A stretch of 64,000 nucleotides of DNA from Syncephalis fuscata S228 (lineage: Eukaryota > Fungi > Zoopagomycota). Under the pieces are notes generated by a model. That model did not search any database. It was given only the letters and a program-made list of their open reading frames with translations, and was not told the DNA's origin. The stretch is taken from contig JAHLTZ010000042.1 of the NCBI GenBank assembly GCA_025786725.1, forward strand, positions 62,001-126,000. Reading direction: 5' to 3'. Position numbers and translations under genes: made by a program. Position 1 is the stretch's first letter, and every line of letters begins with the position of its first letter. This document shows, piece by piece, positions 1 through 64,000 of this stretch.

Positions 1-372
1 CAAATTACTGCGCAAAATGCAATAACTCAAATGTCACCAATAGATATCGACAGTCCGGTCGCTCTAACCGAGTCACCAGTAGAATCGCCCAACTTGGAGG
101 TATTACCACCTTTTCCTCCTCCTCCTCCACCCAGCACACCGCGTTTGCTACTGGATGAAAGAAGACGCCGTTCAACACAGCTTCTTCATTCTCCTCAGGG
201 ACGTAATACACTGCCGCCAAGAAACCGTATAGTTAACGCTTCCGATGCCGATACGTCTGGTCTAAGTATGCTTGGAAGAATGCCAGCATGGCATGAATGT
301 CAGCAACAAATACGAGCAATAACGCAAGCTACCATACGGCTGCTCGATATTGAGCGAGATGCCGGCATGTAG
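1..372 (+). CDS. 3' terminal exon of an unidentified gene (Pro/Ser-rich C-terminus), truncated by the window edge
   Basis: The frame is open from base 1 to TAG at 370-372 and is GC-richer than the AT-rich flank. No recognisable domain. Confidence 0.55.
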   Translation, partial: QITAQNAITQMSPIDIDSPVALTESPVESPNLEVLPPFPPPPPPSTPRLLLDERRRRSTQLLHSPQGRNTLPPRNRIVNASDADTSGLSMLGRMPAWHECQQQIRAITQATIRLLDIERDAGM

Positions 373-704
373 ATGACAAATAATCAATGACAATCCGTTA
401 AATGATTTAAATCATTGTATAAAAACCATAGTTATTATTGAAGTATCTCAATGTAAATTATTTGCTCAATCTAATACTATTTTCTTTTATTTATTATATT
501 AAAGCTAAACCATAGAACTCAGCATATGATGTAATGTTTGTGAAGTTTAAGAGAAAACTTACAAAGTCAAATAATAAACAGGTGATCATCATAACAGCAC
601 ACTATTAAATATTAAAAATGAAACATACTCATCATTGATTTGTACACTACTTTTGTATCATGTCTTCTCTACCAACTTCACGCGGCTCAGCGCGTCTTTT
701 TGCT

Positions 705-3700
705 ATGGTAAACCATAATAATACAGTATTATTAGCAATTTAGACTAAGTATATTGTATATAGAGCGAGAATGATCAGTCTAATCAGGGATCACAACTGA
801 CACTACCTTCACCGCCACCACCACCTTCTACACTTCCAGGAATGCGCACGCTCGGCTCGGCTCCTTCATTCTCTAGTGCGCCCTCTATTGCCATTTTACG
901 CAAGAAAGGTAATGTTAACGTATTGCTAGTATAGATAGTCTAATGAACTCATATATATATATATATATTGACGGTTATTATGGTCGATACAGAACACACT
1001 CATACGTCGACACCTAGTCCAGCACCAGCAGCCTTTCCACTGGAACAAGAGGCAAAAACCCGCTCTAAAAAGAAGAAAAAGAAGGAGAAGCGAGGTAAAC
1101 GTCGTTCACATCGATCGCGTAGTCCACGTCCATCTAGGTCGCGATCTAAAGAATCAACTCGTTATCATAGACGTCGACGTAGTCCCAGTACCGATGACGT
1201 ATCATCAAGCGATGAAGGATCTACATTAAACTATCATCGTCAACGCTCATCGAACACTTCAGTAAGTGTAATTGAAATTATTTATCTATTATATTTATAT
1301 TTTGCATGTTTATAGACAAAAGGGTAACTTTAATTGTAATAGACCGTTGATACAAAATACTAATAGATCAAATAGACAAAATGATGATCAATATAACAGC
1401 CTTTATTACTATGACCGTCAAGGTGATAGAAATAATCTAACATATGAAAGCATGTACAAATATGATGTACCACGATATAGAACTCGTGAAGGTAACCATT
1501 GCTGTTTATTACACCATTACTGTATACTAACTATAGATAATGTATAATAGTAAGGACAGTTTTGGGTGCCCCATTATTTGTACGCACCATTAAAGGATCT
1601 CACGGTGAAGTATCCAATTTGGAAATATCTAAAAATATGCCATCACGGTCATCAAAGGTATTTATTATATAATTATAGTTATATATATATATAAATACAA
1701 TGATAATCATATATAATAGATATCTCGATATACTGATTATGCTGATCAATTTCGAATTTCCACATCATCATCATCAGCAGCACCAGTATCGATAGAAATA
1801 ACAAAGTAGGTGGTATTAATATTTAAATATAAATAATAACAACCATTAGAAATGAGGCAAATCTAGAAGAAAATGACTATATTAAATTGCAATTCGATAC
1901 GCCAATGTCAAATGCAATAGTTACTCGCACAAACACTGACCTGCCATCAACAATAGATCCGATGAAAGAAAAGCTTATTCAATTAGAACAACATGTACAA
2001 AATGTAAGTTACAATATCATGTCCCATAATACTTGCTTATAATATATAGTATCCATATGATGTCGATGGATGGTTAAGGCGAATTGCCTTTCAAGATGAA
2101 CAACTTTCATGGCCATCGAATAGAAAAGCCACCACACGTCACACGCTACTTGAAGTCAAACTATCAATTTATGAAAAAGCATTAGAGAATTGTCCAGACA
2201 ATGAGCGTCTACTTATTGGTTATATGAAGGGATGCGAAGCATTATGGGAGTAAGTATTACATATATATATATATGTAGGTTATAGATCTAATAATGTAAT
2301 GATGTAATATAGAACACCGCGCTTATTAAATGAATGGGAACAAATATTAAAGACACATCCAAGTCATTTACAGTTATGGATTGAATATCTTAATTTATAT
2401 CAACATCGATTCCAAGTATTTAGTGTTACTTCATGTCTACAAGCATATGAACAATGTATTACGACATTCCGTCAACTTTTATGGGAACATCCACAAGGTA
2501 CGTAATAGTTACAGATTATATTCATATTGCTAATCATTGATATTAGTTAAAGAAGATTTGGAATTATCATTTATTAGAATATTCCAACGAGCATGTCAAT
2601 TACTATTTGATTCAGGTATTATCGTTATTATTATTATAAAAGTATATTAATTGATGATTAAATAGGGTATACAGAACGGGCTATTAGTTGTTATCAAGCA
2701 ATGATTGAGTTATCATTTTTCAGTTTAACAGAAGACTATTCAATTGAATCTAATTGGAAACGATTATTAAAACAATTTGAATATTATTGGGAACAATCCT
2801 ATCCACGTATTGGAGACAGAGTAAGACAATATATTAAGTAATTAAATAATTAAATAATTAAATATATTTATTTCATATTAGAAAGCACGTGGTTGGTGGA
2901 AACACTTTGAAGGTAAGTAAATATTAAATATATTTATACTATAATTATATAGTATTAATAACATAGAAATAGAAGAAGAAGAAGAAGAAGAAGAAAGTAA
3001 TAGTGACAGTAATGACAATTATATTAAAGATACAATAGTTAAAGGTAATTTAGATTCAATAGCTGTTTACTATTTAATAATAATTAAATTTAAAAGATAA
3101 TAAAACTATTTGGATTCATCAAGAACAACAATTAGAAGTAGAATCATTATTGCCTCTACATGATTTATCTAAATCCACTCGTAAGTTTAATTAATAGTAT
3201 AACAATAATGGCTAATTACTTAATTAATATTAGAGGATCCATTTAGAATGGTGATGTTTGAAGATATTCAATCTTTACTATTCCCACCCTTAATGTCAAG
3301 TGTGGCTCGTTCTCGACTTATTACGGGATTGACCTCTTTATTAGGATTCTATCATTGTCAACCAGGATTATCTTCATCTGATCTGGCTGTTCTTGATCCA
3401 TATTTACACAGTGAATGTACTCAATCATTACCAATATCTCAATGGATTTGTTTATTATCAAAGAAGATAAAGATTTAATGGATATGACATCCAAGAGTAG
3501 TGATTGTAATACCAATAATGATCGTAATAGTAATCTACCTATATCAAACTATCCTCAATCGATATTCAGTATGGATAATGGAAAACAAAACAGCTATCCA
3601 TCCTTATCTATTATTGAATTCTACCGGTAAATACAAATAATAGACCAATTCATATAAATAGCTAATAGTATAATAACAATTATAATAACAATCATAATAA

Positions 3701-5342
3701 TAGATGCTGTTTATGGCAACTAGCACCATTTATAAGAGATATTCATGGTTATGCTATTCTTATTACACTACTACCCGTGGATGATATACTATTGTAAGTT
3801 ATAGGCGTAGTATAATAGATACATATTGATAATATATATATATGGTTAGACTACTTGATACATTAAAAGTATCCCATTTAATGGATGAATTAGGACGGGT
3901 GGCCTATCAAAGTATTAAAACTAGATTAGCCCTATCATCTATCGATAAGGTAACATTTATAAATGAATAAGTGACTAGTTATTAATCAATCAATAGATAT
4001 ATAGAATGGCATATGAAGAATTACCACAAGAAGTGTCACTATCTAAAGAATGGTGGTCAATAGCCCCTTCATTACATTCACTGGTCAAGACTGTATTAAG
4101 TATGGGCCAGGAACAACAAGCATTTAATATACTTATGTGTATGGCCATTTACCGTGATCAACCAAGTAAATAGATGGTATTCAAGTAGATTCATACTAAT
4201 AAATAAATAAATAATAGTAACAAGAGAACAAAGGGCAGCGGTACAATGGACACCTATTCAACAATTAAAGGCGCGTAAAGTAAGTTATAGCTATTACTTT
4301 AGTAATATGAATACTACTCACCACCCTATTAGATGTATGACCTTAGTATAAGTAGTCATTTATTAGTGGAACATTCAGACTATTTGGGGGATGAACAAAC
4401 TATTGGCATTGTGGGATGTATAACACTATTTGAATATTTTACGCATGGTATATCAAGTGCCAGTCGTATTTATCAACAAGTGTTTGATTTATTAGAAGAT
4501 GTAGGATTGGGTAAAAGTGTACGGGCTGAATTAATTCATATGCAATATCCTTTTTATTCTGCCATCATCCATTGAGTAGAATAGTTATTTCAAATTAACC
4601 AACTATTATTATTATTACAGAGACCCAATTATATTTAATACATCAATCCATTTGTACACTTTATCGACCAGCTGATTTCCGACATCGATTAGATGTGGCA
4701 TTAACACTATTTCCACATAATACATATCTATTATCGGCCTATTTAATGAATGAAACTAAATTTAAGATAGAGAATCGTTTACGACGTTCATTAGATAGTT
4801 TAATACACTTGTAAGTGACTTTAACCATTTGATGATTATTTGTATTAAACTATCGATGGATAGACAATCTTCCCATTGGTTATGGATGTTTAGCATCTAT
4901 GCTGAATTACGCTATCAACCAGGTAATTATAACGTATATCGAGTGCGTAATCTATTCGATCAAGCTATAGAAGATAGCAGGTAGGTTTATATAATAAGAA
5001 TATCATATGGGTATTTATATATATATATATAACGATTTAGTGGTGCTACTTCGGCCTCTTTATGGACACTTTATATTCTATTTGAATTACAGCAGAATAA
5101 TACTAAACGAGCAAATCAACTATTTCTACGAGCTATTCGAGCTTGTCCATGGCATAAACGTAAGTATCATATCATATATACTATACTATACTATACTAAT
5201 GTAACTGTATTATAATCTACTATTAGGTATTTATCTATTAGCCTACACTGTACTCAATAATACACTAGAAGATAGTGAAGTATCGGAAACACTGGATTTA
5301 ATGATGGAGAAAGAAATACGTCTACGTAGTCTACCCGAATAA
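705..5342 (+). CDS. NRDE2: NRDE-2 family nuclear exosome/splicing regulator (more than 20 exons)
   Basis: ATG-only first exon (705-707, then a GTAAAC...TAG intron). It continues with PSFSSAP, a K/R/S-rich region, YYYDRQGDRNNLTYESMYKYDVPRY, HAT-like repeats (KLSIYEKALENCP; GYTERAISCYQAMIE; LRAIRACPWHK) and C-terminal LDLMMEKEIRLRSLPE*, matching the NRDE2 C-terminus. Confidence 0.88.
4545..4618 (+). other. Probable U12-type (minor spliceosome) AT-AC intron in NRDE2
   Basis: The 5' end is ATATCCTTT (U12 donor consensus), there is a TTAAC branch-like motif at 4595-4599, and the intron ends in AC at 4617-4618. Removal gives in-frame ELIHMQ|ETQLYLIHQ. Confidence 0.7.
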
Positions 5343-5443
5343 ACTAATTGATCATTATTGTGTAAAATAAAGAGTGAATTCAATCAGTGTTTGTTTAAGT
5401 AAACACCATTTATAGACGGTTATAATACGATGACCCTTAAAGA

Positions 5444-5807
5444 TTAATCGTCATAACCTGCAGGTGGATTTCTTGGACGATTTGGTACTATTAAATAAGT
5501 GTTGTCAATAAATGTCATTAATACGCGTGTAGATATGAATCCAACTCTACAAACTACTTACAAGGAAAGCTATAAGGTAGTGGTTGAGCAGTTTCATAAC
5601 CGAGTCTTCTACGTAGAGATGGTCCAAACAATGCCACTACAGGACCTATAATTGTATATGGATGAGCTATGTACAATCCAATAACCCTTTATGTTACTAT
5701 TTAACATAGTGGCCCTTACCAATAGTACCGACGGCGAATGAAAAGACAATCACCGGTGACTCAAAAGTGACACGACGAACAGTGTCCCAAATACGACCAG
5801 ATGACAT
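5444..5807 (-). CDS. NADH:ubiquinone oxidoreductase 9.5-kDa subunit (NDUFA3/NI9M-like), 3 exons
   Basis: Spliced product MSSGRIWDTVRRVTFESPVIVFSFAVGTIG-PVVALFGPSLRRRLGYETAQPLPYSFP-LPNRPRNPPAGYDD* has the typical fungal 9.5-kDa subunit pattern. Confidence 0.85.
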
Positions 5808-6031
5808 TGTATTGAATAGTAGAAGTAACAGTAACAGTAAGCCGTGATTCAATAAAACTAAAACACCAATGGTGAAAGAGAAGGAGGGAGTAGGAGAGAG
5901 CGAGTGAGAAGTGAAGTGAAAGATGTAAGAAAATAGATTATTACTACGACAGCCATCCATCATACTATTTTCTTTTTATTATTGGTATTGGTATTCAACT
6001 TGACTGGTCCATTGATTGTTGATAGCCAACT

Positions 6032-7629
6032 ATGCCGACTTCTACTTCTACAGTATTCCAGGCTAGTATAGCTACAGAACAGCCTATACGGAAAGTGCGT
6101 TGGTTGCAATCATCACATGAATTTGGTCAATCTACCGTGTATTTACTTGCCGGTTTACACGGTAACCAACAGGCAAGTATCCTGTAGAATTGTTTAATGG
6201 TAGAGAAAGTATTAACTATAGGCTATTTAGCCTAATCGTATTGCTTTATATGAATGTAGTGGTATGCATAAACCAGCTAGTGGCATCGATGTATCAACTA
6301 CATTGGACGCGACTTTAAAAGCAATAACAAATCATTCGGGTGAAGTGATGGATATCACGGTAAGGATTATTACAGCATATGAATACAATACACTAATTAG
6401 TTATGCTAGTGTATTGATACTAGCACATTTATTACGGCCAGCAGTAAAGGTGTTCTTGGTGTTTATAAGACACAAAATGTAATAAATAACTGTAAATGTA
6501 TAAATATATAAATAATATCTAACATATCGAGTAGACTGATCCATCATGGGAATTGACATCGATGGCCACTATAACATCATTGACTACAAGTTATACACAG
6601 CTGGCCACACAGCCTCACGTTAATAGTGTACCAGAGATTGCGGCAGCTGGTGAAGATGGTCGACTAACGATCATTCATCCAGAGAGTACACAAGTGCTAT
6701 CTACTTCTGGTAATTGTTTATGTTTGGTATAATATGACTGTGTCATAATTGGTGTAATTTAGATGCGTATTGTATGCCATTGACCGGCCTTACTTGGTTA
6801 TCATCTACACAAATTGTAAGTGGGTATTGGTGTAAGTTTTAAATCTAATAATTAAATAGTTGGCATCCACTTGTGCTGGTCAATTATTAATGTATGATCG
6901 AAATGATTTACGCAAGCCTGTATCTGTTTATTCAGAGTAAGTGAGCTATGTTGCTATTATTATTAATAACCATAATAACCATAATCATTATCGGTATTGC
7001 TTGTTATAATTAGTCCTGATGATCGTACAACGGGTATTAATGCTATTGCAGTACATCCATCTCAGGTTAGTCATTAATAGAGGAACTAAGAAAATGTGTA
7101 TATTTACTAATATATTTATTATATAGATTAATAAAGTAGCTATGGGTGATCAAATGGGTCGTGTTGCGGTTTGGGATTTCCGTTCAGGACATTTGCCTGC
7201 TTCTGAATATATGCAAGCTCATACGGCACCAGGTAATTAATTATATATGTATATATAATCTATGTGTGTAGTAATAATGGCTATCTAGTTCGTGAGATTA
7301 CTTTTCATCCTAGATATCCTGATCAGCTGCTTAGCTGTTCTGACGGTAATTATATGTTAATTTAATATCTATATATAGTGGATACTAACGAATGACGACT
7401 ATATCTATATCTATATCTATGTCTATCTAGATGGTACCTGCTGCATTAGTGATTGGGCTCAGCCTTATGAGGATCGATTCATCGCTTTGTTACGTCAACG
7501 GCCACGTATTCGACCAATAACACATCCATCAAATACACTTCCTGCCAATAGTATGGATTATAGTTATCAGGTCAATTGTTAGCATGTGGCACGGAAAGTG
7601 GGCGACTTCTTCTAAGATGTGACGAATAA
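6032..7629 (+). CDS. NUP43: WD40 nucleoporin Nup43-like
   Basis: Motifs IRKVRW; AIAVHPSQ...GDQMGRVAVWDFR...QAHTAPVREITFHPRYPDQLLSCSDDG; and C-terminal QLLACGTESG (after an apparent 1-nt deletion near 7570) parallel Nup43 motifs. Confidence 0.72.
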
Positions 7630-7794
7630 GCGTGGTTTAAATAAGAGCTTAGAGAATAAAATAAAATAACTATTTTAACTATTAGTATCGATTGAATTGG
7701 ATAATATTGGTGTTAGTATAGATTAATTATTGTGTGATTAATGGATTGAATTTTAACATTTATTTTATTTTTATTCAAAATTACCGTATTTACT

Positions 7795-11567
<3,773 letters not shown>

Positions 11568-11623
11568 CTAATTAACATGGTTATAATAAAATGTTCATTT
11601 AATAATCAAAAACATTAAACAAA

Positions 11624-12538
<915 letters not shown>

Positions 12539-13430
12539 AGTTGCAGCTATTGCTAGTTCGACCTGGCCACAAAGAAATACTGTGCTATTGAGGCTGGTGT
12601 CAGTTTAGACAGGTAGTCAGACTATGGTAAACAAAGGCCGCTACAGGTATTGGTCCAAACTGTTTGTACTGGTCGGCTCGGTTAGAGACAAGATGAGCAG
12701 CGTAAACAGTACACGTCTAGCTGCAAGTAATAAATGATGGCAATAAACGTAGTGGTGGTAGTGATAGTAGTACTAGTATGGTGCAACTGTGAATACACTG
12801 AATAGACGGAGGTTCAAAAATGAAAACACAAACAAGAATAGAGCCAATACAAGGGTCAACTAATCGTCAATGGAAGAGACTCTGCCACTCTTACTAGACG
12901 ATATAGTTGTACGTGCTGAATATACCTACAACTGTAGACGTGTGTAGATGAATGCTACGAGAAAGATGACGATACGCTCGCTAACAGGAGAAAGAAGCAA
13001 AGGGATCGAATGGTAGATGGCCTACTTTTAGTGAGACCATCGACTTTGTCCATCGATGATTGGATGGTTAATATCGTCCAATGAACAGACAATGCGGAGT
13101 GCGTCGAATGAATGCGCTCTTTCGTCCTTGCTTGTATTGCTGCTATACTGGTTTCTCATCTTTTGTCCACTTTGAACTGCAACGGTAGTTGTAACTAAAC
13201 AACGACAACGGCAGTAATATTGACAGCAAGCCTTTGCTTTTGTTTGTTTGTTCGTTCGCTCGTTGGCTGGTTGTACACGTATACATGCTTGCTGATCTAA
13301 ATACAGTAAATCACTCGACATATCTATTCTAATAGTTATACACTAATTGTAGCTATTGTTGTTGGCTAAGCCATACAAGCTATTTAACGGCGTAATACGC
13401 TTATTATTTTTCTCCATTTTTCTTGAACGT

Positions 13431-15629
13431 ATGCGTGAACGGTCACCAACAACGCGTGTCGAGTTGGCGACATTTTCGACCACTCAGCCAGATGCGAGCA
13501 CGAATGAAGTAACAAAGGAAGAACGTCGTTCTACAAACTCAGTATCGCCTTCGCGATGGAATACAAAAGAGTTTTACGTATACTATGCTACATTTATTAC
13601 TGTTGTTCCATATATGATATGGTCCACTTATCATTTGAGTTCAGGTAAAGGCTACTTGTATCATGTACTATTTTAAACTTATGCCAGCGATATTAGAGTC
13701 AATGCCCAACTATAAGGTCTACGAGCACACTTTGTCAGATGGATGGATTTTTGGTAGAAAAATAGTACGTTTATTGTTTGCATGCTGTGTTTACTGTAAT
13801 ATTACGCGATATTAGGATAATACCGATGCACAATATAGAGAGTTTCGTCGTCATATCCCACTATTGGCAATGGGAGCAGCCATTTATGTAATAATTAGTA
13901 ATTTACTAGATAAATTTACATCGACTGTCAAAGATGGCCAGGTTGTACGCAACATAGCGGCGAGACGCATATTCTATCTTGTATCATCTGCACTATTTAT
14001 GGTTGCCATTAGCGGTGCCAATATTATTAAGATTATATTGATTGTTAGCATCAATTATGCAGTGGCCAAGATTGGTCAAGGATCAAGATGGAATCCACTT
14101 ATTACTTGGATATTTAACTTGGCTGTACTGCTATTCAATGATCAATTTGAAGGCTATCGATACAGTGAAATTAATAGCGCATTGGCATTTTTTGTAAGTA
14201 GTTTATAGATTGCAGAACATGGCCACTAATGATCATATAGGACAATCATCGTGGACTTATGCCTCGATGGGAGATTCATTTTAAATTTGCCATGTTACGT
14301 ATGGTATCGTTTAATATGGATTATTATTGGTGTTGTCAAGGAGCGTATCAGGAATTGGATACAAATGTTAGTAGACGTCTTAATTTAATAAGCGCAGCAT
14401 TAACATTAGCTATTAGGACAAAGGCCATGTGGATAATGAACGGTCGCGTATTCAATCGCCGCGTAAACCGCACGAATACAACTATGCCAATTATTTAACC
14501 TATTTATTCTACATTCCACTGTTTCTGGCCGGCCCAATTATTACATTTAACAACTTTATCGCCCAGGTGAGTTAGATATTTAGCTTGACTCGTACAAGAA
14601 TTAATGGCAAATTACCCATTTGTAGATGCATCATAAACCAAGCAGTATTACGGTTAAATCTACTATTCTCTATGGATTACGTGTTCTTGGTGCCATACTT
14701 ACTATGGAATTAATGATGCACTATCTTTACGTAGTGACCATTAGTAAAACGCATGCTGGGCTGGATTTACTCCGTTCCAAATAAGTATGGTTGGCTACTT
14801 TAATCTTAAATTTATATGGCTTAAGGTAGGTGGTGATAATACGGTTATATAGTTCAAAATACAGTCTAACAGCAGTTATGCATAGCTGCTGATCATCTGG
14901 CGCTTTTTCCGCTTGTGGGCCATGGCCGATAATGTTGAAGTTATTGAGAATATGAACCGCTGTATGAGTAATAACTATTCTGCCCAAGGATTCTGGCGTA
15001 GCTGGCACAGAAGCTACAATCGCTGGTTAATTAGGTATGAGTAATTGTATAGCTTTTATTTATGCTAATCCACAATGGTATGCATTATACAGATATGTCT
15101 ACATTCCTATGGGTGGTAGCCAGTATGCTACCTACAATATGTGGCCAGTGTTTACATTTGTAGCTGTGTGGCATGATGTGTCATTCAAGCTATTGGCATG
15201 GGCATGGTTAATCTGTCTTTTCTTATTGCCGGAAATTGTGCTAACGCGTGTATTCCGACCTTACCGCGTAAGTAGCTTACAAACACCAATAGCATATCAA
15301 TTAATTTGTGACTGTGTAACAGAAATGGAAATATTACCGACACGTGGCGGCGATTGGTGGCGTAGGCAATATGATTATGATGGCGGTGGCCAATTTGGTT
15401 GGATTCGCTGTAGGCGTGGATGGTATGAAAGAAATGGGCAGACTGATTTTAACACCCAATGGTAAGTGCCAAGTTCTAGTATATGTCTATAGCAACAATA
15501 GCTCACAATTTGGCTTTAGGTATTGGTTTTCTAATTTTAGGGCCAATGTGCATCTTTGTAGCTGTCCAGTTGATGTTTGAAATCCGAGAAAGTGAGAAAC
15601 GAAGAGGAGTTACCGGTAATAACTTTTAG
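13431..15629 (+). CDS. GUP1: MBOAT membrane-bound O-acyltransferase, Gup1/HHAT family
   Basis: Motifs [71 protein letters not shown] and FTFVAVWHD (catalytic His). Apparent 1-nt deletion near 14756. Confidence 0.93.
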
Positions 15630-16478
15630 TTTGCTTTGAATAAATACAAATGATTTTAAATATCAATTTATTACATTTATAACAATAAATGTGCTTTAAA
15701 TATATAATTAGCTGATTTATAAAATGCAGTGCAATCAGTAAGTAATTATATCTTTATGTTAGTGGTTTGTATAGTAGATTATTCTACATATGCTATTTGC
15801 ATTTGGCTATTTGAAATTTACGCTTTGTCAAGTATGATTGGTGTAATTATGAAACACAAATATGCATTGTCGTTTCATAGATATATCGTAGCTATTTTTG
15901 GTTGTCATTTGAGCTGGTGATCTATTTGCCCCATTTTTGTAATTCCTTGACTTCGATCTGATTTGTACAGAATTACATTAATATTACAATAACTGAGCTT
16001 TTGTTTTGTTTATATAAAGCAACACGATTTATTGCCAGTTTTAAAAGCAGAGTCAAACTTGATAATTTGGAATGTAATCGCTTTTACAGCAACACAGCCG
16101 CTAGTTGTTGAATTAAGCCGGTACAGAAACTGTGTAGTGTTACAAGTTTATAGATAATATTTATGGCAGAATCATACACAGAATGCCTCTAAATCACACT
16201 TTATAATTGCTTAATATGGAATGTTACATATATTTTTAGATAGCGTTTCAAATGATAGTCAAATCATCCTTTGCAGGAATTATAAACAGGTAATTGTTAC
16301 AGTAATACCGGTTGCATTGAGAACTGTTACATATTACAATTCAATTGCTTGCCCAATATTTTATTTAAATAAAGCAACGTTTTTAATTTGCAAAACAACA
16401 ACTCACTACCAACTACCATTAGGATTATTGATTAATCTATACTTTCGTATCTTTAATATTCATTTAATTGTACCCACA

Positions 16479-19128
16479 ATGCATTCATCACTTTCTAAGC
16501 TACTTTTTGTGCTGGCACTAGCAATCAAATTGAATTTGCCTACTACAAGTAGGTTTTAGAACTCAAATACTATGTTTTATTGTAATTACTAACATGTACC
16601 GAATACTAGATAATTCTGGTAAAAACAATGGCTTAATTTTCGCAAAAGCTACGCCGCTTGATCTTGGCAATTCAATTCAATCCATCGTAGCAACAATTTC
16701 TGATACCGGTAATAAGGCTTTACCTGCCTTGAAGTCAGTAATTCCACTTGAGTCTACCAAGTCAAAGCAAACTGCATCGGCAAGAAACACACCTTCAAAG
16801 TCAGGCCAGATCGATTGGAAATATCCTATTGTACGTCGAGATCAGTCTGTTGTCGAGACCATTCATGGCTATAAGATTGCCGATCCATACCGATGGCTGG
16901 AAGATACTAAAAGCAATGAGACTAAGGTTGGATTTAGTCTAATCAGCTTTTAATAAAACTAACAAATAACTAGGCATTTTCAAGGACCAGAACAAACTGA
17001 CAGACTCTTACTTAAGCCGAAATAGCCAGCGCGATGCTTATACAAGCGCGTAGGTAGCATTAAATGTATTAGCAAAATAGCTATTAATTATCTATTGCAT
17101 TATTAGAGTTACTAAACTATATGGCAGCGACTGGATGAGCACTCCAATGAAAGCTGGCAATTATTACTTTACTTTTTATCAATATAATCTAGATAATCAA
17201 AGTATTTTGTATAAGCAGAAGTCATTGGATGCTGAAAAGACGGTTTTTCTTGATCCAAACCAGTGGGACAAGAATGGTGCTTTTTTTATCAATCAATACT
17301 TATTTTCTGATTCCGGAAAATATTTTGGCTATATTATTAGGAAAAGCGGCAGCGACTGGGGCACCATACGCGTACGTTGTGTTGAAGACAGCCCAAATTG
17401 CAAGGCTGGCCAGGATGCAATTGATGAAGTCAAGTGGACCAAGTTCTTCAACATTGCCTGGTCCCACGATGAGCTCGGCTTCTTTTACACAGTAAGTTAT
17501 AGCTATTATCCACATTGTTTATATTTATTTATTCACAATTGATTAGCGTTATCCAGAACCAAGTGGTAGCGACAAAAATACTGACACCGAGACAAGCAGC
17601 AGTGAAAATGCTAAAGTTTACTACCATCGTCTTGGTACACAACAGTCGAGCGATCAACTAATTGCTGAATATCTGAAACTCCTACTTATGACGTATTCGC
17701 TTCGACAAGCGATGATGGCCGCTGGCTAGTGTAAGAGTTACTGATAATAGTAGTAACGAAAAGGTATGGCTGGCTCGTATGGGTGAAGATGGAAGTGTGC
17801 CCAAAAATATTACATTCAACAAGGTAGTGAATGATATGAATGGCTATTATAATTAGTAGGTGACAATATACATATAGTTAATTTAGCTAAATCAATTTTA
17901 TAGCATTGGCAATGCTGGAGATCGCTTTTATTTTAGTTCTGACAAGAATGCTCCTCGTTTTAAAGTTATTACATATGACATGGCAGCTCCAGAAAAGGGA
18001 TTCATCGATTTGATTCCTCAGCATGGAAAAGACATTTTGAATAATGCATATATTGTAGAAGGTGATTATCTCTTGCTTGAATACATGAAAGATGTAAAAA
18101 GTGCTTTATCGATCCATCAGCTTAGCACTGGCAAAAAAATCCGTGATATACCATTGCCTATTGGCTCAGTGAGCGACATTATAGCATATTCCAAACATAC
18201 CGAAATATTCTTTTCAATGAACTCTTTTTTAAGTCAAGGTACCATTTACCGTTATGACGTTAAATCAGATACACTATCTGTGGTAAATGAATTGAAAACG
18301 CCTGGATTCAATCCCGAGGAATTTGAAACACGCCAGGTATTTGTTAAGAGCAAAGACAGCGTAGAGTTTCCTATGTTCATTACAGCACGCAAAGGAATTT
18401 CACTCGACAAAAGTCACCCAACTATTTTATTTGGTGACGGCAGTTTCTCTTATTCACAAATGCCACAATTCAATACGCTATGGGGTGCTTTCCTCAAACA
18501 TTTTGATGGCATTGTGGCTGTCGCGAATATACGCGGTGGTGGCGAATACGGCACCGAGTGGCATAAAAATGGTATGTTACAAAAGAAGCAAAACACTTTT
18601 GACGACTTCCAAAGTGCCGCCAAATATCTTTCTGAGCAAGGCTACACCAAACCGTCATTGCTAACACTTCAAGGTGACGGTGCTGGCGGCTTACTAGTTA
18701 CCGCCACTGCTAATCAGGCGCCCGAATTGTTCGGATGCGGTCTAGCCAATTATGGTCTTACGGATATGCTACGATTTCACAAGTTTTCCGTTGGAGGTGC
18801 CTGGACAACGGAATTTGGCAATCCTGATGTTAAAAGTGATTTTGAATATTTATTACGGTATTCTCCATTACACAATGTCAATGCCAACAAAACTTATCCA
18901 GCACTACTTTTAAGCACGCCAGATCAATTGGACCGTATATCACCATTAAATTCATACAAGTTAGCTGCTGAACTTCAATATAAACTACCAAAGAATCCCA
19001 ATCCACTGATGCTTCGTATTATTGAAAATTATGAAGTTGATGGAGAATCAACAACGGCTTGGATTACTCAAGTTGTGGATAGGCTTTCATTTATGGCAAT
19101 ATCTCTTAATCTAAAATGGCATGATTAA
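16479..19128 (+). CDS. Secreted prolyl oligopeptidase (S9A) homologue, predicted catalytically inactive
   Basis: Hydrophobic N-terminus MHSSLSKLLFVLALAI. POP motifs YPIVRRD, ADPYRWLED, FLDPN, SGSDW, VYYHRLGT, ANIRGGGEYG, KQNTFDDF and YSPLHN. The nucleophile elbow reads GDGAGG instead of GGSNGG. Confidence 0.88.
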
Positions 19129-20133
19129 GTAATAATCAAATGATTATCAAAATTAATAAACACCGTTTAAATATAGCTGCTTATTATTTGATTAATAAGA
19201 TAAAACTATTACAACGCAGATACGTGTATCATATTAAATTATACTAAATTGTATTGTTTTTTAAATGTTATAGCATTCATTGTTACTATTTCGCATATTC
19301 AATAACTTGGTGTTAAAGCTTAGCTATATCATTACCAATTGGCAATCCAAATTAATCACCAATACTATTATCATATGATTTGCATCGAATTATCAATACG
19401 CATGATTAGCTTGCGAATAAACATCCGGTCCTGCTGATTTCAAGTAACAATTTCAATTGATATTCTTACCAACAACTCAGGCCCTTTGTAAAATAATTGT
19501 TAATTGTTATCAACTATGTAACTTATTGCAAAGATATTATTTACCTTAATAAATAGAATAATACTCATACTAATTGCTAAAAGAAAAGAACAAATTATAA
19601 GTCTAAATTCTTCTTAATTATTTTTAAAGTTCATTTATTATAAAACGAAATTATTATCTACTATATCTACTATAAATCATTCGACTAGTTAACGTTGCTA
19701 GTATGCTTATTATTTTACTTTAAAATAATAGCAGTATGTTATTATATATCTTATTTAGTTTATTAAGTAAATAAAAAATAAATCAACGTATTGTAGTTAG
19801 CTACATTTAATATCGCGACATTGACATTGCTCATTTAACAATAATATCAACTGTGTATTAACTATTTAATGTGCTTTGGAGTCAAATGACTATGTTGATA
19901 ACATTTACGCAGCTGAACTACAAGTTCATTCTATTGAAGATGAAGTTGGGTGGTAAGTTTTATTAATGATCAAATCAATACATTTATTGTCATTCGAGGG
20001 TCAAATGATTACATTTATAAATATCCACACATTTAAACCACACATTATAATACAAATAAAAATCAATTATATTGAATTATAATGACATTGTACTGTTTCT
20101 TTTTGAATGCTACAAAATTACATTAGTATATTA

Positions 20134-23100
20134 AATTATAATAAAGTGAATAAAATTGTGATGAAAATTATAGTAAATAATCAGTTTATTAATATAAATA
20201 TGAATAGAAAGTGTTTTGTATTAATATCCATTCGTTGTTATTTGAACTAACTAAACATTGCTTAAAATGACAAAGTTTGATTTGATGGTAGTAAAAGTAT
20301 ATGCTTTATTAATGGTGCATGATTTTCAAGTCCTGTTTACCATTAATTACTAGTCTGAAGTTTATTAGGCCATCGGCTGTCTGAAACTATATAATTGCTA
20401 TTGGCCTTGATAGCAATTTCTGATAATAAACTATTAACAGCTGTACGACAAATCCATCTAATTTGTTATCAGCTGCTACTGTAATTACGATGTTAGTTGT
20501 AATAAAGGCAGAAATAACAATAGTATATCTTTTTTAATACCATTGCGTTTACTAAAATACATCGGAATTTAAAAGGAAAGTGCAAGTATCGAAAACTTTA
20601 GCCGTGCATTTACATGAAAAAAGTCTTCAATACTTGTACGTTCCAAATCCATCCTCTGCGGCCCTGTAATGCATAGGGTAAAACAGGTTATTTTTAATGC
20701 AAGTAATTAATGCATAGTCTATAACTATTGGTCGTCATACTATTAGTCGCCTTATCTTTGTTGCAGACTTTATTTTTATACAATAAAATACCAATTTAAT
20801 TTAATAAAACCATCAAGTCTAATTGATATAATTAGTTAATGGTATACGGGTGGTTACTATTTAAATAATAATATACAAAATGTATATACGGATATTAAAT
20901 TTGGACAATGCGATTACGCATCACTAAATTAAAGTCATTTTGCAATAGGTGCACGCCATTTGCTTTCCGGTTATTCCGCCTTCCTTGCATTGCTAATAAT
21001 GCTTTTGGTACACTCGTGTTTGTCCAACTCAGGCAAATAGTACCATTTATAAATATATATTTATTGCCATAAAACCATCTGCTATCTATCCGTAATTATC
21101 TTGTTTTCTCTATTTATACTGCTAACTATGAAGTCGTTATATCTTCTACTTATCTCAGCATTGATGGTCAATGCTGCTTCATTGGAGAAACGAGAAACAA
21201 GCGAGGCTGACGCAGCTGTTAATGTCGATGCAAACATCCAGCAGCTAACCAGTCTTACACTTAATAATCGGTAAGCATTTATACTGTTGTAATTTCCACA
21301 CTTACATATTAGAACAGTGTTGTATGGGATCGATTGAATGAAATGACATCAAAGTTTGGCTCACGTCTTACTGGCTCGAAAGGATTGGCGGATGTAAGTG
21401 GCGTGCAAATTGCTTATAGTCAACTAAATGAATACCGATAATTGCTAGTCAACAAAGTGGATTGTGGACCAAATGAAAGCCGATGGCCTTAGCCCAACGC
21501 TCGAGGGAGTCAAGGTCAAGCATTGGACTCGAGGACGTGAATATCTTGTGCATGTCAATGTTGAAGGAGCGCCAAAGGGTCAGCGTGATATTAAGCTGAC
21601 CACACTAGGCAGATCGGCTGCTACCTCACCTAACGGCATTGTAGCTGATATTGTTGTTGTGCGTAACTTCGCTGAGTTGTCTAAGCTGGGCCAGCAAAAT
21701 GTACACGGTAAAATTGTACTTTTTAATGAACCATGGCAAGGCTACGGCGCCACTGTTGCCTATCGTCTGCGAGGAGCCCAAGAAGCGGCCAAATACGGTG
21801 CAGTGGCCGTAATCATTGCCTCAGTTACGCCTGAATCGTCAAGTGATACTCTGCATACCGGATTGACTCTGCCAGCATCGATACCAATTGCAGCTATTAC
21901 ACGAAGTGATGCACGCAATTTTGCTGCTTTGTATAATCGTGCTATAAAAGATCCCGCTAAGTATAAAGTGCCTCGATTGTTTTTTTATACCGAATCGCAT
22001 CTTGATCCCAAAGAGTATGATGGCTACAACATTGTGGTTGACGTAAAAGGCCGTGAATCGCCTGAAAAAATTGTTTTATTGGGTGGACATATTGATTCGT
22101 AAGTAGCAATATGATGGAACATTAAAAATGTTTATTTATTGCATAATCTAGATGGGATATTGGAGTCGGTGCTGTTGATGATGGTGCTGGCGCTTTCACT
22201 AGCTGGGAAGCATTACGGGCTATTGCTCGCTTGCCTCAACGACCTAAGCGTACCGGTAAGTAATAGTCTACTTTTGTTTTATCTACTAATGTTATTTGTA
22301 GTACGACTTGTTTTATGGGTCGACGAAGAGCAAGGAAATGCTGGTGGAAATGGTTATGCGGCTGCTCATGCCAAAGAATTAAAAATCATGTCATGGCACT
22401 TGAGACTGATCTTGGCAACTTTGAACCAGCTGGTATAATATTTTCGGGAAGCAATAATGCAGCTAATATTTTGAAATCAATTGGTGAAAAATATCAAAAG
22501 CCTAAAGTTGGGCAGTTTGCCGGTGATGTCGATGTCGTGTGTAAGTTGATACCTACTTTTACCAATAAACATTGACATGGTTGTATATGAATAATAGCGG
22601 GCGATACAGGTGCCGATATTGCACCGCTTTGCAATGCCGGTGTGCCTTGTGCTGGCTTACTATCGCGCGATCCAATTACCGGAGAGCTCCAGGAATCAAC
22701 TATGGCTACTTTAATGTTCATCACAGGTAGTTATTTAAATTGTTTATTGTTTATCTGTTAATTAACTATATTGACTATAGCCATGGTGATCAGATGTCAT
22801 TTTTGAAACCAGAACAATTGGCCAAAAATGCTGCTGCATTGGCTATTTGGACCTATGCTGTAGCAGAACAAGCTGTTGATCTACCTCGCAGTTAATTGTG
22901 CAATTAACGAATAAACTGAATTATCAATTGCAATTTATTTCAACAACAATAAGCATAGATTAATACTGCTATTCATGAATTTGGCCTAAAAGTGTAGCTC
23001 AATTATTCTTATAAGCAATAACTAATAGATTTTGGCATTAATATTAAATTACAATTAAAGGAAATAATAAGCGATACATGTCATAATATACAATTAAATT

Positions 23101-23152
23101 ATTGTATTTTATATTAATGAATACGTGCATAATAAAAGAGAATAAACGTTTA
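20134..23152 (+). repeat. Left arm of ~3.0-kb inverted repeat (promoter, M28 gene and 3' flank)
   Basis: Reverse complement of ~36676-39693, near-identical including introns and about 1 kb of upstream DNA. Confidence 0.95.
21128..22895 (+). CDS. Secreted M28 metallopeptidase (carboxypeptidase Q/PGCP-like, PA domain), copy 1
   Basis: Signal peptide MKSLYLLLISALMVNA plus LEKR. Motifs FGSRLTGS, WTRG, PA domain, GGHIDSWD, DDGAG, DEEQG, ETDLG and YFNVHH...D. Two apparent 1-nt deletions (~22382, ~22685) relative to copy 2. Confidence 0.9.
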
Positions 23153-23533
23153 ATTCACTTTGCATCTTTAATATTAATATAAAAAACTAAAACAACATAA
23201 CATACAATTATTGACACAAATTCCGAATAACTCGTAATAAAAATAGGGCCAATCAACAGCAATAATGACTATCGAATTTAAAGATCCGCATCCAGTCATC
23301 TATTTTAACAAATTACATGTGCCTTCCATACACGCACACACACACACAAGGCCATTCATTCGCCAATACATTGAAGTACGCACCTCGTGTTGCTTTTACT
23401 CTCCTTTCATCATTTATAATCTCCTTACTACAAGCTACTATCCCTTCTACTACTTTTACTACTCCTACTACTGTTATCTTTTTATTATTCATATCTATCC
23501 TAGTGTTGTTGCTGTTACTATTTTACTTTCAAT

Positions 23534-25086
23534 ATGGCTCATGTAAGTGCTCATCAAGCAAATAGTAATGATGATGATGATAATAATAATGATGACATTG
23601 ACGCGTCCTATTTACATCTATCTTGTATTTATACTATTAATACGAAAACCAGCGTATTGGTGCTCGTAGAAAGAATTCAAAGAAGGGCTACAATTCACGA
23701 TTATGGTCGTGGGTAAGTTATTTGCTGTTATTTAACAATAGCTTACAATTTAAACTGCTTTATTTAAACAACAATTGACTATCTAATAACAACAACAACA
23801 ATAATAATAATAGGCGCCTCAGGCTCTGGACGTACTACATTTGTGAATACGCTTTGTGACAAGCAAGTAATTGAGCACAGAGAACCAGATACAACTGTTA
23901 CTGGTGTTCAAATTCGCCCAATCACAGTCGGTACGTTTATTAATGATTGACAGTAATTGACACTTATAGTTGATTAACAAAATAATTTATAACATGCAAT
24001 AGATTTGGAAGAAGAGGACATCAAGATTAATTTGACAATTGTAGATACACCAGGATTTGGTGACAGTATCGACAATGAAAGTAGTTTCAACGATATCCTT
24101 AGGTATACCGAGAAGCAGTATGACGATATTCTGGCCGAAGAATCACGTATTAAGCGTAATCGTAAATTCCGTGACAGTCGTATTCACGCCCTCCTCTACT
24201 TTATTGCCCCAACAGGTCATGGGTAAGTACAACTGAGCTATATGCACACTATAATGACGATTATACTGATGGGTCTATGTATGCGCTATTTTGAATGTTT
24301 ATGACATAGATTACGTGAATTGGATATTGAACTAATGCGACGACTTGGCCCCCGTGTCAATGTTATCCCAGTCATTGGCAAGGCTGATTCATTTACTCGT
24401 AAGGAATTGACCGACTTTAAACGCCGTGTTATGGAAGACATTGATCATTATAAGATTCCTATTTATAATTTCCCTTATGACGATGAGGAAGATGATGACG
24501 ACACGGTTGAAGAGAACTGCGAATTGCGCAGTCTACTTCCATTTGCTATTATTGGTAGTGAAGAAACCACGGACACGGACGAAGGACCCGTTCGTGTTCG
24601 TCGCTATCCATGGGGTACGGCCCATGTTGAGAATCCAAACCATTGTGATTTTGCCAAACTGCGTTACGCTCTACTATCAACGCATTTGACCGATCTTAAG
24701 GAGATTACGCACGACTTTTTGTATGAAAACTATCGTACAGAGAAGTTGAGTCTAGGTGCTGAAGATGAGGAGACTGAGTAAGTTAAATAATAATAGTAGT
24801 GGTAATATAAGCTAATTTGTTATCAATTACTTGCATATAGAGATGAAGAGGAAGAAGATGAAACGACATCTCAAGTAAGAATCAAGGAAGAACACTTGCA
24901 AGCGGAGGAAGAAAGAGTAAGTAGATTAAAACTATAGGACTAGATTGTAATCTAATTTAATACTATTTAAAATAGTTACGTGAAAAGGAGCTTCGCGTTC
25001 AACGTGAAATTTCAGAGAAGCGACAAGAATTACTGGCCAAGGAAGAGGCACTTCGTTCATTGGAGGCCCGCCTTACCAAGACGTAA
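23534..25086 (+). CDS. CDC11: Septin, Cdc11-type
   Basis: Polybasic RRKNSKKG, QFTIMVVGASGSGRTTFVNTLC (G1 with Arg as in Cdc11), DTPGFGD, GKADS, RRYPWG, LYENYRTEKL and a C-terminal coiled coil. Confidence 0.85.
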
Positions 25087-25279
25087 TGCTTTTTACTTTC
25101 ATTCGTCGATTCTTCTCTTTAATTGGACAATGGCAACACAAACGTCTCAGCATATTGCTATTAGTATCGATGTAGATGATGCCAATAGGATCATGTATAC
25201 ACACACACCTGCACACATTGATTCACTTTGAATATAAAGGTTTTATCTTCATTCTAAATCATAATAATAATATAATGAT

Positions 25280-26627
25280 CTACATCTTTTTAACGAGTGT
25301 AAATGGAAGTAGCGTGCCAAAGGGTAGATGCTGTACAACGGGGAATTTGCCCAATACTTCCGCTTGATACATACGAAGCATACCAATATTCACCTTGGAC
25401 CAGGTTGGTACCATAGCAATATCGTTTAGTACTGGTGAATGTTCGTGGAATGGACCAGATTTAACCTAAAGCGAGCTATGATTAGGTGTAGAATAATAGG
25501 CAACAGTGTACTTACGGTATGAATAACACGTATACAATCAAAATACATATAATCGTCGGCTCCTTCGTCGACCATCGATTTATTTAGAATGGACAATGGA
25601 CGATAGACCGATTGATCTGATTAAATTAGTAATTATTTTAATAAAATGAACCGTCTATTTACCACGTAATTGGGCACTTCCCCAATAATAAGGTAGGAAT
25701 TGAAAATCATCTAGGCCCCAGACACCATGACTGCCAGCCGGTTCAAGCGAGTAGTCCTTTTGTAATCTCCGTACAAGGCGTAGATAGCTAAGTATAGTAA
25801 TTGCATTAATTAATAGCATTAGCGGTAGTAGTAAGAGCAGTTTAATTACCGAGTAAATAGTCTCATAACAATAGCTATTTCGTCCTTTTCTTCTAACAAA
25901 CCAATACCTCGTAAACAGCATAGCCAAGCCACAAATGCCAGTTCATGTCCACTACCATAATCAATACGCGTACCATTGCCAAAAGATGTGGTAAAATAAG
26001 CGACAAGATCATCTAATGCCGGTGATAACGATGATGGCAATACATCAGCTAATAAAGAGACTGAGCGCTATAGTTGTTATATCAGTATACACTACATCGA
26101 AATATGTATTAAATTAATCAGTTACCTCTTCTAAACGTGTTATAAATGAACGAAATGCCTTATTACCAAATCGTTGTGGTGTAGGTAGTGGTGGAAAATC
26201 ATCAATCCACGTATCTAATTCATCCAATAAACTAACAAGGCGTAGTAACATCTATTTATAATAAGATGGTGTTATATAGATTAAAGCATCAGATAGAGAA
26301 AAGTAGAATAAAGCCTACCGTTGATTCCTCACAAGGATCCGATATACGACGATTGAGTGCACATGTGTTTAATTGTTTAATAAAGTGTAATAGGCGTGTA
26401 TAAGCTTCAGACTGTTGCCAAGTAGCCATATCCACCTGGTTATGAATACGTTTTGTAGGTGCCGTCCATACTAGGGTGTCTGGAGTAGTCGACGGGCTGT
26501 TGTCGTTGTTGTTGCTACTACCACTACCGTCATTACTTGCATTCTTATTGCTATTAGTTAAATTGCTAGTAGTAGTAGCAGCAGTAGTAGTAGTAGGACA
26601 ACTAATACGCGTCGGTAATTCAGACAT
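25280..26627 (-). CDS. Phosphotyrosyl phosphatase activator (PTPA, Rrd1/Rrd2 family)
   Basis: Motifs [55 protein letters not shown] and [11 protein letters not shown]. Confidence 0.94.
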
Positions 26628-26811
26628 GTTGTATATAGATACGGGTGTGTACAATAATAGTAAGTAACGAATAAGCAATTCAATAAAAGAAAGTAATAAC
26701 GCCAATGGTGCTTTTTTATTAATAATCTTAATTATATTGAAATAATTAGTTGATTTCCTTATCACATATAATTAGTTCAATACACTGAAGTGTAGATGCT
26801 TTTACACGATC

Positions 26812-27861
26812 ATGTTATGCGTTGAATGTGGCCGTCCAGCCAACACCCTTTATACAGAATATAGTAAGGGCAATATTCGACTGACTCCTTGTGTAAGTTG
26901 TAATAGTAGCGTGTATTTGGCATCGCTACCGACAAAGCAATCTCACTATTGTCAATAGGAATTCTGTAAACGTTTTGTCGATAAATATGTCGAACTAGAC
27001 TTTGTCATTATTTTCATCGATCTTTTACTGCATAAACCGCAGGTATATCGCCATCTATTGTTTAATCGGCTAGAGTATCATGATAAGGGATTTCATGTAG
27101 GTAGTTGGTGGTATAGCAACTATAATAGGATTAACTAATAGTATTCTTAGCCCAGTATTGTTAAGCTAGGCGTGCTACTTGTACTGTTCGACGTGTGTAA
27201 GTTATTTTATTTTGATTAACATGTCCAAGTGTTTATGAGTGACACTTAGATATTCGTTGGTATCGTCTTGAACAATACTATGCCAGTGTTATTCCGCATT
27301 TTTTTCAACTTAGTGCATTGACACAATATATCTATTTGTTATTATTATGCACCATAGGTGGGTAGACAATACATTTGTTATAGAAGTGCTTATCTATATT
27401 AATAGAACTGGGCGTATTTCACGCGACAATTCGCTATATGGTGTGGCTATTATACGCAAAAAAACACCCCATTATAAAGTAGGATAGCATGTACAATTTA
27501 AACAAAAGACTTTTAACACCAGTTGAACAGATACAACTATCTGTCGATGGCTCTGATCATTTCAAGCTTTAGCAAGTTACTGCTTATTCTTATGGTTATT
27601 TGGGAATATTCACGTTTAGAATATGCCCGACTACTTGGCCTATTTGAAATTACTTCCAATTTAGAAGCTGTTTCCGGTAATTAATGACACAATTTCAATT
27701 TACACTGCATTCTAATTGCATTCTGCTTAGTATTTCTAGACTCTGGTCTAACCATTTCATTGCCAATTCTTTTTGTTAGTGTAGCAGTGCGTTGGTTAAC
27801 TCAGTATATATTCATTCAATTGACAGGGAATATTTTGCCATTTGGTTTGATTGCTGCGTAA
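26812..27861 (+). CDS. ARV1: Arv1 sterol/GPI-related ER protein
   Basis: MLCVECGRPANTLYTEYSKGNIRLTPC..C...DKYVELDFVIIFIDLLLHKPQVYRHLLFN is the Arv1 homology domain. Confidence 0.93.
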
Positions 27862-27888
27862 TAAAATGATTATTTTTGTCGCTTATAC

Positions 27889-30800
27889 TCAGTCCTCGAA
27901 CGAATATTCAAATGGCTCTGGTGGTGTCAAATCTTCATCGCTGGCATAAGCATCGGCATCATCTTCTGTGGGGCGCACGGCTGAGGCTATTATAGTTGTG
28001 GATAAGAGCGGAGTGAGCTGCTATACTCGATATAGTTACTTCAACTTACCGGTGGGGATATCCACGGATAGTAGCTCCTCTGGCTCGCCCGGACAAGTGT
28101 CGTGCATCATTAGAATACCGCCAAGTTTATTCTATGGCGTATAATCTAGTTTAGTCTATTGCTTTTCGTAATGTGTTTATTAGTACCTTTTTGACAGGAA
28201 GATAGCGGGAATTATCGTTGAAACTGACAAATCGCCATTGTGTTGGCAATACACGGGACATATTGACAAGTACTTCCGAATCGGCTTCATGTTTATCCTG
28301 TTCTACCGTCTATACAATACATTAATCATTTCCATTGATTTAATAGATAATAAACGTACCTTTTTCACCTCAGTGGATGGTCCTGCTTCATCGGCTTCTT
28401 TAATCTCATCCTATTTGCATCGATATTACGCTCGTTAGATCGCCATTTATTAATTGGCTATATTTCTACACGTACCACCTCCATAGATTGCTCTTCTGGA
28501 GCCTTTTCCTTTTCTTGCTTCTTGGCACGTGCTTTTGCCTTGGCTGTGGTGGATAATACTGCGGTAGCAACCTATTATCGTTTAGTATTTTATCGCCATT
28601 CTATACTATCACATTACCTTTTCTACAACATTTGCCGTAGGTGGCTTTATCTCAGGTGGATAGGCAAACAATGAAGCTTTAGCATTTGAAACAAAGTCGA
28701 ATTTAGGCATCTAATCAGCATGGTATTAGCTATATAGCCATGGCCTCTACTACTTGTACATTACCTGTAGATCCTTGTTCAAACCAATAAGTGCTGTTGG
28801 TGTCAAGGATAGACTCATAAAGTGCATCAATGGATACCAGTACCAAAACTGGGTGAAAATAGCTAGACCAACAACAGCTGGCATATTGATGTGACCAGAT
28901 TGAGATTGAAGTGAAATAGTTGTGTTACGGCCACCTAGCAAATAAAACGACAATAATCAGCTAATTAACAATTAAATGTGCAATGTACCCACCTGCATCG
29001 ATAATGCCCTGACCAAGCACTGCACCAAACTTAGCTACTGGATCCTGATGACGTTCGGAAATGATCTTTTCATACATTTTACGAATTCTAGCCGTCTAAT
29101 CAAACAATGGTAATAATGTTAAATACAATTAGTGATAATAAAAGCCATGATGGTTGATTATATACCTTTGGATTCATAGAATCATTTTGTTGCAATAGCA
29201 CCATAGCCAATGAAATCAGCGCACCTTGACGGACAAAATCGACCGAGTCCTTCGTCATAGGTTCCAGAATAGCAATGGCATCCTGTCAATGTACTAAGTA
29301 TCGTTTCGACTATTACAATCATAAATACTTACATTCATGCCTGTTCCAGCACAAGCAATGCCCAAGGCAAATGTAGCGCCATATCGAACGTGTGGATTAT
29401 AACTCTCAGACAACAATTGCACCAAACGTGGCACTTGCTCTGGTGTGCGGAACAAAATGAATCCAAGTGCAGTCACGGCAGCACGACGAACATCGTCGTT
29501 AACATCGCTGACGGCCATATGGAGCAATTGTCGGATGGCTTTGTTATTACCGGTGCCACAATAGGCCATGGCAATGGTGTAAACGGCACCATAACGTAAG
29601 ATCGTATCCTATACGCCAATTGTCATATATACCTTTAAATAATAAAATAAACCTACCTTATCACTCTTAAGCTGTTCAATTAAACTGTCAGCCTCTTCTT
29701 CTTTGCCAAACATCATCAACGCCACACCAATAGCAATACCACGGATGATCTTCTCGTGCTGTGTATCACGTGCATAATGCAGTAGCTCATCGATAACATG
29801 CTCTGATGCCGATCCCAACATGACTAGACCAATGGATAGACCGGCTGCTTCACCAGCTACGGCACTATCGGCAAATAGTACGGTTTTAATATCTTCGTAC
29901 AAAGCTAGAATAAATACATTTAGCGGACATTTTTGTATCATTACTCGTGTGTTAATTACCTTCATTGCCGGTGGCCATAGCCGCCACACCTAAGCCCAAA
30001 CAGGCACCATGCTGTACAACTTCTTCTTGGCTGTTACGTAGCGCATTTTGCAGATACTCAACAACATCTGTTCCGTGATTGGCATGAATAAGACCCAATG
30101 CATACAATGCACCACCCTCAGAATAGACACCAGTACTATTGGTGCCTTGTGGCAAATAAGGTGCCAATAAATTCAAACTTTCAGTTACATGTCCCTAAAT
30201 GTCTACAGTAAACATCCATGTTTATATATGCACTACTAAATAAACAATACCTTATGGATTACACCGAGACTTGCTGTAGCACTGAACTTGGACCAGTTAG
30301 ATGCACGGGATAGCCATTCAAGATTATCTCTAAGGAAACGATCACTGGTAGTACCGGCATTCATAAGAGCATTGGCGAATGTGACTGCAGTGTGGTACAT
30401 TGAACTACGTGAATCCAATGCATTCTAATATGCTATTAGTACAATGTTTTTTACTGTAGTCAGTTTCCTTATGTTTATTTACCTTTGTATTTTTCAAAAT
30501 AAGTAAATCGGTATGGTTATTGCGATAAAGACATTCTAAATACAATCTAATCGAAACACTACCCGATAGAATATTTAATAAATGTTCAAACCGAATGTTA
30601 TGCTCATCAGCGTCCTACATGACATTAATTAATAACCATTAATTGGTTAATTAACATAGCTTATTTACCTTGGAACGTGAATTTGACAATGTGGTCGATA
30701 CATTACGTAAATAATGCTGTGTTGCACTGCCAACCAAATCAAATGCAATTTGACAAGCAATCAAATAATCGTCCTACAATTATAGAATTAGTATGGCCAT

Positions 30801-31823
30801 TTATCATTATTACTATTACTATTATATATAGTAGTTTTAGTACCTCTGACTGACAAGCAAGTGTACTCAACATGGATGCACATGCATCGCTATCGCCTAA
30901 ATGCAACAAGCATTGACTGATCGAGATGTAGTCTGGCTCAGCTTGTTCATTGAATTTTCGTACTAATAGACCCAGCACCTAAATGACAATTACGATTAAT
31001 TAGAGCCTATCTATTGCTTATTTCATTGTTACTTACTGCATTACGGAACTCAACATTCTGAACCAATGTCATGCAAACTTCCAGTATATAAGGCAAAAGA
31101 TTTGGCGTATTTCCCTTCGTGATGGTTTCCTCTAAATAGTCGATATGCTGCGACTCTAATGCTACACCGATTGCCTGCTTATATTCACCTTCATCAAAGC
31201 AGCGTACAAACATGCGCTGAACAATATCTGCCAATCGCTGGTCCATTTCAGCATTGTTTGATCTTAGTTCAATGTATTTCTCGATCGCTTTCGCTATAGA
31301 TGCCTATTAGTCCGACCATTCTGAACATGGCTATACACATAATTAACTAACCAGTAAGTGTTTCGGTGTATTCTGTATTGGCAGCTGAATCAAATAGATC
31401 GCTTGCTCCCAAAGCAAAAGATAGCGACTCATCATACTCGCCGAGATAGTAATAGACCTTGGAGGCTACCAATGCAGCCAAAGCACGATGAGCAAATCCC
31501 TCATCTTCATGTAGTAGCTCGCTATAGATTACAGCCATCAATAGTTAGTATATGCTAAATAAGCGTCATCATCATTGCGATTGCCGTCATCGCTACCTAC
31601 ATTTTAGCAATATGATCGGCGATCTCTGACCAAAATAGATTGACGATACTATCGAGCTTTTGAAGTGCATATACCCGAAGTTCCGGCTCTCCATCGTCCA
31701 ACAAAGAAAGCACGCCTCCTAAATGAGCAATCAAAATAACACGCGCATATTGTCGGTCAGTTTAAGCGATCGTCGACAATCGAGATTGCCAATCTACTTA
31801 CCGGCAGATGTAATGGCGGCCAT
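27889..31823 (-). CDS. RPN2: 26S proteasome regulatory subunit Rpn2/PSMD1
   Basis: Motifs [37 protein letters not shown] repeats, [27 protein letters not shown] and C-terminal PPEPFEY. Confidence 0.97.
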
Positions 31824-32125
31824 AATCCGTTTACAAGATTTCAGACTTGGTACAAACAAATGAAACGATTGAAATAAGGTCGACAACAGCCGAAGACACG
31901 GTCTGTTGACGTTGGTGTTGGTGGTGGTAGTAGTTAATAGTGGTTAATTGGGGAGAGAGAAGATGAATAATAAACGACTATATTGCTTATTGTGTATTCT
32001 CGATGACGCATTCTAACACCCATCAGTATGTCATTAATGGGATTCGATTGTGATTGAGTCAAATCAAGCTTATAATTAAGCCATGACTTGAGGAAAAAAT
32101 GAAATAACCGCGTTACTTTCTCGTC

Positions 32126-34874
32126 ATGTCGGTCTATGGAATGAATTTACGACTATGGTCTCAGCGATCAATCTTGAACCATTATAGCGTTATTACAGCA
32201 ACGTCTTTAGTGGCAAAAAACCGGACTGGTCTTTTATATCAGTTGTTAAAAAGCGCATCGTCGAGACCTATAAGCTATGGCCGATATCTATCTACTCAAG
32301 CTAATACCGATGATACGGCATCAAATTCACTATCGCCACCATTAGGTAATATAAAACTATAATGATTATAAGGTAGACACTTAATAGAATAGATAGAACC
32401 AAATTATGCACGCCGAACACATAACTGTGGCCAATTGTGTATCAATCACGCATCTCAATCGGTGATTTTATGTGGATGGGTTGAGAGTGTAAGGCAAGTA
32501 CATTGAATTCATATAACACAGTTACATTTACCGTTATTTAGGAAAATATCAGATGGATTGGCATTTGTGCCATTGCACGATCGAGATGGAACTACACAAT
32601 TAGTATTTGAGACATCGAATGATTTGATGGAAAATTGGCCGGTTCTTCAAACATTGAGTGCACAGGATGTCATTTGTATAAAGGGACATGTACGGGCACG
32701 ACCAGAAAATACAGTTAAAAGGGTATAGTCAATTACCAAATTACTAACCTGTGTTAAATTGCTTATTTGATAATAGACACAATCAACAGGTGAAATTGAA
32801 GTAGTGGTCGAGACAATAGAACGACTTAATCAAGCTGTTCATCTGCCATTTTCACCGACTAGTAAAAAGCTGGTTAGTAATTACGAATAACAAATATAAT
32901 GCAAAGTACAACTAAATATGATATATAGCCATCTGAAGAGATTCGTCTTCGACATCGATATATCGATTTACGCCGTCGTACTTTACAAAATAACCTTCGA
33001 CGTCGTTCAGCGATTATTAATGCGGCACGCAATAAACTATTGGAACAAGGTTGGCTATTAATTATATTAACAAAACGCTATGCATTAATTTAACATAATT
33101 ATTATTGTAGGATTTCTTGAAGTGGAAACACCAATGCTATTTAAATCAACACCAGAAGGAGCTCGCGAGTACATTGTGCCTACTAGAAGTCCCGGTGAAT
33201 TCTTTGCCTTATCTCAAAGCCCACAACAGGTAAAAGTCTATAAAGTTTAATGTTGAATTAATCAATAATGAGCATGAATGTATTTAGTGTAAGCAAATGT
33301 TAATGGTAGCCGGCATTGATAAATACTTTCAAGTGGCCAAATGTTTCCGAGATGAAGATTTGCGGGCAGATAGGCAGCCTGAATTCACTCAAGTTAGTTG
33401 ATATAGATACTTTAATGAATATCGCTTACAGTAATGATGCTTAGTTGGATTTGGAGATGGCGTTTGTTACTAAAGAACAAGTAATGTCGTTAATTGAAGA
33501 TGTTGTACAAGCCATGTGGCAGTCTATCCATTCAGACAAATTGCAATTTCGACATATGACATTTGAACAGGCATTAAACCAAGTAGGTTGACTGCAATTA
33601 GTACTGTACTAATATACTAAACTATCAACTAGTATGGCAGCGATAAACCAGATACCCGCTATGATATGTTGGCAAGTATTTATTAATACAAGTTAGTAAA
33701 GTACATTAACTAAATATACAAATAGATTCAGCAAGTACCATCAGCACAAGAAGGCATGATAACTGACTGGCTATGCATTAAACAAGGAACACAGCTACCT
33801 CCTAAAGTATTAGCTGCTGTACGTGCTTCATGTAATCTAAATAGCCACACCAAGGTAATACCAATAAATAGTCATATTCTACGTATAAATAACTGCATTT
33901 ATACAGGGCTTTAAGTGGATTCGTGTATCAAAAGATAATATTGATTCTGTATTGGATCAATATCGTCCATATATCAGCGATGATTCGCCTGCTATAGGCG
34001 ATCTTGTTGTACTTCATCATCGTCCACTAGCTATTACAGTAAGTTACAGCGCTAGATATAATCAGCTAATAATGTGTACTATACAGGGAGACTCTACTAC
34101 TATGGGCCATCTTAGAATTCATGCAGCCCAAGCACTTCAACAACAAGGTAATAATCATCATTATTAGTGTCACTAATACAGTTTATTAATAAATGAATGA
34201 AAATATAGGACTATTAACTATTGATCCACAACGATATGATTTTCTATGGGTGACTGATTTCCCGCTATTTACACTTGACTCAGAAAGTACACGCTTACAA
34301 TCGACACATCATCCATTCACGGCGCCAATTGAGCATGATGTGCCATTACTCTACACTGAACCGGATAAAGTGAGTATACTATACCATTTGAATAGCTATG
34401 AATAACACAGTATAGGTACATGGACAGCATTATGATTTAGTGTTAAATGGCATGGAAGTAGGTGGTGGGTCGATCCGTGTTCATCAACCAGATAGACAGC
34501 AATATATAATGAAAAATATTCTAAAAGTAAGCTTATAAATTAGATAATAGTAATAGTAATGGTAACAATTTATTTAGCTTAATGATGTGGAATTTGACCG
34601 ATTTGGACACTTGCTTAATGCACTTGGTTCAGGCTGTCCACCTCATGGCGGATTTGCCATTGGTAAGATAATAAGAATACTTTATACATACATTTACTTA
34701 TTGAATTTAGGTCTTGATCGTATTGTATCAATTCTGTGTAATGCATCGTCTATTCGCGATGTCATTGCATTCCCTAAATCGGCCGGTGGCAAAGATTTGA
34801 CTGTTGGCTGTCCATCTGCTGTAGATACAGCTCAGTTGGAGCAAGTTGGTTTAAAATTACATCAAACAAATTAG
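32126..34874 (+). CDS. MSD1: Aspartyl-tRNA synthetase, mitochondrial
   Basis: Presequence-like N-terminus. Motifs [69 protein letters not shown] and IRDVIAFPK. Confidence 0.94.
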
Positions 34875-35098
34875 ATACTCAATAGGTCAATTCTATTACC
34901 TTTTGAAATTAGCTCAATAAATCAAATATTTAATACATGTCACACTACTATACGCATCACAAACTATTATTATTATTTATTATAAAACATAGATTTACAT
35001 AATTAATTAAAACAATTATACAAGTATTAACAATTTTATTGATGCTGCATTACTAACACCGTTATAATAAAACTATTGCTAGCCAGCCTTAGTCGCAT

Positions 35099-36323
35099 TT
35101 ATTCCTTAATAAAAAGCTGCGACATGTCTAGCTGCTTTTGTTCATTTCTCCAAATAGTGCCCTGTTCAGTAATAACGCCATATATTAATGAGGCGGGTGT
35201 GACATCGAATGCTGGGTGCCATACGTTGATGCCTGGAGCTGCTACTCGTACTGTATGCAAAATTGGCTTGCCTTGTTCATCTACAGCCAGCGATTGCTCA
35301 TCCGTCAAAGAGGCACCGCGTATATCAGTCAATTCGCGAGCAGATCGCTCTTCAATATGAATGTCTTGACCGCTGCTTAGCTTCATATCAATCGATGTAG
35401 TAGGGCGGCGACAAAAAATGGCACACCATGGTGTGCAGCCAATACGGCTAACTGATAAGTACCAATCTTATTGGCCGTGTCACCATTAGCGGCTACTCGA
35501 TCGGCACCCACAACTACTGCATCAACGCGGCCAGCCTGCATTAATGCACCTACCATCGCATCACCAATAAGTGTGGATGGGATATTTTCATGAACAAGTT
35601 CGTAGGCCGTTAAGCGTGCGCCCTGTGCATAGGGACGCGTTTCTGTGCAATAAGCATGGGATAGCTTATTATCAGCATGTAGCTGGCGAATAATGCCCAA
35701 TGCAGTGCCAAAGCCAGCTGTGGCCAATGCACCAGTATTACAATGAGTCAACACAGAAATAGTATTAACTGTGTTACTGGTGATACTGTTTTTGCGACAG
35801 GACTCAAGCAGTGCTGCTGCTCCGTGCTGGCCAACTTGTTTATTATCAGCCAAGTCGTCCGCTAGCATTTTTTCCGCTAGCATCAGATATTCCTCCACTG
35901 TTTCCTGTACATTGTGGGTAGTTGCCATGGCATTGATATGCCGGGTAAGTATATCGGATGCACGAAATAGATTAACGGCTGTTGGGCGTGAAGTACGCAA
36001 ATAGTCAAATGAAGTTTGAACAAACTTTGAGACGTCACTAGCTTGCTGCCATTCGCCGGCCAAATACCGTTTTTGCAGTTCTACCGCTACTGAAAGCGCG
36101 GCGACAATAGCAATAGCTGGCGCGCCACGGACCTACTCACGATTATTACTCAAGCTTTAGCTGCCGGTCCAATACTTGCCTTCATTTGCTGAATAGCCGC
36201 ATGGCCATCATTCACGCCACTTATCACCTCATAGATACTTTGATAAGGTAGCAGCAGCTGATCCAGTATTTCTAGACCTTCAGCACGCTTATAGCGAATT
36301 GCTTCAAGCGAATTATTTGACAT
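35099..36323 (-). CDS. MRI1: Methylthioribose-1-phosphate isomerase
   Basis: Motifs [65 protein letters not shown] and PAFDVTP. One GC-AG intron and an apparent 1-nt deletion near 35403. Confidence 0.95.
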
Positions 36324-36675
36324 GGTAAAAGAGAAACACAAAAGTACGAGTTGCTGTGCTGTAACGCAGCTGTCGTTGGAAATTTACACTCAATGAAATT
36401 GTATGTCAGCAATATTTCTCAATCATATTTTCACATTTATGTTAAAAATGTTGTAACACTAGCAGTAATGCTTGGCTTATCAGAGTAGCAGCATCAATCG
36501 CGTCAATATATTGATGTTGACGTGATCACTATTACTAACAATATCAATAAAAATCTTTAGTATTATTCATATTCCACTTTTACGGTAAATATTATTCTAT
36601 AAAATAAAGTATTTAGTATTTAATCTACGTCTTTGTACTATTCCTATTTTAACTATGCAATTAAATTTATTACTA

Positions 36676-39600
36676 TAAACGTTTATTCTCTTTTATTATG
36701 CACGTATTCATTAATATAAAATACAATAATTTAATTGTATATTATGACATGTATCACTTATTATTTCACTTTAATTGTAATTTAATATTAATGCCAAAAT
36801 CTATTAGTTATTGCTTATGAAGAATAATTGAGCTACACTTTTAGGCCAAATTCATGAATAGCAGTATTAATCTATGCTTATTGTTGTTGAAATAAATTGC
36901 AATTGATAATCCAGTTTATTCGTTAATTGCACAATTAACTGCGAGGTAGATCAACAGCTTGTTCTGCTACAGCATAGGTCCAAATAGCCAATGCAGCAGC
37001 ATTTTTGGCCAATTGTTCTGGTTTCAAAAATGACATCTGATCACCATGGCTATAGTCAATATAGTTAATTAACAGATAAACAATAAACAATTTAAATAAC
37101 TACCTATGATGAACATTAAAGTAGCCATAGTTGATTCCTGGAGCTTCTCCGGTAATTGGATCGCGCGATAGTAAGCCAGCACAAGGCACACCGGCATTGC
37201 AAAGCGGTGCAATATCGGCACCTGTATCGCCCGCTATTAATTCATATACAACCATGTCAATGTTTATTGGTAAAAGTAGGTATCAACTTACACACGACAT
37301 CGACATCACCGGCAAACTGCCCAACTTTAGGCTTTTGATATTTTTCACCAATTGATTTCAAAATATTAGCTGCATTATTGCTTCCTGAAAATATTATACC
37401 AGCTGGTTCAAAGTTGCCAAGATCAGTCTCAAGTGCCATAACATGGTTATTTAATTCTTTGGCATGAGCAGCCGCATAACCATTTCCACCAGCATTTCCT
37501 TGCTCTTCGTCGACCCATAAAACAAGTCGTACTACAAATAACATTAGTAGATAAAACAAAAGTAGACTATTACTTACCGGTACGCTTAGGTCGTTGAGGC
37601 AAGCGAGCAATAGCCCGTAATGCTTCCCAGCTAGTGAAAGCGCCAGCACCATCATCAACAGCACCGACTCCAATATCCCATCTAGATTATGCAATAAATA
37701 AACATTTTTAATGTTCCATCATATTGCTACTTACGAATCAATATGTCCACCCAGTAAAACAATTTTTTCAGGCGATTCACGGCCTTTTACGTCAACCACA
37801 ATGTTGTAGCCATCATACTCTTTGGGATCAAGATGCGATTCGGTATAAAAAAACAATCGAGGCACTTTATACTTAGCGGGATCTTTTATAGCACGATTAT
37901 ACAAAGTTTCAAAATTGCGTGCATCACTTCGTGTAATAGCTGCAATTGGTATCGATGCTGGCAGAGTCAATCCGGTATGCAAAGTATCACTTGACGATTC
38001 AGGCGTAACTGAGGCAATGATTACGGCCACTGCACCGTATTTGGCCGCTTCTTGAGCGCCCATCATACGATAAATAGCAGTGGCACCGTAGCCTTGCCAT
38101 GGTTCGACAAAAAGTACAATTTTACCGCGGATTCTTTGCTGGCCCAGCTTAGACAACTCAGCGAAGTTACGCACAACAACAATATCAGCTACAATGCCGT
38201 TAGGTGAGGTAGCAGCCGATCTGCCTAGTGTGGTCAGCTTAATATCACGCTGACCCTTTGGCGCTCCTTCAACATTGACATGCACAAGATATTCACGTCC
38301 TCGAGTCCAATGCTTGACCTTGACTCCCTCGAGCGTTGGGCTAAGGCCATCGGCTTTCATTTGGTCCACAATCCACTTTGTTGACTAGCAATTATCGGTA
38401 TTCATTTAGTTGACTATAAGCAATTTGCACGCCACTTACATCCGCCAATCCTTTCGAGCCAGTAAGACGTGAGCCAAACTTTGATGTCATTTCATTCAAT
38501 CGATCCCATACAACACTGTTCTAATATGTAAGTGTGGAAATTACAACAGTATAAATGCTTACCGATTATTAAGTGTAAGACTGGTTAGCTGCTGGATGTT
38601 TGCATCGACATTAACAGCTGCGTCAGCCTCGCTTGTTTCTCGTTTCTCCAATGAAGCAGCATTGACCATCAATGCTGAGATAAGTAGAAGATATAACGAC
38701 TTCATAGTTAGCAGTATAAATAGAGAAAACAAGATAATTACGGATAGATAGCAGATGGTTTTATGGCAATAAATATATATTTAAAATGGTACTATTTGCC
38801 TGAGTTGGACAAACACGAGTGTACCAAAAGCATTATTAGCAATGCAAGGAAGGCGGAATAACCGGAAAGCAAATGGCGTGCACCTATTGCAAAATGGCTT
38901 AATCTGGTAGTGCGTAATCGCATTGTCCAAATTTAATATCCGTATATACATTTTGTATATTATTATTCAAATAGTGACCACCCGTATACCATTAACTAAT
39001 TATATCAATTAGACTTATGGTTTTATTAATTAAATTGGTATTTTATTGTATAAAAATAAAGTCTGCACCAAAGATAAGGCGAGCAACGGTATGGATAATC
39101 AGTAGCTATAGCTATGTATAAACTATTTGCATCAAAATAACCTATTTTGTTTTATGCATTATAGGCCGCAGAGGATGGATTTGGAACGTACAAGTATTGA
39201 AGACTTTTTTCATGTAAATGCACGGCTAAAGTTTTCGATACTTGCACTTTCCTTTTAAATTCCTGATTTATTTTTAGTAAACGCAATGGTATTAAAAAAG
39301 ATATAATATTGTTATTTCTGCCTTTATTACAACTAACATCGTAATTACAGTAGCAGCTGATAACAAATTAGATGGATTTGTCGTACAGCTGTTAGTATTT
39401 ATTATCAAAATTGCTATCAAGGCCAATAGCAATTACATAGTTTCAGACAGCCGATGGCCTAATAAACTTCAGACTAGTAATTAATGGTAAACAGGACTTG
39501 AAATCATGCACCACTAATAAAGCATATACTTTTACTACCATCAAATCAAACTTTGTCATTTTAAGCAATGTTTAGTTAGTTCAAATAACAACGAATGGAT

Positions 39601-39693
39601 ATTAATACAAAACACTTTCTATTCATATTTATATTAATAAACTGATTATTTACTATAATTTTCATCACAATTTTATTCACTTTGATTATAATT
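36676..39693 (-). repeat. Right arm of ~3.0-kb inverted repeat
   Basis: Reverse complement of ~20134-23152. Confidence 0.95.
36935..38705 (-). CDS. Secreted M28 metallopeptidase, copy 2 (frame intact)
   Basis: Same exon-intron structure as copy 1, with all Zn-ligand motifs present. Confidence 0.92.
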
Positions 39694-39899
39694 CAACATA
39701 ATAGCTGTATTAATAGGTTGATTAGTAGAGATTATTACACAATTCAAATAATCAAATGGCTAACTCAAATGCCTTTATATAAATCACGATATCATTCAAC
39801 AGTGTAAAATAAAAGAGAAAAGCACAAGAGAATTCGTATGAATATTCTACGATTATTTCTAAACAAGAGAAAAGGAATGTGTAAAGGAATAAGGGTCAA

Positions 39900-42800
39900 T
39901 TAACGACGGTATGACGTATGATGGTGTTGTTGTTGTTGATTGTTATTACTATGTCCACGATGATGATGACCACCACCTCTACCACCTCGATAATAACCGC
40001 CTCTACCGCCTCTACCACCGCCTCTACCACCACCACCACCACCGCCTCTACCATCACCGCCACTGCCACCACCTCGAGATGAATCAAATCCAAAGTATGG
40101 ATTATTCATTGGTGCAGACTGTTGCATTGAATTCGAGGATGTTTGGGCATAATTAGGCAATGTTTGTCCATAGAAATTAGAATGACTATTACTATTAGAA
40201 TTGGGATTATTGCTAATATTGTTATCATTATTGATGCCGTTATTATTGTTATTACTATTATTATTATTGTTATAATAACCATAAGATGGCTGTTGCCATT
40301 GCGTAGTCGATGGCATCGAAGGCTGTGCCGTTGACGGTGCTTGATTATAAGCGTTATATCCAGTATTCATATTCGTATTATGACCATGGTTATATCCATT
40401 ATAAGATGGCGCTTGATGAGTAGAATAGGACATGGCAGCATAATTACCGGCATTGTTGTTATTAGCATTATTGTTATTATAATTCTGATATTGGTTATTG
40501 CTGCTAATTGTATAAAAAGATTAGTAATAAAATTTAGCTATTTAAGTAATTTTACTTACTAATAGTTATTACCGCCGGCATTATTCATATTCTTGTTATT
40601 GTTATAACCATTGTTATTGTTATTATAATTACTGTTATGGTGACTATGACTATTGTTAGTGTTATTATAGCCACCTCGATTATAGTTGGAACGAGGACGA
40701 GAATATGGATTATTATGACTATTGCCATGGTGTTGATGTTGATTATAGCCATGACCACCTCGATAGCCACCACCACCACGTCCACGTCCACGACCTCGTT
40801 GAGATGCACCACTTGTGACAAATTCAATATCATCTCGACTTAGTGCTTTTGGATCGAATTTGACATTATTCAACAATTTGGCCTTGTATCTTTGACCAGC
40901 TGGCAATTCAATCATATTGTAGGCCACGCTATATAGTAAACAGGTATCATTAGTATAGATATCATTAGTATAGATATCATTGATACTTACGCCAATGCTC
41001 GGTTATTTAATAGATCAGGATAGCCATGCTTTATTAATGGAGATGGAAATGTTGTTTCAGGAATAAATTCCTTTTCACGTGATACCATGCCATTCATGTG
41101 TAAGCTTAATTTTGTATCAATAACAATTGCCTTAACATATGAATAAGTAATTTGTTATTATGTTATATATAATTCTACTTACTTCATCATTGTTTTTTGT
41201 GTAAAGTGCACACAATTGATCATACAATTTATTACGCTTGCCAATCATTAACCAATCTTGACCTGGTGTATTACGTAACTGCTCTTCTTCTGATAGTAGT
41301 GGATAAATAGGTTCCATTGCTTTTAATAAACGAGATTCCTCAATAAATGGCAATAGAATAATAGCTATTTATATCAATTATATTAGTTTCTTTTCTATAT
41401 ATATATATATTAATTAATTAATTACCTTGCCATAAATGCTTCTTGCCATTCATATCAAGATCAAAGTCAACTGGATAGAAATCAATAATTTCTGATTCAG
41501 GATTCGTCATTAAATGATGGAATGCATTTGGAATATGTGATCTACTGGCTGCAGGTAATACGCCCATTAGCTGTTCAACAGGTCGGAAAGGTGTGCCCAA
41601 TTCAAATTGAATGTCAAACGATTCAACATTAACAAAATCGGAGGCAAATGGCGCATAATGATATGGATAGTACCATTTCCACGATGGACAACCTTGATAA
41701 TAATAGCGCAGTACCCAACAAAGGCCTTCGACGTATTTGAAAACAATTTCACGACGGAAAGTCTCGTCCGATAATTCAACACCGAATTTCTGTCGATAGT
41801 AGCGTTCCTTGAATCCAGTCTCCCACATACGTACATCGTCTACTGGTTCGGCATCGCTATCCTCGTCAGCGGCCACGGTGACTGTTGCGCCTGGTGTAGC
41901 AATACCGACTGCTTCTGGCTCCGGTGAGGATTCCATTTTACGTTTCTCGCCTACATGTGGACTATGTGATACGGCCATAGTGCTATCCTCTTGATTAGTC
42001 TGCTCTTCCGCATTATGCTCGGTGGGTGTGGCTGTATCAGCTTCAGTTGCGGGTGTTTGATCAGCATTTAATGCAGCTTTTAGTTTTTGTGCAGCACTTT
42101 GATTATCAAATGGTGCAGGTCCATTACGGAAAGCATTGGCTTGTGGGTTTTGCATATTGGTTGCAAATAGTGGCATTTCACCAGTGGGTGTTGGATCTGA
42201 CGTCATATTACGTGGTGTATTATTACGACTTTGTACTTTACGACGTTTTGCAGCCAACATACGACGTTCTTCACCTATATATTATGAATATTAATATTAT
42301 AAACATTAATACACCATTTATTGTTAGCAATTAATAACTTACGTTCTCGCCGGTCTCGGAATGTTTTATCTTCAATCTTGCCCAATTCCGTAAGTAAATA
42401 TTGGGCACGTGCCAAATTGATCTATTAATTTAGTAAATATTAGATGTGTTGTATTCATAGCCGTTTTACTTACAAATCCATCTTCAGTTACATAACCGCC
42501 CATCAATGGCAGAACTCGCTTCCAAATGGCCACCAAGGCATCCAATGCACCTTCTCGAATCTCCAATGACGGTAAATGTGGCAAGAAATCGTTACCCACA
42601 AAAAAGCATATAAATACCCAGTCATCAATAGCTCGTTCAAAATCGTATGGAAATCCTGCCCCTTCACGTTTTAACTCAATTTCCAAATATTCACGAAGAA
42701 TATTAACGTGTAAAAATATAAATGGCTTATCCATTTCAACTCCACTGTTGCTATTCTTGATATTCTCCTGTTTGTCTGCCGGTGATCCTATTCATATTGT

Positions 42801-44121
42801 ATTATCATCAATATTGCAATTGACTATTGTTATATAAAGCCTACCTGTACAATTGGCAGCAATATGCCCTTGTTTTCCACAAATAAAACAGCCAGTATTA
42901 TTTCCATCTGCAGCAAATACATCTTCACGTAATATTGTAAAGTGTGGTTCGTGAGTTGCTAGTGCCAACATAATAAGATCAGCATCCTATATAGATATAT
43001 AAGTGTATTAGTATTATATAAATATAATATAAATGTTATATTAAATGTTTACTAACCAGTCCATACATAACATGGCGTGTATTTGGATCATAATCTGACC
43101 CATTACGCTGTGCTCGAATAAAGTTCATAACCTTATGTTCGCCTTCACCAGGCACACTAGCATCAGAAATAATGACTTTTAACTAATAATTCCATAATAA
43201 TTAATATTAGTACATTAAATCACTAATATCTATACTGCATGTCAGCACATACATTTTTCCAGCCTGGATCATTATTCAATTTATAAGCGACATAGTAACG
43301 GACTGACTTGGTTAACATAGCCATAAACGGAGTACCTAATAGCCATAATAATAATAATAATAATAATAATAATTAGTTATCTATATTTAATCAATAGCTA
43401 CAAAGTAAATATTACATACCAGGGGTAATACAATTAGAATCAAACTTCTCCTTTTCATCTTTTAAATCTTGTCCAGTAGCATCTAATTCCATTAATATTA
43501 AGGTTAATGGAGTTACAAACTACTAATTTGTTGTTCGTTAAATAAAAACTTACCTTCACGTTCTTGTCGTATTTTGTCCTCAGCTTCGGCCTTTTCCTGT
43601 GCCTCCTGTGCTGATCGGAAACGACGCGAGCGTTGTTGGTTCATCTTAGCACGTGGTGCTACGCCGTCTTTATACATTCTATATCTTAGTAATTCATCTC
43701 AATAATATATAGTGTAAACTTACCAATTGCCATATACAGTACTTTTCTTGGCCTTACAATGGCCATCATACGATCGATATATTTAAATATTTCAACCATC
43801 ATATCCTCGATGGTTTCAGGTGCCGGCTATTCAATAACAACAATAACCATAAACAGATCGCGAATATACGAGATCAGTATTCTATATAGATCTATCTATC
43901 TATTCCGCCCATCTTACCTTTCCCTCGGGATGACAGCATGGATGTACCAAGCCGTTCATATCAAGATATAGATTGTCAAATTCCACGCCATTAGGATTTG
44001 ATTTTCCAATGTCGACCGGGATCGTAATACCATTAAGCTCCCGTGGGTGCTCCTCGATGGTAGGCGTAACGATCTTTGGATATTTTCGTGATAGCCAACG
44101 AAATAGCGCAGGAACTCCCAT
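39900..44121 (-). CDS. XRN2: 5'-3' exoribonuclease 2 (Rat1/Dhp1) with CCHC knuckle and long RGG/N-rich tail
   Basis: Motifs [72 protein letters not shown] and [13 protein letters not shown]. Confidence 0.96.
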
Positions 44122-44258
44122 GATGATAAGAGTAAAGCGCTAATCAACAACAAAAAAAGAGAAAAAGCCTAGTGTAGCAAGTGTAATAGCAATAGTGTTG
44201 AAAAGCAAAGCGTTTCAGTTAAAAAAGATCTTTATTTTTTAAATCATTTAGATCACAA

Positions 44259-44332
44259 TAATACACATGAATTAATAATACACATCAGTTATTAATACAC
44301 ATCATTATTAATACACATCAGTTAATACACAT
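44259..44332. repeat. Minisatellite of five TAATACACAT units upstream of XRN2
   Basis: Units start at 44259, 44276, 44293, 44309 and 44323. Confidence 0.85.
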
Positions 44333-44666
44333 TAGTGTGTGTAAATGTTAAAATCAATTGATTCATTCTTGGTAGAAAATGGTTGTTTATTGCGGTGAAT
44401 CAACCTATCATAAACCCAGTAGTTTTATAGATAGGTAGGAAAAATGTATGAATAAGAGTATAAGCGAGTATATATATAGCCCGGATATTAAGAATAGATC
44501 GATGGACGATAGACAAGCGTAAGGTATCGATGGTGGCAGGGTTGGTCACTGTTGTTATTGTAGTCTGTAAAGGTATTGCTATTCAGCGATAATTAAGCGT
44601 CATCATACGCATAGGCACTGCTTGGTCAATCGTAAAGTCTATTCTCGATCGCTCGCTATAATTTAT

Positions 44667-44840
44667 CTACTCTTTTTCGGCACGGAGTTTGGCGTAGTAT
44701 GCGTCGCGTTTAGCAACGAATGGCTGATGGTAGCCGTATCGGTACGCGCCACCAGCAACCATACCCAACACGGAGGCAATGACAATATCGCGCAATACAC
44801 TGCGCTTAAAGTTACCAACTACACGAGGTCCGACAGTCAT
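44667..44840 (-). CDS. COX9: Cytochrome c oxidase subunit Cox9 (VIIa), 57 aa, absent from the ORF track
   Basis: MTVGPRVVGNFKRSVLRDIVIASVLGMVAGGAYRYGYHQPFVAKRDAYYAKLRAEKE* has a single TM segment and the G-x-H...R..(F/Y)Y pattern of yeast Cox9. Confidence 0.85.
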   Translation of the reverse strand: MTVGPRVVGNFKRSVLRDIVIASVLGMVAGGAYRYGYHQPFVAKRDAYYAKLRAEKE

Positions 44841-45303
44841 GGTGTTTGCGTGTTCTTTAGCGCTTAAAGTAGTGATGAATAATCACGATAGATCACAAAG
44901 ACAAAAGTTGAAGCTGTGGTCAGAAATAGTGAGAATGAGAAAGAATAGAGAAAGGAGGTGTGTGTGTGTGTGTTGTTAACAACACATCAATCTATTATAA
45001 CACCATTATTATTAAGAGATTGATACTAATGGCCATGATTATAATAAAATTGAATTAAAACACTATGGCACTTGTGTATTGTTGTTTAGTAGCATGATTC
45101 CGTTCCTTACATGGATTCCGATGCATAAATGACAGTTTCTACGATTGTTGATTGAAAACTGTTAGAATAATGAGCGATCTTATTCACTTCATTTGGTCAT
45201 TTTAAAAAACAACACGTCGTTAAAGATCGTGTGTCTGTAGTCTACTTTCTGTTTTGCTCTATTTTATTCTGTAGCTAATCGCTCGTCTACTTATACTGCT
45301 ACC

Positions 45304-49372
<4,069 letters not shown>

Positions 49373-50108
49373 GAATCTTTCTATATACATATTAGCAATG
49401 ATGAGCGACAATTATAATAAAATAGTCTTGCATTGTTTACTGTATTACACGTTGACAGATTACATTTACATTCTACATCAATTATCTATTTGTATACACA
49501 CACATAATTTACTGATCAATTATTAATCATTACTAGAACGCATTGCTATAACGGGTACTCAAGAATAAAAAAGTGAATGAGTAAATGAGTGAATGAATGA
49601 ACGAGAAATAGTAACGTTATAGCGATATAGATCATAGTCATTATATAAAGCACGGCTACCAATATTATCCACTAACTAAAGTGAGATTTTATCAACATCA
49701 ATAAAAATAAACCACCAAAGAACAATGAAAGTGAAAAGAACGGGATAATCAATGAACGAATAATAAAACTAATAGTAGTAGTAAGTAGTAAGTAGTAATA
49801 GTAGTAGTTGTGTAGTGGCAGTTTAAGACATGGCTTAGAAAATAAACCATCATCTCTAGATCAGTATGGGTATCGATAACATTGGGCGGCACTATCTTCG
49901 TTATTCGTCGTTATATTGATGATTTGTGTGTGTGTGTGTGTATGTTTGTTTGTGTGTGTATGCATACATTGCATGTAGGCTTGCGAGTGCACGTAGCGTT
50001 ATCTTATGAATAAATGCCCAACAGTACTAACGGTGAACATGATAGTTGTAGAAGAAGTGAAGAACGAAGAAAAGTAATAACGTTACTAATATAGTATAAT
50101 ATAATATT

Positions 50109-51652
50109 CTAAGCAGATGTTGTCGTTGTCGTCGTGGTCTTCTTTTCCCGTTCTAATCGCGCCTCATAAGCCCGTTCCGCCCAACCGCGCATATCAACAT
50201 CTTCATCGGCATATTTGCATAAGAAAGGATGTTCCTATAATAAATAGTATATAAGTAATGGTTATTAAATCAGCTGTATTACTTACCAATATTCGCCATA
50301 AGTTGGTCGTTCATTGGCTTCTCGTTTAAGACTAGTTATTATAAGCAATTATCATTAACAATGGATTATCTTAATGGCTTCATTGCAGCTTACCATTGTT
50401 GAATAAAGTCACGAGCCTCGTCAGAATATTGTTCTGGTAATTCACGTGCCTCACCCTTTACAATTGATTGTAATTGCATATAGACAGTGTCTACAGGGAA
50501 TGGATATTCAGCAAGGGCCACCTCGAGTAAAGAGACGCCGAGAGACCAGACATCTGATGAGGCTGTATATGTAACTGCTTCTGGTGAAGCAATACGCTCA
50601 GGCTAGATAGTATATAATAAATAGTAATAAAGCATTAATATAATATATATAATATGTAACATATAATTACTTACCGCCATATAACTATGACAGCCAATAT
50701 GGGTTTTAGCTAGTGACTGTACCAATTGACCCGATACACCAAAGTCACACAATTTTACCTCGCCTTTGGTATTGACAAGAACATTCGTTGGTTTAACGTC
50801 TAGTTGTATTCATATTAAACAATTAATTAATTAATTGATTAATTAAATATTAATGGTTTAATAATTACCTCGATGAATGATTGACAGTTCATCTTTTAAC
50901 AATTTCAATCCTTTAACCATCTAATTAATTAATTAATAATTGATTTAATTAAATCAAATTCAATTAAAATACAAACTTGTTATTAATTACGTCTTTTAAT
51001 TTACATATTTTTTATATCATCGCACAGCTATATAGTATAATCATGATAATCACTTACTGATTCAGTAATTTTCGCCAACACATCCTCCTCGACGCCAATC
51101 GTATAAAGTCGGTCCAGAGATCCAGCATCCATGTATTCCATGCAGTAATAGACACAACTCTCAATGAAGAAAGCACCATAGAATTCGACAATTAACGGTG
51201 AGTGAGATTTATTGAGCACGTCTAGCTCCATTAGAATCTGGTTAAGCCGGTTCTGATCAAGTTCAAGACGCGTTTCCTTCATGGCCATAATAACATTGGT
51301 CGGTCGATGGAGTACCTTTTTAACAACACCGTATTGACCAGCACCCAAGTCATCCAACAACTGAAGTTCTCCCATGTTAATTTTATAGCTTTTTCCACTG
51401 CTGAAATCAACGCCTTGAGCGTGAAGTACCGCCTTTCCATCAAAGTTTAATTTACCCGACGGATCCCTATATAATTAGCCGCATAGATTAATAATCCATA
51501 GCTCTATCGTCATAGCACTCAAGAACAATAGCCGGATATGGCGCTTGTAGTAAAACTTACACAAATTTAGAGAAATTCGCAAAGGGCGTGGTCGTTGCTG
51601 ATAATTCAGGCATAGAACCGAGAGCCAATGCCATACCCCTTCTCGGCTTCAT
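50109..51652 (-). CDS. PBS2: MAP kinase kinase, Pbs2/Wis1-type (HOG pathway)
   Basis: Motifs [46 protein letters not shown] and [28 protein letters not shown]. The true start may lie upstream. Confidence 0.88.
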
Positions 51653-52454
51653 GTTTTCTGTATTTGCGGTATTTAAACAAAGACAAGCGAATCAATACCA
51701 ATGAGAGAAGAAGAGAAACAAGAAAACCCAGACGAATGGATGAACAGCAGCAACTAAATAGACCAGTAAGCACAGTCACTATTCACTTGTAGTGGTTTGA
51801 AAAATACAAGATTATAAGTAGACGGGCTATTGCTAATCCACAAATAGTAGAACTAGTGAAGTTTAAAGTAGAACCTTCAGATGACAAAAGAAAGAAAGAA
51901 GGAAGAAGGAAAGAAAAGAAGAATCCTCCGTAGCAGTATGAGTTGACATAAAAGACACACGCATATGCACATCCACACTCACTCACACTTTACACTTTAC
52001 ACTTGCACAAATAACACACAAATACACACACAAATACACACACAGATACGTACTAGGAAAGAATCGACATGAGGTGGGTGACACGTCGCGCGTTCTTTCT
52101 TTTGTTCATTTACTTATTTAGGTCGATGTTGTCACATGGTAAAATGTAAATGTATGTTGTAGATGTTTAATATCGATTGATTAAAGATAATATGGCCAAA
52201 CAGTTGGTCTATAGTGTGATCAGTGTATTTCTATATGGATGACTCAAATCCACGTCATAAATGACCTTTGTTATAGCGACATTAATCATCATTAATCAAT
52301 GGATTAATCAATAGTTAAAAATGTGGATTATTTTTCTTTTTGGTCTACGTGTACCCCTTTAACACTCACCCACAAATACCTCTCACTGCTTACGATACGT
52401 AACTACTACGGCCTTGTTGTATTGCTTATCCTTACCATATCTACTACTTGCACT

Positions 52455-53816
52455 ATGAAGTTAACTTTTAAGACACTCCAGCAGGAACAATTCCATTTGG
52501 AAGTAGAGCCCGAAGCTACAGTGAGTATATGCTAGATCAAAGTATACTAGATCAGTCAACTCATAATATATATATTGTGTATATTATATAGATTTTGTCT
52601 GTAAAGCAAAAGATCAACGAGGAACGTGGCTTTGGCGAAGCAACTCAAAAGCTTATCTATTCCGGTAAGTTGTTAGGTTCATGTATGCCGTAACACACTA
52701 ATACTATAGATCTTAGGTAAAATACTGGCCGATGATAAAACAGTGAGCAGCTATGGCATTTCAGAGAATGGCTTTATTGTTGTAATGGTTACAAAGCCGC
52801 CTTCTGCTGCGGCCAGTACATCTAAGGCACCGGCGGCATCAGCATCGACAACTGCTAAAGCAGAGACAAAAGTACCGGCCAGCGCATCCACACCATCGAC
52901 ATCTACACCAGCAGCATCGGCTACTACCACTGAGACATCAAGTACTGAACAAGCCGAATCAAAATTATCCTCTTCTTCGGCCAGTGAAGCACTTGGTAAG
53001 TGTTGTTATTGCTACTACTAGTATATAGCATACAGTCAATCTAATGGCTGTATAGTGACGGGTGAGCACTTTGAACAGGCTGTACAGAACATGATGGAAA
53101 TGGGATTCCCACGGGACCAAGTCATGCAAGCCATGCGGGCCAGTTTCAATAACCCCGATAGAGCAGTTGAATACTTAATGACGGTATGTTAGAGCATATA
53201 GTGTTAATATCACTATAATAGATAGCTTACCTGTCAACGATGTATGTATCTAATAGGGTATTCCGGAAGGACTTGAAGGACCACCATCATCTGCACCAAA
53301 TATGACAGCATCGGTTGAAGGCGAGGAAGATGGCAATAACATTGCCTTTTTGCAGTCCAATCCACACTTCCAACGACTACGCCAAGCGGTACACCGTAAT
53401 CCCGAACTACTTCAGCCTTTACTTCAACAGCTGGCCCAGGCCAATCCTCGCCTTATGGAGGTAAGTGATCAGCTGATGGACCGATGATGAATGAGTAACG
53501 ATTAGCACATATTAACTATAGTGTTTTTGTTTAGGTGATTGAACAGAATCAAGAAGAGTTTATGCAAATGATGCTAGGTGGATCTGACGAGGATTTTCCC
53601 GCTGAAGGTGAAGGAGGTGACTATGTAGAAGGCGCAGAAGGTGAAACTGGTCTACCTAATGTGCGTTATATTAATGTAACGGCCGAGGAAAAGGAAGCGA
53701 TTGATCGTCTAGTGGCCATGGGATTTGACCGGGCATTGGCCATTGAAGCCTATTTGGCCTGTGATAAAAATGAAGAACTAGCGGCTAACTTTTTGTTTGA
53801 TAATATGCACGATTAA
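52455..53816 (+). CDS. RAD23: UV excision repair / ubiquitin receptor Rad23
   Basis: UbL (MKLTFKTLQQ, QKLIYSGKIL), UBA1 (MGFPR...ASFNNPDRAVEYL), XPC-binding region and UBA2 (AYLACDKNEELAANFL). Confidence 0.96.
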
Positions 53817-54139
53817 ATGAAAGAATAGAACAACGATTATATGTTATTGTTGTTGTTGTTGTTGTTGAAGATTGAATCCAATGTAGATTGTGCGTTCAAC
53901 TTGTCCTTTTGGTCCGATTTTATATTATACAAATATTGAGTAATATACTTGTTTGTTATAAATATACTGGTGCAGTTACTGTGATGGTTAATAATAACAC
54001 AGCACAGATAAACACTGTTCAATAAATTAGTTTACATTATCGACAATAATATTAATATTAATACAGTTCATCTAGATTGTCAAAATTTTCTTTTTTTTTA
54101 ATTATTATTGCGATTGTCTTTAGTTATTCTACGATCAAT

Positions 54140-54355
54140 ATGTTCAGCTTTCAACTGCCCAAGCCAACAGAAGAGGAAAAGGCAATGAATCGCCGCAATA
54201 CAAAGCGTACGGTGACTTCGTTTGTATTTGCGATTGCCGTTCTACGTGCATGTAAGTAGATGCTATAGGTGGTTGATTAGAATAAATCTAATTCCTATAC
54301 TACTTTCTAAATAGTGCCATTCTTTTTGGATATGGGTCGTAAGGCGTTACATTAA
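54140..54355 (+). CDS. TOM5: Mitochondrial outer membrane translocase subunit Tom5-like, 2 exons
   Basis: MFSFQLPKPTEEEKAMNRRNTKRTVTSFVFAIAVLRA-LPFFLDMGRKALH* shows the MF...(S/T)EEEK, TM-with-Pro and basic-tail pattern of Tom5. Confidence 0.75.
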
Positions 54356-54511
54356 TACCGATTCAAGGACGAGGCATATCGTGGCCTACTATTTGCAATC
54401 TACGGTCAATCTGTGCATATACTGCTGCCCTATTTGCCATTATGCAATAAATATATTTCCATTATTATTGACGCTTTTCTTTTATTTTTATACTATTTCT
54501 ATTTGTATTCA

Positions 54512-56425
54512 ATGCGTGTTCGACTAGAGTTAGTTACTCCTCTGCCTACACTGCGTTGCTGGTACGAGATACCTACGCATGGTGGGCGAGGACAGGAGAT
54601 TCTATCTATTGCCCAGCTTGAACAGCATATTAAACGAGAATTCAAGATTGAAAAACACCACTCACTGCGTTTAGATTTAGACGGGTTCCAACTATTGCCA
54701 AACGGACGTGTTGGTGGACTAATACGCGATAACGATATTCTATGGTAATACCATTGACTAATGGCTATATTTATGTACTAATAATAAACAACCACTATGG
54801 TATAGTATCTCTATCAATGAAGATACTAATGATGCAAATACAACTGGTACTTTATCTAAATGTAAGTAATACAAGAAATCAATGAAATATGTGTTTGTCA
54901 AATAGCGTCAATGTATTTAACAAGCTTTATTGCATTATTTATAAGCAGCTAGTAATAAATCAGCAAAACGAAAAAGCATTCCATCATCGAGTAGTTCAGA
55001 AACAAGTGAATCAAGCAGCAGTGACGAATCTGATGTTTCTAAGACGAAGCATATGAAGGTACAGCCAAAAAAGCAATTGGTGAAAAGCAAACAAAAAGCA
55101 GTAGTCTCTTCTACTTCAGATAGTAGTAGCGATACCAGTGAAGATAGTGAAAGTGACAAAGATAGTTCAAGTAGCAGGTAATTAACTGTTAATAATAGAT
55201 AAATAATAGACTGTTTGGTTAATATTGATGGTGTATAACAGTGAGAGTAGTCCGGCTGAAATACCAATTCGCAAAGTGCCAGTTGACACGACGGCAGATA
55301 CTTTAAATTTATCCAAACTTATTCCACCAGGTCAAGGATCAACGGCCACTAAGCGGCGTAATATGCGCCGTTTGTTAGCTAAACGACGCAAATTTGAAGC
55401 GACACTAGCCGAACAAGGTCAAGAAATGAATGGGAAGGGTCTAGAGGTAAATAAAGAAAAAGATGAAGATTTGGAACAGGCCAAAGTTCAACAGACAGTA
55501 GTGGAGTCTGTTAAACAGCATTCATTACCGGTAAAAAATAAGCCAAAGCACTTTACGAAGAAAATGAACGGTGCTGTTCGAACTCATATGCGATTTGATG
55601 CGCCTAAATTGGAGACAGCGTCGGTAAGTTAATGATGACAACTTGACAACACAATGATTTATTATGTCGTATTTAGATGTCTATGGATGATGAAACTGAC
55701 TTAAATACAGTCAGAGATACTGCCACTCCATCCAAACTAATTGTTACTGCAGTACAATTTCACGGTAGTCAACAATGCCAAGACTGGTGGGAATACCGAA
55801 CAGAGCCGATACTTGAAAATAACTTTGCACCAAATACAACACTACAATCTAGTCAGACAAAGCGTAATACAACAACAAAACAACACAATATACACTGGAT
55901 ACCAAGGAAGAAGCAGTTTTGCCTGATACTGCGGTAAAAGCCACAGTACAGAAACAAGATTATAGCACAATGCCGGCACTTCATGCTTTACCAGTAGTGG
56001 GACAATTGTTAGCATTTAAGGTGGATAATTAGCCATTTATATAAAATAACACATTACTAACTGATATGACAGCAACTAGAAATGTCGGAGACATATACGC
56101 CTGAAATATCAGATTATAAGGTAGGTAGAATATTAGTAGTAGTAGTAGTAGTCACTAATATCAAGTTGATGATAATTAGGAAGCAACGGTACTTGCATAC
56201 GATCCAACTACCGATAAAGTGACTTTAAAGCTATCGGCTGATTCTATACCTACTCCTGCACCGCCTAAAGACAAAGAAGACGAGGAAGACGAGGAAGAAA
56301 GGCCCCGTAGACGATTTGAAATGGAGTTGAACGATGATGAGTATATTATGGAAGGCCAACAAATAGAATCGGTTATAACGATTGATCGTAATACAATGCT
56401 TGAAACCAGATTAGTATCCACGTAG
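54512..56425 (+). CDS. COIL: Coilin (Cajal body scaffold; Mug174-like)
   Basis: N-terminal MRVRL...LDLDGFQLLP...LIRDND (coilin NTD), Ser/acidic/basic middle with PPGQGSTATKRRN, and C-terminal DYSTMPAL...GQLLAFKQLEMSETYTPEISDYKEATV Tudor-like domain. Confidence 0.82.
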
Positions 56426-56717
56426 CTATTAGTAAAAATATAATTCTTAATTAAATCATAATAAAATTATATTATCTGAAATTTATTATGTATCTATAAA
56501 TAACAGTGCTTGAAATAATACACAATACACAAATTTATTTAGTTGATAAAAGAAATAACATATATATATAAGATTATAATATAAACACAAATAATTAAAT
56601 AATAGATTATAAATTATTACTTTAAATTAGCTAAAAAAACTACTAGCCAGGGTGATTATTTACACAACAAAGCGATTAGTAATATAGATTACTACAAAAG
56701 ATTAGCCTATTGCTTAA

Positions 56718-57994
56718 TTATTTAGCTACGTACTCGTTAGAAAAAGCGTAGCAATGTATCATTTTTCGTTAAAGGACTCGATAGCGCTTACAGCTTCGTT
56801 TGCTTCACACGTCTTCGGTGTAGACTTTGTGGCAAAACTTTGCCATACCAGTGATTCGCCCATGTAGTTTTTGGTAAAATCTGTTGATGTCATTGTTTCG
56901 TCGATTTTAATACTTAGTTGATTGGTTGATTCGTTCGGACTTCTTTAGATAAGCTAGCTTGGTGCTTTTCTAAAACGGTGTCTTTTCTAAAAAGCAATGA
57001 CAAATAGCCAGCTGTGTGGATGGATAGATAATACCATACAATAGCATAGCGAACGAAGCATGCCACCAACTGTTACTAGCTGAGCTGCTTTTAAGTAGCC
57101 AAATTGGAATGCCTAAAACCCAACCGCTAACGTTTGCTATGATCATAATTAAAAAGAATTTTCGAAAACGTATAGCTGAAGTTCTTTTTCCTGATATTTC
57201 ATTTTGGAGGCGTTTACAGCATGTAATATAAGTGTTTAGGATACGATCAAAACGATAGCAGTAATAGAGCGACATAATTACGGTTATTCCATTAATGATA
57301 GAATAACTAGCTACGTATAATTGATTTGCTAGCTCCAAATACCGGTGTTGTTTATTCTCGTCGATATAGCCTATCCATGTGCTAATAGCAACGATTATAA
57401 TTGAAGGAACTAAACCGAGACAAATATTAATCCAGAATAAAACAGCGGCGGATGGTATAAATAAAATGCGCCTTTTCTTTAGAATTGTTTTGCTACCGTC
57501 GGCATTGATGATGTTTGAGTTGGATTGCGTATTGAATACTTATTACTATTGCTGCTGCGTTCACTAGAATGATAGGACTGATACACATGTACTGGCGGGA
57601 TATAGGAAATGATCCCCGTCAATGCCACCATTCCAATGCCGGTGATAATGGCTGTGTAAATGCCATTAATAACATCGTAGAACAATCGACTTTTTGGCCA
57701 ATTGGCCAGCATGGATAATAAATATAGAGTGCGTAAAATAATAGCAACAGTGAAACCTAGTAATAATATATCAATGGGTTGTGCAATGTAATAATCGTCG
57801 ACACGTCGAAACAACGAGGCGGAGACGCCATTATGTTTTCGACAGTATAATGTGTAAACACCGTATACACTGGCTGCTAAATAGGTGAGAAAACATACTA
57901 TAACAACATAGAAAAACACTTTTTTTGGCTGACAATTAAATCCATCAAGTTCAGCAAAGCATGGACCATGCGGCGGCTGATTTGAGTTATTCAT
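56718..57994 (-). CDS. Intronless ~7-TM membrane protein (TOM1/THH1/GPR137-like?), broken by about 3 apparent 1-nt deletions
   Basis: ORFs 57479-57994 and 56970-57338 join with the intervening frame into seven hydrophobic segments. A polar tail continues in another frame to TAA at 56718. Family assignment is tentative. Confidence 0.55.
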
Positions 57995-59583
57995 AATGGC
58001 AGTTAATGATGTTAAATACTTAAGGTATTAGAGTTATAAAAATAAAAACCGTCAAGGTATTTGCAAGCAGAGGAATTGAACGAACATGACAAGGTCTGCT
58101 GGTGTTAAAAGATTCATGTGATATATTTAATAACAAGTTTTAATGCCACACAATGATAACAAGTAAACGAGAATACATGAGGGGTGTAACAAGTCTAGCA
58201 CGTGCACTAAAAAGTACTGTCAATTTCTAGCACACCATCAGACTATTTATTTTATCACTAGTACTCCGTACCTTGTAAATGAAATCTAATTTGCTTTAGT
58301 TTTAAAAAATAGGACTGCTTTCCTTGAACAGTATCGGATAATCAGTGTTAGGTTTGATTTAGTTGGATAGCTTGTTAATGCCAGAGTTGCTTTATAGTAA
58401 AAGCATAAGGAAATGGTATTAATATTTACATAAACTCAAATTATTTGAACAATATTTTAATTGGTAATATTTTGTAATGCACTATTGTAATTGTTAATGG
58501 AATAGGTATAAAGACATGTACGCTAGTTGATGAATTTACCTCAATCGTTTCAATACTGCTACTGGCACTGCGATGCTATGATTTAGGCTAATTTATTGAA
58601 ATGTTATACTTAGCAATAATAAATCTTTTACTTGTTATTTAGCGCACTGTGTTATTTGGTAATATGCCAAATAATCGTTTGTTCAAGCGTAACTATTGTA
58701 ATATCGATATTAAAGTATCCATTAGACATATTTTGTAAATCAACTTAGACGATCGTGTTTGATATCGGAATAGTTTAATCGTCAGATTTGAATCATAAGC
58801 CATGATTGTCACCAAATATCAGTCGTTGAAAAAGACTATCAGCTTGTATTGTCTGTTATACTGCATATAATTTTTACCGTGCTGTAGTTAAATTATGACC
58901 GATATATCAGTTATATACTTCACTTTGACGCTTCTATATAAGCCTATTAACAATATAAAAATCAATGCTATAAAAGTTATTAATGTGCTGCTGACCCTTT
59001 ATGTTCAGCATAATATTATTGTTAGCAGAATGTTATGCTAATAATCATAGTAAATTTCTGCTTATTAGCACTTTTTAAATTAGTTTTATTAATCATTCAT
59101 GCAACCATCATAAATAGAGCGCAATATATGTTGCACTGGTTGTTAAATAAATAAATAAACTTGGTTATGAGATTTCTATACTTTAAGCTAGCTATTGTAG
59201 TAAAACAAAGATTGGCATATTAAATATTACAAATAATTATATCTTGTGATTTGTGCAAAGTTGGTAATGCGGTATTTATTGATATCTGAATCATTGCTGC
59301 AAGCAATATCAATCACTTTATAGATGGCCATAGGTCGTGTGGGTCAGATTATGCTTTGTTTTTTGATGATTGTTATAGTCGTGTCTAGAAGTTTTGAATG
59401 CTAGTGGCCTCAGTTGGGAATGCCCCATCTTGTTAAAACCTGTTTATACATTGCCCGGTAGAGGACATTTCAAGGTGTCTGATAGCGAAAGGATAAACTT
59501 TTTGTTTCTCATATTTTCAATACTCGCCGCCACATATTTAGTAGTCTTGGATATGCTATTATATAGCTATTTATATTGCAAAA

Positions 59584-60553
59584 ATGTATAATAGTAGCCG
59601 AGAGGGAGAGCTGAATGGCTATCAGTTTATTATGGAGGCATATGGTGATAATACTGTTTTTCGGCGACGTTATATAGCTGTCCATTTACAGCTATTTCTT
59701 GTTTGATTATGATTTTATGTTTTGTGCGTAATGCATATCGGGCTATTTGTGCGATGTGTAAAAATCCGCGTAAAATAGCGCCATGGTGCTGTATTACAAT
59801 GACAGTTGGTGGAATACTCTCGTTCTCCAATCCCCTGGCTTTCCAGACACCATAGGCCTTCATGCTCTTCAGGAGTACTTCAAATTCTCGTTGGCATGAC
59901 ACTATATACAATGGCCACAAACTGTATACTGTTTGAGCGAGCCTATCTTGCGCAACAGAAAAGCCGGTGGATACTGGCAGCTGGTGTACTTGCAGTTGCA
60001 ATTCCTGGGCCAGCATACGCAGTCGCCATATGGTATTTGGCCACGCCAACTATATCAGAATTTATTGGATGCCACACGACAAAACATTACATGCTTCCTT
60101 ATATTCGGATCATGCTCGACCTTCCAGCCCATATTATTTTTTCTGTAGTGTTTTTCCTAGTATTATACAAACGATATAAAACATACCGTGAAGGTTGCTG
60201 GAAACACTTAGCGCGTGATGGCGTTATTACTATGCTATTGGTTATTGCATCAAATATAATATGCTGCCTGGTAAACACAATTGCCATTGCCAAAGATGTT
60301 GGAGATATGTTTTATATTATGGACTGGTAAGCAACGATTATATTGGCATAGCAGTGTTTACTAACTATCGTGCAGGTTGGTTGCATCTACGTTACTTGTC
60401 GAATACCAGTATAAAATAAGTTCTTCTGCTTATATAAAAAAGACAAGCGCAAATAACATCGGATTTACACCAGTAGAATTTGCCAATTCTGTGGAAGGCA
60501 TAACACGAACAAAATTTACTCATCTTTGGTCAGAATTCACTATTAGAAAATAG
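59584..60553 (+). CDS. Orphan 7-TM GPCR-like protein, tandem copy A (apparent frameshifts near 59703 and 59855)
   Basis: Shares ELNGYQFIMEAY, WCCI, LFERAY, GC, RDGVIT and the intron in the last Trp codon with copies B and C. Confidence 0.72.
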
Positions 60554-61204
60554 TACAATCTATAAATATGAGACATGTACTGTAGAGTATTGCAGTCGAC
60601 AATAATACAACTGCAATTCATATTGGTATAACTTATTTATTCACATTTTATTTCGTTTATTAAATACCAATACGCATCAAATGACATTTAATAATACAGT
60701 TGATTTATAATTCTGTCAAGCTAAAAAATTATTTAAATTACAACTATAGCTATGACGCTATTCTGCTATTGAAAACAATGCATTGGTTTAATAAATATAA
60801 ACTGTTTAGAACTAATATATCAGTGTTGAACAGTATTTGCTATTTATTTATTCATAGTTTTACTAACAATTAGATAAATCAAGCCAGTCGATTAAATACG
60901 CAATGATTATAGTCATTTAAAGTAGAGTATGGTGGTGTGTGTGAAAGACATTTACAATAGTCAGCCGTTTTAGCATTAGTACAGTACAATTCTATGGAGC
61001 GCTCATGCTTTTGATTAGCCCCATAATAAATACATCCGTACCAAAACTGGTTTATGCACAAGCATGCAAAGGAGTATGGTGAATTAAACACTGAGAATCA
61101 CACGGTACGAAAAAGTCAACACTTATCATTGCGTTCTTTTTAATTCTGATACCATTCTTAATTACTTAATATTTTTGCAAGCGTGTGTTTTAATATATAT
61201 AACC

Positions 61205-62179
61205 ATGAGATATAAAAGTCACACAGGAGAGTTGAATGGATATCAGTTTATTATGGAAGCATACCATGACAAAGCTCTTTTTCAACGACGCTTTGTAGCT
61301 GTTAACTTTCAAGTATTTCTTATTATCACAGTAGCATTATTGTTTATACGCAATTTTTATCGAGCTATTTGCGCATTAATGATGCATCCATACAGAATTG
61401 CATCATGGTGCTGTATTGTAATGACATTTGTTGGTGTATTAACGTTTATAACTCCAATGCTATTCGAATCGTCATTTGGCCCAACGTGTTCGACATCTGT
61501 AATACAAATCGCAATTGGTCTTACGATATCCACGATAGCCACAAACATCATATTGTTTGAGCGGGCCTATCTTGCACATCAGCGTAATCGATGGCTACTG
61601 GTTATTGGTCTAGTTGCAATTGTAGTGCCTCCTCCATTATATGTAGTTTCCATGTGGTTTTTAGCTATACCATATATATCAGACTATGTTGGCTGCTATA
61701 CGCAAAATGATTATTGGCTTCCATACATCCGACTTACTATTGATTTACCACCAAATATTATTTTTTCTGTAGTATTTTTACTAGTGGTTTATCGACGATA
61801 TACTACATATCACGAAGGATGCTGGAGAGAGCTGGCACGTGATGGAATTATTACTATGTTGTTGGTTGTTTTTTCCAACATGGTATGCTTTATCTTCAAC
61901 ATATCAAATATTTTAAAGGAATTTGGTAATATGCTTTATGTCACGGATTGGTAGGTTAAAAACATAACACTGGCGTATCATTGACTTACATAAACTATAA
62001 GGTTGATTACATCCACGCTGCTCGTAGAGAATCAATACCGAATTAGCACTTCTGCTCATACAAAAAAGGCTGAGAAAAGCAGTGTAAGATTTACTACACG
62101 GGGATATGCCAACTCTATAGAAAGCGGGATGCAAACTGAGATTAGCCATTTTCCATCACAACTCATAACCAAAGGATGA
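61205..62179 (+). CDS. Orphan 7-TM GPCR-like protein, tandem copy B (2 exons)
   Basis: Seven hydrophobic segments, Cys before TM3, LFERAY after TM3 and Cys in the loop after TM4. Intron 61951-62001. Confidence 0.8.
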
Positions 62180-62644
62180 TTTGATACAGAAATTTATGCA
62201 AACTATATAATCTAGGTCGTTTTTATTATCCATAGCACTATTATATAGCGTGTAACTATTAGCAACTGATTAGTATTGTCTATCCATCCGACGTACGTAT
62301 GTGACTCTAATTAAGTAAACAAAACAAAGCCTATTGATTTTTCATGCTATTGAAATAATACAATGTACCTGATATTAGTTATCATATAGAATAGAATTCC
62401 TCCTACAATAATATATTGCTGATCGCTTTTAGCCTTGTGTGCAATTGGTATTACTGGTTTATTTCGGGTTTTGGTTAGGTTATGCAAGACGGGATATAGA
62501 TAACCTGTTTGCACACCATCGTGCAGCTTTTTGTGTCTTAAAGCGACTGAAACAAACGAACTACCATTGCTCCCTTCCTCTTAATTTTTCGGTTTTTTTA
62601 ATAGCTTTTGTTTATATAGTCCCTTATACACTTATCTTGTAAAA

Positions 62645-63622
62645 ATGCGAAATATAACACCCAAGGGGCAATTAAATGGATATCAGTTTATTATGGAGGC
62701 GTACCATGACAAAGCTCTTTTTCGGAAACGCTTTATGGCCATTCATTTCCAGTTATTTCTTGTTGCCATAATGGTATTGCTATCTATACGCAACTCTTAT
62801 CGAGCTATTCGCGCTCTGATTATATATCCGCACAGAATTGCATCGTGGTGCTGTATTGTAATGACATTCACTGGCGTGGCGTCGCTTATAACCCCAATGT
62901 TTTTCGAATCGCCATTTGGCCCAGAATGTTCAACAGCCGCATTGCAAATCATAGTTGGTCTTGCAATATCCACAGCAGCCACAAACATCATATTGTTTGA
63001 GCGGGCCTATCTTGCACATCAGCGTAATCGATGGTTGCTGATTATTGGTCTAATTTCAATTGCGTTGCCTGGCCCAATATATATAACTGCTATGTGGTTT
63101 TTATCTACTCCGCATATATCAGACTATGTTGGCTGCTATACACAAAATGATTATTGGATTCCATACATCCGACTTACTATTGATTTACCGTCAAATATTA
63201 TTTTTTCCATAGCGTTTTTCTTGGTGGTTTATCGACGATATACTACATATCATGAAGGAGTATGGAAAGAGTTGGGACGCGATGGAATTATTACTATGTT
63301 GTTGGTTATTTTTTCCAACATGGTATGCTTCATCTTCAACATATCAAATATTTTTAAAGAGTTCGGTCCTATGCTTTATATCGCTGACTGGTAGGTTAAA
63401 AACATAACACTGGCGTATCATTGACTTACATAAACTATAAGGTTGATTACATCCACGCTGCTCGTAGAGAATCAATACCGAATTAGCACTTCTACTCATA
63501 CAAAAAAGGCTGAGAAAAGCAGTGTAAGATTTACTACACGGGGATATGTCAACTCTATAGAAAGCGGGATGCAAACTGAAATTAGTCATTTTCCATCACA
63601 ACTCATAACCAAGATGATTTAA
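62645..63622 (+). CDS. Orphan 7-TM GPCR-like protein, tandem copy C (2 exons)
   Basis: Paralogue of copy B at a 1440-bp period. Intron 63391-63441. Confidence 0.8.
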
Positions 63623-64000
63623 TACAGAGATTTATGCAAACTATATAATCTAGGTCGTTTTTTATTACCGATGACATTGGTGAATACCGCTGCTCCATTA
63701 ATACCTGGTTGTTGTTGTTATTACATTTTATATTCACCTATCTAATTTTACTACAGAGGCAGCTAATATTTATTATATTCTAATAGTGTAGCTACTGCAC
63801 AGTTGCCATAAATTTAATAAACATTTTTATAATTGAAAAGCACGTATCACAGAACAAGAAACACTGTTTAAATTAGCGGTGCATACAGGTATTGGAGTTC
63901 ACACGGTATAGCTAAATGAATTCTATTAATGCACATGCATTTGATATGCATACGTGATATTAATTAAATAAACAAAATAAAGCTTGCTAGTTTCACCATG

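Follow-up and report, generated by a model that had tools for sequence, protein, structure and literature searches.

The window analyzed here, a 64,000-nucleotide stretch of the genome of Syncephalis fuscata S228, carries at 16479-19128 (+ strand) a six-exon homologue of the S9A prolyl oligopeptidases (POPs). Exon 1 (16479-16548, +; MHSSLSKLLFVLALAIKLNLPTT) is signal-peptide-like by sequence and hydropathy. Exon 2 (16610-16926, +) begins with a Ser/Thr/Pro/Lys-rich linker of ~70 residues and continues into WKYPIVRRD...DPYRWLED, which is the start of the hydrolase domain and matches positions 1-34 of the Pfam family Peptidase_S9_N (PF02897). DNA alignment places a one-base gap after 16979 in exon 3 (16974-17049, +), where the four paralogues described below read GCATTT[G]TCAAGG. 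Exons 4 and 5 encode beta-propeller. The former (17107-17491, +) includes the SGSDW motif and matches PF02897 at positions 63-187 (E 3e-26), and the latter (17547-17855, +) has one-base gaps after 17672 (TAT C[C]T) and 17730 (GTG [G]TA). Exon 6 (17904-19128, +) supplies the end of the propeller and the alpha/beta-hydrolase domain, matches both PF02897 and Peptidase_S9 (PF00326), and ends in TAA at 19126-19128. Its 407 residues align to solved prolyl endopeptidases in the PDB with an E value of 5e-111. A 382-codon frame reported earlier for this exon is indeed present as an ATG-initiated open reading frame at 17980-19128, within the longer exon. Intron lengths are 47-61 nt, with GT..AG boundaries. 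Homology searches were run exon by exon; exons were put together solely in alignment columns, with a gap or X kept at each break. The gene has the two domains expected of MEROPS S9A, a seven-bladed propeller at the N-terminus and an alpha/beta-hydrolase at the C-terminus.

Is this gene alone in the genome? A six-frame search found four further copies, on contigs C257, C290, C312, and C350, whose exon 6 proteins are 67-93% identical to that of the window copy. In blastn comparisons with these four loci, the similarity spans a repeat unit of ~4 kb (16006-~20027) that comprises the promoter, the gene with its introns, and the 3' flank, at 85-98% identity over 3.4-4.1 kb. Directly to its left, a segment (15638-16005) is inverted relative to all four other loci, where its reverse-strand match likewise abuts the unit on the left. 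The possibility that C257 is a haplotig of this locus was rejected, as homology stops at the boundary of the repeat unit. Repeat mutation of the RIP type was rejected as well, with private transitions numbering 97 GC>AT and 89 AT>GC and showing no dinucleotide preference. A genome-wide count gives five catalytically dead S9A copies, as described below, against one canonical active gene (P0123). The latter is found in two near-identical places (C24 and C175), and its exon layout is similar to that of the dead copies.

The dead copies group together with 100/100 support, and the stem of their clade is long (0.52). The sister of this clade is P0006 of S. plumigaleata, with weak support (77/87), whose locus contains a frame jump and whose product shares C-terminal motifs with the family (SYKLAAELQYKLP.NPNPLML). 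When the dead clade is constrained to group with the canonical S. fuscata gene, p-AU is 0.052, a borderline value at which an origin from that gene is not rejected. The nearest outside sequences all retain the catalytic residues; they are the canonical POPs that S. plumigaleata and Thamnocephalis encode, together with P0006 and P0125. The last of these, from Thamnocephalis sphaerospora, is an active POP with a signal-peptide-like start. Like the dead family, P0125 and P0006 are Zoopagales POP paralogues that stand apart from the canonical gene; unlike it, both keep GxSNGG, DDRVVP, GHG, and GYGGF.

An ATG and a signal-peptide-like exon are present in all five dead copies. In the window copy, exon 1 has a short n-region, then a hydrophobic core of 9-10 residues (Kyte-Doolittle 3.4), followed by A-L-A, and the linker of exon 2 comes after it, much as the earlier note had described. 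The signal peptide may be a gain of this family, as that note claimed, but the active P0125 of Thamnocephalis starts with a signal-peptide-like sequence too. The acceptor of intron 1 differs between copies. The window copy and C257 use the AG at 16608-16609, while C290, C312, and C350 lack it and use an in-frame AG 33 nt downstream, which in turn is missing from the window copy and C257. Of the two alternative in-frame acceptors, one or the other, and never both, is present in each of the five copies. The predicted signal peptide of exon 1 would direct the protein to export, and the exported product would carry a flexible linker on a closed, two-domain POP fold.

What is left of the active site? 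Alignment to solved prolyl endopeptidases upholds the earlier reading of the window copy, in which Ser had become Gly, Asp had become Leu, Tyr had become Asp, and the His was gone. In PREP numbering, the nucleophile Ser554 and the adjacent Asn555 are replaced by Gly-Ala at 18679-18684 (+; GGSNGG to GDGAGG), the Gly codon being 18679-18681. Across the five copies, position 554 is G, D, a gap, G, and G, and position 555 is Ala or Thr. The catalytic Asp641 has become Leu at 18928-18930 (+; DHDDRVVP to DQLDRISP), and it is Leu in all five; nearby Arg643 (18934-18936 in the window copy) is kept in three of the five. The former His loop, ENYEVDGES (19024-19050, +), has no His at all and is the most variable stretch between copies, with His680 aligning to Val or Gly depending on the alignment. 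The oxyanion residue Tyr473 is Asp at 18436-18438 (+; GYGGF to GDGSF) and in every other copy, meaning that both Tyr473 and Asn555 of the oxyanion hole are replaced 5/5 times; the change of Asn555 to Ala is a further loss beyond the triad and Tyr473 that had been listed before. None of Ser554, Asp641, and His680 occurs in any of the five copies at the aligned motifs GxSxGG, DDRV, and GHG, and none of the 228 other homologues fetched has lost all three triad motifs. Because all five copies lack the same residues and form a single clade, catalysis was lost before the family expanded. Their ancestor was already without Ser, Asp, His, Tyr473, and Asn555.

The motifs said to have been kept, DPYRWLED, SGSDW, ANIRGGGEYG, DMLRFHKF, AW(595)TT, and YSPLHN, are all found in the sequence. 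The idea of four targeted losses in a conserved scaffold, however, understates the damage, which extends far more widely around the active site. A comparison with 80 active POPs gives 171 positions with at least 93% invariance; all five dead copies keep 113 of them, and at 31 all five have changed. Of these 31, 20 lie at 471-692, in the catalytic domain and on or near the active-site loops; they include V580L, V644I, I591, H640Q, G679, and G681. Residues of the S1 pocket are altered too. Moreover, the catalytic and gating loops are the very parts that vary most among the copies. In porcine PREP numbering, the most variable stretches are 65-84, 115-134, 195-209, 230-249, 333-347, 378-397, 585-599, 634-648, and 672-695, which include the His and Asp loops as well as gating loops A and B. 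The N-terminal segment and the hydrolase core at 450-474, 495-549, 600-619, and 649-676 are nearly invariant among copies despite synonymous changes. Variable loops around a remodeled active site are as compatible with relaxed constraint as with new binding.

Could the protein nonetheless still be a hydrolase, working through other residues, or a new enzyme built on the POP scaffold? In its favor, conservation extends to the fold and much of the hydrolase core, to Trp595, and, in three copies, to Arg643. Against it, the nucleophile elbow differs from copy to copy (G-D-G-A-G-G, G-V-D-T-G-S, G-D-G-T-G-G), no conserved substitute nucleophile, acid, or base is found at or near the old sites, and nowhere does the protein vary more than in the former catalytic loops. 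We regard residual or novel catalysis as scarcely credible. With the POP scaffold in place and the defining catalytic features gone, the window protein is, as predicted from its gene, a non-peptidase homologue.

A gene that no longer encodes an enzyme may simply be a pseudogene. To describe how the five copies have evolved since the loss, their coding columns were aligned with every frame break left as a gap. Read in this way in the original frame, no copy contains a stop codon; the lone asterisk in C257 is an artefact of the alignment, produced where two one-base gaps lie close together. Among ~490 parsimony substitutions, none is a nonsense change, against 19.5 (4%) expected from the observed mutation spectrum (P ~3e-9). 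Under the GY+F3X4 codon model, omega is 0.64 overall and differs significantly from 1 (2dlnL 19.0, p ~1e-5), which answers in the negative the earlier concern that dN/dS against paralogues might lie near 1. For the predefined domains, omega is 0.56 in the hydrolase (p 3.5e-4) and 0.62 in the propeller (p 1e-3); a core partition picked post hoc, after the window plot, gives 0.36. In the signal peptide and linker it is 1.39, not significantly different from 1, and neither this nor the other window with omega >1, at the His loop, gives significant evidence of positive selection. Nonsynonymous:synonymous ratios are 1.58 on terminal branches and 1.73 on internal ones, compared to a neutral expectation of 2.38. 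The terminal branches are under purifying selection (p 0.003) and are no less constrained than the internal ones. The only multi-base exonic indels, of 6 bp and 45 bp, are both in frame, and DNA alignment with the paralogues shows the introns retained. One exception is the terminal branch of C312, which, with 12 synonymous and 29 nonsynonymous changes, looks neutral and bears six one-base gaps; at least this copy may be decaying.

An omega of ~0.6 is weak constraint. Still, the five copies kept evolving as coding genes after the loss of catalysis: the frame stayed open, both folded domains were under purifying selection of weak to moderate strength, and every copy had usable splice sites. The earlier proposal of selection following catalytic death is borne out by the omega of 0.64, the lack of nonsense changes, and the in-frame older indels. 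Taken together, the open frames, the omega below 1, the in-frame indels, and the splice sites exclude that, for most of its history, the family consisted of plain, old pseudogenes. The usual marks of one are missing: there are no nonsense changes, omega is below 1, no frameshift is common to the copies, and the introns persist. Homology to an enzyme family, loss of essential residues, and selection afterwards are all found together here, which would make these predicted proteins pseudoenzymes in the usual sense, and the same evidence supports a putative non-catalytic function that the family has retained.

What, then, of the frame breaks in the window copy? Two frameshifts had been suspected, at ~17672 and ~17732, and both exist (at 17672 and 17730), though a third, after 16979, had been missed. 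All three are one-base gaps relative to the four paralogues. They leave exon 3 out of phase with exon 2 and split exon 5 over three reading frames that hold consecutive homologous pieces, where the paralogues are continuous in one frame. Attempts to explain the breaks by splicing failed. A very short, frame-restoring intron at 17731-17750 was rejected because homologous coding sequence is present there in the paralogues and in PREP, and an alternative acceptor at 16981/16982, which would avoid the first break, was rejected because the four paralogues read GCATTTGTCAAG from 16973/16974.

Such gaps are by no means confined to this copy. Together the five copies have 22 private one-base deletions and no insertions, and none of the deletions is common even to sister copies. 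Terminal-branch substitutions and gaps number 3 and 3 in the window copy, 7 and 9-10 in C257, 52 and 1-2 in C290, 41 and 6 in C312, and 106 and 8 in C350, so that gap counts do not track branch length. Other sequences in the assembly show the same kind of defect. In the window, the essential AlaRS gene has its GPCGPC motif split by a one-base gap at ~8576 without any intron, and in a duplicated M28 peptidase gene, the exons of copy A lack a single base at two places when compared with copy B. Elsewhere, C6 and C246 share 3 kb with 0 substitutions, and two internal one-base indels are their sole internal differences. Assembly error is likelier than decay because private one-base deletions are at least as numerous as substitutions on the youngest branches, because of the AlaRS gap, and because of the C6/C246 indels. 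We therefore think it quite probable that the frame breaks of the window copy are assembly artefacts, and that the window copy is probably intact, a judgment made from alignments of the assembled sequence. More generally, as one-base gaps break essential genes, frameshifts in the S. fuscata assembly are not evidence of pseudogenes.

The alternative is that the whole family was recently released from selection and that all five copies are decaying pseudogenes whose one-base deletions are real. Every copy in the assembly does have frame-breaking gaps, and the counts per copy (3, 9-10, 1-2, 6, and 8) fit a common Poisson rate, as simultaneous release would predict. The neutral-looking nonsynonymous:synonymous ratio on the C312 terminal branch points the same way. 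So does the canonical, active POP pair, which is recently duplicated and near-identical and has its indels only outside exons, with 0 in ~4.2 kb of exons; the density in the five dead copies is higher, ~1 gap per 460 coding bases. The gaps are also enriched at positions where the copies differ from one another (9 of 22, when 16% would be expected), which calls for either an error mode peculiar to repeats or a genuine mutational process. Recent decay, however, would require deletions to be at least as frequent as substitutions on the window and C257 branches (12-13 versus 10), when the older, non-coding divergence of the same copies shows ~0.15 indels per substitution. It would also have to proceed with no insertions, almost no indels of more than one base, and no nonsense substitutions, on terminal branches that are still under purifying selection (p 0.003). 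Nor would it account for a like gap in the essential AlaRS gene or for one-base indels being the sole internal difference between two otherwise identical contig stretches. Weighing both sides, we consider recent decay of the whole family unlikely. The reading that we prefer, with a probability of about 0.6, is that the locus is one member of a five-copy, S. fuscata-specific family of secreted-type S9A pseudoenzymes whose frame breaks are likely consensus errors.

Next to the dead POP lies the duplicated peptidase mentioned above (copies A and B), an M28 metallopeptidase with a PA domain. It had been proposed that the two form an enzyme-plus-decoy module, and an enzyme-plus-inhibitor pair would be a variant of the same idea. 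They are adjacent, at the window locus only, with the dead POP gene ending at 19128 and M28 copy A starting at ~21134, and both proteins have signal-peptide-like starts. The proposal fares poorly otherwise. M28 belongs to a different clan from S9 and uses a different mechanism, no M28 homologue is found within the 16-30 kb examined around the other four dead copies, and the POP repeat unit stops (~20027) before the M28 repeat begins (20124). The adjacency looks accidental, and a functional module is very improbable.

How does the family compare to known proteins? It resembles PREP, the S9A reference (porcine 1QFS/1H2W; PDB 6JCI), in its Peptidase_S9_N propeller and Peptidase_S9 hydrolase. The differences are that the dead family lacks the Ser, Asp, His, Tyr473, and Asn555, has an altered S1 pocket, starts with a signal-peptide-like exon and a ~70-residue linker rather than in the manner of a cytosolic or mitochondrial protein, and comes in five copies. 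Non-catalytic relatives are already known in the wider S9 family. DPP6 and DPP10 are S9B non-peptidase homologues that have lost the nucleophile Ser and serve as subunits of Kv4 channels. Like the dead POPs, they combine an S9 propeller and hydrolase with loss of the Ser, and DPP6 and DPP10 have been retained for a binding role. The likeness is one at the family level; DPP6 and DPP10 are S9B, animal type II membrane proteins with partial catalytic loss and not secreted, multi-copy fungal ones. Among the 233 homologues fetched, there is no other secreted, multi-copy S9A family with full catalytic loss under selection, and full-text literature searches found no description of a secreted dead S9A family.

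The putative function of this non-catalytic POP family probably involves binding. The protein would act by binding rather than cleavage; the copies differ most in the loops that once gated and formed the active site (loops A and B and the Asp and His loops). The variability of these loops fits relaxed constraint on parts made useless and diversification of a binding surface equally well, and the sequence data do not separate the two. S. fuscata is an obligate mycoparasite, and a dead POP family in such an organism makes a candidate binding protein directed at the host. One speculation is that the five copies are diversifying, secreted, effector-like binding proteins that use the former gating and active-site loops as variable surfaces to trap host peptides or bind host proteins, and that the family has multiplied through a 4-kb unit with an abundant 300-bp inverted repeat at its borders. 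In this full form the idea is tentative and rather doubtful. If it were true, candidate targets would be host proteases and proline-rich wall or signaling peptides. Whatever its role, the family offers a natural test of the uses to which the POP shell of propeller and hydrolase can be put once its chemistry is gone.

As for the repeat, capture of the gene by a TIR transposon could not be established, as neither a target-site duplication nor a transposase domain turned up in three other inverted pairs. The C290 copy is flanked by 298-bp arms of a dispersed repeat, for which a first look at the genome gives >1,000 candidates, often as inverted pairs 5-14 kb apart.

Are the one-base frame breaks in the dead (non-catalytic) prolyl oligopeptidase (POP) gene artefacts? 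Another gene in the window is relevant to this question. The AlaRS gene (7795-11567) contains a frame jump at 8576-8579, where the frame shifts by -1 within the universal GPCGPC motif, directly past NFWSMGDEG, with no intron present. The gene is essential and single-copy, and a one-base gap of this kind in it is a sign of assembly consensus errors. The twin M28 metallopeptidase genes differ in a similar manner. When copy A is compared with copy B (36676-39703, reverse strand), there are 66 substitutions and 19 indels, every one of the latter a single base; two of these one-base gaps, at 22383 and 22684, are exonic in copy A.

The S. fuscata assembly also contains redundant or recently duplicated stretches, namely, the contig pairs C6/C246, C175/C24, and C355/C361. 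Over 3 kb, G000:C6:14500-17500 and G000:C246:40341-43341 have no substitutions and two internal one-base indels. Between C355 and C361 there are 36 substitutions and, internally, one 3-base and one 9-base indel, both lengths being multiples of three. A frame jump is also found in S. plumigaleata (GCA_025201365.1), at the locus of its active POP paralogue P0006 (L024:7333-7442), with WKYPTVFRNES on one side and NLHGYQIADPYRW on the other. The deposited gene model spans the jump by means of an upstream exon, which is unlikely to be real.

Among the five dead POP copies, the intron-1 acceptor has switched (window 16600-16645 and its counterparts at the other four loci). The window copy and the one on C257 retain TACTAG|AT; those on C290, C312, and C350 no longer have its AG and have acquired GCAG|AA, in frame and 33 nt downstream, so that their linker is 11 residues shorter.

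What surrounds the dead POP unit? The 368 bases at window 15638-16005 lie in the opposite orientation to the matching segment in all four paralogous loci, where that segment is bracketed by an inverted copy of window 16006-16202. At the other end (window ~19700-20027) is a dispersed ~300-bp repeat with 1194 first-look candidates, 40 of which were scored, at 78 to 88% identity. It frequently occurs as inverted pairs spaced 5 to 14 kb apart, and a search of such pairs for a target-site duplication or a transposase domain found neither. The C290 copy of the unit is flanked by a pair of these repeats (G000:C290:168749-169046 and 174873-175170) that are 99% identical to each other.

In the canonical, active S. 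fuscata POP, P0123 (C24/C175), an internal Met (MTVTTWTYP) is preceded by ~57 additional N-terminal residues that resemble a presequence and contain abundant Arg, Ser, and Leu. This arrangement suggests that the enzyme may be made in both mitochondrial and cytosolic forms.

Follow-up and report, generated by a model that had tools for sequence, protein, structure and literature searches.

Large palindromes, such as the ampliconic ones of the human Y chromosome, carry genes in inverted arms (9 kb to 1.45 Mb) that stay near-identical over long spans of time through intrachromosomal gene conversion. At a smaller scale, long inverted repeats that contain ORFs serve as breakpoints of inversion, LOH and CNV in Candida albicans (Todd et al. 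2019, eLife, PMC6591007). These repeats are 1.7–3.2 kb long and >99% identical, comprise whole ORFs plus intergenic DNA and have roughly 3–94 kb of unique genes between them; NAHR between the arms inverts the spacer, and the inversions were proven by PCR and sequencing (PMC6591007). In Drosophila, chromosomal inversions that arose by staggered breaks are bordered by inverted duplicates (Ranz et al. 2007, PLoS Biol, PMC1885836), which are ≤1.9 kb long, about 88% identical on average and often decay (PMC1885836).

The locus described here, in a 64-kb stretch of DNA from Syncephalis fuscata (Zoopagomycota; the window), is an inverted segmental duplication around a unique spacer and probably a passive substrate for NAHR. 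A gapped local alignment showed arm A (20127–23152, 3026 bp, forward strand) to be the reverse complement of arm B (36676–39700, 3025 bp, reverse strand), with 65 substitutions and 19 single-base gaps (~97% overall identity); a repeat search recovered the same pair as 11–13 collinear blocks of 89–100% identity and as the sole large repeat in the window. Judged by the alignment, chance could not have produced a 3-kb match of such quality. A preliminary description of this DNA had placed the arms at 20134–23152 and 36676–39693, correctly recognizing them as reverse complements but underestimating their extent, as the alignment reaches 7 bp further at the outer end. Its account of their contents (~1 kb of upstream DNA, a whole M28 gene and ~260 bp of 3' flank) agrees with ours: in arm A, 1001 bp precede an ATG at 21128, the gene runs to the last base of its stop codon at 22895 and a 3' flank of 257 bp follows, and the genes do face each other, gene A on the forward and gene B on the reverse strand, convergent across the spacer. 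The arms thus consist of host DNA (promoter, M28 gene and 3' flank), lie on one contig, and represent a real inverted duplication, of an ordinary kind, of a whole promoter-plus-gene unit. Arm A has sharp junctions with unique DNA at both ends, we saw no flanking duplication common to the arm junctions, and the earlier remark that there is no transposase or target-site duplication (nor, we add, a TIR) is right for the arms, dispersed repeats lying ~90 bp outside arm A. The arm-to-flank joins are those of the assembly alone, since the public runs yield short contigs, none of which bridges an arm or an arm/unique junction.

The spacer (23153–36675, 13.5 kb) holds six genes and is single-copy in the 29.4-Mb assembly. 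Pfam searches with exon pieces bore out all six identities previously proposed: a septin (about 23443–25230, forward; introns from RNA contigs), PTPA (25658–26771, reverse), ARV1 (about 26810–27860, forward; Arv1 domain), RPN2 (about 27900–31600, reverse), an AspRS-like class II synthetase (about 32100–34870, forward; class II aaRS and OB anticodon domains), which had been called MSD1, and MRI1 (about 35100–36327, reverse; IF-2B/MRI1), which corresponds to the S. fuscata protein P0001, encoded on a contig of 174,049 bp. To the left lie an S9 prolyl-oligopeptidase-family gene (Pfam Peptidase_S9) and two dispersed repeats (together 16479–20038, forward). The S9 gene is part of a 5-copy segmental duplication, with matches in its own genome on contigs C257 (99%), C290 (91–93%), C312 (83–88%) and C350 (80–87%); the two ~180-bp repeats (19668–19849 and 19856–20038), for which the genome gives at least 40 matches, stop about 90 bp short of arm A and have no counterpart outside arm B. 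The right flank carries an XRN2/Rat1-like exonuclease gene on the reverse strand (provisional extent 39900–44259; Pfam XRN_M at 41418–42260) that is single-copy in the genome.

The M28 gene is not one ORF: spliced RNA contigs (k-mer depths 580–1450) revealed seven exons separated by six GT..AG introns, and the short ORFs seen in the region are an effect of these 46–57-nt introns together with one-base assembly deletions. In gene A (21128–22895) the exons are 21128–21269, 21317–21393, 21449–22098, 22152–22254, 22301–22540, 22598–22724 and 22779–22895. As assembled, its frame is broken by one-base gaps at 22384 and 22685; these are assembly errors, as the missing bases are present in exact A-type DNA contigs. 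Gene B (36935–38705, reverse strand) is intact in seven exons, with an open 1458-nt CDS encoding 485 aa. Both genes were thus shown to be intact, spliced and transcribed. NCBI models annotated independently on the same contig include P0271 (gene B, 485 aa), identical in length, start and end to our translation, and P0272 (gene A, 460 aa), which was modelled around the two gaps.

The gene B product combines a signal peptide with PA and M28 catalytic domains. On its exons, Pfam places PA (PF02225) on exon 3 (26–30 bits against a cut-off of 23.9) and M28 (PF04389) on exons 4 and 5, which score 19.7 and 19.1 bits over contiguous profile positions (26–123). The M28 domain reaches 70.9 bits (cut-off 21.3) in a 76% identical paralogue on contig C257 (P0121), precomputed Pfam annotation lists PF04389 for both P0271 and P0272, and PDB entry 3iib ("Peptidase M28") matches gene B with an E-value of 8e-11. 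The translation carries the motifs GGHIDSWD, VDDGAG, VDEEQG and HHSHGD, whose HxD, DDG, EE and C-terminal H we take, from general knowledge of M28 enzymes and not from a structure, to be the metal-ligand and catalytic residues. These features fit CPQ-type M28 enzymes, which the gene product also resembles in its length of 485 aa, and JGI calls relatives "carboxypeptidase Q"; outside Syncephalis the nearest relatives, proteins from Mortierellaceae and numerous bacterial or metagenomic ones, reach only 37–45% identity. By sequence, then, the arm genes are predicted to encode carboxypeptidase-Q-like M28 peptidases with a PA domain. The two proteins differ at 11 of 485 residues, ten of them around the PA domain (residues 157–233) and the other a K/N difference at 352 after correction of the gap.

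The M28 family has three copies in the genome, the third being P0121 (KAI9592587.1) on the 289,375-bp contig C257. S. plumigaleata has a single orthologue, P0273, whose locus (L036) shows collinearity across five neighbouring genes with C257 at 61.3–85.7 kb but none with the window, so that the C257 copy is the ancestral one and the arm pair on contig C309 is lineage-specific. The history begins with a secreted carboxypeptidase-Q-like M28 gene at the C257 locus, which was copied with its promoter to C309, where two 3.0-kb segments, inverted with respect to each other, now lie on either side of 13.5 kb of single-copy housekeeping genes. A staggered-break inversion is a candidate origin of the pair, and it would predict a spacer inverted relative to the ancestral order, with a single copy at one breakpoint in the outgroup; the MRI1 contigs of S. 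pseudoplumigaleata, Thamnocephalis and two metagenome relatives are not syntenic here, having no other gene in common with the window.

Divergence between the arms is uneven, being mostly 0–1.5% (about 99.5% identity outside the patches) and rising to 19–22% in small patches. The first, in the promoter (arm A 20655–20765; arm B partner about 39064–39173), has 19% A–B divergence against 0–3% around it; in a three-way alignment with the C257 copy the distances there are 19.4% (A–B), 20.2% (A–C257) and 21.3% (B–C257), with mixed polarity. The second, in the PA domain (arm A 21696–21780; arm B partner 38053–38137), is accompanied by a 3-nt patch at 21924–21926 (partner 37907–37909) and shows distances of 22.4%, 18.8% and 21.2%, respectively. 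Between the arms dS is 0.48 and dN 0.20 in the PA patch, against a dS of 0–0.03 elsewhere in exon 3; the dS of either arm to C257 outside the patch is 0.42–0.52, and dN/dS in the patch is about 0.4. Clustering is extreme: 48 of the 65 substitutions fall within 231 bp, and the longest substitution-free run, 764 bp, was reached by none of 20,000 permutations. Polarity is balanced, arm A agreeing with C257 at 31 sites and arm B at 30. As the arms are as far apart in the patches as from the C257 paralogue, they are old, and the mosaic of near-identical tracts and deep patches points to gene conversion between them, in keeping with the earlier proposal that the copies exchange sequence. The unconverted patches of the C309 copies are equally far from each other and from C257 (dS about 0.5), and repeated arm-to-arm conversion would have wiped out nearly all other differences, a case of concerted evolution. 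We consider it probable that the locus is a lineage-specific, old inverted duplication homogenised by gene conversion, which serves as a passive NAHR substrate and is not a programmed switch.

The mosaic might instead have arisen the other way round, by a recent duplication whose once identical arms later received their patches through short conversion tracts from distant M28 copies. The patches are indeed short (3–111 bp) and contain sub-blocks derived in one arm only (e.g., 21699–21705 in A and 21748–21778 in B), and the public contigs hold an extra M28 variant, ~5% different from arm A at 21870–22450, that is missing from the assembly; lost or unassembled donors could therefore be a source of the patches. 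However, a search of the 29.4-Mb assembly with the promoter and PA patches returned only A, B and C257 and no other donor, the derived states of either arm being unmatched elsewhere, and the read variant is C257-like (underived) at most of these sites and so is not the donor. Moreover, within the patches A, B and C257 are all equally distant from one another, with dS at the level of the paralogue, as old relics predict without calling on two unknown donors, and we regard imported patches as unlikely. Less probable still is that the second arm was made by the assembler, there being one M28 copy on C309, or that the arms were mis-joined or mis-polished. This assembly does have frequent one-base deletions (reads add a base at 19245, 19690, 19718, 19850, 21969, 22380–84, 22591, 22684 and 23682), and arm B as assembled around 22069–22093 was not seen in the contigs, while exact A-type contigs and the unassembled variant are present. 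Yet a duplicated consensus is unlikely to give 20% patches that are in frame and show now one arm, now the other, in the C257 state; DNA contigs of two types occur at similar depth in the upstream region; to judge by the layout, mis-joined haplotypes of a simple inversion cannot give a join of the M28 3' flank to the MRI1 side of the spacer; and neither the spacer nor the right flank has an allelic contig. Should the ~5% variant prove to be the real arm B, the assembly has made the arms too uniform, and the patches stand out less from the remainder than described above.

Under our preferred reading of an old, conversion-homogenised duplication, conversion keeps up the homology that a crossover flip needs, and by established recombination biology crossovers, occurring now and then, would turn the spacer round with no gene lost. 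The preliminary description went further and proposed an actively invertible block, in which the inverted layout is favoured as a safe means of keeping two copies that recombine and crossovers repeatedly flip the six genes and shuffle variants of the promoter, PA domain and catalytic part. Recombination is to be expected between 3-kb arms of such identity, conversion is evident, comparable ORF-containing inverted repeats, with spacers of 11–94 kb, underlie inversions in C. albicans (PMC6591007), and the promoter and PA patches lie 1 kb apart, so that a crossover falling in that interval would give new combinations of the two. Against this, a single orientation is on record: the spacer and the right flank occur once in the assembly, in one orientation, which weighs lightly towards absence of a second, as the public contigs are short and none spans an arm. 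There are also no catalytic variants to reassort, the catalytic motifs being the same in both proteins, and the persistence of old patches implies that exchange is incomplete, not free. Because each arm brings along 1 kb of promoter and the four junctions all lie between genes, a flip changes no gene/promoter junction, and hence no switch function follows; nor is there a site-specific recombinase among the spacer genes. The "safe layout" is moreover a survivorship argument. Active flipping thus found no support, and we find the proposal as a whole improbable; with no recombinase, no altered promoter/gene junction and one recorded orientation, the locus is probably not a programmed switch. It is similarly doubtful, though conceivable, that this is a long-lived "sheltered two-allele" locus, in which conversion would homogenise the catalytic part of a highly expressed secreted peptidase, selection would keep the promoter and PA (substrate-gating) patches distinct, and crossovers between the patches would flip the block and create new promoter/PA combinations.

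As an inverted duplication whose relic patches give away its age although conversion makes it look young, the locus offers a clean natural case in a barely studied fungal phylum, and it shows that arm identity alone would mislead the dating of duplications, or the calling of "recent" segmental duplications, in these genomes. It also documents growth of a secreted peptidase family in a mycoparasite, with one ancestral locus shared with S. plumigaleata and, in S. fuscata, two further copies that are expressed. In practice, one-base assembly deletions mimic pseudogenes, and these, like the unassembled peptidase variant in the reads, affect every gene call in the region. No new mechanism is opened up here, the inversion potential being of the ordinary NAHR kind.

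Set beside the known systems, the arms resemble the human Y palindromes in being inverted, gene-bearing and near-identical by conversion around a unique spacer, but they measure only 3 kb, the spacer consists of six essential-type genes, and relic patches persist in the promoter and PA domain. As with the Drosophila breakpoint duplications, a chromosomal segment is flanked by inverted copies of coding sequence that was ancestrally unique, and no transposable element forms the arms; the S. fuscata arms differ in their 3-kb length, in that both genes are intact and in the identity of about 99% kept by conversion. The C. albicans repeats are likewise fungal, chromosomal and ORF-bearing and surround unique genes, although the S. 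fuscata pair is known in one orientation and its host is a zoopagalean mycoparasite with a haploid assembly; conversely, the age of the duplication and its relic patches, which we could establish for S. fuscata, are not part of the C. albicans study (PMC6591007).

A gapped local alignment of 19501–23700 with the reverse complement of 36101–40300 gave a single arm pair, 20127–23152 (arm A, forward strand) and 39700–36676 (arm B, reverse strand), with 65 mismatches and 19 single-base gaps; the arms reported in the preliminary description are thus real, and their coordinates had been placed correctly to within 7 bp. A repeat search of the 64-kb window also detected this pair, split into collinear blocks of 89–100% identity, and no comparable repeat elsewhere in the window. 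The arm ends are sharp, with unrelated sequences beyond all four junctions; no short duplication common to the junction flanks was found at any of the four, and no tRNA genes that might mark breakpoints were found in 15–45 kb of the window. Pfam searches with exon pieces assigned the six genes of the spacer to septin (+), PTPA (−), Arv1 (+), RPN2 (−), a class II synthetase with an OB anticodon domain (+), and IF-2B/MRI1 (−). In the genome assembly, 29.4 Mb in 371 contigs, both the spacer and the XRN2 flank are single-copy, and neither therefore has a second contig, whether allelic or in the alternative orientation.

Just seven ORFs of at least 200 residues occur in the 64 kb, which is not gene decay. 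The idea of a noisy yeast assembly with broken genes, its short ORFs being frameshift noise, was ruled out by RNA contigs: spliced contigs of the public read run X1 reveal GT..AG introns of 46–110 nt (46–57 nt in the peptidase gene and 72–110 nt in the septin gene). After removal of six observed introns the arm B gene has an open CDS of 1458 nt, encoding 485 residues with a signal-peptide-like N-terminus followed by a PA domain and an M28 domain; Pfam places the former on exon 3 and the latter on exons 4 and 5, with contiguous profile positions. The PDB entry 3iib, "Peptidase M28", was matched with an E-value of 8e-11, and the 76%-identical paralogue P0121, encoded on contig C257, scored 70.9 bits against PF04389, while an NCBIfam search yielded weak M20 matches and nothing else. 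Public database searches were run with single exons or with database proteins; the joined exon models served for local translation and comparison. The closest relatives of this family (P0121, P0271, and P0272) outside Syncephalis are just 37–45% identical among the matches P0123–P0388; among them are Mortierellaceae proteins of ~600 residues and a very large number of "carboxypeptidase Q" proteins from bacteria or metagenomes, Pyrinomonadaceae being one example.

NCBI has models for both genes on one contig, P0271 for gene B (485 residues) and P0272 for gene A (460 residues), and their differences are confined to a divergent patch in the PA domain and to the places where the gene A model was routed around two frame breaks. 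The underlying arm A gaps, at 22384 and 22685, are assembly deletions. Record 14 of run X2 matches arm A with no mismatches over 22322–22682, including the A-specific positions 22386, 22392, and 22446, and carries the extra base; record 24 of run X4 likewise matches arm A without mismatch over 22643–22816, including A-specific position 22724, and also carries an extra base. As these exact A-type contigs restore the missing bases at both sites, both M28 genes are intact; differences between their proteins are limited to residues 157–233 and residue 352, and the catalytic motifs are identical. Contigs add a base to the assembly at 19245, 19690, 19718, 19850, 21969, 22380–84, ~22591, ~22684, and 23682; two of these one-base deletions imitate frameshifts in gene A, with model P0272 bent around both, and one falls in the septin gene. 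RNA contigs over the M28 gene indicate that it is transcribed (k-mer depth 580–1450, with 800–3000 for septin, contig k-mer depth being no gauge of expression level).

The substitutions between the arms are strongly clustered, with 48 of the 65 lying within 231 bp; the longest stretch free of substitutions is 764 bp, a length reached in none of 20,000 permutations. Outside two short patches, in the promoter (20655–20765) and in the PA domain (21696–21780), A and B differ by 0–1.5%, and A differs from the C257 copy by 12–26%; inside them the three distances are equal (A-B 19–22%, A-C257 19–20%, B-C257 21%). Polarity is balanced, A agreeing with C257 at 31 sites and B at 30, so each arm has derived sub-blocks of its own. 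In the coding patch dS between A and B is 0.48 and dN 0.20; in the rest of exon 3 dS is 0.42–0.52 from either arm to C257 and 0–0.03 between the arms, the coding-patch dS thus matching the paralogue-level dS to C257. Positive selection as the main cause of the PA patch was rejected on this paralogue-level dS and a dN/dS of ~0.4, which does not indicate an adaptive burst, and the assembly holds no other possible donor for the patches. On the simplest reading of these sequences, the separation of A and B would be about as old as their separation from C257, and arm-to-arm gene conversion would since have overwritten all but a few short relics. The exchange between copies envisaged in the preliminary description is therefore borne out by a conversion mosaic of patches within a near-identical remainder, but not its reassortment of catalytic variants, as the motifs are the same in both proteins.

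The public reads add a complication. They come from five small 2017 runs holding parts of the window, all as contigs, and none of these short contigs bridges an arm/unique junction. X3 records 16 and 17 represent two DNA types in the upstream region whose depth is the same, as expected of two copies. Over 21870–22450 the exact A type is accompanied by a second type ~5% different (8 differences in 168 nt, 11 in 173 nt), which is seen in both DNA (X2) and RNA (X1) and is absent from the assembly. Logan contigs can be mosaics after bubble removal, which calls for caution in reading them. This variant has the arm B state at 22079 and the C257 states at 8 of 13 listed sites; it is possibly the real arm B, more diverged than the assembled consensus, possibly a further, unassembled near-copy, or the runs possibly derive from another strain. 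Under any of these readings divergence is strongly heterogeneous along the unit (0%, ~5%, and ~20%), which requires conversion events of different ages, and the sharp contrast between the patches and the rest in the assembly may be overstated.

There are three close copies of the M28 gene in the genome, A, B, and the one at C257:79200–81885 (KAI9592587.1), whose CDS is 84% and upstream region 78% identical to the arms. A comparison of 100 kb of C257 with the window revealed nothing in common but the M28 unit, and as the spacer and right flank lack a second copy we rejected C257 as the homeologous chromosome of a hybrid genome. The sole S. plumigaleata orthologue among the matches, P0273 (56% identical to P0121, on a 2.35-Mb contig), lies in a 22-kb neighbourhood collinear with C257 61.3–85.7 kb and not with the window, the collinear genes being a 1062-residue upstream gene, M28, SAGA-Tad1, a 222-residue gene, COX5A, and an M24 peptidase. 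This identifies C257 as the ancestral M28 locus, and hence the pair on C309, the contig that holds the window at 62001–126000, originated within the S. fuscata lineage once it had diverged from S. plumigaleata. The interval from M28 to SAGA-Tad1 is ~8.7 kb in S. fuscata (C257:70600–79300) versus ~0.4 kb in S. plumigaleata (L036:11867–12287), an insertion or expansion beside the ancestral locus. Homology of the arms to C257 spans ~20393 to ~23030, and the arms run 266 bp and ~120 bp beyond these points. As it fades inside the arm ends, the M28 unit is not a discrete mobile element with ends common to all three copies; a short blastn match close to the inner end reflected low-complexity sequence aligned out of register. 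That the arms outrun the C257 homology suggests a local origin of the second C309 copy, with the first as its template and adjacent DNA carried along. MRI1 is the one gene in common between the window and the contigs of S. pseudoplumigaleata (5.2 kb), Thamnocephalis (16.8 kb), and two metagenome relatives, and none of those contigs has an M28 gene within 1.6–2.2 kb upstream of MRI1; S. plumigaleata was not among the matches to MRI1.

The left flank carries a duplication of its own. The S9 prolyl-oligopeptidase-family gene on the left (17000–19400) belongs to a five-copy segmental duplication, with copies at C257:19052–21446 (99% identical over 2.4 kb), C290:169773–172787 (91–93%), C312:143432–146497 (83–88%), and C350:426956–429830 (80–87%). 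C257 therefore holds paralogues of both "island" peptidase genes, ~60 kb apart. The S9 unit, which includes two ~180-bp dispersed repeats, stops near 20030, which places a second duplication boundary right beside the outer end of arm A. These repeats, at 19668–19849 and 19856–20038, are adjacent families with at least 40 matches genome-wide at 70–83% identity and may be MITE-, SINE-, or LTR-like; some are paired 7–8.6 kb apart, inverted on contig C319 and direct on C112. Elsewhere in the window, a tandem three-copy gene family occupies 59571–63394 (spacings of 1440–1621 bp, 67–76% identity). In a metagenome relative (L029:706–1438; JGI 3300044693 contig) a homologue of this family is the immediate upstream neighbour of MRI1, an arrangement that hints at a rearrangement between MRI1 and the array.

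Long, near-identical inverted arms are established NAHR substrates, and a rare crossover between the arms would flip the six genes and lose none. As to active flipping of the block, the other part of the preliminary interpretation, nothing observed shows a past inversion, and the spacer and XRN2 flank have no contig in the alternative orientation; the inverted-repeat observation is confirmed and its interpretation supported in part, for conversion but not for flipping. Nothing suggests a function for flipping either: none of the six spacer genes encodes a recombinase, all four arm junctions are intergenic, each arm has its own 1-kb promoter, and the catalytic motifs are identical. C309 carries a genuine inverted duplication, old and specific to its lineage, of a carboxypeptidase-Q-like gene that is expressed. 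Judging from their sequence, gene conversion keeps the two copies alike, and as a passive repeat pair they are candidates for inversion. Inverted duplications of this kind are already known. In C. albicans, ORF-containing inverted repeats similar in size and spacing to the C309 arms gave inversions (PMC6591007), whereas none was observed at C309, and a staggered-break inversion (PMC1885836), a model that depends on the ancestral order, would give such a layout.
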